Assembly (NCBI GenBank): GCA_045643185.1
Contig: JAZUKH010000279.1
Location: 3,301 to 67,300, forward strand
Source: Myxococcota bacterium
Lineage (GTDB): Bacteria; Myxococcota_A; Bradymonadia; UBA4248
Direction of reading: 5' to 3'
DNA: 64,000 nt
Shown here: positions 1-64,000 of the stretch, piece by piece
How the letters are laid out: each line of letters begins with the position of its first letter
How positions within the stretch are numbered: position 1 is the first letter of the stretch
Notes under the pieces: generated by a model
Databases searched by the model: none
The model's input: the letters and a program-made list of their open reading frames with translations, nothing else
Told to the model about the DNA's origin: nothing
Program-made: the position numbers and the translations under genes

Positions 1-414
1 TTTCTCAAAGCCCTGCGCGAACACAAATCCTCTGCGGATCGCTTTAACCGCGCTGGTATGACCCTTATCGAAATCATGATCGTTATCACGCTCATGGCTG
101 CCTTAATGACCGTTATCGGTTACAACGTCATCGGCACCGCTGACCGTGGTTACGTCAAAATGGCCGAAATGGATCTCAACTCCTTCAAAGGCGCCTGCAA
201 CCAATACAGAACGTTCTACAAAAAATATCCGAATAGCCTCGAAGACTTGATCAAAACGCCCGATAACAACCCGATCCTTGACGCCGAAGAAGTTCAGAAA
301 GATCCTTGGGATAACGACTACATCTTCGAGAAGAATGGCACCAAGATCAAGATCTATTCAATGGGTCCGGATAGCCTCGAAAATACTGAAGACGACGTCG
401 TCATCAACTTCTAA
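1..414 (+). CDS. gspG: Type II secretion major pseudopilin (GspG-like, prepilin-type N-terminal methylation domain); 5' end probably outside the window
   Basis: The frame is open from nt 1 (…RFNRAG|MTLIEIMIVITLMAAL). This gives the prepilin peptidase site G|(M/F)TLIE followed by a hydrophobic helix. C-terminal DPWDNDY and SMGPDS match the GspG signatures DPWGxxY and SLGxDG. The ORF track lists 58..414. Confidence 0.6.
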   Translation, partial: FLKALREHKSSADRFNRAGMTLIEIMIVITLMAALMTVIGYNVIGTADRGYVKMAEMDLNSFKGACNQYRTFYKKYPNSLEDLIKTPDNNPILDAEEVQKDPWDNDYIFEKNGTKIKIYSMGPDSLENTEDDVVINF

Positions 415-434
415 TTCATTCTAAATTCACTCAA

Positions 435-462
435 AAGCGGCTTTCGAGCCGCTTTTTTTGTA
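435..462 (+). terminator. Rho-independent terminator after the pseudopilin gene
   Basis: Hairpin aaagcggctttcgagccgc followed by ttttttt. Confidence 0.6.
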
Positions 463-672
463 CGCCTGCACACTGCAGGCCCAGGCCTGCTCAAAAACAA
501 AATATTCAAGAATAAACAAACAAACTAAAAAAATGATAATCCCCATCTAAGTTGAAACGATCCAACGCCTCAAAAAACGAAATTTCACGCCGAACTGAAC
601 TGAAATCGTGTATACTGCGCAAGCATTTTTATGTGCATGGATTCACAACGTCAAAACAGAAGGAGCGATTGC

Positions 673-2151
673 ATGAACATCTTAATGGTTGCCTCTGAAG
701 CTGTTCCGTTTGCCAAAACGGGTGGTCTTGCTGATGTCGCTGGTGTCCTGCCGAAATTCCTCAAACAACTTGGTCACGACGTTCGCGTCGTGATGCCGTG
801 TTACAGCAAGATCGACAAGCAAAAATACGGCCTCAAGCCGATCCCCGGCGCATTAGGCGTGTGGATGGGCGTCTTTGGCGAGTTTTGGTGTGAAATTTTT
901 GAATCCACGTTGCCCGATAGCGAAGTTCCGATCTATTTTATCTCGTACGATCGCTTTTTTGCCCGTCCAAGCCTGTATAACGAAGCAAACGGCGAAGGCT
1001 TTCAGGACAACGACAACCGCTTTGTATTTTTATCGCGTGCGGCGCTTCAGGTCTGCAAAAAAGTCGGTTTTTCGCCCGACGTCGTGCACGCAAACGACTG
1101 GCATACAGCTGCGGTGCCGATTTTCCTCAACACGGCCTACAAAGATGACCCGATGTTTGCCAACACAGCCTCGATCCTGACGATCCACAACATGGAATAC
1201 CAGGGACGCTACTATGCCGACCTCATGAAAGTGCTCGACATTGGCTGGGAACACTTCAACCACCTCGAACTGGAGTGGCACAACTGCTGTAACCTTCTGA
1301 AAGGCGGTCTCTACCACGCAACGCTTTTCAACGCCGTGAGCCACGGATATGCCGAAGAGATCAAAACGCCGCAGTTTGGCCATGGTCTTGACGGCGTCGT
1401 TCGCGACCGCGCCGATGCGCTCCGCGGCATCGTCAACGGCATCGACTACACCGTCTGGAATCCGTCCATTGACACGCTGATTCCAGCCAACTACGACTGG
1501 GGCAATATGTCCGGCAAATCGGTCTGCAAAGGCGCCCTTCAGGTGCGTCTTGGCCTGGAATGTCGCGAAGATCGCCCGCTTTTCGGTGTGGTCTGCCGAC
1601 TAGTCGACCAAAAAGGCATTCGTCTGCTCGCGCAGATCTTTGAACGTCTCATGCAACTCGACCTTCAGATCGCGCTTCTTGGCAGCGGCGAAGCCTGGGC
1701 ACACGGCTTCCTCAACCAGATGGCCGCGCGCTATCCCGGAAAATTCGGGCTTTATCTTGGCTACGACGAATCCCTTGCCCACCAGATCGAAGCGGGCGCC
1801 GATTTCTTCCTCATGCCCAGCGTCTTCGAGCCCTGCGGCCTCAATCAACTCTACAGCCTGCGTTACGGCGCCATCCCCATCGTACACGCCGTCGGTGGCC
1901 TCAACGACACCGTCGAAAACTTCGACGAATACTGGAACTGCGGCACCGGCTTCAAATACCAGGATCAAACCGCAGACGCCCTCTACAACACCATCGGCTG
2001 GGCACTCAGCACTTGGTATCATCGCCCCGATTGCATCGAAAAACTCCGCGAAAACGGCATGAACAAAGTCTTTTCGTGGGAAGGCAGTGCAAACCAGTAC
2101 ATTGAGCTCTATCGAGAAGCCATCCAACGCAAAACGGGACATGCACGCTAG
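673..2151 (+). CDS. glgA: Glycogen synthase (ADP-glucose-type, GT5)
   Basis: MNILMVASEAVPFAKTGGLADV is the KTGGL motif. NDWHTA, the C-terminal sugar-binding region and a length of about 490 aa fit GlgA. RBS aggag lies before the ATG at 673; the 631 start in the ORF track is an extension. Confidence 0.85.
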   Translation: MNILMVASEAVPFAKTGGLADVAGVLPKFLKQLGHDVRVVMPCYSKIDKQKYGLKPIPGALGVWMGVFGEFWCEIFESTLPDSEVPIYFISYDRFFARPSLYNEANGEGFQDNDNRFVFLSRAALQVCKKVGFSPDVVHANDWHTAAVPIFLNTAYKDDPMFANTASILTIHNMEYQGRYYADLMKVLDIGWEHFNHLELEWHNCCNLLKGGLYHATLFNAVSHGYAEEIKTPQFGHGLDGVVRDRADALRGIVNGIDYTVWNPSIDTLIPANYDWGNMSGKSVCKGALQVRLGLECREDRPLFGVVCRLVDQKGIRLLAQIFERLMQLDLQIALLGSGEAWAHGFLNQMAARYPGKFGLYLGYDESLAHQIEAGADFFLMPSVFEPCGLNQLYSLRYGAIPIVHAVGGLNDTVENFDEYWNCGTGFKYQDQTADALYNTIGWALSTWYHRPDCIEKLRENGMNKVFSWEGSANQYIELYREAIQRKTGHAR

Positions 2152-2202
2152 ACTTTCAAATCAATGCTTGAATTCATAGGAAAACTCTGATTATGTATAA
2201 GG

Positions 2203-2265
2203 AAGAGGGGAAAGCCTTCCCCTACGCGGCTATTGGCGACGCCAATACGCCGCTACCCCTTCTGC
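2203..2265. repeat. GC-rich palindromic intergenic repeat, family A (core ggggaaGGCTTCCCCTACGCGGCTATTGGC…GCCAATACGCCGCTACCCC)
   Basis: Imperfect inverted repeat. Near-identical inverted copy at 12611..12681; related copies at 2797, 17783, 33664, 47388 and 52615. Confidence 0.75.
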
Positions 2266-2321
2266 CTGCGGCGCTTCCAACAGGTTAATCAGCCTTTCCG
2301 TTCAATTTTTGGAGATTATAA

Positions 2322-2714
2322 ATGGCTTATCTTGAACTTGACCTAAAAGAAATCGAAGTTGAATACGTGGCTCCCCACATTTCAACAGGCATGGAACGCA
2401 TCACCCTCATGCTGACGATCGTCCGCGGCGCCCGAGGCAAACGCAAACTTCTGGGTGAAGCATTTGTCCGTACGGTCTATCAACCGCTCATCCACTTCAA
2501 AGTATTTGACGAAGTCAGCGTCGAATCACTTTTCACGCGTTTTTTGCAGCAACTGATCCACCGTGGTTATCGTCCCATCCAATATCGCGAAAAAGATCTG
2601 GATGAACATCTGTCACCCTGGAAACCTTGCGATATGAGCGCACTCGACAGCAGCGACCTTGACCGCGCTGAAGAAGCTGGTATGAACATCGGCGAAAACT
2701 TCGAAGATTTTTAG
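2322..2714 (+). CDS. Hypothetical protein (130 aa)
   Basis: Intact ORF with RBS ggag 8 nt upstream; no recognisable motif. Confidence 0.45.
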   Translation: MAYLELDLKEIEVEYVAPHISTGMERITLMLTIVRGARGKRKLLGEAFVRTVYQPLIHFKVFDEVSVESLFTRFLQQLIHRGYRPIQYREKDLDEHLSPWKPCDMSALDSSDLDRAEEAGMNIGENFEDF

Positions 2715-2724
2715 CATCATCAAC

Positions 2725-2752
2725 GGCAGGCTTAACCGCCTGCCGCTTTTTT
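2725..2752 (+). terminator. Rho-independent terminator
   Basis: ggcaggcttaaccgcctgcc hairpin followed by gctttttt. Confidence 0.6.
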
Positions 2753-2796
2753 GTCTCAAACACGCTTGACGATGCCTGCAAACTGGCAGGCGTTGC

Positions 2797-2871
2797 GGGG
2801 CGCGAGCCCCGCACGGGGGGTAGCGGCGTATTTGCTTTGCAAATAGCCGCGCAGGGGGAGTCGGCCCCCGG
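2797..2871. repeat. Palindromic intergenic repeat, family A variant
   Basis: gggg…GGGTAGCGGCGTATTTGCtTTGCAAATAGCCGCGcaggggg. Same GGCGTAT/ATAGCC core as the other copies. Confidence 0.65.
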
Positions 2872-2943
2872 ATACTTCTGATCTTAAAGTGCCATAACCT
2901 GGTCGCGACCATTGTATGCCGCACCGATTTATCTTTTTGTGCC

Positions 2944-4506
2944 ATGATCGACGTAATTTTTGAAAACGATGACATCCTTGTTGTGAACAAACCCACGGGC
3001 ATTCCCACGCACGCCCCGAATGACGAAAAAAAAGGCGTCGTCGAGCTGCTGCAGGACGAACGCGGCATAAAACTCGGCGTGCACAGTCGACTGGATGAAG
3101 GCACGAGCGGCACGCTCGCGTTTTCGAAATCAAGACTGGGTGCTGAAATGCTCACAAAAGCCTTCGAACTCAAAGACGTTCGCAAGTATTACTACGCGAT
3201 CGTGTGCGGCAAACCGGCCAAAGACGCGGGCGAGTGGTGTCACAAGCTGACACATCAAAACGGCGTGACGTTTGAAGACGAGAAGGGGAAGGTTGCGAAA
3301 TGCAAATACCGCGTTGTGACCACGTGCGCCCCCTTCACGCTGCTTGAGCTGCAGCTTCTGACGGGCATGACGCACCAACTGCGCGTGCAATGCGCCCTTG
3401 AAGGCATGCCGATTCTGGGCGACGCGCTGTACGGCGGCGGCGATCAAGCGCCGCGCCTGTGCCTGCATGCGCACAAACTCATTTTGATGAGCGAAAAAAA
3501 TCTGCCGCACTTTGTCGCGCCACTGCCTGACATCATGGTCAAACCAAGTCCAGAGAAGCTGTTCAACTTTATTTTTAAGTCGATTGCCGGACGACTTGGC
3601 GCCATGCCTGCGACCGAAGCGATCCGCGTTGCGGTGCCGCAGCACTCCGGGGTGCCTGAGATCCTCGTCGAAAAACTTGCCAACACATTGCTCGTGCGCC
3701 ACCTGGAACCGGCCAAAACCTCGTTGTGGACGGCTGCGTCGCTCGAAGCGCTCATGCGCGTGGCTGACCGAGTGTTTAAATGCAGCCAGAATGCCTATCG
3801 CGTGCACGAATCGCCCGAAAAGTCGAAAGCCTGTCGCGCCTTCGAGCGGGCGTTTGACCAAACGCCTGAACCATTCACGGCGACAGAACTGGGTCAAAAA
3901 TACACGTTTGACCTGACGGGCAATGCCGTGGGCCTCTATCTCGATCAGCGTGAAAACCGTGACTGGGTCATCAAAAATGCCCACGGCAACGTGCTGAATC
4001 TGTTTGCCTATACGTGTGCGTTCTCACTTTGTGCCGCGAAAGCCCAGGCTACGACGGGCACGGTCAGCATCGACGCGGCAAAAGCCGCGCTCAATCGCGG
4101 ACGAACAAACTTTGAAGAAAACGGTCTTTCGCTCGACGGGCATCGTTTTATCGTCGAAGATGCCCAGAAATACCTCGATCGATGCGCCAAAAATGGCACC
4201 CAGTTCGACACGATCATTTGTGATCCACCCAGCTTTGGGCGTTCGGGCAAAGTCGTGTTTTCGCTCGACGACGCGCTGGAAGACCTCGTGATGGGCTGTG
4301 TCCGTGTTGCTGCCCCCGGCGCCACGATCCTGTTCTGCATCAATCACCGAAAGATCCGCTTGTCGCGCTTCAAACAGGCTTTCGAAAAAGCACTCAACGC
4401 CTGTCAAAAACGCACGGCAGCCTTTGAAGCGTTCATCAACGATGACGCGTGTGGTCCGCTCGGCGTTGGCACCGACCTCAAAACCATTCGCGTCACGCTC
4501 AAATAA
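2944..4506 (+). CDS. Fusion protein: RluA-family pseudouridine synthase (N-terminal) plus class I SAM-dependent RlmI/RlmL-like rRNA methyltransferase (C-terminal)
   Basis: N-terminal VVNKPTGIPTHAP…HSRLDEGTSG (RluA catalytic Asp motif HxRLD) and LHAHKL. C-terminal FDTIICDPPSF (DPPxF motif of RlmI-type MTases). Confidence 0.65.
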   Translation: MIDVIFENDDILVVNKPTGIPTHAPNDEKKGVVELLQDERGIKLGVHSRLDEGTSGTLAFSKSRLGAEMLTKAFELKDVRKYYYAIVCGKPAKDAGEWCHKLTHQNGVTFEDEKGKVAKCKYRVVTTCAPFTLLELQLLTGMTHQLRVQCALEGMPILGDALYGGGDQAPRLCLHAHKLILMSEKNLPHFVAPLPDIMVKPSPEKLFNFIFKSIAGRLGAMPATEAIRVAVPQHSGVPEILVEKLANTLLVRHLEPAKTSLWTAASLEALMRVADRVFKCSQNAYRVHESPEKSKACRAFERAFDQTPEPFTATELGQKYTFDLTGNAVGLYLDQRENRDWVIKNAHGNVLNLFAYTCAFSLCAAKAQATTGTVSIDAAKAALNRGRTNFEENGLSLDGHRFIVEDAQKYLDRCAKNGTQFDTIICDPPSFGRSGKVVFSLDDALEDLVMGCVRVAAPGATILFCINHRKIRLSRFKQAFEKALNACQKRTAAFEAFINDDACGPLGVGTDLKTIRVTLK

Positions 4507-4557
4507 ACTCAATTAAAATAGATGAGTTTTGGCGCCGACACACGTCGGCGCACTCAC

Positions 4558-5604
4558 CTAGGCGTGCGGCAGCATACACGTCACAAAACAAAGTGCCGAC
4601 GCACAATCAAACTCGATCTCGCTGAACTGCGCCGAGATCATGCCAGACTCACCCGTCGCAAACGCCATTGACGATTCCGCGCTACGACAGGTACAACGGC
4701 CTTCCAACGTAATCAGGCTCTTGAGCTCAGAGGGCAACGACAAAGTCGCGCGCCCCGTTCCCTGAAGCACGAAAAACACGAGCTCGTTGCGTATTGTAAT
4801 TTTGCGAACACAGAACGACGGCGTCTCAACGACCGACACAGCCGGCAGCACAAAGTCGTCTGCCGCCATGACGTTGCGCTCAAGATTCACCCAGTTCAGC
4901 CCGGCCTCAACGTGAAGCGGCCGATACGCACCGTTTTCATCCAACGAGCCCTCGGCATTATAGCGTCGATTCCAGTCATACAAGCGTAGCGTCAGACCAT
5001 TCTTACCCGGCTTCATGACCTGCGGTTCGACGACCGACACGCCCTTCCCCAGGGCGTGCACGACACCTGGTGGTATCATCACCATTTCGTGGGCATGAAC
5101 CGGCACAAAACGCAAGTCATCGCGCAGATCACCGTGCGAGTAAAGCGTCTCACGAAGCCTGTCTAACGTCACATGCGGTTGAAAACCAAGATAGATACCG
5201 GCATTCGGTTCGGCGTGAAGCACGTACCAGGCTTCCCACTTGCCCGACATGCCTTGTTCAGCGATCTCGGCTTCGACAGGCGGATGAATTTGAACCGACA
5301 AGTCCATCGCCGCGTCGATCGTTTTGATCAGCATCGGCGTGCTCTTGCCCCAGTGCGAAATGTGACCCGCGCTCAACCACGAAGCGGATTCAGTATCCAA
5401 AATGTCATATAGCGGACGATCCGTCTCAAGTTCACGGGACGGAAATTCTTTGAAAACTGAAAAATCCCACGATTCGCCCACAGGTTTATCAAACTGAGCC
5501 CAGCGTTCGCCTGCGCGGTACACGCGCGGAATGCGCTTACCGCCCCACGGCGTTCTTTGCGGACTCATAATATTATCATTGCGAAATTTAAGAATACCAA
5601 ACAT
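4558..5604 (-). CDS. manA: Class I mannose-6-phosphate isomerase-like cupin protein
   Basis: Key motifs (ESWDFS, LSVQIHP, GKWEAWYVL, PPGVVHALG, VVEPQ) and a length of about 335 aa match type I PMI. The start may be M13 (MSPQRTPWGGK). Confidence 0.55.
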   Translation of the reverse strand: MFGILKFRNDNIMSPQRTPWGGKRIPRVYRAGERWAQFDKPVGESWDFSVFKEFPSRELETDRPLYDILDTESASWLSAGHISHWGKSTPMLIKTIDAAMDLSVQIHPPVEAEIAEQGMSGKWEAWYVLHAEPNAGIYLGFQPHVTLDRLRETLYSHGDLRDDLRFVPVHAHEMVMIPPGVVHALGKGVSVVEPQVMKPGKNGLTLRLYDWNRRYNAEGSLDENGAYRPLHVEAGLNWVNLERNVMAADDFVLPAVSVVETPSFCVRKITIRNELVFFVLQGTGRATLSLPSELKSLITLEGRCTCRSAESSMAFATGESGMISAQFSEIEFDCASALCFVTCMLPHA

Positions 5605-5681
5605 GAATTTACCAAATCAGCCCATACAAAAAGCACAACACAGCCCTAGGCTGCGCTCAAACAACCAACATTTCTTCTAAT

Positions 5682-6785
5682 TTATTGCTTTGACCCACTA
5701 AAATCGAAGAGTTGTTCCCACTTCTCGCGGTTATTTTCCCAGGAATTCTCGGTTATCCAGGCCAATGCCTTATCGGCCTTTTGTGTGAGTGGTTCGCCTG
5801 CAGAAAGATCATTAAAGAAGTGAACGATGGCGTTTGTAAGTGCTTTCACATGTTCTTCGGGCGAGTCGTAGTTGTAAAACCATCCGACCTCGTCGTAATT
5901 TGGATTATCTTTGATACTGCCAATGAGCGGCATGATCATCGGCTTGTGATACGAACAAGCCATCCAGAACGTTCCGGAATTGAGCGAACTGCGCTGGTCA
6001 TAAGGCGCAACGAGCGCTTCAGCCAGATCTAAATAATCACCCAATTCTTCATTGGCCACATAGTCGATGTGAAAACGAACGAGATCCGACGTTTTTTCAA
6101 AAGCGTGGTTGAGCTCATCAATGTATTGTTTGGAGCTGCATTTTCCAACGATCAAAAGCGTGACATCACGTTTGCCCGTCTCTTCCACAGCTTTTTCGAA
6201 GCCTTCCAGCAGGATCTCGATATTTTTATAGGGCGCGATACTGCCCGAAAATAGCAAAACCTTGTGATCTTCCGGAATATTAAACTTTTTCTTAAGATCA
6301 GCCCCCGTGCGACCGTAGTTATTAAAGTAATCCCCATGAGGCACGACGACACATTTGTCACGATACGGCGCTACGATCGGCAAATCCAGGGATTCACGAC
6401 ACAACAAATGAATGCGCGAAGCATGTTTGGCAACCGTCTCCATGACTTTTTTAGAATACACATCGGTCGCCTTGTCATGCGCAACCTTATTGTGCAGCGT
6501 CCAAACGATGTTTTTGCCCGTCAAAGCGAAATAATACACAAACGCCTGACGCGCCCGACAAGAGATCATGCGCTCAAAGTCGTTTTTGCCTTTAACGCGC
6601 TCTATCCAGTTAAAATGCACCGTGTCACACGTAAACAGCGGCAACAAATAATGCGAGAGCAATTCGTCAGCGCCAACAACATCGTATGCCTTGGAAAGCA
6701 AATTCACAAGGTTGGGCAAATATAGATTGGCTGCCTTACGGGCAACCGGGTACATCAAAATTTGAGTTTTTTTAGATCTAGCCAT
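5682..6785 (-). CDS. Glycosyltransferase (GT4/group 1-like)
   Basis: C-terminal Rossmann region with LLFSGSIAPYKNIEILLEGF…LLIVGK and E…E typical of the GT-B retaining fold. 367 aa. Confidence 0.5.
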   Translation of the reverse strand: MARSKKTQILMYPVARKAANLYLPNLVNLLSKAYDVVGADELLSHYLLPLFTCDTVHFNWIERVKGKNDFERMISCRARQAFVYYFALTGKNIVWTLHNKVAHDKATDVYSKKVMETVAKHASRIHLLCRESLDLPIVAPYRDKCVVVPHGDYFNNYGRTGADLKKKFNIPEDHKVLLFSGSIAPYKNIEILLEGFEKAVEETGKRDVTLLIVGKCSSKQYIDELNHAFEKTSDLVRFHIDYVANEELGDYLDLAEALVAPYDQRSSLNSGTFWMACSYHKPMIMPLIGSIKDNPNYDEVGWFYNYDSPEEHVKALTNAIVHFFNDLSAGEPLTQKADKALAWITENSWENNREKWEQLFDFSGSKQ

Positions 6786-7124
6786 GATAGTTTTCAGTAT
6801 ATCTGTCTAAACACCGACCGCGTTGGTCAGCATTCAATGACATATAAAGCGTAGCGTGGGGCTATTCAGTTCGTTCAGTGCGCCACATGACGCATTGCGG
6901 CCCCAAAAGCACGCCCTTTTACATTCAATCCAGATTCCATTCAAACTTTATTACAAATCATGGCTTACAAACAGAACCGAGCGCCCTCAGCGACAGTACA
7001 TTCTTCAAATTGTGTCAGTTACAAGACGTATCATTTCAACCGTTGAATTAACAAAATTTGTCGATACACTGCTTGCCCATTCGGCAGTTGTGCCGGCAAT
7101 CACACAACGATATGGAGATGACTT

Positions 7125-9149
7125 ATGCTCAATTTAGTAAACCTGTTACTGGTTTTGACCATATCTGCCATCATGACGGGCAGCAATGCGAATGTTGGCC
7201 CAGGCGGACCGGGCATGATGCCGCCACCCGGCGGACACGGCGGACCAGGCATGCCGCCACCGCCACCGATGATGCACGGCGACCTGACCGGCAAGACCGG
7301 TGAATTTATTCCCGTTCCAGAAGTGAACGTCATGCCCCCGCTTGAAGCCGAACCCACCTTCGATGCCTCTCAGTGTATTGCCATCGACCTCGCCCATGCC
7401 AAATCCCCCAACGACAACCTCGTGATCGTCAAAAACGACAAAGATGATCCGACCCAGATCGAGATCAAACTCGCCGTTGACAACGCCTGCATCAAACTCG
7501 TCGGTGCCTGGAACGGCAGCGTCGTTTTCAAAAATCCAAACAGTTACAACGCCAACGTCATTTTGGACAACGTCAAGCTGACCGCCAAAGACGGCGCTCC
7601 CGCTTTTCTCAAACTCAAAAGCTCCAGAAAAGACGCTGGTGTCCGCTATAACCTGCATTTGGTCGGTCAAAACACCATCGAAGGCGGCTACACAAAAAAA
7701 TCTAACAAAATCATTGAATGTGAACCGAGCCTCGACATCACCGGCACGGGCAGTTTGAACGTCATTGCCCACTATAAAACTGGCATTGACGTCGGCGACG
7801 CACTCAAGATCTACAACGGCACGACGCGTATTACCGTCGATCGCACAGAAAACACCGTTTGGGCTGCCAAAGATGACTCCGACCAAGTCGAAATCGAAAA
7901 AGGCTTCGGCATCAAAGCCACGAACAGCTTTGAAATGGTCGGTGGCGCACTCGTCATCAATGGACACGACACCAAGATCGACGACGGCTACCAGACGCGA
8001 GGCATCAAAGTCGACGGCAGTGAATCTGACTATGGCGCCGGTAAAGGCTTTATCAAGATCTCCAACGGCGATGTCGTCATTCAAACCGATGGCAAGGGCA
8101 TGTCCGCCGGTTGGAAAGTAAGCGAAGACGCTGAAACGCCGACCACGTCGGACGACCCGATACCCGACGTCATGATCTCCGGCGGTCGCTTCAGGATCAC
8201 GACGTTTAGCACGCCGATCGAGTCAATGGGATTCCCCGGTCAGAAAAAGGAAGTCGACCCCAACGCGACACCAGACCTTAGTCCCGAAGGCATCGAAGCC
8301 AAGCACCACCTCACGATCACAGGTGGCGAATTTCTTATTCGCACGACCGATGACGGCATTCAGGCCGCCGAAAAAGTCACGTTGGCCGGCGGCACCGGCA
8401 TCGTCATGTCTCCGGGCAACGACGCAGTCGACAGCAACGGCGTCATAGCCATCGACGGCGGCACCTGGGCGATCTTCGGCTCTGGGGCGCCTGAAACCGG
8501 GCTGGACGCGGATTCTTCCAAAAATGTCTCATACAGCGGCGGCTGGCTCTTCGCCATGGGAGGCGATAACAACGCGCCCGGCACGGTCACCGCGCCCGGC
8601 TCGTTCGTTCAAAAATCCAATGGCGGACATGGTGGACCCGGCGGACATGGCGGTCCCGGCAGACATGGCGGACCAGGCGAGATGATGCCGCCACAGGATG
8701 GCATGGGCGGACCCGGCGGACGACCCGGTGACATGATGCCGCCACCAGGTGGCATGGGCGGACCCGGCGGCGAACAGGTCAAACTGGCCGGCAAATACAT
8801 CGCCGTCACAGCCGTCGATTCTGACGACGTCATTGCCGCAGTACGTGTGCCCGACAGCTACGAAGGCGGCTCCGGAATCCTCGTCCTCAACGACGCCTTC
8901 GTCAAAGACACGGTCTATACGCTCCACATCGGCCCAGACCTCCAGGCTGCGTCCGACGCGACCTGGTATGGCGACGTCATTCTGAACGGCAATGCCAAAG
9001 TCTCGGGCGGCGAAAGTGAACCCGTCACAGGCGGCCTTTCGACCGGTCACGACATGGGACCGGGCGGTCCCGGCGGTCATCGAGGCCCGCGCGGTCAACA
9101 AAGTCGCGCGGCCAAGATCATGAACGCCATCATTATGTCGATCCGCTAA
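7125..9149 (+). CDS. Secreted beta-helix-like protein with Gly/Pro/Met/His-rich low-complexity termini
   Basis: Signal peptide MLNLVNLLLVLTISAIMTGSNA. N-terminal GGPGMMPPPGGHGGPGMPPPPPMMHG. C-terminal GGHGGPGGHGGPGRHGGPGEMMPPQDGMGGPGGRPGDMMPPPGGMGGPGG and …GHDMGPGGPGGHRGPRG. The central region has repeated ITxxGG/IxIDGG strands, possibly a Cthe_2159-like carbohydrate-binding beta-helix. Confidence 0.5.
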   Translation: MLNLVNLLLVLTISAIMTGSNANVGPGGPGMMPPPGGHGGPGMPPPPPMMHGDLTGKTGEFIPVPEVNVMPPLEAEPTFDASQCIAIDLAHAKSPNDNLVIVKNDKDDPTQIEIKLAVDNACIKLVGAWNGSVVFKNPNSYNANVILDNVKLTAKDGAPAFLKLKSSRKDAGVRYNLHLVGQNTIEGGYTKKSNKIIECEPSLDITGTGSLNVIAHYKTGIDVGDALKIYNGTTRITVDRTENTVWAAKDDSDQVEIEKGFGIKATNSFEMVGGALVINGHDTKIDDGYQTRGIKVDGSESDYGAGKGFIKISNGDVVIQTDGKGMSAGWKVSEDAETPTTSDDPIPDVMISGGRFRITTFSTPIESMGFPGQKKEVDPNATPDLSPEGIEAKHHLTITGGEFLIRTTDDGIQAAEKVTLAGGTGIVMSPGNDAVDSNGVIAIDGGTWAIFGSGAPETGLDADSSKNVSYSGGWLFAMGGDNNAPGTVTAPGSFVQKSNGGHGGPGGHGGPGRHGGPGEMMPPQDGMGGPGGRPGDMMPPPGGMGGPGGEQVKLAGKYIAVTAVDSDDVIAAVRVPDSYEGGSGILVLNDAFVKDTVYTLHIGPDLQAASDATWYGDVILNGNAKVSGGESEPVTGGLSTGHDMGPGGPGGHRGPRGQQSRAAKIMNAIIMSIR

Positions 9150-9160
9150 CGCGACCAAAC

Positions 9161-9187
9161 GTAGAGACGCATTTTTCGCGTCTCTAC
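9161..9187. terminator. Hairpin GTAGAGACGCatttttcGCGTCTCTAC; a terminator-like module that recurs in family A repeats
   Basis: Perfect 10-bp stem immediately 3' of the 7125..9149 gene. The same stem sequence occurs at 33726..33750 and 47431..47461. Confidence 0.5.
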
Positions 9188-9303
9188 CAACGATGGCTCA
9201 ACGCCAGCTTGTCTAGCATGACGATTTATTCCCTGTTTTCGCGCCGTTATGCTACCATGCGCGCGCTGCATGATGCGGCGACGCATGAAAAAAGGATTTT
9301 GAT

Positions 9304-11130
9304 ATGTGCGGAATTACAGGATGTGCCGGAACGACGAACTGCGTTCCGATGATGATCGAAGCATTAGGCCGACTCGCCTATCGTGGTTATGATTCAGCAG
9401 GCGTAGCGGTTTGTGATAATGGTAAAATTCTTCTTCGACGTGAACACGGAAAACTCGAAAACCTGAAGTTATTGCTGGAAAAACTCCCCATTGAAGGTAA
9501 GACCGGCATTGGGCACACGCGTTGGGCAACACACGGACGTCCGAGCGAGTCAAATGCCCATCCACAATGTTATGGCAAGATCGCCATCGTTCATAACGGC
9601 ATCATCGAAAACTTTTTAACGCTTCGCAGTGACCTCGAAGCACAAGGCCACATTTTTTCGTCCGAGACCGACACCGAGATCGTCGCGCACCTGATTTCAG
9701 ATGCTTACGAAGCGAGCGGTGACTTTCCGCGTGCCGTGCGTGAAGGTCTGGCTCAGGTGCGCGGCGCATACGCCATCGTCGCCATTTGCGCTGACTGCCC
9801 AGACGAACTCATTGCCGCACGCATGCAAAGTCCACTTCTGATCGGTCTCGGTGACGAAATGAATTTTGCGACGAGTGACATTTCTGCGGTACTCGCCTAC
9901 ACACGTCGCTTCGTCTTTATGGAAGACGGCGACTTCGCCCGTCTGACACACGACCAGGTCACGTTTTTTAATGCCAATGGCGAAACGCTCAAACGCGAAC
10001 CCAAAACGATCGAATGGGACGTGCACGCCGCTGAAAAACAAGGCTACGCCCACTACATGCTCAAAGAGATCTTCGAGCAGCCGGCCAAGATCACCGATAC
10101 CTTCCGCGGCCGCATCATGAGCGAGTCCGCATCCGTTAACCTCGACGCCGACATCTGCGCCCTGGAACTCGAAAAAGCCGAACGCATCCAGATCGTCGCG
10201 TGCGGAACCAGTTATCACGCAGGCCTTATCGGCAAATACATGATCGAAAAAATGGCCCGTGTCCCCGTCGAAGTCGATGTCGCAAGCGAATACCGTTACC
10301 GCGACCCCATCTTGTGCGGCCGTGACGGATTTATTGCCATCAGTCAAAGCGGCGAAACCGCCGACACTTATGCGTGTGTCAAAATGGCGCGCGCGGCCCA
10401 TGCCAGGATCCTGTCGATCTGCAACGTCATGGATTCCAGCATTGCACGCGCGTCCAACGCCACGTTCTACACGCGTGCCGACCCCGAGATCGGCGTGGCC
10501 TCGACCAAAGCCTTCACGACCCAGGTAGCCTCGCTCATGTTGCTCGCCATTCACCTCGGTCGAAAACGCGGCACCTTGTCGGTCGAACGCGCCCATGAAT
10601 GCCTCGAAGCCATCCGTCGCGCCCCAAAAGAAATGGAAAAAATGCTCGAACAGTCCGAACGCGTCCGAAAAACCGCGCAAAAACTCCTTCGAGCCAACTC
10701 GTTCCTCTATCTCGGACGACACGTCCACTACCCCATCGCCCTCGAAGGCGCGCTCAAACTCAAAGAGATCACCTACATCCACGCGGAAGCCTATCCAAGC
10801 GGCGAGATGAAACACGGTCCCATCGCGCTCATCGACGATCGACTCCCCGTCATCGTCATCGCCCCCAAAAACTCTACTTACGAAAAGACCCTGTCCAACC
10901 TTCAGGAAGTGCGCGCACGCGGTGGTCGCATTATCAGCATCGTTTCAGAAGGCGACGAACAGATCTCAAAACTCTCTGAAGCCGCCTTCACCATCCCGGA
11001 TTGCGACGAATTCGTTCAGCCGCTCTACTCCGTTCTCTATCTCCAACTGCTCGCCTATCACCTTGCCGATCTGCTCGGTCACGACGTCGATCACCCAAGA
11101 AATCTGGCCAAATCCGTCACCGTCGAGTAA
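9304..11130 (+). CDS. glmS: Glutamine--fructose-6-phosphate aminotransferase
   Basis: MCGI(T)G N-terminal nucleophile Cys2, GHTRWATHG, two SIS domains, and …KSVTVE at the C-terminus. 608 aa. Confidence 0.9.
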   Translation: MCGITGCAGTTNCVPMMIEALGRLAYRGYDSAGVAVCDNGKILLRREHGKLENLKLLLEKLPIEGKTGIGHTRWATHGRPSESNAHPQCYGKIAIVHNGIIENFLTLRSDLEAQGHIFSSETDTEIVAHLISDAYEASGDFPRAVREGLAQVRGAYAIVAICADCPDELIAARMQSPLLIGLGDEMNFATSDISAVLAYTRRFVFMEDGDFARLTHDQVTFFNANGETLKREPKTIEWDVHAAEKQGYAHYMLKEIFEQPAKITDTFRGRIMSESASVNLDADICALELEKAERIQIVACGTSYHAGLIGKYMIEKMARVPVEVDVASEYRYRDPILCGRDGFIAISQSGETADTYACVKMARAAHARILSICNVMDSSIARASNATFYTRADPEIGVASTKAFTTQVASLMLLAIHLGRKRGTLSVERAHECLEAIRRAPKEMEKMLEQSERVRKTAQKLLRANSFLYLGRHVHYPIALEGALKLKEITYIHAEAYPSGEMKHGPIALIDDRLPVIVIAPKNSTYEKTLSNLQEVRARGGRIISIVSEGDEQISKLSEAAFTIPDCDEFVQPLYSVLYLQLLAYHLADLLGHDVDHPRNLAKSVTVE

Positions 11131-11148
11131 CGCATCGATCTCTATCCT

Positions 11149-11670
11149 ATGAAAAAACTTCTCATCATTTTTAGTCTCTTTTTGGCAACACTCACGGCGC
11201 CCTTCGCAGTTCATGAAGCCCAAGCCGAGCCAACCATCACGTCAGGCGTCGTCGAGGATCCATCCAGTCCCTATTTGCGCGGCTTTTCCGAGATCGCCTT
11301 TGGGGCTCTTTTTGGCGCAGCGGCCGCCGGCGCACCGATCCTCACGGGCGTTTTCACCGATCCATTTCACCTGGCAGCACCGCTGTCTATCGCCGCAGTC
11401 CTCTATCCCGCAGGCGTAGCAAGCGGCATGATCCTGGGCGGCTATTTGACCGATTCCTATTCAAATTACTGGGCACCGTTTGTCGGCGCCTACGCCGGTG
11501 CCATCGTCGCCGATGTCACAGCCTATTTTCTCGTCGACAAATACCCCACGTTTTCGGCCTTCCTCGTCATGATCCTGCCCATCATCACCTCGGCCGTCGC
11601 CACCGAAGTCTCGCACACCCGTAACAAAAAAGAGGCCTACTACCCCGTCCTGCTCACCTTCCCATTTTAA
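11149..11670 (+). CDS. Hypothetical secreted/membrane protein, Gly/Ala-rich (173 aa)
   Basis: Signal peptide MKKLLIIFSLFLATLTAPFAVHEAQA, then hydrophobic G/A-rich segments; C-terminal F. Confidence 0.45.
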   Translation: MKKLLIIFSLFLATLTAPFAVHEAQAEPTITSGVVEDPSSPYLRGFSEIAFGALFGAAAAGAPILTGVFTDPFHLAAPLSIAAVLYPAGVASGMILGGYLTDSYSNYWAPFVGAYAGAIVADVTAYFLVDKYPTFSAFLVMILPIITSAVATEVSHTRNKKEAYYPVLLTFPF

Positions 11671-11774
11671 TTCTTTTATTGTGTAGACGGGGCTATGCGC
11701 GTTGCGCATACGCCCCGTCGGCGCGCTATTGGCAAGCCAATACGCGCGCCTGCGCTCAACCAACGAGATCAGCC

Positions 11775-12248
11775 ATGTTCACCGAACTCATTGAATTCCT
11801 CAAGTCGCTCAAAACAGCCCAGACCATCGAGTATAAACGCGCAAACGAGACGGTCGCAGCCCCCATGTGTGCCACGAGTCTGTCTGCAGGTTCCGACATT
11901 CGAAGCAACGAAAACCTGACGCTGCGCGCCCATCAACGTGCCCTCGTCCATACAGGCCTGTTTTTGAAGATCCCACGCAATTTCTTCCTCGACATTCGCC
12001 CGCGCTCCGGGTTGGCGCTCAAACACGGCATCACCCTGCTCAACACGCCCGCGACGGTCGATGCCGATTACCGTGGCGAGATCATGGTCCTCATGCTCAA
12101 CACAAGCGACACGGATTTTGAGATCCACGCGGGCGACCGAATTGCGCAGGCACTCCTCATGCGCCGCTATGACGTCACCTGGAAACCCGTCGATGCCCTC
12201 GACCAAACGACGCGCGGCACCAATGGCTTCGGATCAAGCGGCATTTAA
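11775..12248 (+). CDS. dut: dUTP diphosphatase
   Basis: RSGLALKHGITLLNTPATVDADYRGEIMVLMLNTS and GDRIAQ…GFGSSG are the dUTPase motifs. The real start is MFTELIEF at 11775; the 11679 start in the ORF track is an extension. Confidence 0.85.
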   Translation: MFTELIEFLKSLKTAQTIEYKRANETVAAPMCATSLSAGSDIRSNENLTLRAHQRALVHTGLFLKIPRNFFLDIRPRSGLALKHGITLLNTPATVDADYRGEIMVLMLNTSDTDFEIHAGDRIAQALLMRRYDVTWKPVDALDQTTRGTNGFGSSGI

Positions 12249-12292
12249 CACCGTGTCTCAATTGACACGTTTGTCTCAAAAAAGGCTCAAAC

Positions 12293-12547
12293 ATGTCTGA
12301 TCAAGACGGCATCCTTTCACACAACCAGGTTTTACAGCGCGGCACAAACTTCGACCTTCTGTCGTATAATGCCGACCAATCACTGGTCCTGGACGATTTC
12401 GAAGTTTGTGGCGGCAAGCCCTTCACAGGGCTCGCCTATGAACTCCAACGTTCCAAAAAACTCGCCTGGTATGCCTACTTCAACGCGGGCAAACGACTAA
12501 ACCCAGTCATTCGCTTTGACGCTGACGAAAAACCGACACACGGTTAA
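12293..12547 (+). CDS. Hypothetical protein (84 aa)
   Basis: ORF only. Confidence 0.3.
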   Translation: MSDQDGILSHNQVLQRGTNFDLLSYNADQSLVLDDFEVCGGKPFTGLAYELQRSKKLAWYAYFNAGKRLNPVIRFDADEKPTHG

Positions 12548-12610
12548 GACGAGCCACACAACGCTAATGGCTCAATCAACCGCGTCATAACGCAACACGA
12601 TCGTTGAAGG

Positions 12611-12681
12611 CCCCTGCCAGGCGAAGGGGTAGCGGCGTATTGGCAAAGCCAATAGCCGCGTAGGGGAAGGCTTTCCCCTAC
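12611..12681. repeat. Palindromic intergenic repeat family A (inverted-orientation copy of 2203..2265)
   Basis: ccaggcgaaGGGGTAGCGGCGTATTGGCaaaGCCAATAGCCGCGTAGGGGAAGGCtTTCCCC is almost the exact reverse complement of the 2203..2265 copy. Confidence 0.8.
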
Positions 12682-12816
12682 AAATCCAAATGCCGAAGTC
12701 AATCCAAATGCCGAAGTGACTCGAACGGCACAAAAAAAAGGCGCAACCGAAGTTGCGCCAAGTCGACACCTTTGTGTCACACTGCACCCCAAACGTTGCA
12801 GTGCGATCAACTCATA

Positions 12817-13167
12817 TTAACGCGGCCAGCAGGCGTAGTCCACTGCACAATACTCATATCTTGTATCGCAGTTGTAATCGCCCGTGCAATACGGACGGCA
12901 GTTACCGTCAGAAGCACAGATCTCAGAGGTCGTGCAGCTGGAGCCATCGACGCAACCACCATAGCAAAGACCATCGGCAGCGCAGTATTCATTCCAACCG
13001 CAATCCGTGTGATAGTGGCAACGTGAATAACAGTGGTGATCTACCGCACAGTACTCATCATAACCACATTCGTAGTCATAATCACAACCATCTTCAACGA
13101 TGATGCAACCATTCAGACCAAATGCGGCAAAACAAAGCGTCAAAAGGGATAATGCGATTTTCTTCAT
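12817..13167 (-). CDS. Small secreted cysteine-rich protein (116 aa, about 22 Cys)
   Basis: Signal peptide MKKIALSLLTLCFAAFGLNG. Repeated CxxDxxC/YxYC spacing (DYDYECGYDEYCAVDHHCYSRCHYHTDCGWNEYCAADGLCYGGC…). Divergent from the large Cys-rich lipoprotein gene at 13456. Confidence 0.55.
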   Translation of the reverse strand: MKKIALSLLTLCFAAFGLNGCIIVEDGCDYDYECGYDEYCAVDHHCYSRCHYHTDCGWNEYCAADGLCYGGCVDGSSCTTSEICASDGNCRPYCTGDYNCDTRYEYCAVDYACWPR

Positions 13168-13455
13168 AGCGGAATCTCCTAGATCAAATCTGAATGATCA
13201 AATCATTCATCAATATAGATTGAGTATACGCAAAGCGTAACTAACGAACAACAGAATAAACTGCTTTTGGGAAAGCGACCGGTCATCGCGACGATGGCCA
13301 ATCGTTTTCTCAGAAACAATGACGGGAAATAAATCAACAATCGTGCCAAATTATTAGAAAAGAAAAATAATTTTCTCTTTTAAGCAGAACAAACATGCGC
13401 TAATAAGTGATCAGGATAAGTATTTTAATGTTGTAGCTTATCAAAGGAGAACAGA

Positions 13456-16422
13456 ATGAAACAAAAGCTCATTTTTTTTGCGGGCATGATGTCAGCTTTG
13501 CTGATGTCAGCCTGCGACGACGATTCTATCAAACTCAACGCGACTTTGGCGGGTGAAGGTGAAGACTGTACCTTAAATGATTGCGAAGACGGTCTCACCT
13601 GCGATGAAGAAAGCCAGGTCTGTGTGAAGTCAGAGGAGATTCCTCCGTCTGATTTGTGTGCCAACAAAAAATGCGACACCAACCAGGTCTGCAAGAACGG
13701 CAAATGTGTCGCCAAAGACAAAGAGAACGGCGGCGAATGCGGTGGCAAAACGTGTGCGGAAGACGAGATCTGCAACAATGCCACGTGCATCAACGAAGAT
13801 CGAGTCTGCCCCGACACCATCTGCGCCGAAGACGAGATCTGCTACAAAGATAAAGAATGCCTCAAACGCGGTAACTGCGACGGCCATGCCTGTAATGAAG
13901 GCCAACTCTGTTTGAACGGCATCTGCCACGATCCCGGCGATTGCGGTGGACTCACCTGTAACTCAAACGAAGTCTGTGAAAAGAATGTCTGTCGACAGTA
14001 CGGAACTTGTGGCGGTTTCAAGTGTTTTTCAGACGAAGTCTGTAACTTCGACGAATGTCTGCCCCAAGGCCCGTGCGGCGGCGCGCTTTGCAAGGACACC
14101 CAGTTCTGTGCCAACGGCCACTGCCAAAACAAAGAGCTCTGTAACGACATCTATTGCGCCCCTGGCCAAGTCTGTGTCGATGGCGTCTGCGCCAACGGCC
14201 CCCAATGTGTCATCGATGAAAAGTTTCTGACGCGTTGTGGCGATAACTGTTGTACGGAAAAAGAATTCTGCGGCGACCGAAGCCATTGCTGCTCCTACGA
14301 AAATGCCTGCGGACAGGATTGCTGCCAGGACGGCGAACAATGCGTCAACGAAATGTGCCACAGAATCTGCGAACATGACCGCTGTGAACAACTTGACGGG
14401 TCTGAAATCTGCTGCGACGCCGGCGAGATTTGCGTTTCTAACCAGTGTTTCAAACCGCAGACGTCATGCATCGACTCGTATATGTGCGATAACAGCGAAT
14501 ATTGCGACACCGCCACGAACACCTGTCTGCCCAAGCCCCAAACGGAAGCCTGCATGGCCACTCCGAAAGGCGGCGCCGTCATTCCGACACAGCTTTGGTA
14601 TTGGGGAAGCGGAAACCTCGCTCCAAGCGCGTCGGAATTCCCCAATCACCGTGACGTCATGTCTTCACCAATGGTCGCCGACGTGGACGGGGATGGTGAC
14701 GCAGAAGTCATCTTCAACTCCTTCAACGGCAGCTGGAATGGTAACGGCATTCTTCGCATCCTCGATGGCAAAACAGGAAAAATGAAGGCCTTCAGTAACG
14801 GCAATCCATACACGGATGGCGGAAGCCAAACCGCCGTTGGCGACATCATCCCCAGTAATCCGGGACTCGAAATCGTCACAAGCACTGCAGTCACGATCAA
14901 TGGTGCCACCTATTATAAACTCGCCGTGTTTGACAATAAGGCAAAACTCATTTGGCAGCATACAGAAGGCGAGTACCACGAATGTGGACAGGGCGGCCCG
15001 GGGATCGCTGACTTTAATGGCGACGGATTACCAGAAGTTTATAGCCGATACAACGTCTTTAACGGACAAACCGGGGAACTCATCGCCAGAGAAAGCTGTG
15101 CCACGTGCGGTGAAAACAACGTACAACACGCCTATAACGAATACCCCGTCGCGGCGGATATCAACGAAGATGGCACGCTCGAACTCGTCGGCGGCAATGT
15201 CGCCTACAAAGTCATATTCCCTGACAAAGAACATAACGTCGCCGGAAAGCTCGAGCCCATTTACTTCAGAGATGATCTCTCGGATGGCTACCCGGCGATC
15301 GGTGACCTTGACAACGATGGGCATCCTGAAGTCGTGATCGTTCAACCGAATGGCAACAGTTCACTCATGGCGATTCATGGCAAAGACGGCTCCAATTTCT
15401 GGGACAAACCGATTGATACCTCCAGCATTGGCCTCGGCGGACCTGCTACGATCGCCAACCTTGACAATACGCCGGAACCCGAGATCACATTTGCGGGTAA
15501 ATACAAATACATGGCATACAACGCCAAAGGCGAGCTCTTGTGGTCACGCTTCACCCACGACCAGACCTCTGGCAAAACAGGCTCCTCCGTTTTCGATTTC
15601 GACGGCGATGGCAGAGCCGACGTTGTCTATGCTGACGAGTATTTCCTCCGCGTTTACGACGGCCAAACAGGCAACACCAAGTTCTGTAAATGCAACACGT
15701 CAGGTACTCACTGGGAATACCCCGTTATCGCTGACGTCAATAACGATGACCACGCTGAGATCGTCGTGGCAGGCAACACCACATGCAACATGACAAGCTG
15801 TCCAACTTCACTGTCCGTGAACGACGGATGGGACGAATGCGTTGACAGCATCATGAAATCCCCCAACGCAGCTGACCGAGCAGGCATCCGCGGCGTTCGT
15901 GTCTTCTCGAGCCCCGACCGCGACTGGGTCAATACGCGCAAAATTTATAACCAACACGCCTATAGCATCACCAACGTTTCTGATGATGGAACCATCCCAA
16001 GACACCCCAAAAAGAACTGGGAGATCGACAACCTCAACAACTTTCGTCTTAACGTTCAGCCGGGCGCAAACTACCTGCCCGACCTGTCGATCAAAAACGT
16101 TTCGTCGAGTATGACCTGCTCTGATAACCTCCCGCTCTACTTCACCGTCCAAAACGTCGGTTGGGCAACCGCTCTGCCCGGCATTCAGATAAATATCTTC
16201 TCAAGCGCGAGTGCAAACGGTTCCTACGAGAAGCTCGGTTCTATCTCGACCACACGTATGCTGCGCGCAAGCGAAAGCGAAGACCTCGCCTTCACCATCA
16301 AACAAGAACAAATCAAGTCTAATCCGCTCTACCTCGAACTCACCTTTGATGAGACTGCACCCACAGAATGCCGAAACGACAACAATACGGCATTCTACGC
16401 GCTGACCTGCGCCATTTACTAA
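13456..16422 (+). CDS. Large lipoprotein: tandem 4-Cys (Myxococcales-type Cys-rich) repeats, 7-blade FG-GAP/VCBS-like beta-propeller and a C-terminal Ig/CARDB-like domain; integrin-alpha-like adhesin
   Basis: RBS aggag before the ATG. Lipobox LLMSAC. At least 8 tandem ~23-aa modules of the form CxxxxCxxx(E/Q)xCxNGxCxxxxx (for example CANKKCDTNQVCKNGKC, CGGKTCAEDEICNNATC). These are followed by Ca-binding DxDxDG loops (DVDGDGDAEV, DFNGDGLPEV, DINEDGTLELV, DLDNDGHPEVV, DFDGDGRADVVYAD, DVNNDDHAEIVVAG). Paralog of 35080..38103. Confidence 0.7.
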   Translation: MKQKLIFFAGMMSALLMSACDDDSIKLNATLAGEGEDCTLNDCEDGLTCDEESQVCVKSEEIPPSDLCANKKCDTNQVCKNGKCVAKDKENGGECGGKTCAEDEICNNATCINEDRVCPDTICAEDEICYKDKECLKRGNCDGHACNEGQLCLNGICHDPGDCGGLTCNSNEVCEKNVCRQYGTCGGFKCFSDEVCNFDECLPQGPCGGALCKDTQFCANGHCQNKELCNDIYCAPGQVCVDGVCANGPQCVIDEKFLTRCGDNCCTEKEFCGDRSHCCSYENACGQDCCQDGEQCVNEMCHRICEHDRCEQLDGSEICCDAGEICVSNQCFKPQTSCIDSYMCDNSEYCDTATNTCLPKPQTEACMATPKGGAVIPTQLWYWGSGNLAPSASEFPNHRDVMSSPMVADVDGDGDAEVIFNSFNGSWNGNGILRILDGKTGKMKAFSNGNPYTDGGSQTAVGDIIPSNPGLEIVTSTAVTINGATYYKLAVFDNKAKLIWQHTEGEYHECGQGGPGIADFNGDGLPEVYSRYNVFNGQTGELIARESCATCGENNVQHAYNEYPVAADINEDGTLELVGGNVAYKVIFPDKEHNVAGKLEPIYFRDDLSDGYPAIGDLDNDGHPEVVIVQPNGNSSLMAIHGKDGSNFWDKPIDTSSIGLGGPATIANLDNTPEPEITFAGKYKYMAYNAKGELLWSRFTHDQTSGKTGSSVFDFDGDGRADVVYADEYFLRVYDGQTGNTKFCKCNTSGTHWEYPVIADVNNDDHAEIVVAGNTTCNMTSCPTSLSVNDGWDECVDSIMKSPNAADRAGIRGVRVFSSPDRDWVNTRKIYNQHAYSITNVSDDGTIPRHPKKNWEIDNLNNFRLNVQPGANYLPDLSIKNVSSSMTCSDNLPLYFTVQNVGWATALPGIQINIFSSASANGSYEKLGSISTTRMLRASESEDLAFTIKQEQIKSNPLYLELTFDETAPTECRNDNNTAFYALTCAIY

Positions 16423-16539
16423 ACTCACGTTCCGTTCCCGGGGCAAAAGCCCCGGTGAACCTCCAAAATTTGCTGATTACTTCACCTCGTGCGAAAACGT
16501 TCGCGTTTTGTGGCTCTTTCATTCACATGAGGTGAAATT

Positions 16540-17766
16540 ATGGTTGCAGCGAAGCATTTGGAAGAACACGATCCCGCATCGGATTTCAAAACCGGTCACA
16601 TTTTTGGTGATCGTTTCAGAGTAGAAAAACTCATTGCCGCAGGCGGCATGGGCTTTGTTTATATGGCTACCGATCTTGAACAACAACAGCCGGTCGCCCT
16701 CAAGATCATGAGAACCTCGCTCCAGCGCGACCCCGTCGCCATTGAGCGTTTTAAACGCGAAGTCCGCACCATTCGCAGACTGATGCACCCCAACACCATC
16801 GAATTGATCGACTACGGTGTCACCGAAGAAGGCTTCATGTTCCTCGTCATGGAATGGCTTCATGGCAAGGATCTGCGTGAGATCATGCGCATCAAGCGCC
16901 GTCTTTCAGCCATCACGGCGACCCGCGTCGCGCTTCAGGTTGCCTGGAGCCTTTCTGAAGCTCACATGAAAGGCATCATTCACCGCGATCTCAAGCCCGA
17001 AAACATCTTTATCATGCACAACCCCGGCCCGCATCTTCGCATCAAAGTCGTGGATTTCGGCCTCGCCAAGGTCGTGAGCGGCCCCGAAAGCGGTGAACAG
17101 ATCACCCGCGGTGGCGTCGTCTGCGGCACCCCGGAATACATGAGCCCCGAACAGGCAAAAGGTGAAAAACTCGACGGCCGAAGCGACGTTTACGCACTCG
17201 GCTGCGTGATGTACGCCATGCTCGAAGGCGACGCGCCTTTCCGTGGCAAAAAAGCCCTCGACGTCGCCATGATGCACATCAATCAACCCTTCCCACAGAT
17301 GAGCGAAAGCATTCCCGCCCAGCTGCGCGGCATCATCATGAAATGCGTCGAAAAGAAAGCCTCGGCACGCTACCAGAACGTCAACGAACTCGCCGCTGCG
17401 CTCGAAGCCTTCCTCGATCCCATTGAATGCCGTAAACGCGAAACCACCGACGTCTGGAACATCCGTCGCTCCACGCCACCCAGCGAAGCCGATCCCCGCA
17501 CGGCAGCCATCGCCGAAGCCGTCGTCGAAAGCCAGCCCACCAACATGGCCATCCGACCCACACAAAATACGCCTTCTGGCGAAGTCCGCGTCGTCAAACG
17601 CGCCCGTTCAAGCCAGTCCTCACACTACCCAAGAAAACCGCTCAACAGCCAGTGCGTAAGACTCAAAACTGCGCCTTCGCTCGTCTCGCATTCCAAAGCC
17701 TTCAAAGTCGAGCAGGTCGTCAAAAAAGAGAGCTTCTTCAAACGCTGCCTCGATAAAATTCTTTAG
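16540..17766 (+). CDS. Serine/threonine protein kinase (Hanks-type)
   Basis: Kinase subdomains GxGxxG-like (GGMGFVY), VALK, HRDLKPEN, DFGLAK and GTPEYMSPE. RBS gaggtg. Confidence 0.85.
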   Translation: MVAAKHLEEHDPASDFKTGHIFGDRFRVEKLIAAGGMGFVYMATDLEQQQPVALKIMRTSLQRDPVAIERFKREVRTIRRLMHPNTIELIDYGVTEEGFMFLVMEWLHGKDLREIMRIKRRLSAITATRVALQVAWSLSEAHMKGIIHRDLKPENIFIMHNPGPHLRIKVVDFGLAKVVSGPESGEQITRGGVVCGTPEYMSPEQAKGEKLDGRSDVYALGCVMYAMLEGDAPFRGKKALDVAMMHINQPFPQMSESIPAQLRGIIMKCVEKKASARYQNVNELAAALEAFLDPIECRKRETTDVWNIRRSTPPSEADPRTAAIAEAVVESQPTNMAIRPTQNTPSGEVRVVKRARSSQSSHYPRKPLNSQCVRLKTAPSLVSHSKAFKVEQVVKKESFFKRCLDKIL

Positions 17767-17782
17767 TGCACGCTTTATTTTG

Positions 17783-17862
17783 GGCGGGGGAAGTCTCCCC
17801 CTACGCCGCTATTGGCGGCGAAATCGCTCGCCAATACGCGTCTACCCCCTCGCCTGACAGGG
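17783..17862. repeat. Palindromic intergenic repeat family A
   Basis: gggggaagtctCCCCCTACGCCGCTATTGGCggcgaaatcgctcGCCAATACGCGTCTACCCCC. Confidence 0.7.
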
Positions 17863-17905
17863 CCCAAAACACGTCAATTCATGCGTCTATAGGACGCATT
17901 TCGAA

Positions 17906-17932
17906 GCGCCGTCTCAAAACGGCGCTTTTTTT
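17906..17932 (+). terminator. Rho-independent terminator
   Basis: gcgccgtctcaaaacggcgc followed by ttttttt. Confidence 0.6.
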
Positions 17933-17964
17933 ATCCCCGTCACAAGCCATTCGCGATACACACC

Positions 17965-18969
17965 ATGTTTACAGAATCGCAAGTCATTCAAACCATTCAC
18001 GAGCTTTTTCCAACGCGCCCTGAGATCACGCCGCTCGGTATCGGCGACGACTGTGCCCAACTCGCCCACCCCGGCGCCCTCGTGACGACCGACGCAAGCG
18101 TCGAAGGCGTCCATTTCGACCTGGCTTACGTCTCGCTCGCCGAAGCCGCTTACCGATGCCTCGCTTCAAACCTGAGTGACATCGCCGCCATGGGGGCTTA
18201 CACCACTGGCTGGACGCTCGCACTCGGCCTAAAACCAAGCTTCGACTTTAAAGACATCGTCGACGCGATACACGCGCTTAAACAATGCCTGCTTGACCAC
18301 CAGCTGCCAGACGCGTGGCTCGTTGGCGGCGACGTTGTTTGCGCACCAAACGCGATTTTTTCCATCACCGCATGGGGCGAATGCCGGGCAAACGAAAAAA
18401 CTTGGTCATGCATCACCCGGTCAGGCGCCAAAGTGGGTGACAATATCGCTGTCTTTGGCTGGCCTGGCCGCGCCGCTGTCGGACTCAAATGCCTCATGAC
18501 GACCAACCGGGCACAATGCCTCGATTTGCCAACAACACAGGCCTTTTTACACCCCAGGGCGCTCACCCAACTCGGCCCCGCGCTTGCCCAGGCTGGCCTC
18601 GTCTCTGCCATGATGGACACTTCGGACGGCGTCTACACCGATCTGCCACGTCTCATCGCGCAAAGTCACGTCGGCGCGATCGTCGACATCGACGCGTTTC
18701 AAAACGATGACGCCATTCAAGACGCCCTCAAACAACTCGATGTCAACGCGCCCAATCAGGATCTTTCACAGATCTTCGGCGGCGAAGACTACGGTCTGCT
18801 CGCCACTCTCCCGCCAAACAAAGTTGATTGGGCCCGCAAATTGGCGTATTCTAACAACGTTCCCATGACCCTCATCGGTGTGATCACCGATTCAAAGGAA
18901 CTTATATGGCGACAGAATAAAATGCAGATTCGCCTAAAAGACCAAAGTTTCAAGCATTTTTCTGGTTAA
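17965..18969 (+). CDS. thiL: Thiamine-monophosphate kinase (AIR synthase-related family)
   Basis: LGIGDDCAQL, VEGVHFDL, NLSDIAAMGA, GGDVV, RSGAKVGD: the ThiL/PurM-like motif series. Confidence 0.7.
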   Translation: MFTESQVIQTIHELFPTRPEITPLGIGDDCAQLAHPGALVTTDASVEGVHFDLAYVSLAEAAYRCLASNLSDIAAMGAYTTGWTLALGLKPSFDFKDIVDAIHALKQCLLDHQLPDAWLVGGDVVCAPNAIFSITAWGECRANEKTWSCITRSGAKVGDNIAVFGWPGRAAVGLKCLMTTNRAQCLDLPTTQAFLHPRALTQLGPALAQAGLVSAMMDTSDGVYTDLPRLIAQSHVGAIVDIDAFQNDDAIQDALKQLDVNAPNQDLSQIFGGEDYGLLATLPPNKVDWARKLAYSNNVPMTLIGVITDSKELIWRQNKMQIRLKDQSFKHFSG

Positions 18970-18984
18970 ACAGGTCAAACGACG

Positions 18985-19821
18985 ATGATGAAAGACAAAC
19001 AAACGCAACAAGCCGAACGCACCGCGAGACAACAGGCGATCAACGCAAAATTCGTTGACCCGTATTGGTCAAAAAACGTCGACATTCCACTCATGGAAAT
19101 GAGTATGATGATGCCGATATCGCAAACGCCCATCGTTTTGTTGCCCGAAATGCGCTACGTGTCGCTCATGCGCATGGTGCTTGAGATCTTTCCAAAAGTC
19201 GGCAAGATGATGATCGTCGACTCGGCCAACACACGCTTCGAGCAATTTCGAAACATTTTTACCGAAACTGGCCCAAGTCTCTATTATTCTGCCCAGAATT
19301 TGAACGCCCTCAACTACACGGACGATGTGTTCAACAACGTCATCAGTGAGATCAGTCTGCCCACGCTAGCTTCCTTTGAGACGATCTTGCCCGAATACAG
19401 CCGCGTTTTAAGAAAAGATGGCCGTATGGTCCTGGGAGTCCCACTCGTGGGAACGTTCCCAGCTTTTTTTGATATTCTGAACGAAAGTCTTCTTAAGCTA
19501 TCGCCCAGAGATGCCAAACCGCTCGAAATTCAAAAAAAAATGACTGTCGAACACGTCAAAAGTGTGCTCGAGCGCTCCAAATTGCATCTCGATGGTTGCG
19601 ACGTCACGACGTTTGAACTCAAATTCCAAACCATAGAACAACTCCTGTTCTCAACCTTCGTCGAAACGTGCTTTCTTAGCTACTGCATCACGTTTCCTTT
19701 GGAATACGCCGACACGCGTCAGCTCCTCATGCTCACTTTACGCGCTTTTCATCACTATTTTCAGGGTGAAGAGATCACGTTTCCCGTCAAAATGGGACTC
19801 TTTGCCGCAACCAAAAATTAA
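18985..19821 (+). CDS. Hypothetical protein (278 aa), possibly a degenerate methyltransferase-like fold
   Basis: ORF; weak RBS; motif VLRKDGRMVLGVP. Confidence 0.35.
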   Translation: MMKDKQTQQAERTARQQAINAKFVDPYWSKNVDIPLMEMSMMMPISQTPIVLLPEMRYVSLMRMVLEIFPKVGKMMIVDSANTRFEQFRNIFTETGPSLYYSAQNLNALNYTDDVFNNVISEISLPTLASFETILPEYSRVLRKDGRMVLGVPLVGTFPAFFDILNESLLKLSPRDAKPLEIQKKMTVEHVKSVLERSKLHLDGCDVTTFELKFQTIEQLLFSTFVETCFLSYCITFPLEYADTRQLLMLTLRAFHHYFQGEEITFPVKMGLFAATKN

Positions 19822-19863
19822 GTTGCGGCAGATCCACGTCTTTCAACCTGCAGAGACCCGATC

Positions 19864-21108
19864 ATGCAAAAACCCAATATCGTCAAATTACACATTGATG
19901 AGCGCACCGAATTCCGCATTCGCCGCGAAGCGCCATGGATCTTCAACAAATTCGCAGATTTTGGCAAAGAGACACCGAACAACGGCGACCTCGTCGCGAT
20001 TTACAACAAACGCAACTGCCTGATCGGCATGGGACTCTACGATGCGTACAGCCCGATCTCGGTAAGGATGTTGGCAAAAAACGCTAATTTTTCATGCGAA
20101 TATTTTGCCGATTGCCTGACCCAGGCATTGGAACGACGCGCCGACGCCGAGATCGCCACTCGCCAAACAACGGGACTGCGCCTGTTGAGCGGCGAAAGTG
20201 AGGGCCTGCCGGGACTCGTCCTGGATGCTTATGATCAGACCTGGGTCCTAAAAGTCTACACGGCTGTTTGGGTGCCGTACCTTCACGATCTGATCGACGT
20301 CATTCGATCACTTTGTTTCACTGACAAATTTCCGGTGCCCGGAGCCTATACCCATCAGCCGACGCGCCTGGTCCTGCGTTTTGGACACGACATTATCGAT
20401 CACTTCCAAAAGGCCGGCTTTGGCGAGTCGTCCGTCGTGATCGGCAATGACCAGCAACCTTACGCAGATTTTCTCGAGAATGGTGCCACGTTCCGCGCCC
20501 AAGTCTTTCATGGTCAAAAAACGGGATTCTTTCTTGACCACCGCAATCACCGCACGTTGATACGCAGTCTTTCAGCTGGCAAAAAAGTTCTCGATCTTTG
20601 TTGCTACACAGGCGGATTTTCGATCAACGCTGCCCTTGGCGGTGCCACAGGCGTTTGGAGCCTTGACATGGATCGCCGCGCCCTCGAACTCGTTCAACAG
20701 CATTACGAATTGAATGCCAACAACGCAGGCATTGCGAATTGCGAACACGTGCCAGTGCGTGCAAATATGTTTGAATGGCTCGACCGGGCTCGCCAACGCA
20801 CGACGCGCTTCGACCTGATCGTCGCCGATCCACCCAGTTTTGCCTCTTCTCAGGCGCAGATACCCAATGCCGAAAAATCCTACATTCGGCTGTTCTCACA
20901 GGCGGCTCAGCTGCTATCACCACATGGTCAGCTCCTCTGCTGCTCCTGCTCCTCGCACATCGGCGCCGAAAAGTTTGCAGACATCGTCGAAAAGGCACTC
21001 AAACACAGAACGATCAGTGCCATCGACTACACAGGGCTACCCGCCGACCACATCGCAAATTTCCCAGAAGCACGTTATCTCAAAGCCTGGCTAGTCACTG
21101 TCAAATAA
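19864..21108 (+). CDS. Class I SAM-dependent rRNA methyltransferase, RlmI/RlmK-like (PUA-like N-terminus plus MTase)
   Basis: VLDLCCYTGGFSINAALGGA (SAM-binding motif I), DLIVADPPSF (motif IV), and N-terminal beta-rich PUA/EEHEE-like region. Confidence 0.7.
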   Translation: MQKPNIVKLHIDERTEFRIRREAPWIFNKFADFGKETPNNGDLVAIYNKRNCLIGMGLYDAYSPISVRMLAKNANFSCEYFADCLTQALERRADAEIATRQTTGLRLLSGESEGLPGLVLDAYDQTWVLKVYTAVWVPYLHDLIDVIRSLCFTDKFPVPGAYTHQPTRLVLRFGHDIIDHFQKAGFGESSVVIGNDQQPYADFLENGATFRAQVFHGQKTGFFLDHRNHRTLIRSLSAGKKVLDLCCYTGGFSINAALGGATGVWSLDMDRRALELVQQHYELNANNAGIANCEHVPVRANMFEWLDRARQRTTRFDLIVADPPSFASSQAQIPNAEKSYIRLFSQAAQLLSPHGQLLCCSCSSHIGAEKFADIVEKALKHRTISAIDYTGLPADHIANFPEARYLKAWLVTVK

Positions 21109-21244
21109 ACCGCCGCTTGGCAGAACGCGATTTGTCCGCTATAACGTCATTTTTGACCACGGCACTTTGAAAGCATTGATTTTCTAGCCCAAAAGGGCGA
21201 AACTTGCCGATACCATATCCACTCATTTCACACATATATTCATC

Positions 21245-21709
21245 ATGAAACCATCGCTCGAAGGCGTAAAAATTATCGCCAAAAATAAAAAAGCCTACTT
21301 CGATTACATCATCGAAGACAAATTTGAGGCTGGTATTTCGCTCGTCGGCAGCGAAGTAAAGAGCATTCGCGCCGGTCATATCTCGCTCGGGGATGCGTTC
21401 GCCAAGTTTTCAGACGACCGAAATCCAGAACTCTACATGATCAACGCGCATATTGCAGAATACGCCTGGGCAAATCGAAATAACCACGACCCGCTCAGAC
21501 CACGAAAACTGCTCATGCACAAACGTGAACTTGCAAAAATTTCGCAAGCGCTCGAACGACAAGGACTTACGCTCATTCCCCTCGCCGTCTATCTCAAAAA
21601 CGGACGCATCAAAATTGAGCTCGGCCTGGGCAAAGGCAAGAAAAACTACGACAAGCGCGAATCGCTAAAACAAAAAACCGCGCAAAGGGACATGGAACGT
21701 GGAGATTAA
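21245..21709 (+). CDS. smpB: SsrA-binding protein
   Basis: IAKNKKAYFDYIIEDKFEAGISLVGSEVKS…ELYMINAHIAEY…PLRPRKLLMHKRE, the canonical SmpB sequence. Confidence 0.9.
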   Translation: MKPSLEGVKIIAKNKKAYFDYIIEDKFEAGISLVGSEVKSIRAGHISLGDAFAKFSDDRNPELYMINAHIAEYAWANRNNHDPLRPRKLLMHKRELAKISQALERQGLTLIPLAVYLKNGRIKIELGLGKGKKNYDKRESLKQKTAQRDMERGD

Positions 21710-21758
21710 ACTTTCCAGAACAGAAGTACAGACCATCTCTGTACAGACCAGAAAACGT

Positions 21759-21980
21759 ATGTTGGGACGCGTACGCTGGTACGATACTGCCCTGTGCTAC
21801 GGTTTTTTGCGTTCAGATGACGGTTCAGGCGAAGACATCTTCTTCCACAAAAGTGGCATTCAAGTGCCACACATTCGCACGCTCCGACCGGGGCAACGCG
21901 TCCTCTTTGACTATTGCGCCACGCCAAGAGGAAAATTTGGTATGAACATCATTCCGATCCTCGAAGACGAGCAAAAATAG
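21759..21980 (+). CDS. Cold-shock domain protein
   Basis: MLGRVRWYDTALCYGFLRSDDGSGEDIFFHKSGIQ…GQRVLFDY matches CspA-family RNP1/RNP2 spacing. The ORF track starts at 21699, overlapping smpB; the internal ATG at 21759 gives the canonical 73-aa CSD. Confidence 0.6.
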   Translation: MLGRVRWYDTALCYGFLRSDDGSGEDIFFHKSGIQVPHIRTLRPGQRVLFDYCATPRGKFGMNIIPILEDEQK

Positions 21981-21998
21981 TCTGACCAACCTCTTTTC

Positions 21999-23492
21999 AT
22001 GTTCACAACCAATCTTTTGTTGACCTTGCTCTTTTTGGCAGTCACGCTCGGTGTGTTTTATGTCGTGCCTGCCTCCAGAAGGTGGATGGTTCTGCTTACG
22101 GCAAGCGTGATTTTTTACGCATCAGCACATCCATACCTGCTTTGGCTCGTCGTCGCAACCGTCACATGGACCTGGTTTGTCGGCCTCAAACTCACAGCCG
22201 CTTCACAAGGCGCTTCGCGCAAATCCTGGCTCGTCGCAGGCATCCTGCCCATCGTACTCGTGCTTGGCGTCTTCAAATACTTCAACTTTTTTAGCACTTC
22301 CATCGCCGAACTGCTCAACCAATTTGGACTTGCCGCCGACCCGCTCACGCTCCAGCTCGTGCTGCCACTCGGCCTCTCATACTACTCGTTCAAGCTCATC
22401 AGCTACCTCGTCGATCTCTACCGCACAAAACGTGAAGCAGAATGCCATCTGGGCTATTTTGCAACCTACACACTCTATTTTCCACAGATCCTGTGTGGTC
22501 CCATTGAGCGTTCCACCACGTTTCTTTCTCAACTTCACGCTGGACCAGTTTTTGACCAGACACGTTTCGCCATAGGCATTCAACGCATCATCCTCGGTCT
22601 GTTCAAAAAAGTCGTCATCGCAAACAGCCTAATTTTGTATGTCGACAAAGTCTTTGCTGCACCTCAACAATTTCCAGGGCTCGCCCTTTGGACTGCTGCT
22701 TTTTTGTATTCCGTACGAATTTATTGTGATTTCTCTGGCTATTCAGACATCGCCGTCGGCATGAGTCAGATGTTCGGCCTTGATTGTCCCAATAACTTCA
22801 ATTGCCCGTATTTGGCTCGCAATAACCGCGACTTCTGGAACCGCTGGCATATTTCTCTTTCGACCTGGCTGCGTGACTACATTTATATTCCGTTGGGCGG
22901 CAACCGCGTAGGCGCCTGGCGACACCGTCTGAACATTCTCATCACATTTTTTGTGAGCGGTCTTTGGCACGGTGCCAACTGGACTTTCGTGTGTTGGGGA
23001 CTCATTCATGGCGTCTGGAACATGCTGACGCCCAAAACCAAACGAGCCACAACAAACACGCCAGCTTCCAATCAGACAACACAACCAGCTACCACCACAC
23101 GCCGTTTTACGTCCACCCTGGTTTTGATCTGTCAGACTTTGTTAACCTTTGCTGGTGTGACGGCTGCCTGGATCTTCTTTCGATCACCCAGTTTAGGTGC
23201 CGCATGCGACTATTTTGCCCGTATGTTCACGGCTTTTTCGCTCACACCACAGGCATTGGCACTCGCCATTTTGCCCTTTACCGGCGATAACACATGTCTC
23301 ATACATTTTTTGGCGTCGATGGGCTTCATTCTTTTCCTCTTCATCTATGAATGTCGACAAACTTATGCGCGTCATTCAATACAGAACGATGACAAGCCGG
23401 TGCTGTCCATGCCTGTTTTTACCATGATGCTTGTGGCCATCCTCATGTTTGGTGCCTTCGGTCAATCCAGTTTTATGTATGCCAACTACTAA
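21999..23492 (+). CDS. MBOAT-family membrane O-acyltransferase (AlgI/DltB/PatA-like)
   Basis: Polytopic; CDFSGYSDIAVG, FWNRWHISLSTWLRDYIYIPLGG, and the catalytic His in GLWHGANW. Confidence 0.8.
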   Translation: MFTTNLLLTLLFLAVTLGVFYVVPASRRWMVLLTASVIFYASAHPYLLWLVVATVTWTWFVGLKLTAASQGASRKSWLVAGILPIVLVLGVFKYFNFFSTSIAELLNQFGLAADPLTLQLVLPLGLSYYSFKLISYLVDLYRTKREAECHLGYFATYTLYFPQILCGPIERSTTFLSQLHAGPVFDQTRFAIGIQRIILGLFKKVVIANSLILYVDKVFAAPQQFPGLALWTAAFLYSVRIYCDFSGYSDIAVGMSQMFGLDCPNNFNCPYLARNNRDFWNRWHISLSTWLRDYIYIPLGGNRVGAWRHRLNILITFFVSGLWHGANWTFVCWGLIHGVWNMLTPKTKRATTNTPASNQTTQPATTTRRFTSTLVLICQTLLTFAGVTAAWIFFRSPSLGAACDYFARMFTAFSLTPQALALAILPFTGDNTCLIHFLASMGFILFLFIYECRQTYARHSIQNDDKPVLSMPVFTMMLVAILMFGAFGQSSFMYANY

Positions 23493-23501
23493 CGCCCTGC
23501 C

Positions 23502-24452
23502 ATGAATCTCCTTAAACGATATCTCATCCTCATCGCAGTCGCCTTCGTTCTCGTCGTTCTGCTTAGCCTGGTCAAAAACGAGTTTGCTCGACATTTACCC
23601 GGCTACGACACCGGACTGCCTGCCGTTGAAAGGGAATCGGCATCCAACCAGCTAGATGCTCTATTCATGGGATCCTCGACATTCAAACGCGGTCTGGACA
23701 TGACGCAATTCGACCAGGCCGGACGAAACGGGGCGTTTTTAGTGGCCTACAATGGCAATCAACCCTTCACGATGCAGATGGCCTTGTCCGAATTGTGGTC
23801 ACATGGTGTGCGTCCCAAACGCCTGTACGTGGATTTTTACCCCTACCTTGTGGCCGCCAACCCCAAACTGAGTGACGCGCGTCTTCTGGTTGAGACCGAC
23901 ACAGCCTTCAAATGGTCTTTATGGCGACGCCTGTGCGAAGCGGATGCCTGTGACGCCACGACGTTTCACGAAACATTCGTCACCTCAAACAACGTACTGA
24001 TCCTGTTTTGGCCGCTCTACCGTTGGATGAATCGAGAAAAAACGTATCGAGGCGCATCACGGGTTCCCATGCCAGGTTCGACGACTGACCAGTTGAATAC
24101 CAAACCGCTTTTTGGACAGCGCGACGGGCTTCAAAGCATTCAGTTGACAGCCCTGCAACGCCTGACCGAAGAGGCCAAATCGCTGGGCATCGAGGTTTAC
24201 TTCGTCGAAACACCCAAATACACGCGCCTCCAAAACGACCATACCTATCAGACCTATTTGCAAGCCATGATCGATGCAGCATTGACCTATTTGCCGCGCG
24301 AAAATTTGATCTTGGCGAGCGACCTGACATTTGACCAAAGCGAACCGACGTATTTTAATGATCTGGTACACCTTTCTACAACCGGCGCAAAAGCCTTCAC
24401 AACAGAGCTGATTCGTGCAATCGAACGTGTCGATAAAAAATCAAAAAAATAG
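23502..24452 (+). CDS. MBOAT partner protein (DltD/AlgJ/AlgX-like SGNH-type, N-terminally anchored)
   Basis: Single N-terminal TM (LILIAVAFVLVVLLSL). The C-terminal DLVHLSTTG (DxxH) is typical of SGNH-like acyltransfer partners. Encoded immediately 3' of the MBOAT gene. Confidence 0.5.
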   Translation: MNLLKRYLILIAVAFVLVVLLSLVKNEFARHLPGYDTGLPAVERESASNQLDALFMGSSTFKRGLDMTQFDQAGRNGAFLVAYNGNQPFTMQMALSELWSHGVRPKRLYVDFYPYLVAANPKLSDARLLVETDTAFKWSLWRRLCEADACDATTFHETFVTSNNVLILFWPLYRWMNREKTYRGASRVPMPGSTTDQLNTKPLFGQRDGLQSIQLTALQRLTEEAKSLGIEVYFVETPKYTRLQNDHTYQTYLQAMIDAALTYLPRENLILASDLTFDQSEPTYFNDLVHLSTTGAKAFTTELIRAIERVDKKSKK

Positions 24453-24602
24453 CTTGCAAGCCTGTGGATAACTCGTTAAAAGTGGCGCGCTTTTGCGCAT
24501 GGTGTGCAAATGCGATTGATTTTAATCCGGCAGGAAAAGGCCGGGTGGGATGGCGGCAACAGGCAATGGTGCCTTGATGTTACGGTCCCTGGAGGAAAAA
24601 CG

Positions 24603-25277
24603 ATGAAAGCAATTCTTGGTCGCAAAATTGGTATGACACAGATCTTCACGGCGGATGGCGAAAGCGTTCCTGTGACGGTCGTTAAATGTGGTCCCTGCAA
24701 AGTTATCCGCAAAAAAACTGTGGATGGCAAAGACGGCTATGCTGCACTCGTCGTGGGCTTTGAAGAAGCCCGTAGTGCTGAAGTAAACGGCGAAACCGTT
24801 TACAAAATGAACAAAGCTGAACTCGGCGTTTTCACGAAAGCCGGTGTTGAGCCCATGAAATCCGTTCACGAAATCCGCCTCGACAGCGCTGAAATCGACA
24901 AATACGAAGTCGGTCAGGAACTCCGCGCTGATCTCTTCGTCGCCAACGAATATGTTGACGTCATGGGAACGAGCAAAGGCTCCGGTTTCACGGGTGTCAT
25001 GAAACGTCACAACTTCGCTGGTGCCAAACGTTCACACGGTGCCCACGAATATATGCGTCACGGCGGCTCAATCGGTACGACCTCTACGCCAGGTCGTGTT
25101 CTCAAAAACCGCAAAATGGCTGGTCAGGATGGCAACGCTCGCGTCACCGTCCAGAACCTCAAAGTCTTCAGCGTTGACGCTGATCAGAACCTCATCCTCG
25201 TCCGTGGTTCCATCCCTGGTGCTAACGGCTCCGTCGTTACGGTTCAGAAATCCGTCAAAAAAGGCATGAGCTGCTAA
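24603..25277 (+). CDS. rplC: 50S ribosomal protein L3
   Basis: MKAILGRKIGMTQIF…VTVVK…GKGFTGVMKRHNF(A)G…SHG is canonical L3. RBS ggagg at 24591. Not flanked by other S10-operon genes. Confidence 0.85.
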   Translation: MKAILGRKIGMTQIFTADGESVPVTVVKCGPCKVIRKKTVDGKDGYAALVVGFEEARSAEVNGETVYKMNKAELGVFTKAGVEPMKSVHEIRLDSAEIDKYEVGQELRADLFVANEYVDVMGTSKGSGFTGVMKRHNFAGAKRSHGAHEYMRHGGSIGTTSTPGRVLKNRKMAGQDGNARVTVQNLKVFSVDADQNLILVRGSIPGANGSVVTVQKSVKKGMSC

Positions 25278-25303
25278 TCGCTCTCTGCTGGAAAGCACTT
25301 AAA

Positions 25304-25328
25304 GCCCGCGTTCATCGCGGGCTTTTTT
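25304..25328 (+). terminator. Rho-independent terminator after rplC
   Basis: gcccgcgttcatcgcgggc followed by tttttt. Confidence 0.65.
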
Positions 25329-25364
25329 CGTTTTTCTCGCTACAGTTCAACCGGTTGTTGATTG

Positions 25365-25422
25365 TCTGGTCAGAAATTCAAAATCTCAGCCGTAGCGAAG
25401 CCGAAGGCAAGCAGGCTGAGAT
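25365..25422. repeat. Hairpin repeat family B (tctgRtcagaaattMaaaATCTCAGCCgtagcgaagccgaaRgcaagcaGGCTGAGAT)
   Basis: Second copy at 30949..31006 with about 95% identity. 9-bp stem ATCTCAGCC/GGCTGAGAT. Confidence 0.75.
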
Positions 25423-25456
25423 GTAACCTTTTCTCGCATGAAATACCTTTGCACCG

Positions 25457-25486
25457 TTGCACACCACGTCACGTTAAGCGTATAAT
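25457..25486 (+). promoter_or_regulatory. Sigma-70-like promoter (-35 TTGCAC, 18-nt spacer, -10 TATAAT) for the 25532 gene
   Basis: TTGCACaccacgtcacgttaagcgTATAAT, about 45 nt upstream of the TTG start. Confidence 0.45.
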
Positions 25487-25531
25487 GTCGCGTCACTTTT
25501 GGCATGAGCGTTTTAATATAGGGATCTTCCA

Positions 25532-28525
25532 TTGAAATATCAGGTATCGGAGAAAGCGCCCCGCGCGTGGCTTCAATTTGAGGCGATTTGGATAGCGGTC
25601 ATTCTGCTTTTATGTTTAGCAGGCCTGGCAGTCAGCTACATCGTGCCCAAAATTAACTTCGACACAGCTGTTGTCGGCACCAATGTCGTCGTCAAACGCG
25701 CGCCTGAAGACGAAGTCATACACCAAGGCGACATCATCGAAGCCATTGACGGTCAAACGATCTCGACCCGTGCTGAACTCTACTACCAACTGGCGCGCCA
25801 TCCCGAACAAGTCGAAGCGACCATCAAACGCAACGGCGCACGTTTCGTCCGTCCCGTCACGGCTGCATCCCTTGCCAATGACACGCTCCCTGTCGGTCTC
25901 ACCCCCGAAGATCGTCCCATTGCCATTAGTTTCGGCGGCGACTACTCTACACTTGAAGGCTATGAGATCAGTCAGCTTCATAACCTGCTCATCGAAAACC
26001 GGGCGGAAAATGCTTCCGTCGTCTTTAGGCGCCCCACCGAACAGACCAATGTCCTGCTTAACTTTAAGCCCGCAATCGGACGAACACTGATCCTTTCGGC
26101 AACGTTGCTCCTCATCATCGTCATGGGCTTTGTCGCACTCAGAATGCGACAAAACGTCATGAAAGGCGTCTATATCAATACGGTGCTTGGTTTGACCGTA
26201 TTGGCTGCCATGTGGACGATTTTGGGCGCAACCTTGCTTTGTATGCCCATTCTCTTCCTATTTGGCATGATCGCCATGGGAATGCTCAAGTCCTTTGACC
26301 TGAATTACCACATCTGGGATACAAACAAGCTTCAAAAACCCAATCTTTGCCTCAGAACGGTTCTGTATCTGATTCCCGCTGTTTGTCTGTTGGCACCGAT
26401 CGTCATGTGTTTGAAAGAACTCCCCATGATATGGGGTGGTTCGAACGATGCCCTGAGCGAGATCAGACTCGATGCGCTCTCCATTATTCCGGTTTTATTG
26501 GTCATTGGCATGACCATGATCGATGCCGGTCGCAGCGCCTATCGCGCTTACAGCGGGCGCCGTTTACAGCCCCGTGACTTTGCACTGTTTATCGCATTTG
26601 TCCTCGCACTCACTAGTTTAGTCATTATGTGGAGTGACTTTGCGACGGCACGTATTATTCTGGTCGCGACGCTGATCGCACAGGCCACGGGTGACGCTAT
26701 GGAATGCTTTACCAAGCGTGCACTCCAAAAAGATGTCTCTTACGATGACGATATTTTCGCGGCGGATCCCATTCGTGAAGCGCTCGAAGAAGCTGAAACG
26801 ATCTTGAATCACGCGTGGGTCGTACAAGCCATCATTGATCGCCCAGAACCTCGTCACGTCGTGGCCATCGCCGCGTCGGATGACACAGACGAGGACGTCA
26901 ACGGACTCGCCTTACACGTGCTGTCAAATACGTGGCGCGATTTTCTCGATATTTACCGCGTCGAAGGCATGATCGAAGGGGGGGATTCTCCCGCCTGCGA
27001 CATCGCGAATCGACTCGGTATCGTCTTCGCCCAACCCATTGCAGAAAAAGTCGGCGGTTCGCTGACCAGCATCACGCTCTTGGTCAGCACAAGAGAAATG
27101 CCCGACGCCAACGCGCCACAAAACGCATCGCCCAGCGTTTCACAGCGCGCTGCTCTGTCAAAAATTGCTGAAAAACTCGCTGAAAACGCACTCGCACTCG
27201 TCTATCACTCCACCGAGATGAGCCTTGAATACATCGGCGATGACCTTGACGAAATCGCAAATCGCATTCACAACACGGCTTCTTTCCCGCGTGCTTTGCA
27301 CAATCCAACGATCCCACTCCTCGCTACGGAGATCCCACACGGCCTGCTCGAAGAAGATGACGTCCAACAAGCTGACGATGATGTCGTCGAGATACAAGAT
27401 CCAGAACAAAATATAGACGACTACAGCACTAAAGTCTTTCAGGAAGAAGTCAACCTGCTGCGCAGTCAGGTCCACACTTTGTGTAGTCAACAGATCCGTG
27501 CCTTTGCCCTCGCGGAGATCGAGTTCACCGAAGATCAAAAAGCAGCCCTTGAAGACCTCAGATCCCTCGAAACCCCAATCGTGTTGATCGGTGAAAGAGG
27601 CGTCGGCAAAACAATTTTGACGCTTTCGGCCCATCAGGAACGATGCGAAGGACCGTTCTTGCAGATCGACGCAGGTGAGATTCCTGAAACGATCCTGGCG
27701 CTCGACATGTTTGGCGATTCTGAACATCCCGGCCTGATCAAAAGCGCTGTCGGCGGCTCGTTGCTCATCAAAAACGTCGACAAACTCTCAACACCGATCA
27801 TCAGTGACATCATGGAAGCCATCGACGCGGTTGCCGCTGAAGGCACCATCGATCTTTACATGACGATCGCAATTCGGGATGACGAAGTGATCACCTCCAA
27901 GTTTGACCGCCACCCCAACCTATTGCCAGAACGCTGTCGTGAAATCATCGATCACTGCGACGCAGAAACCGTGTTCCTCAAACCACTTCGTGAACAGGAA
28001 GACATCCTGGATGCGGCGATGTTCTTCATGCAGCGCCAGTCCATGCGAAGCGACAAGAACATCATGAGCATCGAAACGAATGCCCAGGCTGCTTTAAGCA
28101 CCTATCGTTGGCCGGGCAACTTCTCGGAACTTCGTTCAGTGATCGAACGCGCCGTCATGCGTGCAGAAGGCGACGCCTTGACTGTTCACGACCTCGGCGC
28201 CGATTTTGCCTCGCTCATCAACGCCGACACCAAAAATACCTCGCTCGACCAAATCTATTACGAACAGATCGAGCAATTACAAACATTAAATGAAAAACAA
28301 CTTGCACAGATCGATCGACTGAATGAGCGCATCAAAACGCTCGAATCCTCGCAGGATACCCCCCAAGATGACTTCACAGTCGGCACGTTCGACGAGATCG
28401 AAAAAGCTATGCTCGTGCGTATCCTTAACCGATACCACAATGATCCCGAAGTCGCCGTCGAAGCCCTCGCTACGAACAAAACCAAATTCTTTAATAAATT
28501 AAGAAAATACGGCCTTTATTCTTAG
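25532..28525 (+). CDS. Membrane-anchored regulator: N-terminal TM, PDZ domain, polytopic TM region, degenerate sigma-54-interaction (AAA+) domain, C-terminal Fis-type HTH
   Basis: TTG start with RBS aggga. IWIAVILLLCLAGLAV (TM). PDZ-like DEVIHQGDIIEAIDGQTISTRAELYYQLA. About 6 TM helices at residues 190-380. PIVLIGERGVGKT (Walker A, GESGTGK-like). LLIKNVDKL (Walker B-like). No GAFTGA. WPGNFSELRSVIERAV (WPGNxREL). C-terminal LVRILNRYHNDPEVAVEALATNKTKFFNKLRKYGL (HTH). Confidence 0.65.
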   Translation: MKYQVSEKAPRAWLQFEAIWIAVILLLCLAGLAVSYIVPKINFDTAVVGTNVVVKRAPEDEVIHQGDIIEAIDGQTISTRAELYYQLARHPEQVEATIKRNGARFVRPVTAASLANDTLPVGLTPEDRPIAISFGGDYSTLEGYEISQLHNLLIENRAENASVVFRRPTEQTNVLLNFKPAIGRTLILSATLLLIIVMGFVALRMRQNVMKGVYINTVLGLTVLAAMWTILGATLLCMPILFLFGMIAMGMLKSFDLNYHIWDTNKLQKPNLCLRTVLYLIPAVCLLAPIVMCLKELPMIWGGSNDALSEIRLDALSIIPVLLVIGMTMIDAGRSAYRAYSGRRLQPRDFALFIAFVLALTSLVIMWSDFATARIILVATLIAQATGDAMECFTKRALQKDVSYDDDIFAADPIREALEEAETILNHAWVVQAIIDRPEPRHVVAIAASDDTDEDVNGLALHVLSNTWRDFLDIYRVEGMIEGGDSPACDIANRLGIVFAQPIAEKVGGSLTSITLLVSTREMPDANAPQNASPSVSQRAALSKIAEKLAENALALVYHSTEMSLEYIGDDLDEIANRIHNTASFPRALHNPTIPLLATEIPHGLLEEDDVQQADDDVVEIQDPEQNIDDYSTKVFQEEVNLLRSQVHTLCSQQIRAFALAEIEFTEDQKAALEDLRSLETPIVLIGERGVGKTILTLSAHQERCEGPFLQIDAGEIPETILALDMFGDSEHPGLIKSAVGGSLLIKNVDKLSTPIISDIMEAIDAVAAEGTIDLYMTIAIRDDEVITSKFDRHPNLLPERCREIIDHCDAETVFLKPLREQEDILDAAMFFMQRQSMRSDKNIMSIETNAQAALSTYRWPGNFSELRSVIERAVMRAEGDALTVHDLGADFASLINADTKNTSLDQIYYEQIEQLQTLNEKQLAQIDRLNERIKTLESSQDTPQDDFTVGTFDEIEKAMLVRILNRYHNDPEVAVEALATNKTKFFNKLRKYGLYS

Positions 28526-28611
28526 CCAATAATCGCTGTATGATGTGACCATGTGTGCGTATATACGCACATTTAACCGGCCCATGCCGATATTCATAAA
28601 GGAGTCATTCC

Positions 28612-28926
28612 ATGGCCAAAATTGAACGTGAAATTAATCATCATCTCTCCCTCGAAGCTGCCAAAACGGCTGCTGCAGAACTCGTAAACAAAGTTCAGTC
28701 AAACTTTGGTTCCCTGATCAGCGAGATCAAATGGAACGATGACAAAACCGTCGCCGATGTCAAAGGTAAAGGCTTCACGGGGAATTTCAAAATTACCGAT
28801 TCCAGCGTCAAAATTCTGATCGAACTTGGTCTTTTGACTAGCCCGTTCAAAGGCAAAGTCGAAGAAAAGATCGACGAATATGCTAAAAATTTAGAAAATG
28901 ATCCGAATGCCGACAAACAGGCCTAA
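28612..28926 (+). CDS. Putative polyhydroxyalkanoic acid system protein (PHA_gran_rgn-like, ~100 aa)
   Basis: Pattern of about 100 aa: MAKIEREINHHLSLEAAKTAAAELVNKVQSNFG…WNDDKTVADVKGKGFTGNFKITDSSVKILIELGLL…KGKVEEKIDEYAKNL resembles the TIGR02610 family layout. Recalled from memory; unverified. Confidence 0.45.
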   Translation: MAKIEREINHHLSLEAAKTAAAELVNKVQSNFGSLISEIKWNDDKTVADVKGKGFTGNFKITDSSVKILIELGLLTSPFKGKVEEKIDEYAKNLENDPNADKQA

Positions 28927-28947
28927 TTTCGAATCATAATCAATAAA

Positions 28948-28972
28948 GGCGCCCACAAGGCGCCTTTTTTTT
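28948..28972 (+). terminator. Rho-independent terminator
   Basis: ggcgcccacaaggcgcc followed by tttttttt. Confidence 0.65.
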
Positions 28973-29034
28973 GGTTACAATACAATCGGGAAATATCTAA
29001 TTAGTTCACGCTCCAGCCTTGTTCTTGGGGATGA

Positions 29035-29135
29035 GTGGCATGGCTATCGCAAAGCGATACGCCATGCTTGTCGCGCTATGCCTACGGCATACGCGCTCTG
29101 AAAACCGGCTATCGCAAATGCGATACGCCGGTTTC
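29035..29135. repeat. Two tandem palindromes related to the family A core (tGGCTATCGCAAAGCGATACGCCa and cGGCTATCGCAAATGCGATACGCCg)
   Basis: Both hairpins have the same GGCTAT/ATACGCC arms with the conserved one-base bulge. Confidence 0.6.
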
Positions 29136-29220
29136 GCCTTGGCCTTCTATTAAAATCAGTCGATACGCAATGACACGGCTCTTGGCACTCGCCCCTCAAC
29201 CCGTCGCATATTATCCAATA

Positions 29221-30798
29221 TTATGATTTCACGAACCGTTTTATCTCACACGTATGTTCTTTTGTTTTTTCATCATAATTCACGCCGACGAATAACAGAT
29301 CCCCCTGGTAGTGTTCGAGGGCTTTGAAATAGTTATTATTTTCGATTTGGCTCAAAGCGGTTTCAGTCGAGCTGTTGCGCTTCAGTTCGACGATCATCGC
29401 CGGCGTATTGGGAATATACGGAATGAATGCAATATCGGCGTAGCCCTTGCCCGCAGGTAACTCAGAAATTACGGTATAGCGCGTATTTGCATAAAAATAG
29501 GCAAATCGAATCACGCTCTGAAAACACCCTTCGTTGTTGTATTGTAAATTCGATACAAGTTCGGTGTGCGCGTCGTCGATAGCCTTAGCCACGGCGTTTT
29601 CATCCCCCTGAATCGTGAGATCTAATAAATCTTCAGAATGTTTTACAATGGCAAAAGCCTTGGCATAATCCGCTTCATCCCGAATGGACAAAATCCATTG
29701 CTGCCGAATTTCTCTATTTGGAATATAACAACACTCCGTTTTGCGATCATAAGCCAGATAGCCCAAATGAATGAGATATGTAAAGACGTCGTCTTTGTGG
29801 CGAAAATCGGTCATCGTATTCAAATACCCCGACGTATCAACTTTGACTTTACCGCCGGCGATCATGTTCATGACGTCGTCCCGAATGCCATCAAAATTCA
29901 TCAGGATATATTGTTTAAGGGCATCATAAGACCCGGTCTGCGTCCAATACCCTCCATATTCGCGATCATTCATCGCTTGAACGACGGAATTTGGATTATA
30001 TATATGGTATTCACCCATGTGATAACCTTCATACCAGCGACGGCATTCATCGACATCCATATCACAGGCATCACACAATGCTTCCGTTTCTTCCTGGGTA
30101 AATCCAACGAACTCGGTCAACTGCCTAGAATTGACCATTGTATATTCACGAAATATATTGAGTTTAGACTGGTTCTTGTCGCGCACGATCGGCAAAATTC
30201 CTGTCAAATAGACGAGCGCAAACGCAGGTGATAAGTTTGCATTTTTAAACATCGCATTGAGAAAAGCCAGATACGAATTAAATATTGTCGCATTCACCTT
30301 TTCGCGCACTAAAACATCGTATTCGTCAAGAATCAAAACGAATTGTTCACCAGTTTTCGAATATATTCGTTGAATACATTTATCCAGGTTGTCTGTATCT
30401 TTGATTCCACAATTTGGATACTGTTCCTGAAGCTCTTCTCTTACATTAGCAGTGAACAATGGCACAATATCTTCATTACGCGTTGAGCTTGAATAGCACG
30501 CGTTGACATCGATGTGAATGACATTGAACTGATTGAGATACGTCTCAAAATCGGGGGTTTTCGCGATCTTAAGCTTTTCAAAAATGGGACGTGAATTCGC
30601 GAGTTTGCTATAATAGGCAGCGATCATAGCACCAGCCATTGACTTACCAAAACGGCGCGCACGCGACACGCACACAAAGCGTTCTTCGGTATTCAACAGC
30701 TGATTGAGTTCATGAATCAACATCGATTTATCGACATAAATTCTCGAACGAACGCCCATTCTCAACAACGCTTCACTAGGATTGACAAACAGTCCCAT
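29221..30798 (-). CDS. AAA-ATPase_like (PF09820-type) protein with C-terminal PD-(D/E)XK nuclease-family domain (PDDEXK_9-like)
   Basis: MGLFVNPSEALLRMG…YVDKSMLIHEL…FVCVSRARRFGKSM (signature SRPRRFGKS motif of the family). Length about 525 aa. C-terminal …GYADIAFIPY…ELK fits a PD-(D/E)XK core (D…E.K). RBS gagggag 7 nt upstream of the ATG at 30798; the 30885 start in the ORF track is an extension. Confidence 0.7.
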   Translation of the reverse strand: MGLFVNPSEALLRMGVRSRIYVDKSMLIHELNQLLNTEERFVCVSRARRFGKSMAGAMIAAYYSKLANSRPIFEKLKIAKTPDFETYLNQFNVIHIDVNACYSSSTRNEDIVPLFTANVREELQEQYPNCGIKDTDNLDKCIQRIYSKTGEQFVLILDEYDVLVREKVNATIFNSYLAFLNAMFKNANLSPAFALVYLTGILPIVRDKNQSKLNIFREYTMVNSRQLTEFVGFTQEETEALCDACDMDVDECRRWYEGYHMGEYHIYNPNSVVQAMNDREYGGYWTQTGSYDALKQYILMNFDGIRDDVMNMIAGGKVKVDTSGYLNTMTDFRHKDDVFTYLIHLGYLAYDRKTECCYIPNREIRQQWILSIRDEADYAKAFAIVKHSEDLLDLTIQGDENAVAKAIDDAHTELVSNLQYNNEGCFQSVIRFAYFYANTRYTVISELPAGKGYADIAFIPYIPNTPAMIVELKRNSSTETALSQIENNNYFKALEHYQGDLLFVGVNYDEKTKEHTCEIKRFVKS

Positions 30799-30948
30799 GT
30801 TCACTCCCTCAGGCATTTCGCACAACCAACCGTCGAAGCTTGTCGCAACACGGTTATGCTTCATTCTAGCATAAAATATGGCCAATGGCGATTGATCACA
30901 GAAATCGTTGCGGCAACAATAAGTTACAACTCAGTTACAGAAGCATAG

Positions 30949-31006
30949 TCTGATCAGAAATTAAAAATCTCAGCCGTAGCGAAGCCGAAAGCAAGCAGGC
31001 TGAGAT
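30949..31006. repeat. Hairpin repeat family B, copy 2
   Basis: tctgatcagaaattaaaaATCTCAGCCgtagcgaagccgaaagcaagcaGGCTGAGAT. Confidence 0.75.
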
Positions 31007-31196
31007 TGGGCGAGCGGGCGCGATTTCTCCAAGCCATAGGCAAGTTCGCGGCTTTTCAATTCATAAATGAGGAAATAACTAATTATAATAACTCAAGTTT
31101 CACCCCTCATTTTTGGCTAAAGCCAGCGTATAAACAACAAAGGCCGATCAATAAGATCGGCCTTTTGTTATGACTTATGCGTTCAACGCGCAGTGA

Positions 31197-33485
31197 CTAT
31201 TCAGCAGCAGGCGCTGCAGCGGCTGCATCGGCAGCAGCAGCGGCATCAGCCCCTTCGGCGGCTGCATCAGCAGGCGGATTGGCCGTTTCGTTAAGGGAGT
31301 CGATGATCTTATTAAACCAATCAGAGATGAGGTGCATATTATCGGTGAAATAGAGCACCGCAAGACCGATGACAATGATGGCCAGGAGCGTCAGAAGGAT
31401 GATTTTACCAACCGACGGACCTTTAGGCGCATACGGATCTTCGAGGTTAACTTTCGGATATTTCGCCAAATTGGTGAACGTGGCACCGAACGGAATGTTG
31501 ATGAGAATCTGGGAGTTGATGGCCCAGCCATTGGCGTTGAGAACTGGCGTGAGGTTACGTTTACGAAGTTTCTGCCAGGCGAGGAACATCGAAGGACCGG
31601 AGATCAAAACGATGATGGCAATGATGAGGAGTGGCAGGTTATACCACTGAGCGGTAATGCCTTTGGCGAGGCTGACGAGGGCGCTCGCGATATAGCCGAT
31701 GGCCATACCAATGGCAGCAAAGATACCAGCAAACTTGGCGATATCAAAGCCACCGATACTTGCCCCAGCGCCTTTTGCAGCATCGGCGCCTTCTTTCGTC
31801 GTAGGCAGCTCACTACCGGCTTTTTCCGTGATGTTGGCATCCACAGCGGCGTTTTTATCACTAGCCGTTTTGTTGATACGGTCAGAAACGAGGCGAGCAA
31901 GTTTCTTATAAGGCGCCCAGAAAGCCTGACGAACGCTGATCGGATTATCGACGATCTTCGTGATGACTGCATCCCAGTCGAGGCCATCGCGATCATAGAA
32001 GACGGCGTTTTTGCCGACGCGCAGATTATCGACATCACCGTCGGTAAGAACGGCGGCGATCGTCATCGTCGTGCCTTTAACTTTTGACGTGCAGTCACAA
32101 TACACGACGTACATGCCGCTCAGGTCAGCAACTTCACCCTGTTTGCCCATATCGGCAACCTTGATACAGAGCTCGGTGCTGCGCTGATCGATGTAGAGGA
32201 TACCAGCCTGGAAAACGGCTTTGTTTTCAGGCTCGCGCGAGTAGAAATCGCTGAACGTGACAAAGTTTTTGAGAAGTTTGTAGAAATTTTTGTAATAACG
32301 AAGGAATTTTTCAACCGCGTCAATCGAAGCAGATTCAGCTTCGAGGGCTTTATCATCATCAATGATCTTGCTGAGATCAGCTTTGCGATCGTCGGCAAGT
32401 ATCTTTTCAATCTTCTCAAGGCCCAGAGATTCAACTTCGCTGCCTTTTTTGGCATCGTTCCAAGCAGCATAGGCCCCGAATTTAGCGAGGATATCAGCCC
32501 ACTGAGCTTCGGTCATGGTGTTGGCACCGGCCAATTCTTTGTCGAGGACGAGGGATTTGACTTTGGCAAAAGCGGCCTGCCAGGCGGGGTTGATGTTATT
32601 CACATCGAGTGAGAGCGTTGATTTTCCGGTCACACGGGCAATGGGGTAAGCCGAGATCTCGTCGTTACAGGCCACAAGGTCTTTGGCGCTGATCTCACCG
32701 ATACGAGCCGCCGAAATATCGAGGGCTGCAGTGCTTTCGGTGTTGAAAGCAGCGAGTTTACAACGCATGAAGTAGTCGGCAACTTTGTCTTTGATGGCGT
32801 TACAGGCGTCGAAAGCCGCCGCCGTGTCATCCCCAAAAGCGAAGACGTCTTTTGTGCCGGCATCCTTCCAAGCTTTGTAATCAGCGCAAGCAGCATAGAA
32901 TTTGTCGAGCAGATCGACATTGATACCTTTTAAGCCGCTTCTGTCGTCCACGCCACCAACCGTATCGATCGCGCATTTGATCGTGTCTTTAAGCACGTCG
33001 TCATCGGTCGACTGTTCCGTAATGATGCCATCACCATTCAAGGCTGTTTTGGCAAAAATGGCGATGCTGTCGCTGGCTTCGGCGAGCGAGATGGAATCTT
33101 TTTCGAGGCCCAGATTGCTCAGGATCTGTTTGGCAGAGCTGTAAAGTTTCTTACCCTCTTCATTATCCTGATTGAACTCCGACAAAGCGATCGAATCTTC
33201 CTGTTTAAGCAGGGCATCCGGATCTTTGATGACGGAAGTCAACCAAGTGGCAGCGTCCATGACTTCATTGACACGGATCTTACCATCGTTGTTGGTATCC
33301 ATGAGTTTGAGCGTCTTCTCGTCGAATTCCAGACCAACGACGGGACAACTCAAAACGGTCCAAAGTTTCTGGTCCAATTCACGCAAATGTGCGATGTCCT
33401 CACCCGTAGTAATTTTGACGCGAGTAACACCACCAATGGTGCAAAATTTCCAGTTATAACCATTATTCGCGGATTTTTTAGCCAT
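31197..33485 (-). CDS. Large hypothetical protein (762 aa) with C-terminal transmembrane helices and an Ala-rich acidic tail
   Basis: N-terminal DTNNDGKIRVNEV (EF-hand-like DxNxDGxI loop). About 560 aa of soluble alpha/beta region. TM helices near residues 590-720 (IFAAIGMAIGYIASALVSL; LLIIAIIVLISGPSMFLAW; IILLTLLAIIVIGLAVLYF). Tail …PPADAAAEGADAAAAADAAAAAPAAE. Confidence 0.5.
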   Translation of the reverse strand: MAKKSANNGYNWKFCTIGGVTRVKITTGEDIAHLRELDQKLWTVLSCPVVGLEFDEKTLKLMDTNNDGKIRVNEVMDAATWLTSVIKDPDALLKQEDSIALSEFNQDNEEGKKLYSSAKQILSNLGLEKDSISLAEASDSIAIFAKTALNGDGIITEQSTDDDVLKDTIKCAIDTVGGVDDRSGLKGINVDLLDKFYAACADYKAWKDAGTKDVFAFGDDTAAAFDACNAIKDKVADYFMRCKLAAFNTESTAALDISAARIGEISAKDLVACNDEISAYPIARVTGKSTLSLDVNNINPAWQAAFAKVKSLVLDKELAGANTMTEAQWADILAKFGAYAAWNDAKKGSEVESLGLEKIEKILADDRKADLSKIIDDDKALEAESASIDAVEKFLRYYKNFYKLLKNFVTFSDFYSREPENKAVFQAGILYIDQRSTELCIKVADMGKQGEVADLSGMYVVYCDCTSKVKGTTMTIAAVLTDGDVDNLRVGKNAVFYDRDGLDWDAVITKIVDNPISVRQAFWAPYKKLARLVSDRINKTASDKNAAVDANITEKAGSELPTTKEGADAAKGAGASIGGFDIAKFAGIFAAIGMAIGYIASALVSLAKGITAQWYNLPLLIIAIIVLISGPSMFLAWQKLRKRNLTPVLNANGWAINSQILINIPFGATFTNLAKYPKVNLEDPYAPKGPSVGKIILLTLLAIIVIGLAVLYFTDNMHLISDWFNKIIDSLNETANPPADAAAEGADAAAAADAAAAAPAAE

Positions 33486-33663
33486 ACAAGATTCTCTTAT
33501 TTTGGTTTAGGGTTAACAAAATTAGCCACGAAAAAACACGCGTTTATTCATGGCTTAAAAAATGTATCTACTAAGATAACTAAAAAAGCCCCTATCACAC
33601 AAGAGTTTTGTCACGTCTTTCATCTTGGACAATCCAGGTAAGCGTAAACGCCTCATGGCCTAT

Positions 33664-33895
33664 GTTTTAGGCGCGGCTATTTCATACGCCGCGCCCGCGT
33701 CGCTTCTCCCTCGCTGGAGACGCAAAATTTGCGTCTCTACGCTCGGTCAATACGCGCCGCGTTTTTCGTATTCACAACACAACCAGGAGAAGGGGTCGGC
33801 GCGTATTGGCGATCTGGTCATATCGGTATTGCATCCCCCTTGCTTAAATGACCAGATTGCCAATAGCGACGTAGGGGAAGGCATTCCCCTCCCAT
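33664..33895. repeat. Cluster of family A palindromic modules (about 230 bp, at least four hairpin units)
   Basis: GCGCGGCTATTTCATACGCCGCGC; cgcgtcgcttctccctcgct; GGAGACGCaaaatttGCGTCTCtacgctcggtcaatacgcgc; ggggtcGGCGCGTATTGGCgatctggtc…gaccagatTGCCAATAGCGACgtaggggaaggcattcccc. A partial inverted copy lies at 52615..52712. Confidence 0.75.
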
Positions 33896-33995
33896 AAAAG
33901 AAAAAGCGGATAATCATTGCCTCACTTTGGATTTTCGGCTAAAAGATAGCGCTTTTTTTTGTGCGTTACGAACGACACGCGATAAGGTAATGACT

Positions 33996-34988
33996 ATGGC
34001 TAAAAAGAAAAAAATAACAGATGACGAAGTTTTAGACATCGAGGAAGAGGAGATGACCTCTGTCCCCGAAGATCCCGTCGATGAAGACGAAGACCGCGAC
34101 GAGACCGATAATGAAGACAGCCTCGCCGAGGATGAAGACGACAAACAGATCATTGCAAAGCTCGAAAAAGCCGATCGCGAAGAAGCCGAAAAAATCTTCC
34201 TGTTTGAGGAAGAGATCGGTTACAACTCGAACTACGATTGGACGGATCGCTCGATCTTCCCCGAAAAAGAAGAGGATGACGCGAAGCGCGTGCTGATCGA
34301 GATGACGACGGACGAAGTTAACAATTATAAATTGAAATCGACCGCGTCTTTGTTCAACAAATGGACTTTGGCGCTCGCATGCAAAAAACGCGGTCTGAAT
34401 GATAAATTCGTGGAACTCGCCCGCGATATCCTCAAAGGCGTCAAAAATGACGAACGTCTGTGTTTTGCCGACATCTATCTCGAACTCGTCGATACGCTGA
34501 TGCGTCAAAACCAAAATGACGAAGCGCTCGAAGTCATCGCAAAATACAAAGACGATGCCGACAAATTCATGGCTTCCTTCACCACTGCGGAAGACAATAA
34601 AAAGTCCAAAAAAGCCAAAACGGAAGAAGCCAAAAAAGATATTCGCGTCGTCGAATTTGACGAACACGCGGTCGAGATCGTCCGCGGTATTTTGCTCGCA
34701 AAAACCAACCAGCTCTCAGAAGCTAAGTCGGTGTTTGACCACCTCGTCAATCGCCCCTTCTATATGGGCATCCCCGAAGCTGAATCGTCCAGCAAAGCCG
34801 GTGCAGACGCCGAACGTCGCCTCGTCATGTTCGAAATTGCTCAGGCCCTCGCTTCGGTCGGCGTGCATGACCTCGCTTTCGAATATTTCGATAAGTCCAA
34901 AAAATTGGCAGACCTCGAAGATGACAAAAAACTTATCCTCGAAATCGAAAACGCCATCGATCGTACGGAAAAATCGCGCGTTCTTTAA
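33996..34988 (+). CDS. Hypothetical highly acidic cytoplasmic protein (about 330 aa)
   Basis: MAKKKKITDDEVLDIEEEEMTSVPEDPVDEDEDRDETDNEDSLAEDEDD…; helical, TPR-like C-terminal half. The ATG at 33996 has aagg 8 nt upstream; the 33927 start in the ORF track is an extension. Confidence 0.45.
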   Translation: MAKKKKITDDEVLDIEEEEMTSVPEDPVDEDEDRDETDNEDSLAEDEDDKQIIAKLEKADREEAEKIFLFEEEIGYNSNYDWTDRSIFPEKEEDDAKRVLIEMTTDEVNNYKLKSTASLFNKWTLALACKKRGLNDKFVELARDILKGVKNDERLCFADIYLELVDTLMRQNQNDEALEVIAKYKDDADKFMASFTTAEDNKKSKKAKTEEAKKDIRVVEFDEHAVEIVRGILLAKTNQLSEAKSVFDHLVNRPFYMGIPEAESSSKAGADAERRLVMFEIAQALASVGVHDLAFEYFDKSKKLADLEDDKKLILEIENAIDRTEKSRVL

Positions 34989-35008
34989 TTCTATCCGCTA
35001 AAATCTCT

Positions 35009-35037
35009 GCGGCTGTTTTTACAGCCGCATTTTTTGT
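35009..35037 (+). terminator. Rho-independent terminator
   Basis: gcggctgtttttacagccgc followed by attttttg. Confidence 0.6.
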
Positions 35038-35079
35038 TTTTACGGACGTGATCTTTATATATTTCAAGGAGACATGCTC

Positions 35080-38000
35080 ATGAAACGCTCTCTTTTGACT
35101 GTTTTCGCTTTATCTGTCGTGTTGTGTGCCTGTTCCGAAGAAACGCTGTCCAATCTTAATAGCTCGGACGAGCCTTCTCAAGAAGATCCCAATAACGACA
35201 ACCCAAAAACGGATGACCCCAAAACGGATGAGCCCGAAACACCGGCCAAATCAGATGGCTCACTAGGCAGCATCTGTCATGACAAAGTCCGTTGCTTGGA
35301 CGATCTTTCGTGTATGCAGGGATTTTGCAGGCGCTATGTCGACCTTGGAGATGCCTGCGACGAGTTTAATCTCTGCGACGAATCTGAATGCGTGAAATCA
35401 GAAGGTTCGGCGCAAGGCAAATGCGTTCGAGAATCTTCGCTCCACCACACATGTAATGACACGACCATCGTCTGCCCTGCCCCCTTACAATGTATCGCCC
35501 TTTCAGCGAACATACACCGTTGTGAAGACGCCGTTGGCTTGGGCGAAGCCTGTCAGGATGGCTTCACTTATTGTGAAAACGGCCTCCTTTGCCACCCTCA
35601 GACCAACCGCTGCGCCACACGCGCCACGATCGGTGAAACGTGCGACGACACACACACCTGTGAAATGCCTTATTCATGCGTCAAAGGCGTCTGTGCCACA
35701 CGCGTCAACGAAAACTGTGACGCCTCGCACGTATGTATCAGCAACACCGCAGTCTGTTATGACGGCAAATGCATCGAATCGAATGAATGCGCCAGCGAAT
35801 CCGACTGTTCAGCAGATACGTACTGCTGCACCGAGGACGCCTGTAAAGTCAAAAATGTGTGCCTGCCCTATGGCGAAGGTCCGCGTGAAACCACGAACGA
35901 CGCTTGTGAATATGAGACCGTACCCGGCCTTTTTGAAGCAGACATCCAGTGTGAATGGGCTAAACCCGCAAAAGATGACCCATTTCCCAAGCAGGACAGC
36001 ATCGTCACCCCGACCTTTGTCGCCAAAACGCCGCATAACACGGCCTCTGGCAACACGCTGATCGTTGCGACCTACCAACATGGCATTTGGGAGCCTTGTG
36101 ACGAAGCTTACCAGTTTGGCGTGATCCGCTTCATCGATCCTGAAGACTGCCACGTCATAGAAAACTTATACGACAAGAAAAACTACGTTTCTGCCGGCGC
36201 CACCATGGCCATAGCAGACGTCGACGGCGACGGTTTTGTAGAAATCTTCGCTCAACGCTCTCCCCACCAGGCTAGCAACGGCACAACAGCCGGCGGCATC
36301 GTCGCCTTCGGCTGGGACAAAGAACAGAACAAGTATGTGACCAGGTGGAGTCAGATCAACGGCTTAAAACAAAAAAACTATGGTTGGGGCGGTTTGTCCG
36401 TACACGACCTCAATGGCGACAATATTCCCGAAGTGATCAATCCGTATGGCGAAGTGCTGAATGCACAGACAGGCGAAAAACTGAATGGTACTCAAGTCAT
36501 TGATAATGCCATGTTTGCCACGATCGGCGACCTCGACAACGACGGCAAAGCCGAATTCATTGCCCGTTCTGGTAAAGTCTATGAATGGACGATCACTCGC
36601 GACGAGGCCGGTGCCATTACCAGCCAAACCTGGGTGCTCGAATACGACACGACCACGACGGGGTATCCGCTCAAAGCCTATGCTGACTTCGGCACGCCGG
36701 GTGCCACACCTGAAGAATTCGACTGGAACACCAAGGATGGCATCGCCGAAATCGTGTCGACGCGAGGTATAGACGCCGGTAAAGGCGCCTCACAGGTCGC
36801 CATGCACGCGCTCACTCAAACCGTCAACGAGGACGGCACCATCAAGAAAGGGCAACAACGTATTCTCTACATTGACAAGCTTTACGGCGGCGGTGCCCCC
36901 ACCATCGGTGACTTTGATAATGACGGTATGCCCGAAGTTGGTATCGCTTTTGGCGACTACTATGCCGTCATCGACCCGCGTTGCAAGAAAGACAAAGACG
37001 GAAATCTCCCAGAGGGGTGTTCCGCTGAGAATTATCTCTGGCGTCAAAAGAACCAGGACGATTCCTCATACACGACCGGTTCATCCGTCTTCGACTTCGA
37101 TGCAGACGGCCAGATCGAAGTCGTCTACGCCGACGAATGTTATACCCGCATTTACGACGGCAAAACAGGCGATGTACTCTTCTCATCCAAGCAAAGCAGC
37201 CGAACCGCATACGAAATGCCGATCATTGCCGATATTGACAACGATGACTCAGCTGAGATCCTGATGGGGGCCAACCTTCCGGAACGTTCATGTTCCGAAC
37301 TCGATGCGATCCATCGTGGCATTCGTTGCCACGAAGATGCCGACTGCAAATCAAACGTTTGTGAAAATAACTTCTGCCGTTGTGAAAGCGATGCACAGTG
37401 CAACTGGCGCAAAAACGAAAACGACGTCGTTATATCTGAATACAAATGTACGACACCGCTGGCTTCAGACAAAGAGGTTAACAGCAAAAACGTTTGTCGA
37501 GCTTACCGTAAAATCGGCAATCCGCCGACGGGACTTAGAGTCATGCGCGACCGTTACGACCGTTGGGCTTCCTCACGTAACATCTGGAACCAATTTGCCT
37601 ACTCGATTACCAACGTCAACAACGATCTTTCGATTCCGACGCTGACCGACTGGGTCCAGAACTTCCTGTCACCGTCCTTCAACAACTTCCGTGCAAATTC
37701 ACAAGGCCGTCTCGGTCGCAACGTTGCTCCGGACATCACCGGCAAGCTCAACAAAGACAACCTGTGCAAACGCACCAGCAGCCAAGACGCGAAAAATGCC
37801 ATCACGTTAACAGGTGTCGTGTGTAACCGTGGTACAAAGAGCGTCGCCACGGCTATGCCTGCATCATTCTACGAAGTGCTAGAAGACGGCAGCAACGGTC
37901 GCAAGTTCTGCACAGCCCATACAGCCAGTAACGTCCCCGTCGGCGGTTGTCTTGAAGTTTCCTGTACGCTTGACGACATTGTCCCAGGTACATTAGTGCG

Positions 38001-38103
38001 TATGGTCTCGAACGACGACGGTGAAGGTGGACGCACCACGGTTGAATGCAACAGCGACAACAACACCGACGAAATCATTCTCGAAAGCTGCCCAGTTTAC
38101 TAG
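35080..38103 (+). CDS. Large lipoprotein paralog: Cys-rich repeats, FG-GAP-like beta-propeller with an inserted Cys-rich segment, and a C-terminal Ig/CARDB-like domain
   Basis: Lipobox LSVVLCAC. Cys-rich N-terminal half (CHDKVRCLDDLSCMQGFC, CDEFNLCDESECV…). Ca-loop blades DVDGDGFVEIF, DLNGDNIPEV, DLDNDGKAEFIA, DFDNDGMPEVGIA, DFDADGQIEVVYAD, DIDNDDSAEILMG. Insert CHEDADCKSNVCENNFCRCESDAQC. Same overall architecture as 13456..16422. Best RBS precedes the ATG at 35080; the ORF track lists 35074. Confidence 0.7.
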   Translation: MKRSLLTVFALSVVLCACSEETLSNLNSSDEPSQEDPNNDNPKTDDPKTDEPETPAKSDGSLGSICHDKVRCLDDLSCMQGFCRRYVDLGDACDEFNLCDESECVKSEGSAQGKCVRESSLHHTCNDTTIVCPAPLQCIALSANIHRCEDAVGLGEACQDGFTYCENGLLCHPQTNRCATRATIGETCDDTHTCEMPYSCVKGVCATRVNENCDASHVCISNTAVCYDGKCIESNECASESDCSADTYCCTEDACKVKNVCLPYGEGPRETTNDACEYETVPGLFEADIQCEWAKPAKDDPFPKQDSIVTPTFVAKTPHNTASGNTLIVATYQHGIWEPCDEAYQFGVIRFIDPEDCHVIENLYDKKNYVSAGATMAIADVDGDGFVEIFAQRSPHQASNGTTAGGIVAFGWDKEQNKYVTRWSQINGLKQKNYGWGGLSVHDLNGDNIPEVINPYGEVLNAQTGEKLNGTQVIDNAMFATIGDLDNDGKAEFIARSGKVYEWTITRDEAGAITSQTWVLEYDTTTTGYPLKAYADFGTPGATPEEFDWNTKDGIAEIVSTRGIDAGKGASQVAMHALTQTVNEDGTIKKGQQRILYIDKLYGGGAPTIGDFDNDGMPEVGIAFGDYYAVIDPRCKKDKDGNLPEGCSAENYLWRQKNQDDSSYTTGSSVFDFDADGQIEVVYADECYTRIYDGKTGDVLFSSKQSSRTAYEMPIIADIDNDDSAEILMGANLPERSCSELDAIHRGIRCHEDADCKSNVCENNFCRCESDAQCNWRKNENDVVISEYKCTTPLASDKEVNSKNVCRAYRKIGNPPTGLRVMRDRYDRWASSRNIWNQFAYSITNVNNDLSIPTLTDWVQNFLSPSFNNFRANSQGRLGRNVAPDITGKLNKDNLCKRTSSQDAKNAITLTGVVCNRGTKSVATAMPASFYEVLEDGSNGRKFCTAHTASNVPVGGCLEVSCTLDDIVPGTLVRMVSNDDGEGGRTTVECNSDNNTDEIILESCPVY

Positions 38104-38115
38104 TTTCATGTCATC

Positions 38116-38157
38116 ATGCGTCTAGCATAAAGCCGTGCGACTTTATGCTGGACGCAT
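38116..38157. repeat. Long imperfect hairpin ATGCGTCTAGCATAAAG-ccgtgcgac-CTTTATGCTgGACGCAT
   Basis: 17-bp arms with 1 mismatch, 12 nt after the stop of the 35080 gene, with no T-tract. Shares ATGCGTC/GACGCAT ends with the hairpin at 17881..17899. Confidence 0.5.
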
Positions 38158-47555: not shown

Positions 47556-47953
47556 AATATGTCCGTTTGCGAAAAAAAACCGTCACATTGCCAACATCAC
47601 TTGGCAATATAAGGTATGGGGACTTTATGGAAACACTCGTGTAGGTCTTACAACTACATCTTAAAATATCACCAAATTATGACCAAAACCACTGGGCCCC
47701 AAAAATACGCCATGGCGAAAAAAAACACGTCACATTGCCAACATCACTTGGCAATATAAGGTATGGGGACTTTATGGAAACACTCGTGTAGGTTGCACAA
47801 CTACATCTTAAAATATCACCAAATTATGACCAAAACCACTGGGCCAAAAAAAATACGCCATGGCGAAAAAAACCGTCACATTGCCAACATCACTTGGCAA
47901 TATAAGGTATGGGGACTTTATGGAAACACTCGTGTAGGTCTTACAACCACATG
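47556..47953. repeat. Tandem direct repeat, 147-bp unit, about 2.7 copies at about 97% identity. Each unit contains the palindrome TTGCCAAcatcacTTGGCAA
   Basis: Units begin at about 47569, 47716 and 47863 (gcgaaaaaaaacNcgtcacattgccaacatcacttggcaatataaggtatggggactttatggaaacactcgtgtaggt…). Between the calpain-like gene start at 47292 and the GHMP kinase stop at 48025. Confidence 0.85.
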
Positions 47954-48024
47954 CTAATAAGCAATTAAACACGCCTACGCGGTATCGACAGATTCCAGCA
48001 ACTTATCGACCGTTTTCCCATTGT

Positions 48025-48984
48025 TCACACAGGCGCATAGATCAAACTGCGAATATATGACAAACCAAGCTTATTCCAAGCCGTGATGATACGTTGAATA
48101 CGATTTTCCGGCGTAATCGCCATAACGAAGCCGCCCGCGCCGGCCCCTGTCAGTTTAGCCCCATAAGCCCCAGCCTGTTTAGCAGCACGAACGGCAGCGA
48201 CGATGTCTGGCGTCGACGCGCCGATCTGCTCCAGCAAAGCCTGCGCGCGCGTCATTTGTTCCCCAATGGTACGCGCATCGCCACGAGCCATAGCCTGCAT
48301 GACCTGATCACACACATCGTCCGATTTACGTATCAATTCCGCGAGCCAGTCAGGTTCGTCCCGCTTGAGATCACGAAGGCATTTAAAGGCTTTCTCACCG
48401 TTTTGGCGCGCCCCCGTCGAGCCGATCACAAAGTACAGTGGTGCCACGTCAAAATCGGGCACGAATTGCAACGGCTCGTCACCACTATGAAACATGATCG
48501 GGCATGCACGCGACACAGCTATATTGTCGACCCCCGAAACAGGACCGTGCCAGCTATTCTCAAGCTGCTGACTGTAAAAATCACGGTACGCACGACCAAC
48601 ATCGTTCTTGCCAACATATTCCAAAAAAGTATCCACCAGCGCGCACGCTAACGCAGATGAGGACCCCAAGCCTTGACCGATTGGAATGCTGCTCACGACC
48701 TGACAATCAAGCGATTTTAAAACACTTTCTGGCTGAATCGTCATTTTACAAAGCGTTTTAAGCAAATTGACCACATGGATCTGACACTGATCCGTTTCTT
48801 CCTTCGAAACAGCCACGTCATCATCAAATGCCACCGAAACATGTGGGCCTTTTTTGTTATCAAGCGTCTTCATCGTGACTCGTGTGGAAAAACACTCCGC
48901 AGGCATCACCACACATTTGCCGCCGTGAACGACAAAATGTTCACCACATAAAATGAGCTTGGCATGAATACGCGTCGTGGTCAT
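48025..48984 (-). CDS. GHMP-family kinase (mevalonate kinase-like)
   Basis: KLILCGEHFVVHG (N-terminal GHMP motif) and PIGQGLGSSSALACAL (PxGxGLGSSAA ATP-binding motif). RBS aagagga lies before the ATG at 48984; the 49059 start in the ORF track is an extension. Confidence 0.7.
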   Translation of the reverse strand: MTTTRIHAKLILCGEHFVVHGGKCVVMPAECFSTRVTMKTLDNKKGPHVSVAFDDDVAVSKEETDQCQIHVVNLLKTLCKMTIQPESVLKSLDCQVVSSIPIGQGLGSSSALACALVDTFLEYVGKNDVGRAYRDFYSQQLENSWHGPVSGVDNIAVSRACPIMFHSGDEPLQFVPDFDVAPLYFVIGSTGARQNGEKAFKCLRDLKRDEPDWLAELIRKSDDVCDQVMQAMARGDARTIGEQMTRAQALLEQIGASTPDIVAAVRAAKQAGAYGAKLTGAGAGGFVMAITPENRIQRIITAWNKLGLSYIRSLIYAPV

Positions 48985-49224
48985 GGCATTCCTCTTGTCA
49001 ATTTCCGTTACTCGCACAAAACGATCGCTTTTATATAACCCAATAAGTCCAAAAAACAATGCACTTCATCATTAAAAAATCGAGTTATTTTTCATTTTAT
49101 GACCTGAATAATGTCCTAATACCAGTAAAAACGCAAAAGCCCCCGGTCAGACAGGCTCGGGGGCTAATGTAAATGTCCAAAAATAACCTTATTGGACACA
49201 GATCGCTATGGCAGCGACACCAGC

Positions 49225-49980
49225 TTATTCAGCGGCTTTGATGATGGCTGCGAAGTCCGCTGCTTTGAGCGAAGCGCCACCGACAAGTGCACCGTCGATG
49301 TCTTTCTGACCAAGGATCTCTTTGGCATTCGCAGCTTTGACGCTACCACCATACTGAATGCGCATCGCTTCAGCGTTATCGGCACCAAAGATTTCGGCGA
49401 GTTTGGCACGAATAGCAGCGTGAACTTCCTGAGCCTGATCGGGCGTCGCGGTTTTGCCCGTGCCGATAGCCCAAACCGGTTCATAGGCAACAACAACGCG
49501 AGCAGCTTCGTCTTTTGTCACGGTGGAAAGACCGTTCACGATCTGGCCGAGAACGACGTCGAGTGTCTTACCAGCTTCGCGTTCGGCGAGGGATTCACCA
49601 ACGCAGACGATCGGCGTGAGATCATTATCGAGAGCCGCACGAACGCGTTTCGCCACGGATTCGTCAGTTTCACCAAAATACTGACGGCGTTCGCTGTGAC
49701 CGATGATCGTGTGGGTCACGCCCACATCTTTGAGCATATCAGCGCTGATCTCGCCCGTGTAAGCCCCAGATTTAGCATAAGAGATGTTCTGGGCGCTGAC
49801 TTCAATGTTTGAACCTTTAAGGATGTCGACGACATCAGCGAGGCAAGTGAAGGTCGGAGCCACCGCGATCTCGACATTTTTGACGTCCGCAACGAGCGGT
49901 TTGAGGGCTTCAACAAGCTCTTTAGCCGCAGCACGCGTGTTATTCATTTTCCAGTTACCGGCAATAAAGGGTTTACGCAT
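49225..49980 (-). CDS. tpiA: Triosephosphate isomerase
   Basis: MRKPFIAGNWKMN, IGHSERR and VAYEPVWAIGTG are canonical. RBS aaggaag. Confidence 0.9.
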   Translation of the reverse strand: MRKPFIAGNWKMNNTRAAAKELVEALKPLVADVKNVEIAVAPTFTCLADVVDILKGSNIEVSAQNISYAKSGAYTGEISADMLKDVGVTHTIIGHSERRQYFGETDESVAKRVRAALDNDLTPIVCVGESLAEREAGKTLDVVLGQIVNGLSTVTKDEAARVVVAYEPVWAIGTGKTATPDQAQEVHAAIRAKLAEIFGADNAEAMRIQYGGSVKAANAKEILGQKDIDGALVGGASLKAADFAAIIKAAE

Positions 49981-50081
49981 TTGATTCTTCCTTAAGCGAT
50001 TGGCCATAAACGGCAAAAAAACAATTTAAGAAAACAAAAGGACCCCATGGAAGGGATCCTTTTGTTTAACTGATCATGAAA

Positions 50082-51344
50082 TTACTTGGCGATACGAAGC
50101 GCTTCAACGCCGGGGAGTTCCTTGCCTTCGACGAGTTCGAGGGAGGCACCACCACCAGTGGAAACGTGCGTGACTTTGCTGTCAAGACCGAACTGACGAA
50201 TGGCAGCAGCGGAGTCGCCACCACCGACGACCGTGCAACCCGTGGATTCGGTCAACGCCGTGGCAACGGCGATCGTGCCAGCAGCATAACGCGGATTTTC
50301 GAAAACACCCATGGGGCCGTTCCAGAAGACCGATTTGGCTTTCTTAACAACGTTAGCATAGATCTCACGCGTTTTGGGACCAATATCGAGGCCCATCTGG
50401 CCATCGGAGAAGTTTTCAACGACCGTGCAAGGCGTCGTATCGTCGAGAGCCGTCGAAACAACGTGATCGACAGGCAGGAGAAGTTCGCATTTGGAGTTCG
50501 CTGCTTTTTCGAGGATCGATTTAGCAACGTCCATAGCATCCGCTTCAACACGGCTCGAAGCAACGTTCACGCCTTTCGCAGCGAGGAGCGTGTAAGCCAT
50601 GGCACCACCAATGCAGATCTGATCGCATTTTTCAATCAGGCTTTCGATAACACCGATTTTGTCGGAAACCTTGGCACCACCGAGAATGGCGACATACGGA
50701 TGTTCCGGATCATAAACGATGTTGCCGAGGAACTTGATTTCTTTCTGAAGAAGGTAACCACAGGCTTTGTTATCGCCGAAAGCGGGAACCATTTTCGCCA
50801 TAGAGGCATGAGCGCGGTGGCAGGTACCAAAAGCATCGTTGATATAGACATCGGCGAGGGAAGCAAGCTGAGCTGCGAATTTCTTCTGGTTCTCTTTCAC
50901 GACTTTCTTAGCCGCATCTTTTTCTTCATCCGTAGCAAATTTGCCACGGGGTTTGCCCTCTTCTTCCTCATAGAAACGGAGGTTTTCGAGAAGAAGGATC
51001 TGGCCCGGCTGAAGTTTTTTGGACATTTCGACAACGCCGTCACCCACGCAGTCATCAGCAAAGATAACTTCACGTTTGGGCATCAATTCGGAGAGGCGAT
51101 CAGCAACGGGTTTGAGCGAAAATTCAGGGCTGGGATTGGCTTTCGGACGACCAAGGTGAGAAGCAACGATGGGATAACCACCATTGGCAAGGACGTAATT
51201 GATCGTGGGGATCGCCTGACGAATACGGAAATCGTCGGTGATCTTGTCGCCATCGAGGGGAACGTTGAAATCGACGCGAATAAAAACGCGTTTGCCTTTG
51301 AGGTCGAGGTCTTCTACGGTTTTGATACCATCAAGATAAGCCAT
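50082..51344 (-). CDS. pgk: Phosphoglycerate kinase
   Basis: KRVFIRVDFNVP, SHLGRP and GGGASLE are canonical PGK motifs. RBS aaggag. Confidence 0.9.
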   Translation of the reverse strand: MAYLDGIKTVEDLDLKGKRVFIRVDFNVPLDGDKITDDFRIRQAIPTINYVLANGGYPIVASHLGRPKANPSPEFSLKPVADRLSELMPKREVIFADDCVGDGVVEMSKKLQPGQILLLENLRFYEEEEGKPRGKFATDEEKDAAKKVVKENQKKFAAQLASLADVYINDAFGTCHRAHASMAKMVPAFGDNKACGYLLQKEIKFLGNIVYDPEHPYVAILGGAKVSDKIGVIESLIEKCDQICIGGAMAYTLLAAKGVNVASSRVEADAMDVAKSILEKAANSKCELLLPVDHVVSTALDDTTPCTVVENFSDGQMGLDIGPKTREIYANVVKKAKSVFWNGPMGVFENPRYAAGTIAVATALTESTGCTVVGGGDSAAAIRQFGLDSKVTHVSTGGGASLELVEGKELPGVEALRIAK

Positions 51345-51446
51345 GGGAAAGTCTCCTTATAATATTCGAAATAATCAAATCGAAAAAAAGAGCCAGAGCC
51401 CGTTACGGGAACTCTGGCTCTAAAGCACAATTAAGCAGTCATGAAA

Positions 51447-52523
<1,077 letters not shown>

Positions 52524-52614
52524 TTATTGTCAACGGTTTGCGACGATTACTACTCTAACTATAGTTGCAGCTCAGTTGAGGAAAACAAATTCGTCGTGTC
52601 GCACGATAAGAAAA

Positions 52615-52712
52615 TCGCGGCGCGTATTGACCGAGCGTAGAGCCGGCCGGATCGGACGGCTCAAGCGAGGGAGAAGCGACGCGGGCGCGGCGTATGAAAT
52701 AGCCGCGCCTAA
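52615..52712. repeat. Family A repeat, inverted partial copy of the 33664..33760 modules
   Basis: gcgcgtattgaccgagcgtaga … agcgagggagaagcgacgcg … GCGCGGCGTATGAAATAGCCGCGC are reverse complements of modules at 33664..33760, with a different central segment. Confidence 0.75.
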
Positions 52713-52760
52713 AAATCATAGTCAATTTTTGGGTTATGCCCATCTGAATCGTAACTAAAT

Positions 52761-53642
52761 CTACGTTTCTTGTTCATGCCGACACTTGCGAACTCGGCTA
52801 CGAATAAAACATACTAAACACCACAAACTCAAAAGCAAGATCCAAATTATACTTTTATCCGGTCGATAAAGGCTTACACTGCAATCCGATGTATGTAGAT
52901 AGCCTTCCGTCATGCCCTGCGGCGGCGCTTTGAAATATTCACCTGAAAAATCGCATGCCTGAGCTTTCGATAATGGATAGATCGTTTCGATCGCCATTAT
53001 GTCATCCTCAAAAAGGTCACGCATATACGTCTCGCCACCGATTGCATAAGGGTACATCGTCGCATTCATCACCATCGAATGGTCCAATCCCAACACATGA
53101 CCAAGTTCGTGCGTCAACGTGTTCTGAAGATCCACAACTTCATCCGTCGGATCACTAACAATGCCAAAACGATACTGATAGGTATTGATCTCCATATCGG
53201 CATCGTAGATCTGACCCGTCGACGAGCGATTGGTAACGCTCGTCAAAGCCATGATCATGACTGATTCGTTCCACTCCTCATCACGAAAAACGATGATATT
53301 GGCATTCTCATCAATAAACGGATTATATCCAATACGAGTTTCGTCCGTCAGACCACCATAGGACATAACGACCGATGAACGATCCGGAACATTCCACGCC
53401 TCGATCGAGGTCTTCACGACCGCTTCTACATCCTCAAACGGAAGCGTTTTTGTCCCTTTTTCATTCAAGTGGATTTCAACACACGGTGTCTTCCAGGCCG
53501 TCGGCTTGGGCGATTTACCACTGTCACACGGCACGTAGACGTCGTCACACGTCATAGCCTGTTCCCATGCCCAGACATTATGAGATGCTCCGGTCAGGCA
53601 CGCGACCAAAACTATCAAAAGCAAAAAGCCTTGTTTCATCAC
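52761..53642 (-). CDS. Matrixin-like (M10-type HExxHxxGxxH) zinc metalloprotease with signal peptide and C-terminal membrane anchor
   Basis: MMKQGFLLLIVLVACLTGASHNVWA. HELGHVLGLDHS zinc-binding motif with the Met-turn region. C-terminal IIWILLLSLWCLVCFI TM plus basic tail. Confidence 0.65.
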   Translation of the reverse strand: MMKQGFLLLIVLVACLTGASHNVWAWEQAMTCDDVYVPCDSGKSPKPTAWKTPCVEIHLNEKGTKTLPFEDVEAVVKTSIEAWNVPDRSSVVMSYGGLTDETRIGYNPFIDENANIIVFRDEEWNESVMIMALTSVTNRSSTGQIYDADMEINTYQYRFGIVSDPTDEVVDLQNTLTHELGHVLGLDHSMVMNATMYPYAIGGETYMRDLFEDDIMAIETIYPLSKAQACDFSGEYFKAPPQGMTEGYLHTSDCSVSLYRPDKSIIWILLLSLWCLVCFIRSRVRKCRHEQET

Positions 53643-54355
53643 ATCGTTCTCCGACCAGGCAGACTCTTCAGTGCCTCATCACGCGTTAACGGCTCAACAA
53701 GCGCATCCAGCACACTTTGTTCAAACGTCTCAAGGTCCGGATCACGCGTCAAGTCAGCGCTTGAGTCCGTCGACGCACGCAAGCGTTGCGTACGAACATG
53801 ACGACGCTTCACACGCTCGTCAGAACGAATCACGCGCTTTTGCTGTAACGAATCCAACTGAACAATAAAGGCTCCCTGGGACAGACCAATGGGATAAAGC
53901 TCACTCGAACCAGAACGACCGAGGCGTTCTAAAAACAACACGACTTCATCCCCTACAACCAGTTGCGCTTCACCACCTACACGCGTCACCAAGTCACCAA
54001 GTGCGCCGCCGCGTGTATAAAATGTCAATGTGTCGCCTGAGACTGGAACATCCGATTTAAACCACGTCGTCACTTCCATCACATGTTTCGTTTCGATCTT
54101 ACCATTCGCCTGCAACACCGCTTCACTTTGAACAACGCGGCCACGCACGATTACATGCGACAACGCCACTTTCTGCGCCTGACTCAATTCAACCACGACA
54201 CTCGCCCGGGCCTCAAAACCAGTCAGAAAGACACCACACATGCCCCCAAAAACCATGATCCCGAAAATCAAACATTTCAAAACTAAACGAACCATGTTTT
54301 CCTCGGCCTTTTTGCCAGAATAGTCATAAAATCGTAAACTCTGCCTGTTGGCCAA
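53639..54355 (-). CDS. Hypothetical membrane-anchored protein, translationally coupled to the downstream metalloprotease
   Basis: N-terminal TM VLKCLIFGIMVFGGMCGVFLTGF; the stop overlaps the metalloprotease start (ATGA). Confidence 0.45.
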   Translation of the reverse strand: MANRQSLRFYDYSGKKAEENMVRLVLKCLIFGIMVFGGMCGVFLTGFEARASVVVELSQAQKVALSHVIVRGRVVQSEAVLQANGKIETKHVMEVTTWFKSDVPVSGDTLTFYTRGGALGDLVTRVGGEAQLVVGDEVVLFLERLGRSGSSELYPIGLSQGAFIVQLDSLQQKRVIRSDERVKRRHVRTQRLRASTDSSADLTRDPDLETFEQSVLDALVEPLTRDEALKSLPGRRTM

Positions 54356-54411
54356 ACAGCCATTTGTTTATACACATTTTGCCACCGGTCTTATAGAAGC
54401 CACATCAAAAA

Positions 54412-54993
54412 ATGTCACGGAGATTTCAAATGAGCAGGATGCTTACCCGATCAATGCTGGCGCTCATCGCAATTAGCGCATGCGCCTGCGCTACCACATC
54501 AAACGACAAAAAGGACCTCACACCTGCGGAAGTCGCACGTTACCAGGAAGCCGTGGACCAGAATCCCTCGTCAATTCCCGAAGGAACACAGGTCATCGTC
54601 AGCGTCACCGGTGATCCCAGAGACATCGAAGCGGCCTTGAACGCCCAAGCTCAACCAGTTCCCCAAGCCAGTCAACGCGATTTTACCGTCGACGCTTCCA
54701 CTTACGAACAGTTTTTCTCAGCTTCCCCAGCCATGATCCTCAGCAGAATGCAACTTGACCCCGTCCGAGATGGAAGTGCACTGCTCGGTTATCGGATCGT
54801 CAAATTCACAAACGGCGCTTTTGAAGGGGTCGACCTTATCGAAAATGATGTCATCGTTGGTATCAATGGTTCCATGCCCAAAACGCCTGACGACTATTTC
54901 GCCGCTTGGGAAGACATGAAAGCCTCGCAAAAGGCCACCGTTGACGTGCAAAGAAGCGTTGAACGCTTCACACTTACTTGGACCAAACAATAA
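54412..54993 (+). CDS. PDZ-domain lipoprotein
   Basis: Lipobox LIAISACAC. C-terminal GYRIVKFTNGAFEGVDLIENDVIVGINGSMPKTPDDYFAAWEDM, a PDZ-like fold. Confidence 0.5.
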   Translation: MSRRFQMSRMLTRSMLALIAISACACATTSNDKKDLTPAEVARYQEAVDQNPSSIPEGTQVIVSVTGDPRDIEAALNAQAQPVPQASQRDFTVDASTYEQFFSASPAMILSRMQLDPVRDGSALLGYRIVKFTNGAFEGVDLIENDVIVGINGSMPKTPDDYFAAWEDMKASQKATVDVQRSVERFTLTWTKQ

Positions 54994-55004
54994 TTTCAGC
55001 CACA

Positions 55005-56870
55005 ATGTTTGATCACGAAACCGCACTCGCAGGCATTCCCGAAAACCCGGGATGCTACATTATGAAAGACCGTCATGACACGGTCGTTTATGTCGGAAAA
55101 GCCAAAAATCTTCACAGGCGAGTGAGCCAATACTTTAGCGGACACGACGACCGGGCGTTCGTGGCGACGCTCGGGGATGTTCTGCACCACATCGATATCA
55201 TCATCACTCAGAATGAGCGCGAAGCGCTCATTCTGGAAGCTGGACTGATCAAACGATACAGACCTCGCTACAACGTCTTACTCAAAGACGACAAAGACAT
55301 GCCCCAGCTGCGCATCGATCCGAACGAAAAATGGCCTCACGTCGAGATCGTTCGAAAACGAAAAAGTGACGGTGCACATTACTTTGGGCCTTACCCTAGT
55401 GGACAGGCTTGTCGACGAAGTCTCGCTGTCATCAACCACTACTTTCAACTCAGAACTTGTAGCGACACGACTTTTTGCAACCGAGCCAGACCATGTTTAC
55501 AGTATGAGATCCATCGCTGTATGGGGCCTTGCTGTATGCCCGTCGACGAAGCCGAATACATGCGACAATGCCGCGATGCCGAAATGTTCCTGTCGGGCAA
55601 ATACGACGACTTGAAAGCAAAACTCACGGCTCGAATGGTGTTAGCTTCCGAACAACTCGCGTTCGAACAAGCCGCCATGTACCGAGACCAGATCATCGCG
55701 GTCGAAGAAGTTTGCGCTCAGCAAAAGATCGTTCAAAAACAACCTGTGAATCAGGACTACTGGGCTGTCGCTGGCGACGAAGTCATGCGATGCATCGTCG
55801 TACTCATGGTGCGCCAGGGACGACTCATTCACATGCAGACCTATGATGCTCGCGACAACGTAACGGCGATCGGCGATATCCTGACACAGATCATGGTTCA
55901 TCATTACCAGGCTTTCGATAATTACCCAGGTGAAGTCGTGTTACCGCGCGACTTCGTAGACCAGGAACCGCTGCTCAAAGACACGTTCGAAGCACTTAGC
56001 GGCCGTCATGTCGCCATCACATTCCCAACACGAGGAACCAAGTCAGAACTGCTTGACACCGCACGCATCAACGCGGAACAACAGGTTCATATTCGTCGAA
56101 CAAATGCCAGCGACGTTCTACTGCTCGCCGAGGAAAAGCTGCATCTGCAACGTTACCCACATCGAATCGAGTGCTACGATATTTCGAACATGCAGGGTAG
56201 CCAGATCGTGGCTGCAATGGTCGTGTTCATACAAGGCAAACTCGATCCCGCGCGTTGCCGAACATTTAAAGTCAAGACCACGGGCGGGCAGGACGACTTT
56301 GGAAGCCTCAACGAAGTTTTGACGCGACGTCTGCGCTATCTGAACGCAACACCAGACAACGATGAGCACATTTCAAATGTCGAAGCCTCTTTTTGTGAAA
56401 TGCCTGACCTGTTGTTGATCGACGGTGGACACGGACAAGTCAACGCCGTCGTTGAAGCCGTCGAAGCCAGTAACATGACCGGCGCCTTCGACATCATCGG
56501 CATTGCTAAGTCGCGCGTCAAACACAGCGCATCCCAAAACGACGTCATCCACAGCCCGGAACGCCTCGTCTACCCCGATGTGGAAGAACCACTCATTCTT
56601 CCACAGGATGACCCAGTCATCCTGTTAATGGCCAATATCCGCGACGAAACTCACAAACGCGCCATCGGTTTTCACAGAAAGACCCGCGATTCGGAAACAC
56701 TCAAAAGCCGTTTGGACAGCATTGAAGGCGTCGGCCCTAAAAGACGCGCCAAACTACTTCAAACCTTTGGAAGCGTCGCAGAAATTGCCAAACGCCCCCC
56801 CGAAGAACTCGCGAAAATGGGCGAAATTTCCATCACACTCGCCCAAAAGATACACGAAGCTCTCCAATAA
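55005..56870 (+). CDS. uvrC: Excinuclease ABC subunit C
   Basis: GIY-YIG (PGCYIMKD…VVYVGKAKNLHRRVSQYF), UvrBC-binding region, RNase H-like endonuclease domain and C-terminal (HhH)2 (IEGVGPKRRAKLLQTFGSVAEI). Confidence 0.9.
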   Translation: MFDHETALAGIPENPGCYIMKDRHDTVVYVGKAKNLHRRVSQYFSGHDDRAFVATLGDVLHHIDIIITQNEREALILEAGLIKRYRPRYNVLLKDDKDMPQLRIDPNEKWPHVEIVRKRKSDGAHYFGPYPSGQACRRSLAVINHYFQLRTCSDTTFCNRARPCLQYEIHRCMGPCCMPVDEAEYMRQCRDAEMFLSGKYDDLKAKLTARMVLASEQLAFEQAAMYRDQIIAVEEVCAQQKIVQKQPVNQDYWAVAGDEVMRCIVVLMVRQGRLIHMQTYDARDNVTAIGDILTQIMVHHYQAFDNYPGEVVLPRDFVDQEPLLKDTFEALSGRHVAITFPTRGTKSELLDTARINAEQQVHIRRTNASDVLLLAEEKLHLQRYPHRIECYDISNMQGSQIVAAMVVFIQGKLDPARCRTFKVKTTGGQDDFGSLNEVLTRRLRYLNATPDNDEHISNVEASFCEMPDLLLIDGGHGQVNAVVEAVEASNMTGAFDIIGIAKSRVKHSASQNDVIHSPERLVYPDVEEPLILPQDDPVILLMANIRDETHKRAIGFHRKTRDSETLKSRLDSIEGVGPKRRAKLLQTFGSVAEIAKRPPEELAKMGEISITLAQKIHEALQ

Positions 56871-56963
56871 CCAAGCTTTAAGCATAACGTAATTATGGCT
56901 ACCATTCCTAATGTAAATAAAGCACGCCATAATTACGCATTGCAACGACATCTAACGGTCTGC

Positions 56964-58433
56964 CTAGAATTGTACGCCAATACCGAGCTGGCCGTACAAA
57001 TAGCCCTTAAAGCCGCCTTCTGCGCGAACCGTCAGTTTGTCATCAAGGAATGAGAACTTAAAGCCGACCGTGGCCTCAACAAAACCAAAAATGGGCGGAA
57101 GCTCATCCACGACATGGTATCCTGGTGAATAATTGCATGATTCGATATCAGCCTGGTCGCTCGCACAGACACCATTGATGTTATGCGCCCTGGCCTCACC
57201 GAGCAACACGCCGCCCCAAAGACCGCCGCCATAATAGAAATCGATATGATCAAACACAGAAACGTGATCGGCAATGGACACGATGTGATAAACCGCAGCT
57301 TCGATAGCCACGATGCTCAGGTTGTTCTCAATATAGTCCGCAAGTGTGGGCTCGTCCTCGTGAATAAGCCAATACGCATCACCGGTGCGGGCACTCGTCC
57401 ACGAAAGGGAAAGACGAAGCTCCATTGGAAACACGAAGCGCATCGTATAATCGAGGCCAAATCCCATATTAGCCACGCCATCCCACGTGTCACCGTGTTT
57501 ATCAAACCAATGTGAGATCAATGACGACGGCACCCCCACAAAGCTGAGCGACATCCCCATGCCGTGTCCCTTGATCGGGCTGTCATTGTCATGATCGAGT
57601 GGCTGGGCTTCATCGGGATCATTAAGAGAAATGCGTTTTACGTCGCTCGCAGGTGCACTCGCCGAGCCATCAACAGCGTTAGATTCGCCTTCGGACGTGA
57701 TCTTGGCATATTCCGGCGTCACATCGTCCCCCGGATCTTCTTTCAGGTCCACATTCTCACGCGGATGAGAGGCTTTATCGACGTATTCATAGTCCCACGG
57801 CTCATTACCATAGACAGCAGCATCGTTTGAACGATCCGTCAAATGAAATTCGCTGCTCGTACTGTCATTGATCGTGGCCGGATCACGCGGTAATGAAGGC
57901 TTTTCACTGCGTTGTGTCGAGACATTGTCAACGATCTCGTGATCCCAAGCTGAACGAGCATAAGCGTCGACCTCGGATTTCGACTTAACAGCCCCTGCCT
58001 GGGCGGCTTTCGCGGCTTTCGCGGCTTTGTTGGCGGCCTCCACTCGAGCCGCATCCGCAGCCTTGGCGGCGGCAACAGCCGGATCTTCGGTCGCGTCTTT
58101 GCGTTTGATCGTAACGGTCTTTTGAACCGACTCAGGCTCAGCCACGGCTGCAGGTTTCACGACCGCCGTGTTTGCACCCATCGCCGAAGACGCTGACGAA
58201 TCCACTTTGTTCGCATTCGTCGGATTTTGAGAATTCGCTTTCTTCGACTCAGCTTTTTTTCCGGTCAGAGCGTCGAGAGACATGGCCTTGTTCGCCAAAG
58301 ACTCGGCGGCATTAACTTGGTGTGCACCCGATTCGCTATCATCAATGCCCAACCAGGAATCATCCTGAGCCTGCGCCACTGCGGGCATGAGACACAACAT
58401 AAAAAGCACGGATCGTAAGACAGACAGTCTCAT
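56964..58433 (-). CDS. Outer-membrane beta-barrel-like secreted protein with Ala/Lys-rich N-terminal extension
   Basis: Signal peptide MRLSVLRSVLFMLCLMPAVAQA. Ala-rich helical segment (AAKAADAARVEAANKAAKAAKAAQ). C-terminal alternating hydrophobic strands ending …GQLGIGVQF (terminal Phe). Confidence 0.5.
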   Translation of the reverse strand: MRLSVLRSVLFMLCLMPAVAQAQDDSWLGIDDSESGAHQVNAAESLANKAMSLDALTGKKAESKKANSQNPTNANKVDSSASSAMGANTAVVKPAAVAEPESVQKTVTIKRKDATEDPAVAAAKAADAARVEAANKAAKAAKAAQAGAVKSKSEVDAYARSAWDHEIVDNVSTQRSEKPSLPRDPATINDSTSSEFHLTDRSNDAAVYGNEPWDYEYVDKASHPRENVDLKEDPGDDVTPEYAKITSEGESNAVDGSASAPASDVKRISLNDPDEAQPLDHDNDSPIKGHGMGMSLSFVGVPSSLISHWFDKHGDTWDGVANMGFGLDYTMRFVFPMELRLSLSWTSARTGDAYWLIHEDEPTLADYIENNLSIVAIEAAVYHIVSIADHVSVFDHIDFYYGGGLWGGVLLGEARAHNINGVCASDQADIESCNYSPGYHVVDELPPIFGFVEATVGFKFSFLDDKLTVRAEGGFKGYLYGQLGIGVQF

Positions 58434-58537
58434 TTTATCACTCCACAAACCGACACCCACCATGGGCATATCTTCCCTTTTTACACGATATGTAAAAAAA
58501 TTAAAGATTACGCCCTTCGGGGAACTAAATTCAGTCT

Positions 58538-58888
58538 TTAGGACAACGCATTGATGACCTTATTGCGTGTGGACATCGTCAAGGCATCACGGACACTCCC
58601 TTCAGCAATGCTTTCAGTTTCGATCGACCACGCGCACGAACCATCACTTTTGAGAAGCATATCCTTAAAACAATCTTCATCAGCAGACCCATAATGAATA
58701 CCAACACAAACGGTCGACGCATCAATAACTTCAATATGATGCATACCAAACGCGATCTCTTCGCGAAGTGCCGACAAAAATTCACCGATCGAGGTTCGTT
58801 CGCCTTTAATAAGACATCCAGTGCTGCCGCCAGGGGCAATATGCATAGCCGTTTTATCAAGCGCAACGTTCGTTCCAAAAATTTCCAT
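58538..58888 (-). CDS. Hypothetical protein (116 aa), possibly CheX/CheC-like
   Basis: ORF; weak resemblance only. Confidence 0.3.
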   Translation of the reverse strand: MEIFGTNVALDKTAMHIAPGGSTGCLIKGERTSIGEFLSALREEIAFGMHHIEVIDASTVCVGIHYGSADEDCFKDMLLKSDGSCAWSIETESIAEGSVRDALTMSTRNKVINALS

Positions 58889-58897
58889 ATCTCCTCC

Positions 58898-59683
58898 TTA
58901 GTCGACGCAACGCGTCGAAGTTTTAGGTCCCATATAAAGATTGTCGAAATATACCTCTGCTTTGGCCAACGGCATATCCGCTGAGTGAAGGTCATACCGC
59001 GCCTCGAACAAAACGCGCAATTTGGCATTCTTCGTCGGCGTGTATTGCCAGTTCTCCTGAAAATCTCGCCGCGGATTAGCCACAAAACGCGTCCATTGAC
59101 CGATCTTAGGCTTATCGGCTCGCGGCTTTTCGAGAAACAGATACTGCGCATTACTGATGTTGAGCGGTGGAGTTTTGGAACCCGAAATTATATACCGAAG
59201 CTGGGCCTGCCCCTGTTTGGGTCCGAGAGAATGCGTAAGATCGATCACAACGAGCTGCAAATACTGTTTCCAAGGGCCATTATCCCAATCTTCAACATAG
59301 TAATAGCCTTCAATGCACTCGGGAATATCGTCAAACAACACCGGTTCCTGAACAGCCCCCCACACGGTCGTCTCACGATGATCTGAAACGACAGAAAAAT
59401 GAATCGAACCGTCGCCCTCATAGGCATGCTTCGTATCGTGCGAAAATCCAGACCAACCTTTTGACCAATCAAGCCACGTCCAACCGTTGGTGCCCTGCTC
59501 AAAACCCGCATTCACCAACAGATTCTCTTTCTCAAAAATCGGCTTGCCCCCCCGCATTGCGGCGTTTTCGGCCGTACCAACAATATCATCCACGCCATCC
59601 TGGACCGCGCCACGCTGACAGCCCAAAGCCATCCCGGCGATCACAAGGACAAAAAAAACACAAATGATCTGTTTCAACCGCAT
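58898..59683 (-). CDS. Hypothetical lipoprotein (261 aa)
   Basis: MRLKQIICVFFVLVIAGMALGCQ lipobox; Trp-rich. Confidence 0.45.
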   Translation of the reverse strand: MRLKQIICVFFVLVIAGMALGCQRGAVQDGVDDIVGTAENAAMRGGKPIFEKENLLVNAGFEQGTNGWTWLDWSKGWSGFSHDTKHAYEGDGSIHFSVVSDHRETTVWGAVQEPVLFDDIPECIEGYYYVEDWDNGPWKQYLQLVVIDLTHSLGPKQGQAQLRYIISGSKTPPLNISNAQYLFLEKPRADKPKIGQWTRFVANPRRDFQENWQYTPTKNAKLRVLFEARYDLHSADMPLAKAEVYFDNLYMGPKTSTRCVD

Positions 59684-59701
59684 CGTACTCTCCCGATCAC
59701 A

Positions 59702-60241
59702 TCAAGAAAGGTTGCCGGAACGCATCGCAAGCGTCTCAAGACGCCACGACGAATGATCGCGTTGCATGGAAGGCTGTTTGGCAAGCCACGCCAAATAATG
59801 ACTCAAATGATCTAGTTCCGTATCGTTGACATCTCCTCGCCACGTACGAATGATGATCCCATTCTGCGGCGTTTTCGAAAAAACGCTCGGTGTATTATCG
59901 ATGATCGCGATCTGCGTCAGATCATCGCAGATCCTGCGCAGAGGTTTCTCGTACGGTTCGATTTCAGAACGATCCGTTCGAACACAAAAATCACGTCCCC
60001 AAAGCGTCATATCCTTAATATCAAGATATTCCGCAATCGTCTCAAGATAAGGCTGACGCCCCGTAGACCAGATCCAGCACTCAAAGTGCTTGGCAACATA
60101 CGCCACAAACTGTCGCACCCCAGGCCTGAAACTCGTATAAAACTTCATACCGTCTGCACTCAATTCCACACACTCTGGGCAAAACGGCTCCGTAGAAGAA
60201 CAGATCAGTGTTTCATCAAGGTCCAAAACGAGTTTTTTCAT
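59702..60241 (-). CDS. HAD-superfamily NIF/FCP1-like (CTD-phosphatase-like) phosphatase
   Basis: LVLDLDETLICS, the DxDxT motif in the FCP1/NLI-interacting-factor context. Size (about 180 aa) and downstream K/D motifs fit the NIF domain. Confidence 0.6.
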   Translation of the reverse strand: MKKLVLDLDETLICSSTEPFCPECVELSADGMKFYTSFRPGVRQFVAYVAKHFECWIWSTGRQPYLETIAEYLDIKDMTLWGRDFCVRTDRSEIEPYEKPLRRICDDLTQIAIIDNTPSVFSKTPQNGIIIRTWRGDVNDTELDHLSHYLAWLAKQPSMQRDHSSWRLETLAMRSGNLS

Positions 60242-60523
60242 GCGATTTTCCCAATATATCCTATTCTTATGACCTAAAAATCATCTCACTTTTTCACGAA
60301 AACGCGCGTGCGTCAACGAATTTGCGTCATTTGAAGCCAAAATCCTCGCCCCATGATGCATTTTTTCGCGAACAAACACCGCCAACGCCAGTTCAAACGT
60401 GTTATTTTGATATGTGACCACGGGCTATTCGCTCACGCGAATACGCCCGTGGGCGCGGGCTATCCGCTTACGCGAATACGCCCGACGCTGCCATTCCATA
60501 CTTGTTGAGCGCCTTTCGGCGAC

Positions 60524-61174
60524 ATGACTATGCTTCCAAAAACTTTGTTTTATGCCATCCTGCGACTCGCACTGACTGGGCTTGCCTGTTTCACAACGCT
60601 GACGCTGCCTCGACCGGTCCTGGCTCAAACGTCGTTATCCACTTCATGCAATGCGCAAACGACATTCCGCGAAGGCACCAAACTCATTTACCAAAACATG
60701 GATTCCCGTCACCCGGAGCGCCTCGAGATCACGATCCTCGAGCGTTGGCAAAACGGCATGACCTGGCATTATGCCTATTACGATCGCAACTCGCTCGACG
60801 CAGAGGGCATCGACACTGTTCCCTCGCTCGACCTCTGTGAAAGCGTCGCCCCCTGGATGATCCCGAATGATGACATCGACCGTTCGTGCGACTTCTGGTT
60901 CTCAAAAACGCAACTCCGTGCCCTGAAAAGTTCGCTCAAGACTTTCTTTTATACGGATCGTGAGTCCACACGGGGATTCACGCGCCTCGAATCTCCCCGA
61001 AAAATTCAATATCCTCTCACCGTTGATGGCCACGAGATCACCTGGTCAGCCATACAGGCTCAAACCGCGCGCCATGAAACTTTTATTATTCTCGATGATG
61101 ACGAGGCTCCGCTCATTCTCACCTCATCCGAAGCCAGTTTGCAACTCACTGAAATTATCCATACAAAAAAATAG
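60524..61174 (+). CDS. Hypothetical secreted protein (216 aa)
   Basis: Signal peptide …ALTGLACFTTLTLPRPVLAQ. Confidence 0.4.
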   Translation: MTMLPKTLFYAILRLALTGLACFTTLTLPRPVLAQTSLSTSCNAQTTFREGTKLIYQNMDSRHPERLEITILERWQNGMTWHYAYYDRNSLDAEGIDTVPSLDLCESVAPWMIPNDDIDRSCDFWFSKTQLRALKSSLKTFFYTDRESTRGFTRLESPRKIQYPLTVDGHEITWSAIQAQTARHETFIILDDDEAPLILTSSEASLQLTEIIHTKK

Positions 61175-61285
61175 TTGACGACGGCCGCAACTCCGCCTAA
61201 AAGCGCGCGCAAATTTTTCCGCCCCCCACGGGCATAGACTGGAATTCATGCCCAATTTGGGCCTTTCAGGGATAGAGAAATCACT

Positions 61286-61705
61286 ATGTATTTAACGCAA
61301 GAACAACTTACTCAAATCAGAAAATCCATTGCAGAACAACGTCAAGAAATACTTGGCAAACTCAATCAGCGCAATGACGAAGCTTATGAGCCCGATACGC
61401 GCGGTGACGAAGCGGATATCGCCAATTCAGAAAGCATCGTCCTTACGATGGAACGCCTCCAGGAACGCGACATGCGTCTGCTCAAAAAACTCGACGAAGC
61501 GCTCCGCTGGATGGAATCTGATGACTTTGGTTATTGCGAATCCTGCGGCGAAGAGATCGGCTTCAACCGTCTGTTGGCACGTCCTGCCGCACGTCAGTGC
61601 CTCGAATGCAAGCAAAATGAAGAACAGCGTGAACGCGGCTACTATCATCCGCGTCCTCACCGTCCCTCATCTAAAAAAATGAACTCCGAAGAAGAAGAGG
61701 ATTGA
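61286..61705 (+). CDS. DksA/TraR-family C4 zinc-finger protein
   Basis: N-terminal coiled coil plus CESCGEEIGFNRLLARPAARQCLEC (CxxC-N17-CxxC). Confidence 0.7.
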   Translation: MYLTQEQLTQIRKSIAEQRQEILGKLNQRNDEAYEPDTRGDEADIANSESIVLTMERLQERDMRLLKKLDEALRWMESDDFGYCESCGEEIGFNRLLARPAARQCLECKQNEEQRERGYYHPRPHRPSSKKMNSEEEED

Positions 61706-61722
61706 TCCTTTCAAACAAAAAA

Positions 61723-61745
61723 GGCGCCAAATGGCGCCTTTTTTT
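61723..61745. terminator. Bidirectional rho-independent terminator between convergent genes
   Basis: ggcgccaaatggcgcc flanked by A-run and T-run. Confidence 0.65.
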
Positions 61746-61794
61746 GTTGTTTCGACGTAACAGCTCAGCCGAGACTTTTGGCATCCGCTCTGAA

Positions 61795-63231
61795 CTACAC
61801 GGATGAATCCGTTTGACGTTCGGCATTGAGCTGCGGTCCCAACGCCAGCAAAAGCGCCATACCTGGCAAACCAGCCACGGCGGTCACGCAAAAAAAGACC
61901 TGCCAGTTAGAAGCATCCACGATGTAACCACCGACCGACGAGATCGCCGTGCGTCCGACACTAGAAAGGGCCGAAAACAGTGCATACTGCGTTGCCGTAA
62001 ACTCCACATGGCACAAACTGGCCATAAATGCGACGAACGCTGCGGTTCCCATACCGCCAGTAACATTCTCGACAGCGATGGCCACGATCAACGCGGGAAT
62101 GCTATGTCCCATGCCAGCCAACCACACGAACACGAAGTTCGAGAGCAGCTGCAAAGAGCCGCAGATCAACAAAGCTTTAGCCATCGAATACTTTTTGACG
62201 ACGAGACCGCCCAACGCAGTGCCGACCAAAACAGCACCAAAACCAAAAACCTTGCTAATGGCCGCGATCTCTGGCTTGGTAAAGCCAATACTCAAATAAA
62301 ACGGCATGGACAGATTACCGGCCATAGCATCACCGAGTTTATACAGTGCAATGAAGAGCAAGATCGACAAGGCTGTTTTGACGCCACGCGTGACAAAAAA
62401 GTCTTTCAACGGCGCAACCACAGCCTTGCAGAACATTTCGACCAGCTTCGTCTTGAAGCTTTTGTCGACAACCACAGCCTTTTCGCCTTCAGACACGCTC
62501 TCTTGCGATTCAACGTCATTGGATACGGCGTTTTCGCAATCATCCCCAGTCTTGTCCGTAAAGTCCTTGTCAGCCGACTCCGCCTGTTGTTTTGCCAAAG
62601 CCTGTTCGACGCCAGCCAGGCCTCTGATCGCCAGGCCTAACGGCATAAAAGCGGCCATGACGAGTATCGCGACCACATAAACCAGGTGCCACGGAAAGAA
62701 ATGAGCAAGCATCAACGCACCGGCCCCCGCCAGCAACATACCTACGCGATACCCTGCCACGTACATGGCTGCACCGGCGCCCTGATCTTCCGTTTTGAGC
62801 ATTTCAACACGCAACGCGTCAATGATGATATCTTGCGTCGCCGAAAAGAACGAGGTCAAAAGCGCAAACACGCCCAGCCAAACCAGCTGACTATTTGGAT
62901 CTAGGACAGCCAAACCGAGCAAACTGCCGATCAACCCAAGTTGAGACAGCCACAACCAGATGCGGCGATGCGTCAAATGCGTTTTGCCCAATTTGATGGC
63001 ATCGACCAATGGCGCCCACAAAAACTTAAACGTATAGGGCAGACCAACGAGGGCAAACATGCCGATAAGTCCAATGTCGACGCCGTTTTCCTGCATACGG
63101 GCAGCCAACGTCGACCCTGTGAGAAGCAAAGGAAAGCCGCTTGCCATCCCCAACCCGAGTACAATGAGCATCGGTAGCTGGAAATAGACTTTCAGTGTCT
63201 CAATAAAACCAGGTTTTTGGGAGCCATCCAT
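61795..63231 (-). CDS. ampG: MFS transporter, AmpG-like muropeptide permease family, with a large hydrophilic loop
   Basis: FPLLLTGSTLAARMQENGVDIGLIGMFALVGLPYTFKFLWAPLVD, an AmpG signature region. 12-14 TM helices. Confidence 0.6.
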   Translation of the reverse strand: MDGSQKPGFIETLKVYFQLPMLIVLGLGMASGFPLLLTGSTLAARMQENGVDIGLIGMFALVGLPYTFKFLWAPLVDAIKLGKTHLTHRRIWLWLSQLGLIGSLLGLAVLDPNSQLVWLGVFALLTSFFSATQDIIIDALRVEMLKTEDQGAGAAMYVAGYRVGMLLAGAGALMLAHFFPWHLVYVVAILVMAAFMPLGLAIRGLAGVEQALAKQQAESADKDFTDKTGDDCENAVSNDVESQESVSEGEKAVVVDKSFKTKLVEMFCKAVVAPLKDFFVTRGVKTALSILLFIALYKLGDAMAGNLSMPFYLSIGFTKPEIAAISKVFGFGAVLVGTALGGLVVKKYSMAKALLICGSLQLLSNFVFVWLAGMGHSIPALIVAIAVENVTGGMGTAAFVAFMASLCHVEFTATQYALFSALSSVGRTAISSVGGYIVDASNWQVFFCVTAVAGLPGMALLLALGPQLNAERQTDSSV

Positions 63232-63252
63232 GGCGTATATATCCTTCTTGGA

Positions 63253-63897
63253 TTAGAGAAGCCCGGTCCCCACATCACCGCAGCAACGGAAACCCATACT
63301 TCCCGTGATACTGATGCGTGAGGGATCTTTGACCTGTTTGGCAGAACCACCGCAGGAAAGTTCAGAGGATTCCGAGTTGAAGGAACCTCCCATGATCCAG
63401 GCAGAGCCGTTAAACGAGTCATCCTGGACCCATTCACTGGCGTTACCGCTCATGTCATAGACGCCCTGCGGCGTTTTACAGGACTGATTCTGCCCTGACA
63501 ATTGAAGCACGCCTGAGTCGTTGCATTTGCCTTTGGCAAAATCATTGCCATACGGATAGTCACCGCCAGCAGAACACGCGGCGAGCCATTCTGACTTGGT
63601 GCAAAGATGCTTATTGGCGTCAAGACAGGCGTTGATCGCATCTTCAAACGTCACATTCGTCCATGGCACCGTGCTCGCATAGCTGCAAGCCAGCGTAATT
63701 CCATTCCCCGCAGTCTCGGCCGTAGCATTGGAACGCGACGCTTCGCAGGCATCGATCATAAAATCATAGCCAGTGGCGCTGTTCGCAATTTTTACCATAG
63801 CAGTCTCGTTTGATTCACACCAGGTATCCCCGAAATCACAGGCTGTCGAAAAAACGGCCAAACAGGTCAATAACAAAGCAAATGTTGTATGTTTCAT
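63253..63897 (-). CDS. Lipoprotein with formylglycine-generating-enzyme (FGE/SUMF1)-like domain
   Basis: Lipobox AVFSTAC. C-terminal MSGNASEWVQDD…GGSF…GFRCC (FGE-sulfatase signature). RBS agga lies before the ATG at 63897; the 63996 start in the ORF track is an extension. Confidence 0.55.
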   Translation of the reverse strand: MKHTTFALLLTCLAVFSTACDFGDTWCESNETAMVKIANSATGYDFMIDACEASRSNATAETAGNGITLACSYASTVPWTNVTFEDAINACLDANKHLCTKSEWLAACSAGGDYPYGNDFAKGKCNDSGVLQLSGQNQSCKTPQGVYDMSGNASEWVQDDSFNGSAWIMGGSFNSESSELSCGGSAKQVKDPSRISITGSMGFRCCGDVGTGLL

Positions 63898-64000
63898 AAC
63901 TTTATCCTGCCGATTGGGCGTTAACGGCGCAAAGCGCCTGAATTGACTAAACCACTTCGAATAGACTTTTACCAATAAAGAACTGATCTTTGACATTGAG

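Follow-up and report, generated by a model that had tools for sequence, protein, structure and literature searches.

Bacterial enhancer-binding proteins (EBPs) are textbook soluble AAA+ motors that open sigma-54 promoters. The locus described here raises the question of what such a module does when it sits in the same chain as a periplasmic PDZ domain and a bundle of membrane helices. The window, the whole 64,000-nucleotide stretch that was analysed, comes from a poorly known gut-associated relative of the predatory Bradymonadia and encodes one 997-residue protein of this kind. All evidence presented below is computational.

Gene, promoter and partner

The 997-residue open reading frame on the forward strand reported by a sequence-only reading of the window is present, and an identical protein (P0001) exists in the NCBI-derived collection. 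It forms a two-gene unit with the following parts.

25301–25325, + strand: intrinsic terminator of the upstream gene rplC (L3), with a 10-bp stem containing 7 GC pairs and a T-run
25457–25486, + strand: sigma-70-type promoter, from sequence and scan (TTGCAC 25457–25462, 18-nt spacer, TATAAT 25481–25486)
25532–28525, + strand: coding sequence of the 997-residue membrane-embedded EBP-like protein, with a TTG start and an AGGGA Shine–Dalgarno sequence 7 nt upstream
28526–28611, + strand: 86-nt spacer between regulator and partner genes, without a terminator
28612–28926, + strand: partner gene, 104-residue PHA_gran_rgn-family protein (PF09650, TIGR02610)
28945–28967, no assigned strand: strong bidirectional intrinsic terminator closing the two-gene unit (terminator scan)

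On its 5′ side the unit is bounded by the rplC terminator, and related loci carry a terminator at the equivalent position. TTG is the sole possible start because an in-frame TAA lies six codons upstream with no start codon in between, and the start TTG AAA TWT CAG is common to four loci. The promoter noticed in the sequence-only reading is likewise conserved in four diverged loci, where TTGC and TATAAT are invariant in flanks that are only about 50% identical. Judged from this alignment, such conservation is better evidence than the promoter scan, which gave 5 promoter-like sites against 3.8 expected. The sigma-70-like promoter that was found is the regulator gene's own only.

A PHA_gran_rgn-family gene of about 95 codons adjoins the regulator in all 17 loci, and this adjacency persists at 25–28% identity, where all other synteny is gone. 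The partner in the window scores 60.3 bits with PF09650 (cut-off 26.6) and 42 bits with TIGR02610 (cut-off 40.25), and the protein is strongly conserved. The terminator scan found no terminator between regulator and partner and a strong one after the pair, consistent with the two genes probably being co-transcribed. PHA_gran_rgn is listed among the Pfam phasin families, with a function that is itself only putative (PMC5658603); the phasin-like name of the partner is thus an annotation only. The spacer holds a perfect 18-bp palindrome, TGTGCGTATATACGCACA (28554–28571), which is unique to the window locus among the loci compared, and a search upstream of the operon across loci found no common operator. 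No conserved protease gene was found beside the regulator.

A periplasmic PDZ domain and eight membrane helices

The chain runs from a cytoplasmic N-terminus through TM1 into a periplasmic domain, then through seven further TM helices, and ends in about 600 cytoplasmic residues.

25556–25642, + strand: TM1, residues 9–37 (hydropathy; AlphaFold2 (AF2) helix at pLDDT 86–94; positive-inside count)
25643–26074, + strand: periplasmic domain, residues 38–181 (Pfam, PDB profile search, AF2 pLDDT 78–90)
25661–25858, + strand: PDZ core within the periplasmic domain, residues ~44–109
26075–26701, + strand: seven-helix bundle TM2–TM8, residues 182–390 (AF2 pLDDT mostly 85–94; hydropathy)

Hydropathy, AF2 and family-level PDZ profiles bear out the N-terminal TM helix and periplasmic PDZ domain of the sequence-only reading, while its estimate of about six more helices gives way to seven, or eight in total by hydropathy and AF2. 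A location of the helix-turn-helix (HTH) outside the cytoplasm was also tested; with eight helices and the N-terminus inside, a topology that the positive-inside count across the family supports, the HTH lies in the cytoplasm.

In the window protein itself the PDZ_2 match (E = 6e-4, 20.5 bits) is below the Pfam cut-off of 27. At the family level, PDZ_6 matches 6 of 14 members and PDZ_2 matches 3 of 14, and a family profile of the periplasmic domain matches more than 50 PDZ chains in the PDB, led by an RseP-type PDZ tandem (E = 3.8e-7) and then DegQ/DegP. The AF2 fold of the region is beta-rich with the expected helix. These profile matches confirm, at the family level, that the periplasmic domain contains a PDZ of the RseP/HtrA type. 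It is followed by a second alpha/beta lobe with P120, G122, D127, F165 and R167 invariant in the alignment. A TIGR00054 match (E = 0.0016) is confined to the PDZ region, and the protease motifs HExxH and NxxPxxLDG are absent from all 20 family members.

The AF2 helices of the bundle span residues 182–204, 209–237, 239–264, 272–294, 318–340, 347–365 and 370–390, with P239, K253, H260 and D331 invariant. A Pfam search gave the bundle no match, and none to any 7TM family even at E ≤ 1. The top Foldseek matches, all weak, are 7TM receptor bundles, with nothing at E ≤ 1e-3; the best E value is 0.03 and TM-scores are at most 0.46, and there is therefore no evidence of homology to 7TM receptors.

Cytoplasmic domain, linker and connecting helices

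Four further elements lie between the membrane and the C-terminus, one of them containing a conserved short motif.

26765–27088, + strand: cytoplasmic alpha/beta domain, residues 412–519 (AF2 alpha-beta3-alpha2-beta2, pLDDT ~70–89)
27227–27406, + strand: acidic disordered linker, residues 566–625 (AF2 pLDDT <50)
27335–27346, + strand: conserved PHGL motif in the acidic linker, residues 602–605
27422–27517, + strand: long helix before the AAA+ module, residues 631–662 (low-confidence full-length AF2 model)
28244–28348, + strand: long helix between AAA+ lid and HTH, residues 905–939 (AF2)

A family profile of residues 412–519 matched no PDB sequence and no recurrent Pfam family; by these searches the domain, in which W468, L472, E478 and G479 are invariant, is novel and without a recognisable family. 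P602 of PHGL is invariant in a 12-sequence alignment, and the most distant members have Pro/Ala-rich linkers without PHGL. The helix at 631–662 carries a conserved LLRSQ...SQQxR pattern and is a possible coiled coil, and that at 905–939 carries a conserved heptad-like EQxQxLQ...QIxxL pattern. At a pLDDT of 44.6, the full-length AF2 model is of low quality and does not define the relative placement of the domains.

An EBP-type AAA+ module without its loops and catalytic residues

27524–28225, + strand: EBP-type AAA+ module, residues 665–898 (Pfam, NCBIfam, PspF-structure alignment)
27590–27613, + strand: Walker A GERGVGKT, residues 687–694
27710–27733, + strand: site of the L1/GAFTGA deletion, between FGDSE and HPG
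27761–27781, + strand: Walker B equivalent LLIKNVD
27812–27841, + strand: site of the L2 deletion, between MEAID and AVAAEG
28109–28132, + strand: lid motif WPGNFSEL

The possibility that the central domain is not AAA+ was tested, and Pfam, NCBIfam and the PspF alignment all identify it as AAA+ of the sigma-54-activator kind. Sigma54_activat (PF00158) scores 34.4 bits against a cut-off of 20.2, covering only profile positions 12–118 of 168, and AAA_lid_14 scores 55.8 bits. The Sigma54_activat-type profile matches 14 of 14 relatives, and HMMER comparison with structures matches PspF, NtrC1 and ZraR at E values down to 3.8e-19. The best NCBIfam match is DhaR, and all NCBIfam EBP equivalogs score at most 78 bits against cut-offs of 440–800.

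Motif losses were scored on a 20-sequence alignment with verified PspF numbering. The loss of GAFTGA proposed from the sequence is seen as a clean nine-residue deletion of L1 (PspF 81–89) in 20 of 20 members, and a second clean nine-residue deletion removes L2, before sensor I (PspF 126–134), again in 20 of 20. The retention of Walker A and WPGNxxEL also holds in the alignment, the Walker A Lys being kept in 19 of 20 members. The supposed alteration of ESGTGK does not really hold: GERGVGKT departs little from the usual EBP Walker A, PspF itself having GERGTGKE. The Walker B pair D107-E108 of PspF is K747-N748 in the window protein, and none of the 20 members has Glu at the E108 position. Both Arg fingers (R162/R168) are gone, with H808 in place of R168, and neither is conserved across the family; sensor-II R227 is S865, Arg being kept in 4 of 20. 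The L2 deletion, the K-N Walker B and the replacements of R168 by His and of the sensor-II Arg by Ser take the degeneracy beyond what the sequence-only reading had described.

That reading had offered either a transmembrane signalling ATPase and DNA-binding protein or a pseudo-EBP. The first stands as far as a membrane-integral sensor and DNA-binding protein in one polypeptide is concerned. Its ATPase part is not supported, the window protein having no catalytic Glu, Arg fingers or sensor-II Arg and the Glu being absent in all 20 members; regulation by PDZ-mediated proteolysis or peptide sensing, also part of that reading, is a candidate only. The second is supported by the EBP-type AAA+ without GAFTGA in a membrane-integral protein of the sensor/DNA-binding type. 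On these losses the module may at most bind nucleotide without hydrolysing it, and because Lys replaces the first Walker B acid in the clade of the window, even nucleotide/Mg binding may be impaired.

The AAA+ module is nevertheless the best-conserved part of the protein, with 81% amino acid identity and the lowest dN among the domains (0.125 against saturated dS), and is therefore not decaying. Such conservation despite the lost loops and catalytic set indicates that the fold is kept for another job, for example nucleotide-dependent or partner-dependent assembly.

The C-terminal HTH

28388–28507, + strand: Fis/NtrC-type HTH, residues 953–992 (TIGR02974, HTH_8 in relatives, tail alignment)

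A Fis-type HTH at the C-terminus, another element of the sequence-only reading, is borne out by HTH_8 matches in 7 of 14 relatives (best 2.4e-11) and by alignment of the window tail with their canonical GNKSxAARxLGLxRxTF motif. The TIGR02974 (PspF) alignment extends to residue 993. The window protein itself has no HTH_8 match, its only HTH match being HTH_50 at E = 0.11: in its clade the HTH has drifted. Conservation of the last 40 residues is among the highest in the family, with F986, K989 and K992 nearly invariant, and the C-terminal part has a dN/dS of ~0.13–0.17.

A rare family under purifying selection

About 20 distinct family sequences were found among some 15 billion proteins searched, from uncultured relatives of Bradymonadia (Myxococcota). 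Open reading frames of about 1,000 codons are intact in some 20 lineages that differ widely in sequence (19–54% identity) and composition (47–66% GC), and in each domain dN is much lower than dS. By these measures the family is conserved, though very rare, and under purifying selection throughout. The sequence-only reading had not noticed this rare conserved family, nor the deletion of L2, the obligate partner gene or the novel domain on the cytoplasmic side. The nearest soluble relatives carry the source label 'sigma 54-interacting transcriptional regulator'. PADLOC defence models gave only generic AAA-lid similarity of the RtcR/PspF type, and the partner gene had no match.

Candidate modes of action

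With moderate confidence, we favour a membrane-integral one-component transcription regulator whose output would be a sigma-54-independent, non-hydrolysing atypical EBP with a small partner. The input would come from the periplasm, in the simplest case as a peptide C-terminus, by analogy with PDZ domains of the DegS/RseP type; relayed via the seven-helix bundle and then the novel domain in the cytoplasm, it would alter how the AAA+-HTH module dimerises or oligomerises. That module, predicted to be unable to remodel sigma-54 holoenzyme or to hydrolyse ATP, would reach DNA by the long acidic tether while the protein is still in the membrane, and would activate or repress transcription from sigma-70 promoters like TyrR, VpsR, NtrX, DhaR and Rhodobacter NtrC; nucleotide binding would at most tune its oligomeric state. 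The small partner could bind the dead AAA+ as a co-regulator, in the way PspA binds PspF, and/or be the first regulated product.

A variant differing in the last step, which we consider fairly unlikely, is regulated proteolysis: a periplasmic event at the PDZ would trigger cleavage in the linker, near PHGL, or in the membrane, and release a soluble AAA+-HTH to sigma-70 promoters. The closest counterparts of the PDZ belong to the proteolytic cascades of RseP and DegP/DegQ, the disordered acidic linker of about 60 residues with its invariant-Pro PHGL is placed precisely where the output module joins the membrane-proximal part, and proteolysis controls some membrane-bound regulators, CadC being an example (PMC11484849). 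However, the protein lacks protease motifs and has no conserved neighbouring protease gene, PHGL is absent from the most distant members, and the long tether makes release needless for DNA access.

Improbable, too, is an output other than transcription, in which the dead AAA+ and drifted HTH would form a protein-interaction scaffold acting post-transcriptionally, for example by binding and releasing the small partner or other proteins. The lost catalytic residues, the sub-threshold HTH of the window clade, the operator search that found none and the invariably present partner gene are all compatible with this, but the well-conserved C-terminal 40 residues, the low dN/dS of the C-terminal part, the canonical Fis-type motif of distant members and the significant HTH_8 match in 7 of 14 members argue against it.

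Sigma-54 is commonly used in lineages related to Myxococcota. This, the Pfam Sigma54_activat score above the gathering threshold and the label of the nearest soluble relatives could suggest a genuine sigma-54-dependent activator that is merely membrane-bound, a very unlikely reading already contradicted by the sequence: both loops are deleted in every member, no member retains the catalytic Glu, Arg is not conserved at the finger positions, and the Pfam match is partial, with equivalog scores far below cut-off. The window has no excess of -24/-12 elements (TGGCAC-N5-TTGCW-like; 32 against 36.5 expected), and rpoN was not found within the window or the related loci examined. A decaying gene fusion or functionless pseudogene, to which the lost canonical motifs and extreme rarity might point, is extremely improbable and already contradicted by the intact frames, by dN far below dS in all domains and by the conservation of promoter, start codon and partner gene.

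Relation to known systems

By domain content, the family extends two known kinds of protein, the atypical EBPs and the transmembrane transcription regulators. VpsR, TyrR, PhhR, HupR, HsfA, NtrX, DhaR and Rhodobacter/Caulobacter NtrC likewise join an EBP-type AAA+ to a C-terminal Fis-type HTH, with the GAFTGA loop missing or deleted, as here, and Walker B non-consensus in some (N-D in VpsR). EBPs without GAFTGA and with a non-consensus Walker B are reported to act at sigma-70 promoters with no need for ATP hydrolysis (PMC6158489; bioRxiv 10.1101/2023.06.06.543975), and DhaR is a sigma-70-dependent EBP without the sigma-54 motif (PMC10084136). The feature set of atypical EBPs, namely AAA+ and HTH with no functional GAFTGA and often a degenerate Walker B (PMC6158489), is present here. 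Atypical EBPs are, however, described with cytoplasmic REC, ACT/PAS or GAF inputs, whereas no REC, PAS, GAF or ACT match was found in this protein, which has an 8-TM receptor with a periplasmic PDZ. It also differs in lacking L2 and both Arg fingers, with sensor II lost in most members, and the family adds a cytoplasmic domain of no assigned family and, beside the regulator gene, an obligate small partner.

ToxR/CadC-like regulators have an N-terminal winged-helix (OmpR-type) domain near the membrane, followed by a single TM helix. Unlike in that type, the HTH here is C-terminal and Fis-type, separated from the membrane by about 600 residues that include an AAA+ module, and there are eight TM helices. 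In common with ToxR, TcpP and CadC (PMC10269533), a TM segment, a DNA-binding domain and an extracytoplasmic sensor occupy one polypeptide, and the eight TM helices and Fis-type HTH agree with the definition of transmembrane regulators as a DNA-binding domain with at least one TM region in one chain (PMC10269533). Such regulators can act on DNA from the membrane, and 56% of those surveyed are single-pass (PMC10269533). ToxS, TcpH and VtrC are small proteins associated with transmembrane regulators, comparable to the partner here. That survey records HTH_8 in 72 of 50,302 proteins, and Sigma54_activat was not found in the portion of its supplementary text that was searched (PMC10269533).

PspF/PspA and RedR2/BtdS likewise combine an EBP that depends on membrane state or a membrane protein with a small partner that binds the regulator. 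PspA binds PspF, and PspF and RedR2 are soluble, GAFTGA-positive and sigma-54-dependent, with non-covalent membrane contact, whereas here membrane part and dead AAA+ share a chain. RedR2 is bound by the small partner BtdS (PMC10084136). The PDZ domains most similar to that of the window protein, in RseP (a site-2 protease) and DegS/DegP/DegQ (E = 3.8e-7 to 1e-5), occupy the same location; unlike those proteases, the window protein has no protease domain and couples its PDZ to a seven-helix bundle and a DNA-binding-type output. For the membrane part, the comparison took in bacterial 7TM receptors of the 7TMR-DISM type and eukaryotic GPCR bundles. 7TMR-DISM proteins, which have an N-terminal anchor, an extracytoplasmic domain, seven TM helices and a cytoplasmic output, resemble the window protein in layout and serve as a lead only, Pfam and Foldseek giving no evidence of homology.

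A degenerate EBP module and a multi-pass receptor in one chain were not found in the EBP literature or in the survey of 50,302 proteins, as far as the available parts of these sources extend, and the family looks like a new design of membrane receptor that controls genes directly. More speculatively, and rather doubtfully, the protein could embody an undescribed design in which a GPCR-like 7TM bundle with a PDZ ligand head works in cis with a nucleotide-binding, non-hydrolysing pseudo-AAA+ switch, an HTH and a partner cofactor. Were this so, an outside ligand would directly set the oligomeric state of a membrane-resident transcription factor, the obligate ~95-residue 'phasin-family' partner would be the co-factor of the switch, and the EBP lineage would have reached an evolutionary end-point, its motor turned into a pure allosteric relay. 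Practical limits are the very small size of the family and hosts that have not been cultured.

The family illustrates how far the departure of EBPs from sigma-54, already known from a few atypical members, can go, with both loops and the whole catalytic set gone. Should the protein bind DNA while anchored in the membrane, it would link a periplasmic signal, probably a peptide, to transcription within a single compact chain, and PHA_gran_rgn, an uncharacterised family, would gain a first functional context away from PHA loci.

Gene and promoter of the regulator

The putative regulator (hereafter the regulator) is a 997-aa membrane-embedded protein resembling bacterial enhancer-binding proteins (EBPs). 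Its reading frame and TTG start stand as the sequence-only reading had them: the TTG is the sole usable start, with an in-frame TAA six codons upstream and no ATG, GTG or TTG between. A Shine-Dalgarno AGGGA lies 7 nt ahead of it, and the opening codons TTG AAA TWT CAG are kept in four related loci.

Features of the regulator locus (window coordinates)
25301-25325, +, strong terminator of the upstream rplC (terminator scan)
25457-25462 and 25481-25486, +, sigma-70-type promoter, TTGCAC and TATAAT with an 18-nt spacer (sequence and scan)
25532-28525, +, regulator coding sequence, 997 aa, TTG start
28612-28926, +, partner gene of the PHA_gran_rgn family, 104 aa
28945-28967, strong bidirectional terminator after the partner (terminator scan)

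The consensus promoter scan is weak on its own (5 sites versus 3.8 expected). Across four diverged loci, TTGC and TATAAT are unchanged while their surroundings are only ~50% identical, and because of this invariance we accept the promoter proposed earlier. An operator search in the upstream regions of nine loci revealed no common motif beyond the promoter of the close clade.

A rare family with a common architecture

A word-indexed search of 5.8 billion proteins returned only three full-length relatives, at ~52% identity. When the N-terminal 640 residues of the regulator were run as a profile, exhaustively, against 1.84 billion cluster representatives, 14 proteins scored at E<=1e-10; roughly ten are additional clusters of ~1000 aa at 19-42% identity. 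The full architecture is common to all of these family members, and a metagenome scan added ten loci. Distant members were recovered solely by the exhaustive profile search and the metagenome scan; a 14-sequence alignment run against the 5.8-billion-protein set found only the close clade and generic kinase-GAF-EBP proteins. The species-representative genome set holds a single match, genome JAFOHE01, whose label reads 'Proteobacteria bacterium RGIG464, dairy cattle colon'.

Membrane topology and input domains

Hydropathy and both AlphaFold2 (AF2) models agree on eight membrane helices (residues 9-37, 182-204, 209-237, 239-264, 272-294, 318-340, 347-365 and 370-390), which preserves the N-terminal helix noticed earlier and corrects the further helices from about six to seven. 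From the full-length model (four-sequence alignment, pLDDT 44.6) helix positions alone were taken. The N-terminal model covers 625 residues with a 12-sequence alignment (mean pLDDT 78.6), its transmembrane and periplasmic parts mostly reaching pLDDT 85-94. AF2 predicts a beta-rich, two-lobed periplasmic domain (residues 44-177), an alpha/beta cytoplasmic domain (residues 412-519) and an acidic, disordered linker (residues 566-625). Since the helix count is even and the chain starts inside, the AAA+-HTH part is predicted to be cytoplasmic. Loop charge agrees on the side of the HTH: family-wide, predicted cytoplasmic loops have a K+R density of 0.169 and a positive net charge, and predicted short periplasmic loops a density of 0.073 and a negative one. 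An HTH outside the cytoplasm, which would have refuted the earlier reading, is thus not what the topology prediction gives. Resemblance of the 7TM bundle to receptor bundles is weak and non-significant.

The periplasmic PDZ domain is sub-threshold in the regulator alone (PDZ_2, E=6e-4; Pfam), and among 14 relatives PDZ_6 is matched in six and PDZ_2 in three. A profile of the domain matches best the PDZ tandem of an RseP-type site-2 protease (E=3.8e-7), followed by DegQ/DegP PDZ1 and dozens of canonical PDZ domains, so that by sequence profile the assignment is solid at the level of the family. The C-terminal Fis-type HTH likewise emerges through relatives: it is under detection in the regulator (HTH_50, E=0.11), HTH_8 is found in 7 of 14 relatives (best E 2.4e-11), the alignment of the PspF model extends to regulator residue 993, and the regulator's tail can be aligned with the canonical motif that distant members carry, GNKSxAARxLGLxRxTFxNKL. 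No match was obtained for the cytoplasmic domain (residues 400-580), whether by a profile against PDB sequences or by Pfam searches of single sequences at E<=5; a GAF-like identity, a visual impression, found no support in these comparisons and was rejected.

A maintained pseudo-ATPase module

The central domain is AAA+ and sigma-54-activator-like. Pfam assigns Sigma54_activat (34.4 bits versus a cut-off of 20.2), covering profile positions 12-118 of 168 only, and AAA_lid_14 (55.8 bits), and HMMER aligns it with the solved AAA+ domains of PspF, NtrC1 and ZraR (E down to 3.8e-19). All NCBIfam EBP equivalogs stay well under their cut-offs, the best being DhaR and PspF (~78 bits versus 443-551). 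For residue-level comparison, the PspF sequence was taken from the HMMER alignment and aligned with 20 family members, its numbering being verified at K42, W56, N64, T86, D107/E108, R162/R168 and R227.

AAA+ features across 20 family members (PspF numbering)
Walker A Lys (K42): retained in 19/20
L1 loop with GAFTGA (81-89): clean nine-residue deletion in 20/20
L2/pre-sensor-I loop (126-134): clean nine-residue deletion in 20/20
Walker B D107-E108: K-N in the window clade; E-N, Q-N, N-N, E-G, S-G, E-A or E-D in others
Arg-finger region (R162/R168): not conserved; H808 in the regulator
Sensor-II Arg (R227): retained in 4/20; Ser in the regulator

L1 and L2 are the loops by which EBPs contact sigma-54, and the loss of GAFTGA recognized by the sequence-only reading thus extends to the whole of L1 in every member. 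Where loci contain 'GAFSGA' strings, these do not lie in the reading frame of the regulator gene. The Walker A motif GERGVGKT is kept; it had been called altered, which we do not uphold, since PspF has the similar GERGTGKE. The Walker B catalytic Glu is absent from all 20 members, so the proposal of a signalling ATPase is not supported, while that of a pseudo-EBP fits a conserved fold that has lost L1, L2 and its catalytic residues.

The module is also the best-conserved part of the regulator (81% identity and dN 0.125 between the related loci L001 and L003). Synonymous divergence (dS) is saturated in all parts, and dN/dS is ~0.05-0.18 overall. Judged from these comparisons, the AAA+ module is a maintained pseudo-ATPase and not a decaying one.

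An obligate partner gene

The partner gene exceeds both curated cut-offs (PF09650, 60.3 bits; TIGR02610, 42 bits), and its protein is strongly conserved, with no solved relative found by sequence. A ~95-aa gene of this family adjoins the regulator in all 17 loci that extend far enough, mostly 40-90 nt downstream on the same strand and, in one clade (L011-L014), convergent to it. It persists at 25-28% identity, where the SmpB-L3 synteny is gone. The window has no terminator between regulator and partner. We conclude that the regulator family is very rare and has one obligate partner.

The 86-nt spacer between them holds a perfect 18-bp palindrome of TGT-N12-ACA form, TGTGCGTATATACGCACA (28554-28571), a possible operator or a hairpin of the mRNA. 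The window has no second copy of it and no enrichment of related sites, folding of the RNA gave no significant result, and related loci carry other short inverted repeats at its place.

Other neighbours were rejected as functional partners: L3 and SmpB, whose synteny is lost in distant loci; T2SS genes, downstream in some close loci only and absent from the window; and a HEAT-repeat gene that follows the pair in the most distant clade only. The L3 gene (rplC, 24600-25277, +) is bona fide bacterial (TIGR03625, 254 bits versus a cut-off of 142.9) and stands alone, outside an S10-type ribosomal operon, with its own terminator, between SmpB (plus inserts) and the regulator; the order SmpB-(CSD)-L3-regulator is kept in loci L001-L013. 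The HEAT-repeat protein (~625 aa) lies on the same strand as the pair in L016 (7876-9759), L017 (8661-10541) and L018 (11204-13078), is 40% identical between these loci, whose clade has 64-66% GC, and is absent from the window and all other loci. L018 alone has a signalling-rich neighbourhood, with GAF-histidine-kinase-like, Peptidase_M74/HEAT and PAS-GGDEF-EAL proteins upstream of the regulator (2340-7489, -).

Host lineage and other loci of the window

The window L3 shares 78% identity with its counterpart in a Bradymonadales MAG and 54-59% with those of Myxococcota, Bradymonadaceae and Lujinxingia. Among the other window genes, a Ser/Thr kinase, FG-GAP giants, a matrixin and a NIF phosphatase are in keeping with such a lineage. 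The window and the relatives' loci contain no rpoN, no RpoN box and no in-frame GAFTGA, a scan of the window for -24/-12-like sigma-54 promoters showed no enrichment, and a search of the literature for sigma-54 in Bradymonadales yielded no relevant paper.

Two FG-GAP/FG-GAP_3 repeat proteins of ~1000 aa are encoded at 13456-16422 (+) and 35074-38103 (+), and in the distant locus L016 a similar protein is encoded at 9855-12467, two genes beyond the pair on its downstream side; this recurrence may be a lineage trait and not a link to the regulator. An AlgI/DltB-like gene (MBOAT) and its 316-aa neighbour without a Pfam match (21999-24452, +) occupy the place of the cold-shock-domain gene in the SmpB-L3 interval of related loci; they are a local insertion and probably an O-acylation pair. 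Past the partner terminator, 28970-30885 looks like a variable island: GGCTATCGCAAA(G/T)GCGATACGCC units recur every 65-66 nt (29042-29129; a third copy, incomplete, is at 29161) beside a 554-aa AAA-ATPase_like + PDDEXK_9 gene (29221-30885, -). Both are missing from homologous loci: in L001 their place is taken by an AAA_15/AAA_21 + DUF4276 pair, while L003 continues directly into T2SS genes. A 762-aa protein (31197-33485, -) matches no significant family, with a weak EF-hand only; hydrophobic segments lie close to its C-terminus, its low-complexity tail is rich in Ala (...AAAEGADAAAAADAAAAAPAAE), and no relative turned up in the regulator loci compared. An Hsp70-family ORF of just 522 aa (39492-41060, -) is directly followed by a 377-aa ORF without a Pfam match (38342-39475, -); the two could be parts of a split gene or form an Hsp70 pair of atypical kind.

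Comparison with known systems and possible mechanism

Sigma-70 promoters are the site of action of EBPs without GAFTGA, some of which have a non-consensus Walker B (PMC6158489; bioRxiv 10.1101/2023.06.06.543975); DhaR, the best NCBIfam match of the regulator, is one such EBP (PMC10084136). The regulator may work in a similar way, but does not fit their description as soluble proteins whose input domain is cytoplasmic. Many DNA-binding proteins function while membrane-anchored (PMC10269533), and the regulator falls within the broad definition of transmembrane transcription regulators while differing from ToxR/CadC in every detail. A survey of 50,302 such regulators counts 72 proteins with HTH_8, and Sigma54_activat was not found in its supplementary text, which is indicative only (PMC10269533). 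The PDZ domain is similar to those of RseP and DegP, yet the family has no protease motif, and site-2 protease membership was rejected, as was membership in a defence system. PspF, under PspA, is an EBP subject to membrane control in trans. RedR2-BtdS is another case (PMC10084136). Whereas such known control acts in trans, the membrane domain of the regulator lies within the same chain, an architecture not found described in the literature searched, which did not extend to classical reviews of EBP architecture.

The earlier interpretation as a one-component membrane sensor and DNA binder appears to hold at the level of sequence. We favour, with some reserve, a membrane-bound regulator that would act independently of sigma-54, its dead AAA+ part serving as an assembly or allosteric module. 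A periplasmic PDZ-type sensor would drive the AAA+-HTH output via the 7TM bundle and the novel cytoplasmic domain, DNA would be reached on a ~60-residue acidic tether, and the small partner would be a co-regulator and/or the first target. The main variant, in which cleavage in the linker frees the output module, draws on a conserved PHGL motif there and seems to us unlikely. A scaffold that does not bind DNA is more improbable still. The data contradict a true sigma-54 activator, which we regard as very improbable, and likewise a decaying gene, which is scarcely credible.

The weight of the finding is limited by a tiny family, uncultured hosts and functional statements that are all inferred. 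The architecture of this regulator, together with an AAA+ module gutted yet conserved, would surprise specialists.

Follow-up and report, generated by a model that had tools for sequence, protein, structure and literature searches.

The open reading frame p1 (35074..38103, forward strand) of the window, the 64,000-nucleotide stretch of DNA that was analysed here, encodes a Cys-rich FG-GAP/VCBS propeller lipoprotein and is a typical representative of a large family from myxobacteria-like bacteria that has yet to be characterised. Established here are the gene, its paralogy, its domain order, its homology to Bap1, a biofilm matrix adhesin of Vibrio cholerae, and, across the family, the conservation of blades 7-8 and of the post-propeller segment. 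The product runs from a lipobox through a disordered acidic linker, six 4-Cys stalk modules, a 6-Cys neck, an eight-bladed propeller and a post-propeller segment to a CARDB-like Ig domain. By analogy with Bap1, we give an even chance to the reading that p1 acts as a lipid-anchored, stalk-displayed propeller adhesin that binds a glycan, with a Cys-rich knob in blade 8 tuning its specificity. If this inference holds, a testable function is provided for a family annotated so far just as 'VCBS repeat-containing' or 'hypothetical' protein.

Gene start, predicted lipid anchor and stalk

The frame encodes 1009 aa when read from 35074 and 1007 aa when read from 35080. The second ATG is more likely the true start, because a Shine-Dalgarno-like AAGGAGA (35066..35072, forward strand, read from the sequence) precedes it by 7 nt and precedes the ATG at 35074 by only 1 nt; the database copy P0001 (1007 aa) and the first-pass annotation also begin at 35080. 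A canonical intrinsic terminator of the upstream gene (35008..35039, forward strand), with a 9-bp stem containing six G-C pairs and then a T-run, implies that p1 is a separate transcription unit.

The N-terminus carries a signal peptide and lipobox, MLMKRSLLTVFALSVVLCAC (35074..35133, forward strand), whose end reads LSVVLCAC with an atypical Cys at lipobox position -2; Cys20, the residue predicted to be lipidated, precedes S-E-E. The lipobox had been recognised in the first-pass annotation, and the family alignment agrees: the Cys20 column is kept in at least 90% of 76 aligned members, with the consensus C-S/G-D-D, and a recognisable lipobox is found in 79 of 114 family sequences. By this signal peptide and lipobox, p1 can be classed as a bacterial lipoprotein, with lipidation itself predicted.

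Behind the anchor lies a disordered, acidic, Pro-rich tether (aa 21-62; 35134..35259, forward strand), with a column conservation of 0.06 and an AF2 pLDDT below 50 for residues 1-59. It leads into a stalk of six 4-Cys beta-hairpin modules of about 28 aa each (aa 63-235; 35260..35778, forward strand). These modules are weakly EB/DUF7107-like: family member P0017 reaches DUF7107/EB at 9e-11, whereas the p1 stalk itself stays under the Pfam cut-off, with a sub-threshold match to EB at E=9e-4. The Cys-rich part had been described as divergent between the two large lipoproteins of the window, and within the family no part varies more than the stalk (column conservation 0.18). In the family alignment the stalk spans anything between 45 and 507 aa, and in P0180 and P0188 it is longer than 1000-2000 aa; the head stays unchanged, and on this basis the stalk may be regarded as a spacer. 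A conserved 6-Cys neck module (aa 236-266; 35779..35871, forward strand), with C233, C239, C245 and C263 invariant, connects it to the head.

These features also bear on where the protein would act. Gram-negative lipoproteins face the periplasm by default, and p1 could accordingly be a structural or envelope-maintenance protein, binding for example peptidoglycan or an envelope polymer, that is never displayed at the surface. The p1 C-terminus has no recognised surface-export tag (MYXO-CTERM, T9SS CTD), and the gene occurs widely and by itself, as genes of housekeeping envelope factors do. However, neither the 1000-2000-aa stalks of relatives P0180 and P0188 nor the about 26 predicted disulfides (p1 contains 55 Cys) sit well with a periplasmic location, a copy number of one to several per genome is unlike that of a housekeeping factor, and the nearest relative to have been characterised belongs to the extracellular matrix. 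We consider this periplasmic role very unlikely.

The paralog and the wider family

The window contains a second gene of the same layout, p2 (13456..16422, forward strand; 988 aa), which has a longer stalk and 71 Cys in the whole protein. The first-pass annotation had proposed that p1 is the second of two Cys-rich FG-GAP lipoprotein paralogs with the same domain order, and had suggested a pairwise alignment that might instead reveal no shared order. The two proteins are colinear over about 950 aa by BLASTP (E=3e-46, 25% identity), and their family alignments match from signal peptide to C-terminus by hhalign (probability 100%, E=1e-161, 823 columns); together with Pfam FG-GAP_3, these results bear the proposal out. 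By tblastn, p1 and p2 are the only copies within the 64-kb window. Judged from sequence comparison, they are ancient paralogs whose two subfamilies are old and have separate orthologue groups. Related metagenome-assembled genomes often carry three tandem copies, so that two copies in 64 kb are normal and their description as notable was overstated.

Species-representative genomes yielded at least 455 relatives, nearly all in Myxococcota. Relatives carry the labels 'Proteobacteria bacterium' (metagenome-assembled genomes from ruminants), 'Bradymonadia bacterium' or Myxococcota, and the closest relatives come from ruminant-gut metagenome-assembled genomes. NCBIfam holds no model for the family, the best score being 12.5 bits against a cut-off of 600. 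For this window the outcome is modest: p1 is a normal family member, and both the paralogy and the hairpin behind the gene are unremarkable.

A propeller head homologous to Bap1

The head is an eight-bladed FG-GAP/VCBS beta-propeller (aa 289-830; 35938..37563, forward strand), recognised by Pfam, profile search, AF2 and Foldseek. Pfam FG-GAP_3 matches p1 in four stretches with 62.9 bits (cut-off 26.9) and FG-GAP with 28.2 bits (cut-off 22.1); these scores and the DxDxDG motif place p1, at the level of sequence, in the FG-GAP/VCBS beta-propeller superfamily. The eight blades of both p1 and p2 were counted from AF2 strands and motifs (p1 model, pLDDT 88.1 and pTM 0.79; p2 model, pLDDT 85.5). Six DxDxDGxxE loops start at aa 382, 445, 486, 613, 674 and 720 of p1, each between predicted strands A and B, in agreement with the DxDxDG metal-binding loops that form the A-B loops of such blades (PMC8023676); metal binding is predicted for them. 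From the strand order of the model, the N-terminal strand 289-295 would be the Velcro strand that closes the propeller.

Among structures in the PDB, the family profile finds Bap1 (6mlt) at E=2.8e-47 in four colinear stretches that cover the whole propeller and the C-terminal extension, and the next match, CRTAC1, follows at 2e-10. Bap1 is also the sole PDB match when single proteins are searched (p1, 1.8e-11; p2, 6e-27). Foldseek places 6mlt first for both p1 (2.4e-18) and p2 (2.8e-23; TM 0.62, rmsd 5.8 A), with the next matches weaker by 7-12 orders of magnitude. Overall identity to Bap1 is 15-18% for the two proteins, and p2 is the closer of them. The propeller of Bap1 and RbmC has eight blades and Velcro closure and binds the matrix polysaccharide VPS directly (PMC10102183). 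p1 is likewise an eight-bladed FG-GAP/VCBS propeller, with predicted Velcro closure, homology over the whole propeller and a C-terminal WNQxAY...NxFR extension, and it agrees with the Bap1/RbmC type in each of these respects. The extension corresponds to the conserved post-propeller segment of p1 (aa 831-885; 37564..37728, forward strand; W831, R835, W838-N839-Q840, Y843, P855, N870, R873), of which W831, W838-N839-Q840, Y843, N870 and R873 are family invariants common to the Bap1 C-terminus.

The two proteins differ in their accessory parts. Bap1 and RbmC are soluble, secreted proteins associated with an exopolysaccharide (vps/rbm) cluster, whereas the lipoprotein p1 has a stalk rich in Cys, a knob in blade 8 and a CARDB-like tail and is encoded outside any such cluster. 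In Bap1/RbmC, a beta-prism lectin is inserted in blade 6 of the propeller (PMC8295476). p1 too has a domain inserted in a blade, but Bap1 residues 275-459 are without counterpart in p1, no beta-prism is found in it, and its blade 6 holds just a short Cys637-Cys649 loop. The tail is a C-terminal Ig-like beta-sandwich of 7-8 strands (aa 886-1009; 37729..38100, forward strand). As regards its earlier description as CARDB-like, the AF2 model shows the sandwich and the family profile reaches 2kut at 5e-4 and 3idu at 8e-3 in the PDB, but the C-terminus of p1 itself yields no match to Pfam CARDB (PF07705) with the threshold relaxed to E<=10. With its C-terminus p2 reaches 21.3 bits (E=3e-4), under the cut-off of 22.7, and relative P0052 scores 28.7 bits (1.6e-6), so the label draws on sub-threshold and family-level matches and is best read as a putative one.

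Conservation within the family is concentrated in the counterparts of the VPS-binding loops of Bap1, blade 7, blade 8 and the post-propeller segment (0.63-0.77), and blades 1-5 are highly variable. In Bap1, a VPS tetrasaccharide lies near the pseudo-8-fold axis and is contacted by W164, W202, W243, W599, N550, S551, K553, G596 and T597, with loop G596-T597-L598-W599 making both VPS and Mg2+ contacts (bioRxiv 10.64898/2026.08.03.742583). The p1 loop D662-S670 (QDDSSYTTGS; 37057..37083, forward strand), nearly invariant in the family, aligns with the VPS/Mg-binding loop N550-K553, where Bap1 reads NSGK, p1 SSYT and p2 TSGK. The loop S709-P716 (SRTAYEMP; 37198..37221, forward strand), with T711, E714 and P716 nearly invariant, aligns with G596-T597-L598-W599, where Bap1 reads SSGTLWEYP, p1 SSRTAYEMP and p2 TSGTHWEYP. 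When the pocket residues were compared (the nine contacts above and Y88, R118 and Y119), p1 was found to keep only S551 (as S665) and T597 (as T711), with W599 replaced by Y713 and K553 by T667. Read residue by residue, p2 keeps S551, K553, G596, T597 and W599, and Bap1 R118/Y119 align with G/S. Since most of the contact residues are not conserved, the ligand is certainly not VPS. The pocket as such is not retained in p1, and its partial retention would support a protein that works like Bap1 rather than membership in the Bap1/RbmC adhesin type.

Alternatively, such a head could serve an enzyme anchored at the surface that breaks down polysaccharides, a lyase or hydrolase whose active site would be the central Ca2+-lined cleft. 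The PL11 rhamnogalacturonan lyases YesW and YesX (2Z8R, 2ZUY) have, as p1 does, an eight-bladed VCBS-supercluster propeller with Ca2+ sites (PMC8023676). The family profile matches YesW (2z8r, 3e-8), a PL11 protein (4cag, 3e-8) and YesX (2zuy, 3e-7), and weak Pfam matches to RGL11_C and to the lambda-carrageenase propeller occur in members (P0075, 1.2e-5; P0052, 3.4e-4). Strictly conserved polar residues are numerous around blades 6-8, and polysaccharide degradation is common in the ruminant gut, the source of the closest relatives. Yet the PL11 likeness is confined to one or two generic FG-GAP blades (profile about 280-415, about 100 residues) and trails the match to Bap1, which spans the whole propeller and the C-terminal extension, by about 39 orders of magnitude. 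RGL11_C is absent in p1 and reaches 13.1 bits in p2 against a cut-off of 27; every RGL11_C match in the family is under the Pfam cut-off, and p1 falls outside PL11. Moreover, the invariant residues are largely common to Bap1, and no sugar-utilisation gene was found among the ten neighbours of p1, around two orthologues or at 80 Myxococcota loci. An enzymatic role is thus quite unlikely.

An integrin-like receptor for a protein ligand, mediating contact between cells or with prey and using its paralogs for different specificities, fits other aspects of the family and has to be weighed next. Integrin alpha-V and alpha-IIb come second in the Foldseek list, directly after Bap1 (E 1e-11 to 1e-8), and the integrin alpha-subunit propeller, as that of p1, is built of FG-GAP repeats with DxDxDG Ca2+ loops in A-B hairpins. 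Integrins bind their ligand on the face opposite the Ca2+ loops, and some alpha chains carry a domain inserted in a top-face loop. In Myxococcus, the outer-membrane-exchange receptor TraA presents a ligand-binding PA14-like head at the cell surface on Cys-rich tandem repeats with a C-terminal MYXO-CTERM anchor; the concept is alike, but the head of p1 is a propeller and its anchor an N-terminal lipid. Bradymonadia are predators, and the expansion into tandem triplets and the variability of the stalk and of blades 1-5 would suit recognition of diverse partners. The integrin propeller differs, however, in having seven blades rather than eight, in forming a heterodimer with a beta subunit and in being eukaryotic, and its TM-scores of about 0.2-0.35 reflect a common fold. 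In addition, the top-face loops of blades 6-8 are the most conserved across Bradymonadia-like and Polyangia members, a pattern more in keeping with a small, conserved ligand than with the recognition of polymorphic proteins. A protein receptor is therefore rather unlikely, and a Bap1-like glycan-binding head is the preferred reading.

The blade 8 knob and the surroundings of the gene

The knob (aa 737-816; 37282..37521, forward strand) sits inside blade 8: in the AF2 model, strand B (aa 728-733) precedes it and strand C (aa 820-826) follows, so that it occupies the B-C loop. It comprises about 76-80 aa with nine invariant Cys and a pLDDT mostly above 90, and its first Cys probably pairs with C689 of blade 7. 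The first-pass annotation had noticed this Cys-rich insertion inside the propeller through the peptide CHEDADCKSNVCENNFCRCESDAQC, encoded at 37327-37401 within the knob, but had set it between blades; when domain boundaries were mapped, the general layout stood and the boundary of the insertion moved into blade 8. At the same position, p2 has 47 aa with three Cys and Bap1 about 4 aa.

The insertion is the norm of the p1 orthologue group and a marker of the whole subfamily, not a peculiarity of p1: it is present in about 50 of 76 aligned relatives, and a profile search of 1.84 billion proteins gave 63 clusters (50% identity) at E<=1e-10. A mobile domain was considered and rejected: in every full-length match the knob sits in a family member, about 190 aa before the C-terminal end, and Pfam contains no family that matches it. 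Its derivation from a copy of a stalk repeat was set aside as unproven, with a best E of 0.03 and heavy compositional bias when an HMM of 54 knobs was compared with all stalks. Knob positions 11-35 gave weak, multi-stretch matches to generic Cys repeats in the large profile search, and a distant link of this kind may exist.

Because the knob follows strand B, it should lie on the face opposite the DxDxDG loops, which is the VPS-binding face of D-A loops in Bap1; this placement relative to the pocket is deduced from strand topology. From the above, we infer the disulfides, Ca2+ binding, surface exposure and carbohydrate binding of p1 and the role of the knob as follows. The protein would be secreted, lipid-anchored and heavily disulfide-bonded, and its Ca2+-stabilised propeller head would be held off the membrane by the disordered tether and the rigid Cys-rich stalk. 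The head most likely binds a carbohydrate polymer in a central pocket on the face of the D-A and B-C loops, as in Bap1/RbmC; candidate ligands are the own exopolysaccharide of the cell or a glycan of another cell or a host. On this face, the knob most likely alters the shape of the binding surface or enlarges it, which would give the p1 subfamily a specificity unlike that of the knob-less p2 subfamily, and the CARDB-like Ig domain would be an accessory module.

A broader proposal is possible but can be held only tentatively: Myxococcota, among them this Bradymonadia-like gut lineage, may carry a large, unnamed family of lipid-anchored, stalked Bap1-type propellers that tie the cell to exopolysaccharide, prey or host glycan, with the family-restricted knob as a specificity lid above the sugar pocket and the paralogs with and without a knob, maintained together in one genome, reading different glycans. 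If so, the 'double-sided tape' principle of Bap1 would not be a Vibrio speciality. Should p1 prove to be a glycan-binding adhesin as proposed, Bap1-VPS, the only structurally understood interaction between a matrix adhesin and an exopolysaccharide, would extend to a second phylum with a different anchor. Comparing paralogs with and without a knob would then show, as an experiment of nature, what an inserted disulfide module does to the specificity of a propeller lectin.

The neighbours of p1 include a TPR-like protein, an unknown lipoprotein and Hsp70 (Pfam on ten neighbours), and no exopolysaccharide (vps/rbm) cluster was found among these ten, around two orthologues or at 80 Myxococcota loci. 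The neighbours of orthologues P0003 and P0004 (59-63% identity) are unrelated, without synteny, and clustering of 708 flanking ORFs from the 80 loci gave no common neighbour. In a single case, T2SS E/F/G genes lie upstream of a tandem triplet.

Downstream, a hairpin (38116..38157) starts 12 nt after the stop codon. It had been described as having 17-bp arms and as replacing a canonical terminator; the structure is real, with 20-nt arms that are 90% complementary and a 2-nt gap. It has the stem of an intrinsic terminator but no T-run (U-tract), so it falls outside the canonical definition, and a consensus scan did not list it. A second, nested hairpin (38220..38281; 15-nt outer arms) occupies the same convergent intergenic region, and the 201-nt intergenic stretch after p1 folds with z=-5.8. 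Rfam returned just sub-threshold, miRNA-like noise for these hairpins. The arm of the first has no other copy within the 64-kb window and thus does not belong to a repeat there. Behind the 63%-identical orthologue in another genome, there are likewise long stem-loops that lack a U-tract, and the hairpin is probably the ordinary 3' structure of the lineage rather than specific to p1.

Layout of the p1 lipoprotein and its paralogue

The open reading frame at 35074..38103 (+), whose 1009-residue product is called p1 here, is real, as the first-pass annotation had held. The start chosen there, 35080, is also that of an identical database protein (P0001, 1007 aa), and the spacing of an AAGGAGA motif at 35066-35072 suits this second ATG well. 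A canonical stem plus T-run terminator (35008-35039) closes the upstream gene and the gene 3' of p1 is convergent, so the p1 gene looks monocistronic. The claimed lipobox is borne out by an N-terminus that reads LSVVLCAC followed by SEE, with Cys20 kept by at least 90% of the 76 relatives aligned.

An AlphaFold2 model of p1, built with the alignment of these relatives (A1) as input, is confident (pLDDT 88.1, pTM 0.79), with disorder in residues 1-59 only. Based on strand pattern, Cys spacing and metal motifs combined, p1 comprises a signal peptide with lipobox (aa 1-20), an acidic, Pro-rich tether (aa 21-62), a stalk of six ~28-aa modules with 4 Cys each, all beta-hairpins (aa 63-235), a six-Cys neck that includes invariant cysteines (aa 236-266), an eight-bladed propeller (aa 289-830), a highly conserved post-propeller segment (aa 831-885) and a beta-sandwich tail of 7-8 strands (aa 886-1009). 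There are 55 Cys in the whole protein and 53 in the mature chain. The stalk modules show a weak, sub-threshold likeness to the EB module (E=9e-4), and in relatives they give DUF7107, EB or Dickkopf_N matches. The tail had been described as CARDB-like, for which the evidence is indirect. It has no Pfam match in p1 itself; the family profile matches the solved small domains 2kut (5e-4) and 3idu (8e-3), both of which we take to be structural-genomics targets of CARDB type, relatives such as P0052 carry a CARDB call, and the paralogue p2 comes near the threshold (21.3 vs 22.7 bits). The propeller scores above the Pfam cut-offs for FG-GAP_3 and FG-GAP, and its six motifs DVDGDGFVE, DLNGDNIPE, DLDNDGKAE, DFDNDGMPE, DFDADGQIE and DIDNDDSAE each lie between a blade's first two strands; such an A-B loop position of DxDxDG motifs defines integrin-type and VCBS propellers (PMC8023676). 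The structural description of p1 as a putatively lipid-anchored, stalk-mounted propeller can be given with high confidence.

The proposed paralogy with p2, a 988-aa protein encoded at 13456..16422 (+), is confirmed by BLASTP (E=3e-46, 25% identity, colinear over ~950 residues). Comparison of the A1 profile with that of 38 relatives of p2 (A3) gave a probability of 100% and E=1e-161 over 823 aligned columns that begin at the signal peptide and end at the last Cys; a chance resemblance confined to the DxDxDG loops is therefore excluded. In the p2 model (pLDDT 85.5) the eight-blade plan recurs and the stalk is longer. About 50 full-length relatives of p1 (37-63% identity) and a separate set of about 30 relatives of p2 (45-54%) come from uncultured genomes of one and the same kind. 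The two are old paralogues and no recent duplication. A tblastn search of the window found no third family copy. The presence of two large paralogues in 64 kb, which had been considered notable, turns out to be the normal state of the family, since relatives include tandem triplets of the p2 type (2784-13024 of locus L084, from a related metagenome-assembled genome) and of the p1 type (6800-16152 in L085 and L086, from a ruminant-gut genome), and several Myxococcota genomes carry at least two copies. Immediately upstream of the p1-type triplet are T2SS E/F/G-like genes and a gene for a 981-aa metallophosphatase, and a Ser/Thr kinase gene adjoins the triplet; such a kinase gene (16540..17766) also follows p2 in the window.

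Resemblance to the biofilm matrix protein Bap1

Among solved proteins, the A1 profile matches 6mlt_A far above all others (E=2.8e-47), in four colinear stretches over the propeller and the C-terminal extension. This entry, the Vibrio cholerae biofilm matrix protein Bap1, also ranks first in Foldseek searches with both models: E=2.4e-18 for p1, with integrin alpha chains next, and 2.8e-23 for p2 (TM 0.62, rmsd 5.8 A), with next matches at 1e-11. Single-sequence scores against Bap1 are 1.8e-11 for p1 and 6e-27 for p2. That p1 is instead a PL11-like lyase enzyme is suggested only by matches at blade level to YesW/YesX (~3e-8) and by sub-threshold ones to RGL11_C, and is quite unlikely.

The propellers of Bap1 and RbmC, eight-bladed and with a Velcro strand, bind the Vibrio exopolysaccharide VPS directly (PMC10102183), and in Bap1 blade 6 carries an inserted beta-prism (PMC8295476). 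According to a 2026 preprint, one VPS tetrasaccharide is placed near the pseudo-8-fold axis of Bap1, held by W164, W202, W243 and W599, and N550, S551, G596 and T597 form a Mg2+ site (bioRxiv 10.64898/2026.08.03.742583). With the offsets between crystal chain and paper numbering (+21 before a deleted 57-aa loop, +78 after), every cited residue matches the expected letter in the alignments. The Bap1 loop S-S-G596-T597-L-W599-E-Y-P corresponds to S-S709-R-T711-A-Y713-E-M-P in p1 and T-S-G-T-H-W-E-Y-P in p2, and N550-S551-G-K553 to S664-S665-Y-T and T-S-G-K, respectively. In the family, loop residues D662, S664, S665, T668, G669, S670, S709, T711, E714 and P716 are nearly invariant, and conservation is highest in blades 7 and 8 and in the post-propeller segment (majority frequency 0.63-0.77, against 0.18 for the stalk). 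The remaining Bap1 contacts are lost, R118/Y119 for example aligning with G/S in p2, so that on the evidence of these alignments the ligand cannot be VPS itself.

One genome per species was scanned, which yielded at least 455 relatives. The best 80 of these are almost all from Myxococcota, including Nannocystis radixulma, Polyangium, Sandaracinus, Kofleriaceae, Haliangiales, Bradymonadales and Lujinxingia, and also include a goat-omasum genome labelled 'Proteobacteria bacterium'; the closest proteins (at most 63% identity) are from metagenomes of ruminant or gut origin and from one 'Bradymonadia bacterium'. The window itself probably belongs to an uncultured, host-associated lineage that is Bradymonadia-like. 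The p1 gene is real, and unexceptional within a large family that has yet to be characterised. The Bap1/RbmC surveys consulted covered the genus Vibrio only, and a full-text literature search returned no paper tying them to myxobacterial proteins. The useful new point is that the head of the p1 family is clearly homologous to that of Bap1, with its sugar-binding loops partly retained.

The cysteine-rich knob and a putative ligand-binding face

The peptide singled out by the first-pass annotation as an insertion between blades is encoded at 37327-37401, within a Cys-rich segment of ~80 aa (aa 737-816, nt 37282-37521) modelled at pLDDT mostly >90. The insertion is real but lies inside blade 8, the last of the propeller, where it separates strand B (728-733) from strand C (820-826). 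Loop length here shows a gradation across the family: ~4 residues in Bap1; 17-40 residues with 0-2 Cys in distant members (Enhygromyxa and others); 47 residues with 3 Cys in p2; and 82-139 residues with 9-12 Cys, counted over aa 729-822, in p1 and its relatives P0002-P0061 (~50 sequences). Nine Cys together with D744, G749 and R809 are invariant in an alignment of 27 knobs, whose consensus reads DPIHRGLRC-x5-C-x4-C-x4-CRC-x5-C...C...VCRA. C689, the lone Cys of blade 7, is nearly invariant, and C740, the first of the knob, is retained even where the rest of it is absent, which suggests that the two would form a natural disulfide pair; four further disulfides are predicted within the knob. Against 1.84 billion representative proteins, the knob profile gave 157 matches at E<=1e-3, 63 of them at E<=1e-10. 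The knob is a family-restricted elaboration and no shuffled domain, because every full-length match lies at the same site in the same family, ~190 residues from the C-terminus of proteins of 750-2400 aa. It has no match in Pfam and no significant similarity to the stalk repeats.

Because the DxDxDG loops are A-B loops, the D-A and B-C loops make up the opposite face of the propeller. The VPS contacts of Bap1 at 550-553 and 596-599 are D-A loops, and the knob, as the blade-8 B-C loop, is predicted from topology to lie on this same sugar-contact face, beside the T711/Y713 loop. It is best seen as a subfamily-specific elaboration of a loop bordering the sugar-binding-loop site. On the likeliest reading, p1 would be a propeller lectin or adhesin, stabilised by Ca2+, anchored by a lipid and mounted on a stalk, in which the blade-8 loop may tune pocket specificity such that p1, with the knob, and p2, without it and more Bap1-like, bind different glycans. 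A glycan-binding function of p1 is plausible, with confidence evenly balanced. Paralogue expansion and the variable stalk would also suit an integrin- or TraA-like receptor for protein recognition, but conservation in the molecule peaks at the putative binding face, and such a receptor is rather unlikely.

The stalk behaves as a spacer would: its length ranges from 45 to 507 residues in A1, and in P0180 (1537 aa) and P0188 (2438 aa) it extends to 1000-2000 residues of CNGxDDDCDGxxDE repeats while neck, propeller, knob and tail are unchanged. Such kilo-residue stalks, like the variable copy number, are hard to reconcile with a periplasmic structural lipoprotein, which is a highly improbable identity for p1. 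In most members of A1 and A3, the lipidated Cys is followed by S/G and then by two acidic residues, D or E (consensus C-S-D-D; C-S-E-E in p1, C-D-D-D in p2). In Bacteroidota, acidic residues after the lipidated Cys are a surface-export signal, and those seen here may be a candidate sorting signal.

Neighbouring genes and downstream hairpins

Gene context does not discriminate among these readings. The neighbours of p1 encode a TPR-like acidic protein, a Cys-containing lipoprotein and a short Hsp70; the contexts of two p1 orthologues are unrelated, and comparison of 80 Myxococcota loci gave no common neighbour gene. The convergent gene at 38342..39475 (-) encodes a 377-aa lipoprotein that lacks a Pfam match and has a cluster of Cys at either end. 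Next to it, a Hsp70 homologue of only 522 aa (39492..41060, -) covers positions 1-512 of 599 in the HSP70 profile and appears from this match to lack the C-terminal lid. Divergent from p2, a 116-aa lipoprotein with four short Cys-rich repeats and no Pfam match is encoded at 12817..13167 (-). Proteins unrelated to p1 are a predicted AAA-ATPase_like and PD-(D/E)XK protein (29221..30885, -) and a protein of 997 aa that combines PDZ and sigma-54-activator domains (25532..28525, +).

The p1 gene and its convergent neighbour have a hairpin-rich intergenic region in common. The hairpin at 38116-38157, annotated earlier with 17-bp arms, is real; its arms (38116-38135/38138-38157) are 20 nt long and 90% complementary, giving a 16-17-bp stem as RNA; consistent with the claim that a canonical terminator is absent 3' of p1, it has no U-tract. 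A second, nested hairpin lies at 38220-38281, and the 201-nt stretch holding both folds with z=-5.8. An Rfam search of the hairpins found no family, and the hairpin at 38116-38157 has no further copy in the window. Most likely, the two are putative terminators or 3'-end stabilisers for the convergent genes, and nothing suggests a further role. An orthologue in locus L081 has different long hairpins 3' of the gene, with arms of 19 and 14 nt. Elsewhere in the window there is a very long hairpin at 47417-47473, whose 27-nt arms are 96% complementary, and at 61712-61749 a textbook bidirectional terminator (AAAAAAGGCGCCA / TGGCGCCTTTTTTT), indicating that this genome uses U-tract and U-less stem-loops alike.

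Follow-up and report, generated by a model that had tools for sequence, protein, structure and literature searches.

The window, i.e., the whole stretch of 64,000 nucleotides analyzed here, contains a tandem array in the 756-bp intergenic region between a GHMP-family kinase gene (48025..49059) and a gene for a calpain-like cysteine protease (45475..47268; 597 aa, ATG at 47268). All genes around the array are located on the minus strand. The kinase is the last gene of a conserved cluster composed of gap (51447-52523), pgk (50082-51344), tpiA (49225-50016) and the kinase itself; in the direction of transcription the array follows 72 bp behind the kinase stop codon (48025-48027), and the calpain-like gene lies downstream of it. 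A first-pass annotation of this DNA had placed the array between the same two genes, and this part of the description stands; the distance to the calpain-like ATG is about 300 bp. The kinase is identified as a mevalonate kinase by TIGR00549, with 167.9 bits against a cut-off of 163.05. Its database copy has a length of 319 aa, corresponding to a start at 48984. Genes for tRNA or tmRNA were not found.

Canonical intrinsic terminators and sigma-70 promoters are used elsewhere in this genome. The gap promoter, TTGACA-18-TATACT, scores 11/12. Between gap and pgk lies a strong canonical terminator (51389-51421, minus strand) with a 13-pair stem, a folding energy of -22.8 kcal/mol and a U7 tract, which suggests either a largely separate transcript for gap or its attenuation. 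A promoter-like site of the calpain-like gene, TTGCTA-16-TGcTATAAA at 47305-47332, was recognized by eye and is absent from the output of the promoter scan. As to the source of the DNA, the phosphoglycerate kinase (PGK) is 83-90% identical to proteins of metagenome-assembled genomes (MAGs) labelled Myxococcales, Myxococcota or "Proteobacteria", and these MAGs stem from gut samples of cattle, goat, deer, buffalo and other origin. These matches point to an uncultured, gut-associated lineage of Myxococcota. The protein clusters of both genes flanking the array have a single member each, from a single NCBI contig, which indicates that the species has been sampled once.

According to Tandem Repeats Finder (TRF), the array covers positions 47569-47952 with a period of 147, 2.6 copies, 94% matches and a score of 701. 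A repeat search recovers three copies that lie 147 and 146 bp apart in the same register. Copies 2 and 3 share 95% pairwise identity over full units, and identities range from 94 to 99% across the 87-88 nt which copy 1 has in common with the others. The 20-mer TTGCCAAcatcacTTGGCAA (TTGCCAA-N6-TTGGCAA) occurs exactly three times, at 47588-47607, 47735-47754, and 47881-47900. With up to three mismatches allowed, no further site was found in the 64-kb window, where the chance expectation is 0. The perfect DNA arms of this palindrome measure 8 bp (ATTGCCAA/TTGGCAAT) around a 4-nt centre and are intact in all three copies, each of which is flanked by a run of seven to eight A residues in plus-strand view. 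Thus, the tandem repeat described in the first-pass annotation is real. Its figures of about 2.7 copies and about 97% identity were roughly right, and so was the assignment of one 20-bp palindrome to each unit, except that the arms are 8 bp rather than 7 bp long. A recent duplication or homogenisation had been proposed there as well, and the copies are indeed young or homogenised. That the array is not a CRISPR also holds: its 147-bp units are contiguous and without unique spacers, whereas CRISPR arrays consist of repeats of approximately 25-40 bp separated by unique spacers.

Read on the minus strand, to which all of the following parts refer, the array has the order body-linker-body-linker-body, followed by a partial linker, and each unit divides into a body of 88 nt and an AT-rich linker of 59 nt. 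Body 1 (47866..47953), whose first position marks the 72-nt distance from the mevalonate kinase stop codon, comprises a 5' hairpin (47933-47951), an unpaired stretch, the predicted terminator stem-loop (47876-47905) and a U7 tract (47866-47872). Linker A1 (47807..47865; 59 nt), which contains the palindrome CGCCATGGCG, comes next. Body 2 (47719..47806) has its 5' hairpin at 47787-47805, with the loop GUGC instead of GUAA, and a U8 tract behind its predicted terminator stem-loop (47730-47759). Linker A2 (47660..47718) leads to body 3 (47572..47659), in which the 5' hairpin (47640-47658), an unpaired stretch (47615-47639) and the predicted terminator stem-loop (47583-47612) again precede a U8 tract. 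The small hairpin at the body start reads UGUAGUU-GUAA-GACCUACA, and the unpaired stretch of approximately 25 nt (CGAGUGUUUCCAUAAAGUCCCCAUA) separates it from the terminator stem. At its downstream edge the array ends in a degenerate partial linker (47538..47571; TTTTGGTCGTAA vs TTTTGGTCATAA), a similarity that is weak, as 21 of 1000 shuffles score equally well. The sequence preceding body 1 shows no resemblance to the linker. The outer flanks of the array are diverged or unrelated, unlike the 88-nt bodies.

The few differences between the copies are spread over bodies and linkers alike, the divergence being about 4-5% in both. Bodies 1 and 3 differ by one A-to-G change and by the length of the U-tract (U7 vs U8). 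Through the A-to-G change, body 1 has G:U in place of A:U in its 5' hairpin; on the plus strand, this would be a C:A mismatch. Body 2 has a clustered change in the same hairpin, where GUGC replaces the loop GUAA and U:A the closing pair U:G, and in addition GG is replaced by GUG ahead of the U-tract. Linkers A1 and A2 are distinguished by two substitutions and one indel, the latter in a T/G run. Compensatory double changes number 0 and one-sided pair-preserving changes 2, in three near-identical copies that are too alike for covariation.

The palindrome reads differently on the two strands. A terminator scan reports a 12-pair stem with a 6-nt loop, followed by CGG or CGTG and T7-8, in all three units and on the minus strand only. 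The stem of the minus-strand RNA extends to 14 pairs, made up of the 8-bp perfect arms, four pairs including two U:G, and two basal C:G pairs, which are directly abutted by the tracts of U7, U8, and U8. The minus-strand fold has an energy of -18 kcal/mol, compared to -9 to -12 kcal/mol on the plus strand, where the fold is weaker because the U:G pairs become C:A mismatches. Six other clear terminators in the window fold with -15 to -23 kcal/mol, and the hairpin of the array falls within this range; with only three G:C pairs in its core (five including the two basal C:G pairs), its stem is more AU-rich than theirs. Predicted terminator 1 is located about 120 nt downstream of the kinase stop codon, on the same strand. 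The first-pass annotation left the strand out of account, although both flanking genes lie on the minus strand; its "A-tracts" correspond to the U-tracts, and its "palindrome" to the stem, of the predicted terminator.

With a probability of roughly 0.55, we regard the palindrome and A-tract of each unit as a Rho-independent terminator of the minus strand, as predicted from its sequence, and the array as a local, tandem amplification (threefold) of the terminator-bearing 3' region behind the gap-pgk-tpiA-kinase cluster. Termination itself, as well as a redundant or fail-safe role of the additional copies, is what we infer from this anatomy. If the prediction is correct, a transcript of the kinase gene would fold the 14-bp hairpin, meet the tract of seven to eight U and be released at copy 1, and copies 2 and 3 would stop residual read-through. 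Jointly, the three copies would insulate the calpain-like gene, which seems to own a promoter. The RNA products would be 3'-UTR or read-through fragments of about 90-180 nt, and the most likely origin of the extra copies is slippage or unequal recombination. The weakness of the promoter-like sequences in the linkers (at most 8/12, compared to 11/12 for gap) fits the view that mainly read-through would reach copies 2 and 3. Palindrome and A-tract would then be a terminator viewed from the wrong strand, leaving no reason to seek a novel regulator or operator system, and the array would be a fairly ordinary feature, found in this genome only.

Natural terminators arranged in series are known, e.g., T1-T2 of E. 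coli rrnB. The array resembles rrnB T1-T2 and intrinsic terminators in general in its stem-loop with U7-8, its co-orientation with the preceding gene, its position soon after the stop codon and its serial arrangement. It differs from rrnB T1-T2 in being built of near-identical 147-bp direct repeats, by which about 110 nt of non-terminator sequence are duplicated too, and from usual intrinsic terminators in its long, AU-rich stem with G:U pairs. Some observations speak against the terminator array, among them the AU-richness of the stem and the lack of a canonical terminator at this position in relatives. Direct repeats of 147 bp are recombinationally unstable, yet the three copies differ by 1-5%, which hints at selection or homogenisation and is left unexplained if the copies are a redundant by-product. 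The upstream edge of the repeat coincides with the start of the 5' hairpin, and the body has the classic layout of an sRNA, which a plain terminator does not need.

The first-pass annotation had read the palindromes as sites of a dimeric regulator, and three of them at 147 bp as a phased operator or enhancer array for the calpain-like gene. The arms are indeed perfect in all three copies, and a spacing of 146-147 bp corresponds to approximately 14 helical turns and would align the sites along one face of the helix, which is compatible with phasing rather than evidence of it. However, each palindrome abuts a U-tract in the direction of transcription, and the extension of the stem by G:U pairs is a feature at the RNA level and meaningless for a DNA site. 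The calpain-like gene has a single promoter-like element, the one recognized by eye, and the three sites are located upstream of it at distances of about 250-550 bp; the closest palindrome is separated from this element by about 250 bp and from the ATG by about 320 bp. Between 45868 and 48267 there is no sigma-54 promoter of the -24/-12 type, at up to three mismatches, which such an array could serve. The palindrome recurs nowhere else in the window at the same tolerance, and the adjacent genes encode a kinase and a protease, not a regulator. A hairpin with U7-8 on the strand of the genes, together with the missing sigma-54 promoter and the missing further sites, makes an operator array very improbable.

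A short perfect inverted repeat within each direct repeat is also found in a plasmid partition site. The sopC site of the F plasmid consists of 12 direct repeats of 43 bp with 7-bp inverted arms, and to this extent the array is comparable. Unlike sopC, the array is chromosomal, has a far longer period and lacks an adjacent partition or regulator gene, and its inverted repeat is linked with a U-tract and lengthened by G:U pairs.

We also considered whether the repeat codes for small proteins of the plus strand, where two ORFs of 47 aa and 64 aa have their ATG in AAGGTATGGGG. The period of 147 equals 49 codons, and an ORF spans the whole unit. Against this, a 1-nt indel between the units shifts the frame, such that the C-terminal half of the second ORF differs, the Shine-Dalgarno-like AAGG is only 1 nt away from the ATG, and the ORFs are antisense to every neighboring gene. 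By our estimate, one open frame in six is expected in about 20% of AT-rich 147-bp units. A coding function is thus extremely unlikely.

The layout of the body, i.e., a 5' hairpin, a 25-nt unpaired stretch and a terminator with a U7-8 tail, gives rise to a more tentative alternative to the terminator array, in which the bodies are three tandem paralogs of a trans-acting sRNA gene of about 85-90 nt on the minus strand, with the unpaired stretch CGAGUGUUUCCAUAAAGUCCCCAUACC as the seed. Copy 1 would derive from the 3' UTR of the operon or from an internal site, and copies 2 and 3 would be transcribed from weak promoters in the linkers. The internal site is a promoter-like sequence, TTGGAA-16-TATATT (48079..48052, minus strand), which scores 9/12, is located within the 3' end of the kinase gene and points into copy 1. 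In the linkers, -10-like boxes are found just upstream of the body, namely CATAAT, TAAGAT and, read by eye, TGaTATTTT; those of linker A1, CATAAT and TGaTATTTT, are weak. The changes in the 5' hairpin preserve pairs of the minus-strand RNA (G:U for A:U in copy 1 and U:A for U:G in copy 2), and the bodies are 94-99% identical between outer flanks that are diverged or unrelated. Furthermore, tandem sRNA paralogs have a precedent in the same phylum, pxr of Cystobacter (PMC5568312).

On the other side, the best sigma-70-like pair of the linkers, TGGTCA-16-TAAGAT, reaches 8/12 compared to 11/12 for the gap promoter, and a sigma-54 promoter is missing from 45868-48267. Neither a covariance model, applied to 270 kb of related genomes, nor 20-mer scans of public collections revealed homologs. 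In a duplex scan of the seed against the 64-kb window, the best site reaches -28.9 kcal/mol, and shuffled seeds reach -31.7 kcal/mol. The equal divergence of bodies and linkers (about 4-5%) gives no sign of differential constraint, and true covariation is missing, with 0 compensatory pairs in three near-identical copies. Beyond the layout, nothing supports an sRNA; we hold the three-paralog reading with caution and would not expect it to be correct. A specific version of it, in which the modules are a newborn, lineage-private sRNA family that emerged when the terminator or 3' UTR of the operon was duplicated and the AT-rich linkers gained weak promoters, appears still somewhat more doubtful. 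If true, three near-identical regulators of about 90 nt would capture the birth of sRNA genes through terminator amplification in an uncultured gut Myxococcota, and independent expression of the copies would make them a clean example of terminators seeding new sRNA genes.

The pxr genes of Cystobacter are tandem sRNA paralogs, each with its own sigma-54 promoter, and are conserved across genera (PMC5568312). Our array shares with them the head-to-tail arrangement of intergenic RNA modules of about 90 nt, each ending in a predicted intrinsic terminator. Unlike pxr, it has no sigma-54 promoter and only weak sigma-70-like boxes, and no homolog in other genomes. Membership in the Pxr family was rejected, as no sigma-54 match was obtained in 45868-48267 at up to three mismatches and no Rfam match at E≤10. 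Other tandem sRNA paralogs include PrrF1/PrrF2, OmrA/OmrB, and LhrC1-4, while CpxQ, SroC, DapZ, and MicL are examples of 3'-UTR-derived sRNAs that use the terminator of the upstream mRNA. Copy 1 is similar to the latter group, as it is situated in the 3' UTR of the kinase gene, whose terminator it would share, and as a promoter-like site is present at the end of the coding sequence. Tandem triplication, in contrast, is not known as a feature of this class.

In order to delimit the distribution of the unit, more than 20 related loci were fetched via homologs of the kinase and PGK and searched by blastn and with a covariance model. The covariance model, built from the three bodies, retrieved only these three in 270,772 bases comprising the window and the related loci, and blastn revealed no copy beyond the three in the same material. 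Rfam yielded no match in the array, neither for 46500-49000 at E≤10 nor for the whole window and six related loci at gathering score; its only matches were spurious miRNA models on a neighboring hairpin with 27-bp arms. A 20-mer from the unpaired stretch has 0 occurrences in GTDB representatives, JGI metagenomes, and viral contigs. The 20-mer of the palindrome is likewise missing from viral contigs and occurs in four metagenome contigs, which represent two distinct, coding-looking sequences with nothing in common but the 20-mer itself; these four matches were dismissed as chance, since nothing outside the 20-mer is shared. Plasmids and phages gave no blastn match. The searches for the unit and for the palindrome that had been suggested at the outset thus uncovered no other locus of the unit in the window, in related genomes or in public collections. 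A literature search on the lineage found nothing specific.

Between the array and the promoter-like site of the calpain-like gene, outside the repeat, a composite palindromic element resembling REP sequences is located (47380..47490). It consists of a G5/C5 box (GTAGGGGGAGGCTTCCCCCTCCC), a frame of the form CGCGGCTAT...ATACGCCAC, and a variable inner hairpin, whose arms measure 27 bp in this element. Related MAGs carry further members of this family in the spacers between the genes of their glycolytic cluster. Within the window, further sites are found at 17782-17804 and 33871-33893; among the related loci, they are present in L008 (9814-9902 and approximately 4047-4078), L014 (2421-2451), L007 (3-33), L024 (5720-5778), and L025 (1150-1177). 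A string of 11-13 nt, CAAAAATACGCCA, is common to the linkers (47700-47712, 47851-47860) and the end of the REP-like element (47459-47478). It could be due to chance, or the linker could be derived from the REP-like element.

The proximity of this element and the common string would agree with a selfish origin of the array, as a REP-like unit, a satellite or the remnant of a mobile element, which would play no part in transcription. The lineage is rich in intergenic tandem arrays, and the apparent source of the window is a single contig of one MAG from a species sampled once, such that an assembly artefact with a wrong copy number has to be considered, too. However, the unit occupies a single locus and has no terminal inverted repeats, and it is absent from plasmids, phages, viral contigs, and related genomes. 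The copies also carry distinct variants (loop UAAG vs UGCA, GG vs GUG, and the T/G run), evidence that two or more of them are real. A selfish element or an artefact is accordingly improbable, and the satellite or mobile-element footprint suggested in the first-pass annotation is at variance with the lack of a second locus in the window, the related genomes, GTDB representatives, JGI metagenomes, viral contigs, plasmids, and phages.

REP and BIME units are dispersed in many copies per genome, usually in alternating orientation. Like these, the array is composed of hairpin-bearing intergenic units that have been locally amplified, here beside a REP-like element and with analogous arrays in relatives. 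Unlike these, it is confined to a single locus, forms a direct repeat and carries U-tracts.

The order gap-pgk-tpiA-kinase is kept in at least 13 loci of related MAGs, and the gene that follows the kinase differs. Usually, the next gene in the relatives encodes a Cys-rich lipoprotein, at a distance of 70-120 bp from the kinase. None of these 13 or more loci contains the array. With the cluster preserved, a different downstream gene and no array in the relatives, the array maps exactly to a break of synteny. A canonical terminator had been expected after the kinase in the relatives, but the terminator scan found none there. A terminator at this position is thus not a conserved requirement, and the array is a novelty of this genome. 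The mevalonate-kinase-like GHMP kinase is joined to gap-pgk-tpiA throughout the lineage, and it diverges far faster than the glycolytic enzymes (31-71% compared to 77-96% identity in loci L006-L026).

Arrays of a similar kind are common in related MAGs of Myxococcota/Bradymonadales, where TRF reports intergenic tandem arrays of strongly hairpin-forming units with long periods (36-122 bp). They are unrelated in sequence to one another and to the unit of the window, and have 0 Rfam matches. The array of L015 (5176-5419; 122 bp, 2 copies) directly follows the kinase, that of L020 (2738-2922; 44 bp, 4.2 copies) is located between tpiA and the kinase, and that of L016 (2722-2862; 75 bp, 1.9 copies) lies upstream of gap. 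A second array is present in L020 (265-368), and others were found in L010-12 (L010 120-266; 71 bp, 2.1 copies), L026 (1061-1133), and L027 (11165-11759; 101 bp, 5.9 copies). This lineage thus seems prone to amplify hairpin modules locally and in tandem, which raises the prior that our array is a by-product of the same process. That a poorly known gut lineage of Myxococcota readily amplifies intergenic hairpin modules bears on the quality of MAG assemblies and on the annotation of transcription-unit boundaries.

The calpain-like protein on the downstream side has only two relatives among 5.8 billion proteins, and its Peptidase_C2 match is barely above the Pfam cut-off. Together with the gene of a lipoprotein-like protein of 422 aa (44123-45391), its gene forms a conserved pair, which is also present in a UBA4248-like MAG (L001 10001-12972), with 37% and 22% identity, respectively, and at a different locus. 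The context of the 37%-identical homolog is another one, with no similar array. Upstream of this homolog, a different repeat is located at L001 9591-9685, which can be described as (GAATGCG) x13.6 or as a 21-bp unit with 4.5 copies. Further short-period repeats in the window comprise tandem units of 9, 18, and 51 bp of the GGCGGAC type at 8620-8778 and, inside the 422-aa ORF, four copies of a 21-bp unit (93%) at 44149-44232.
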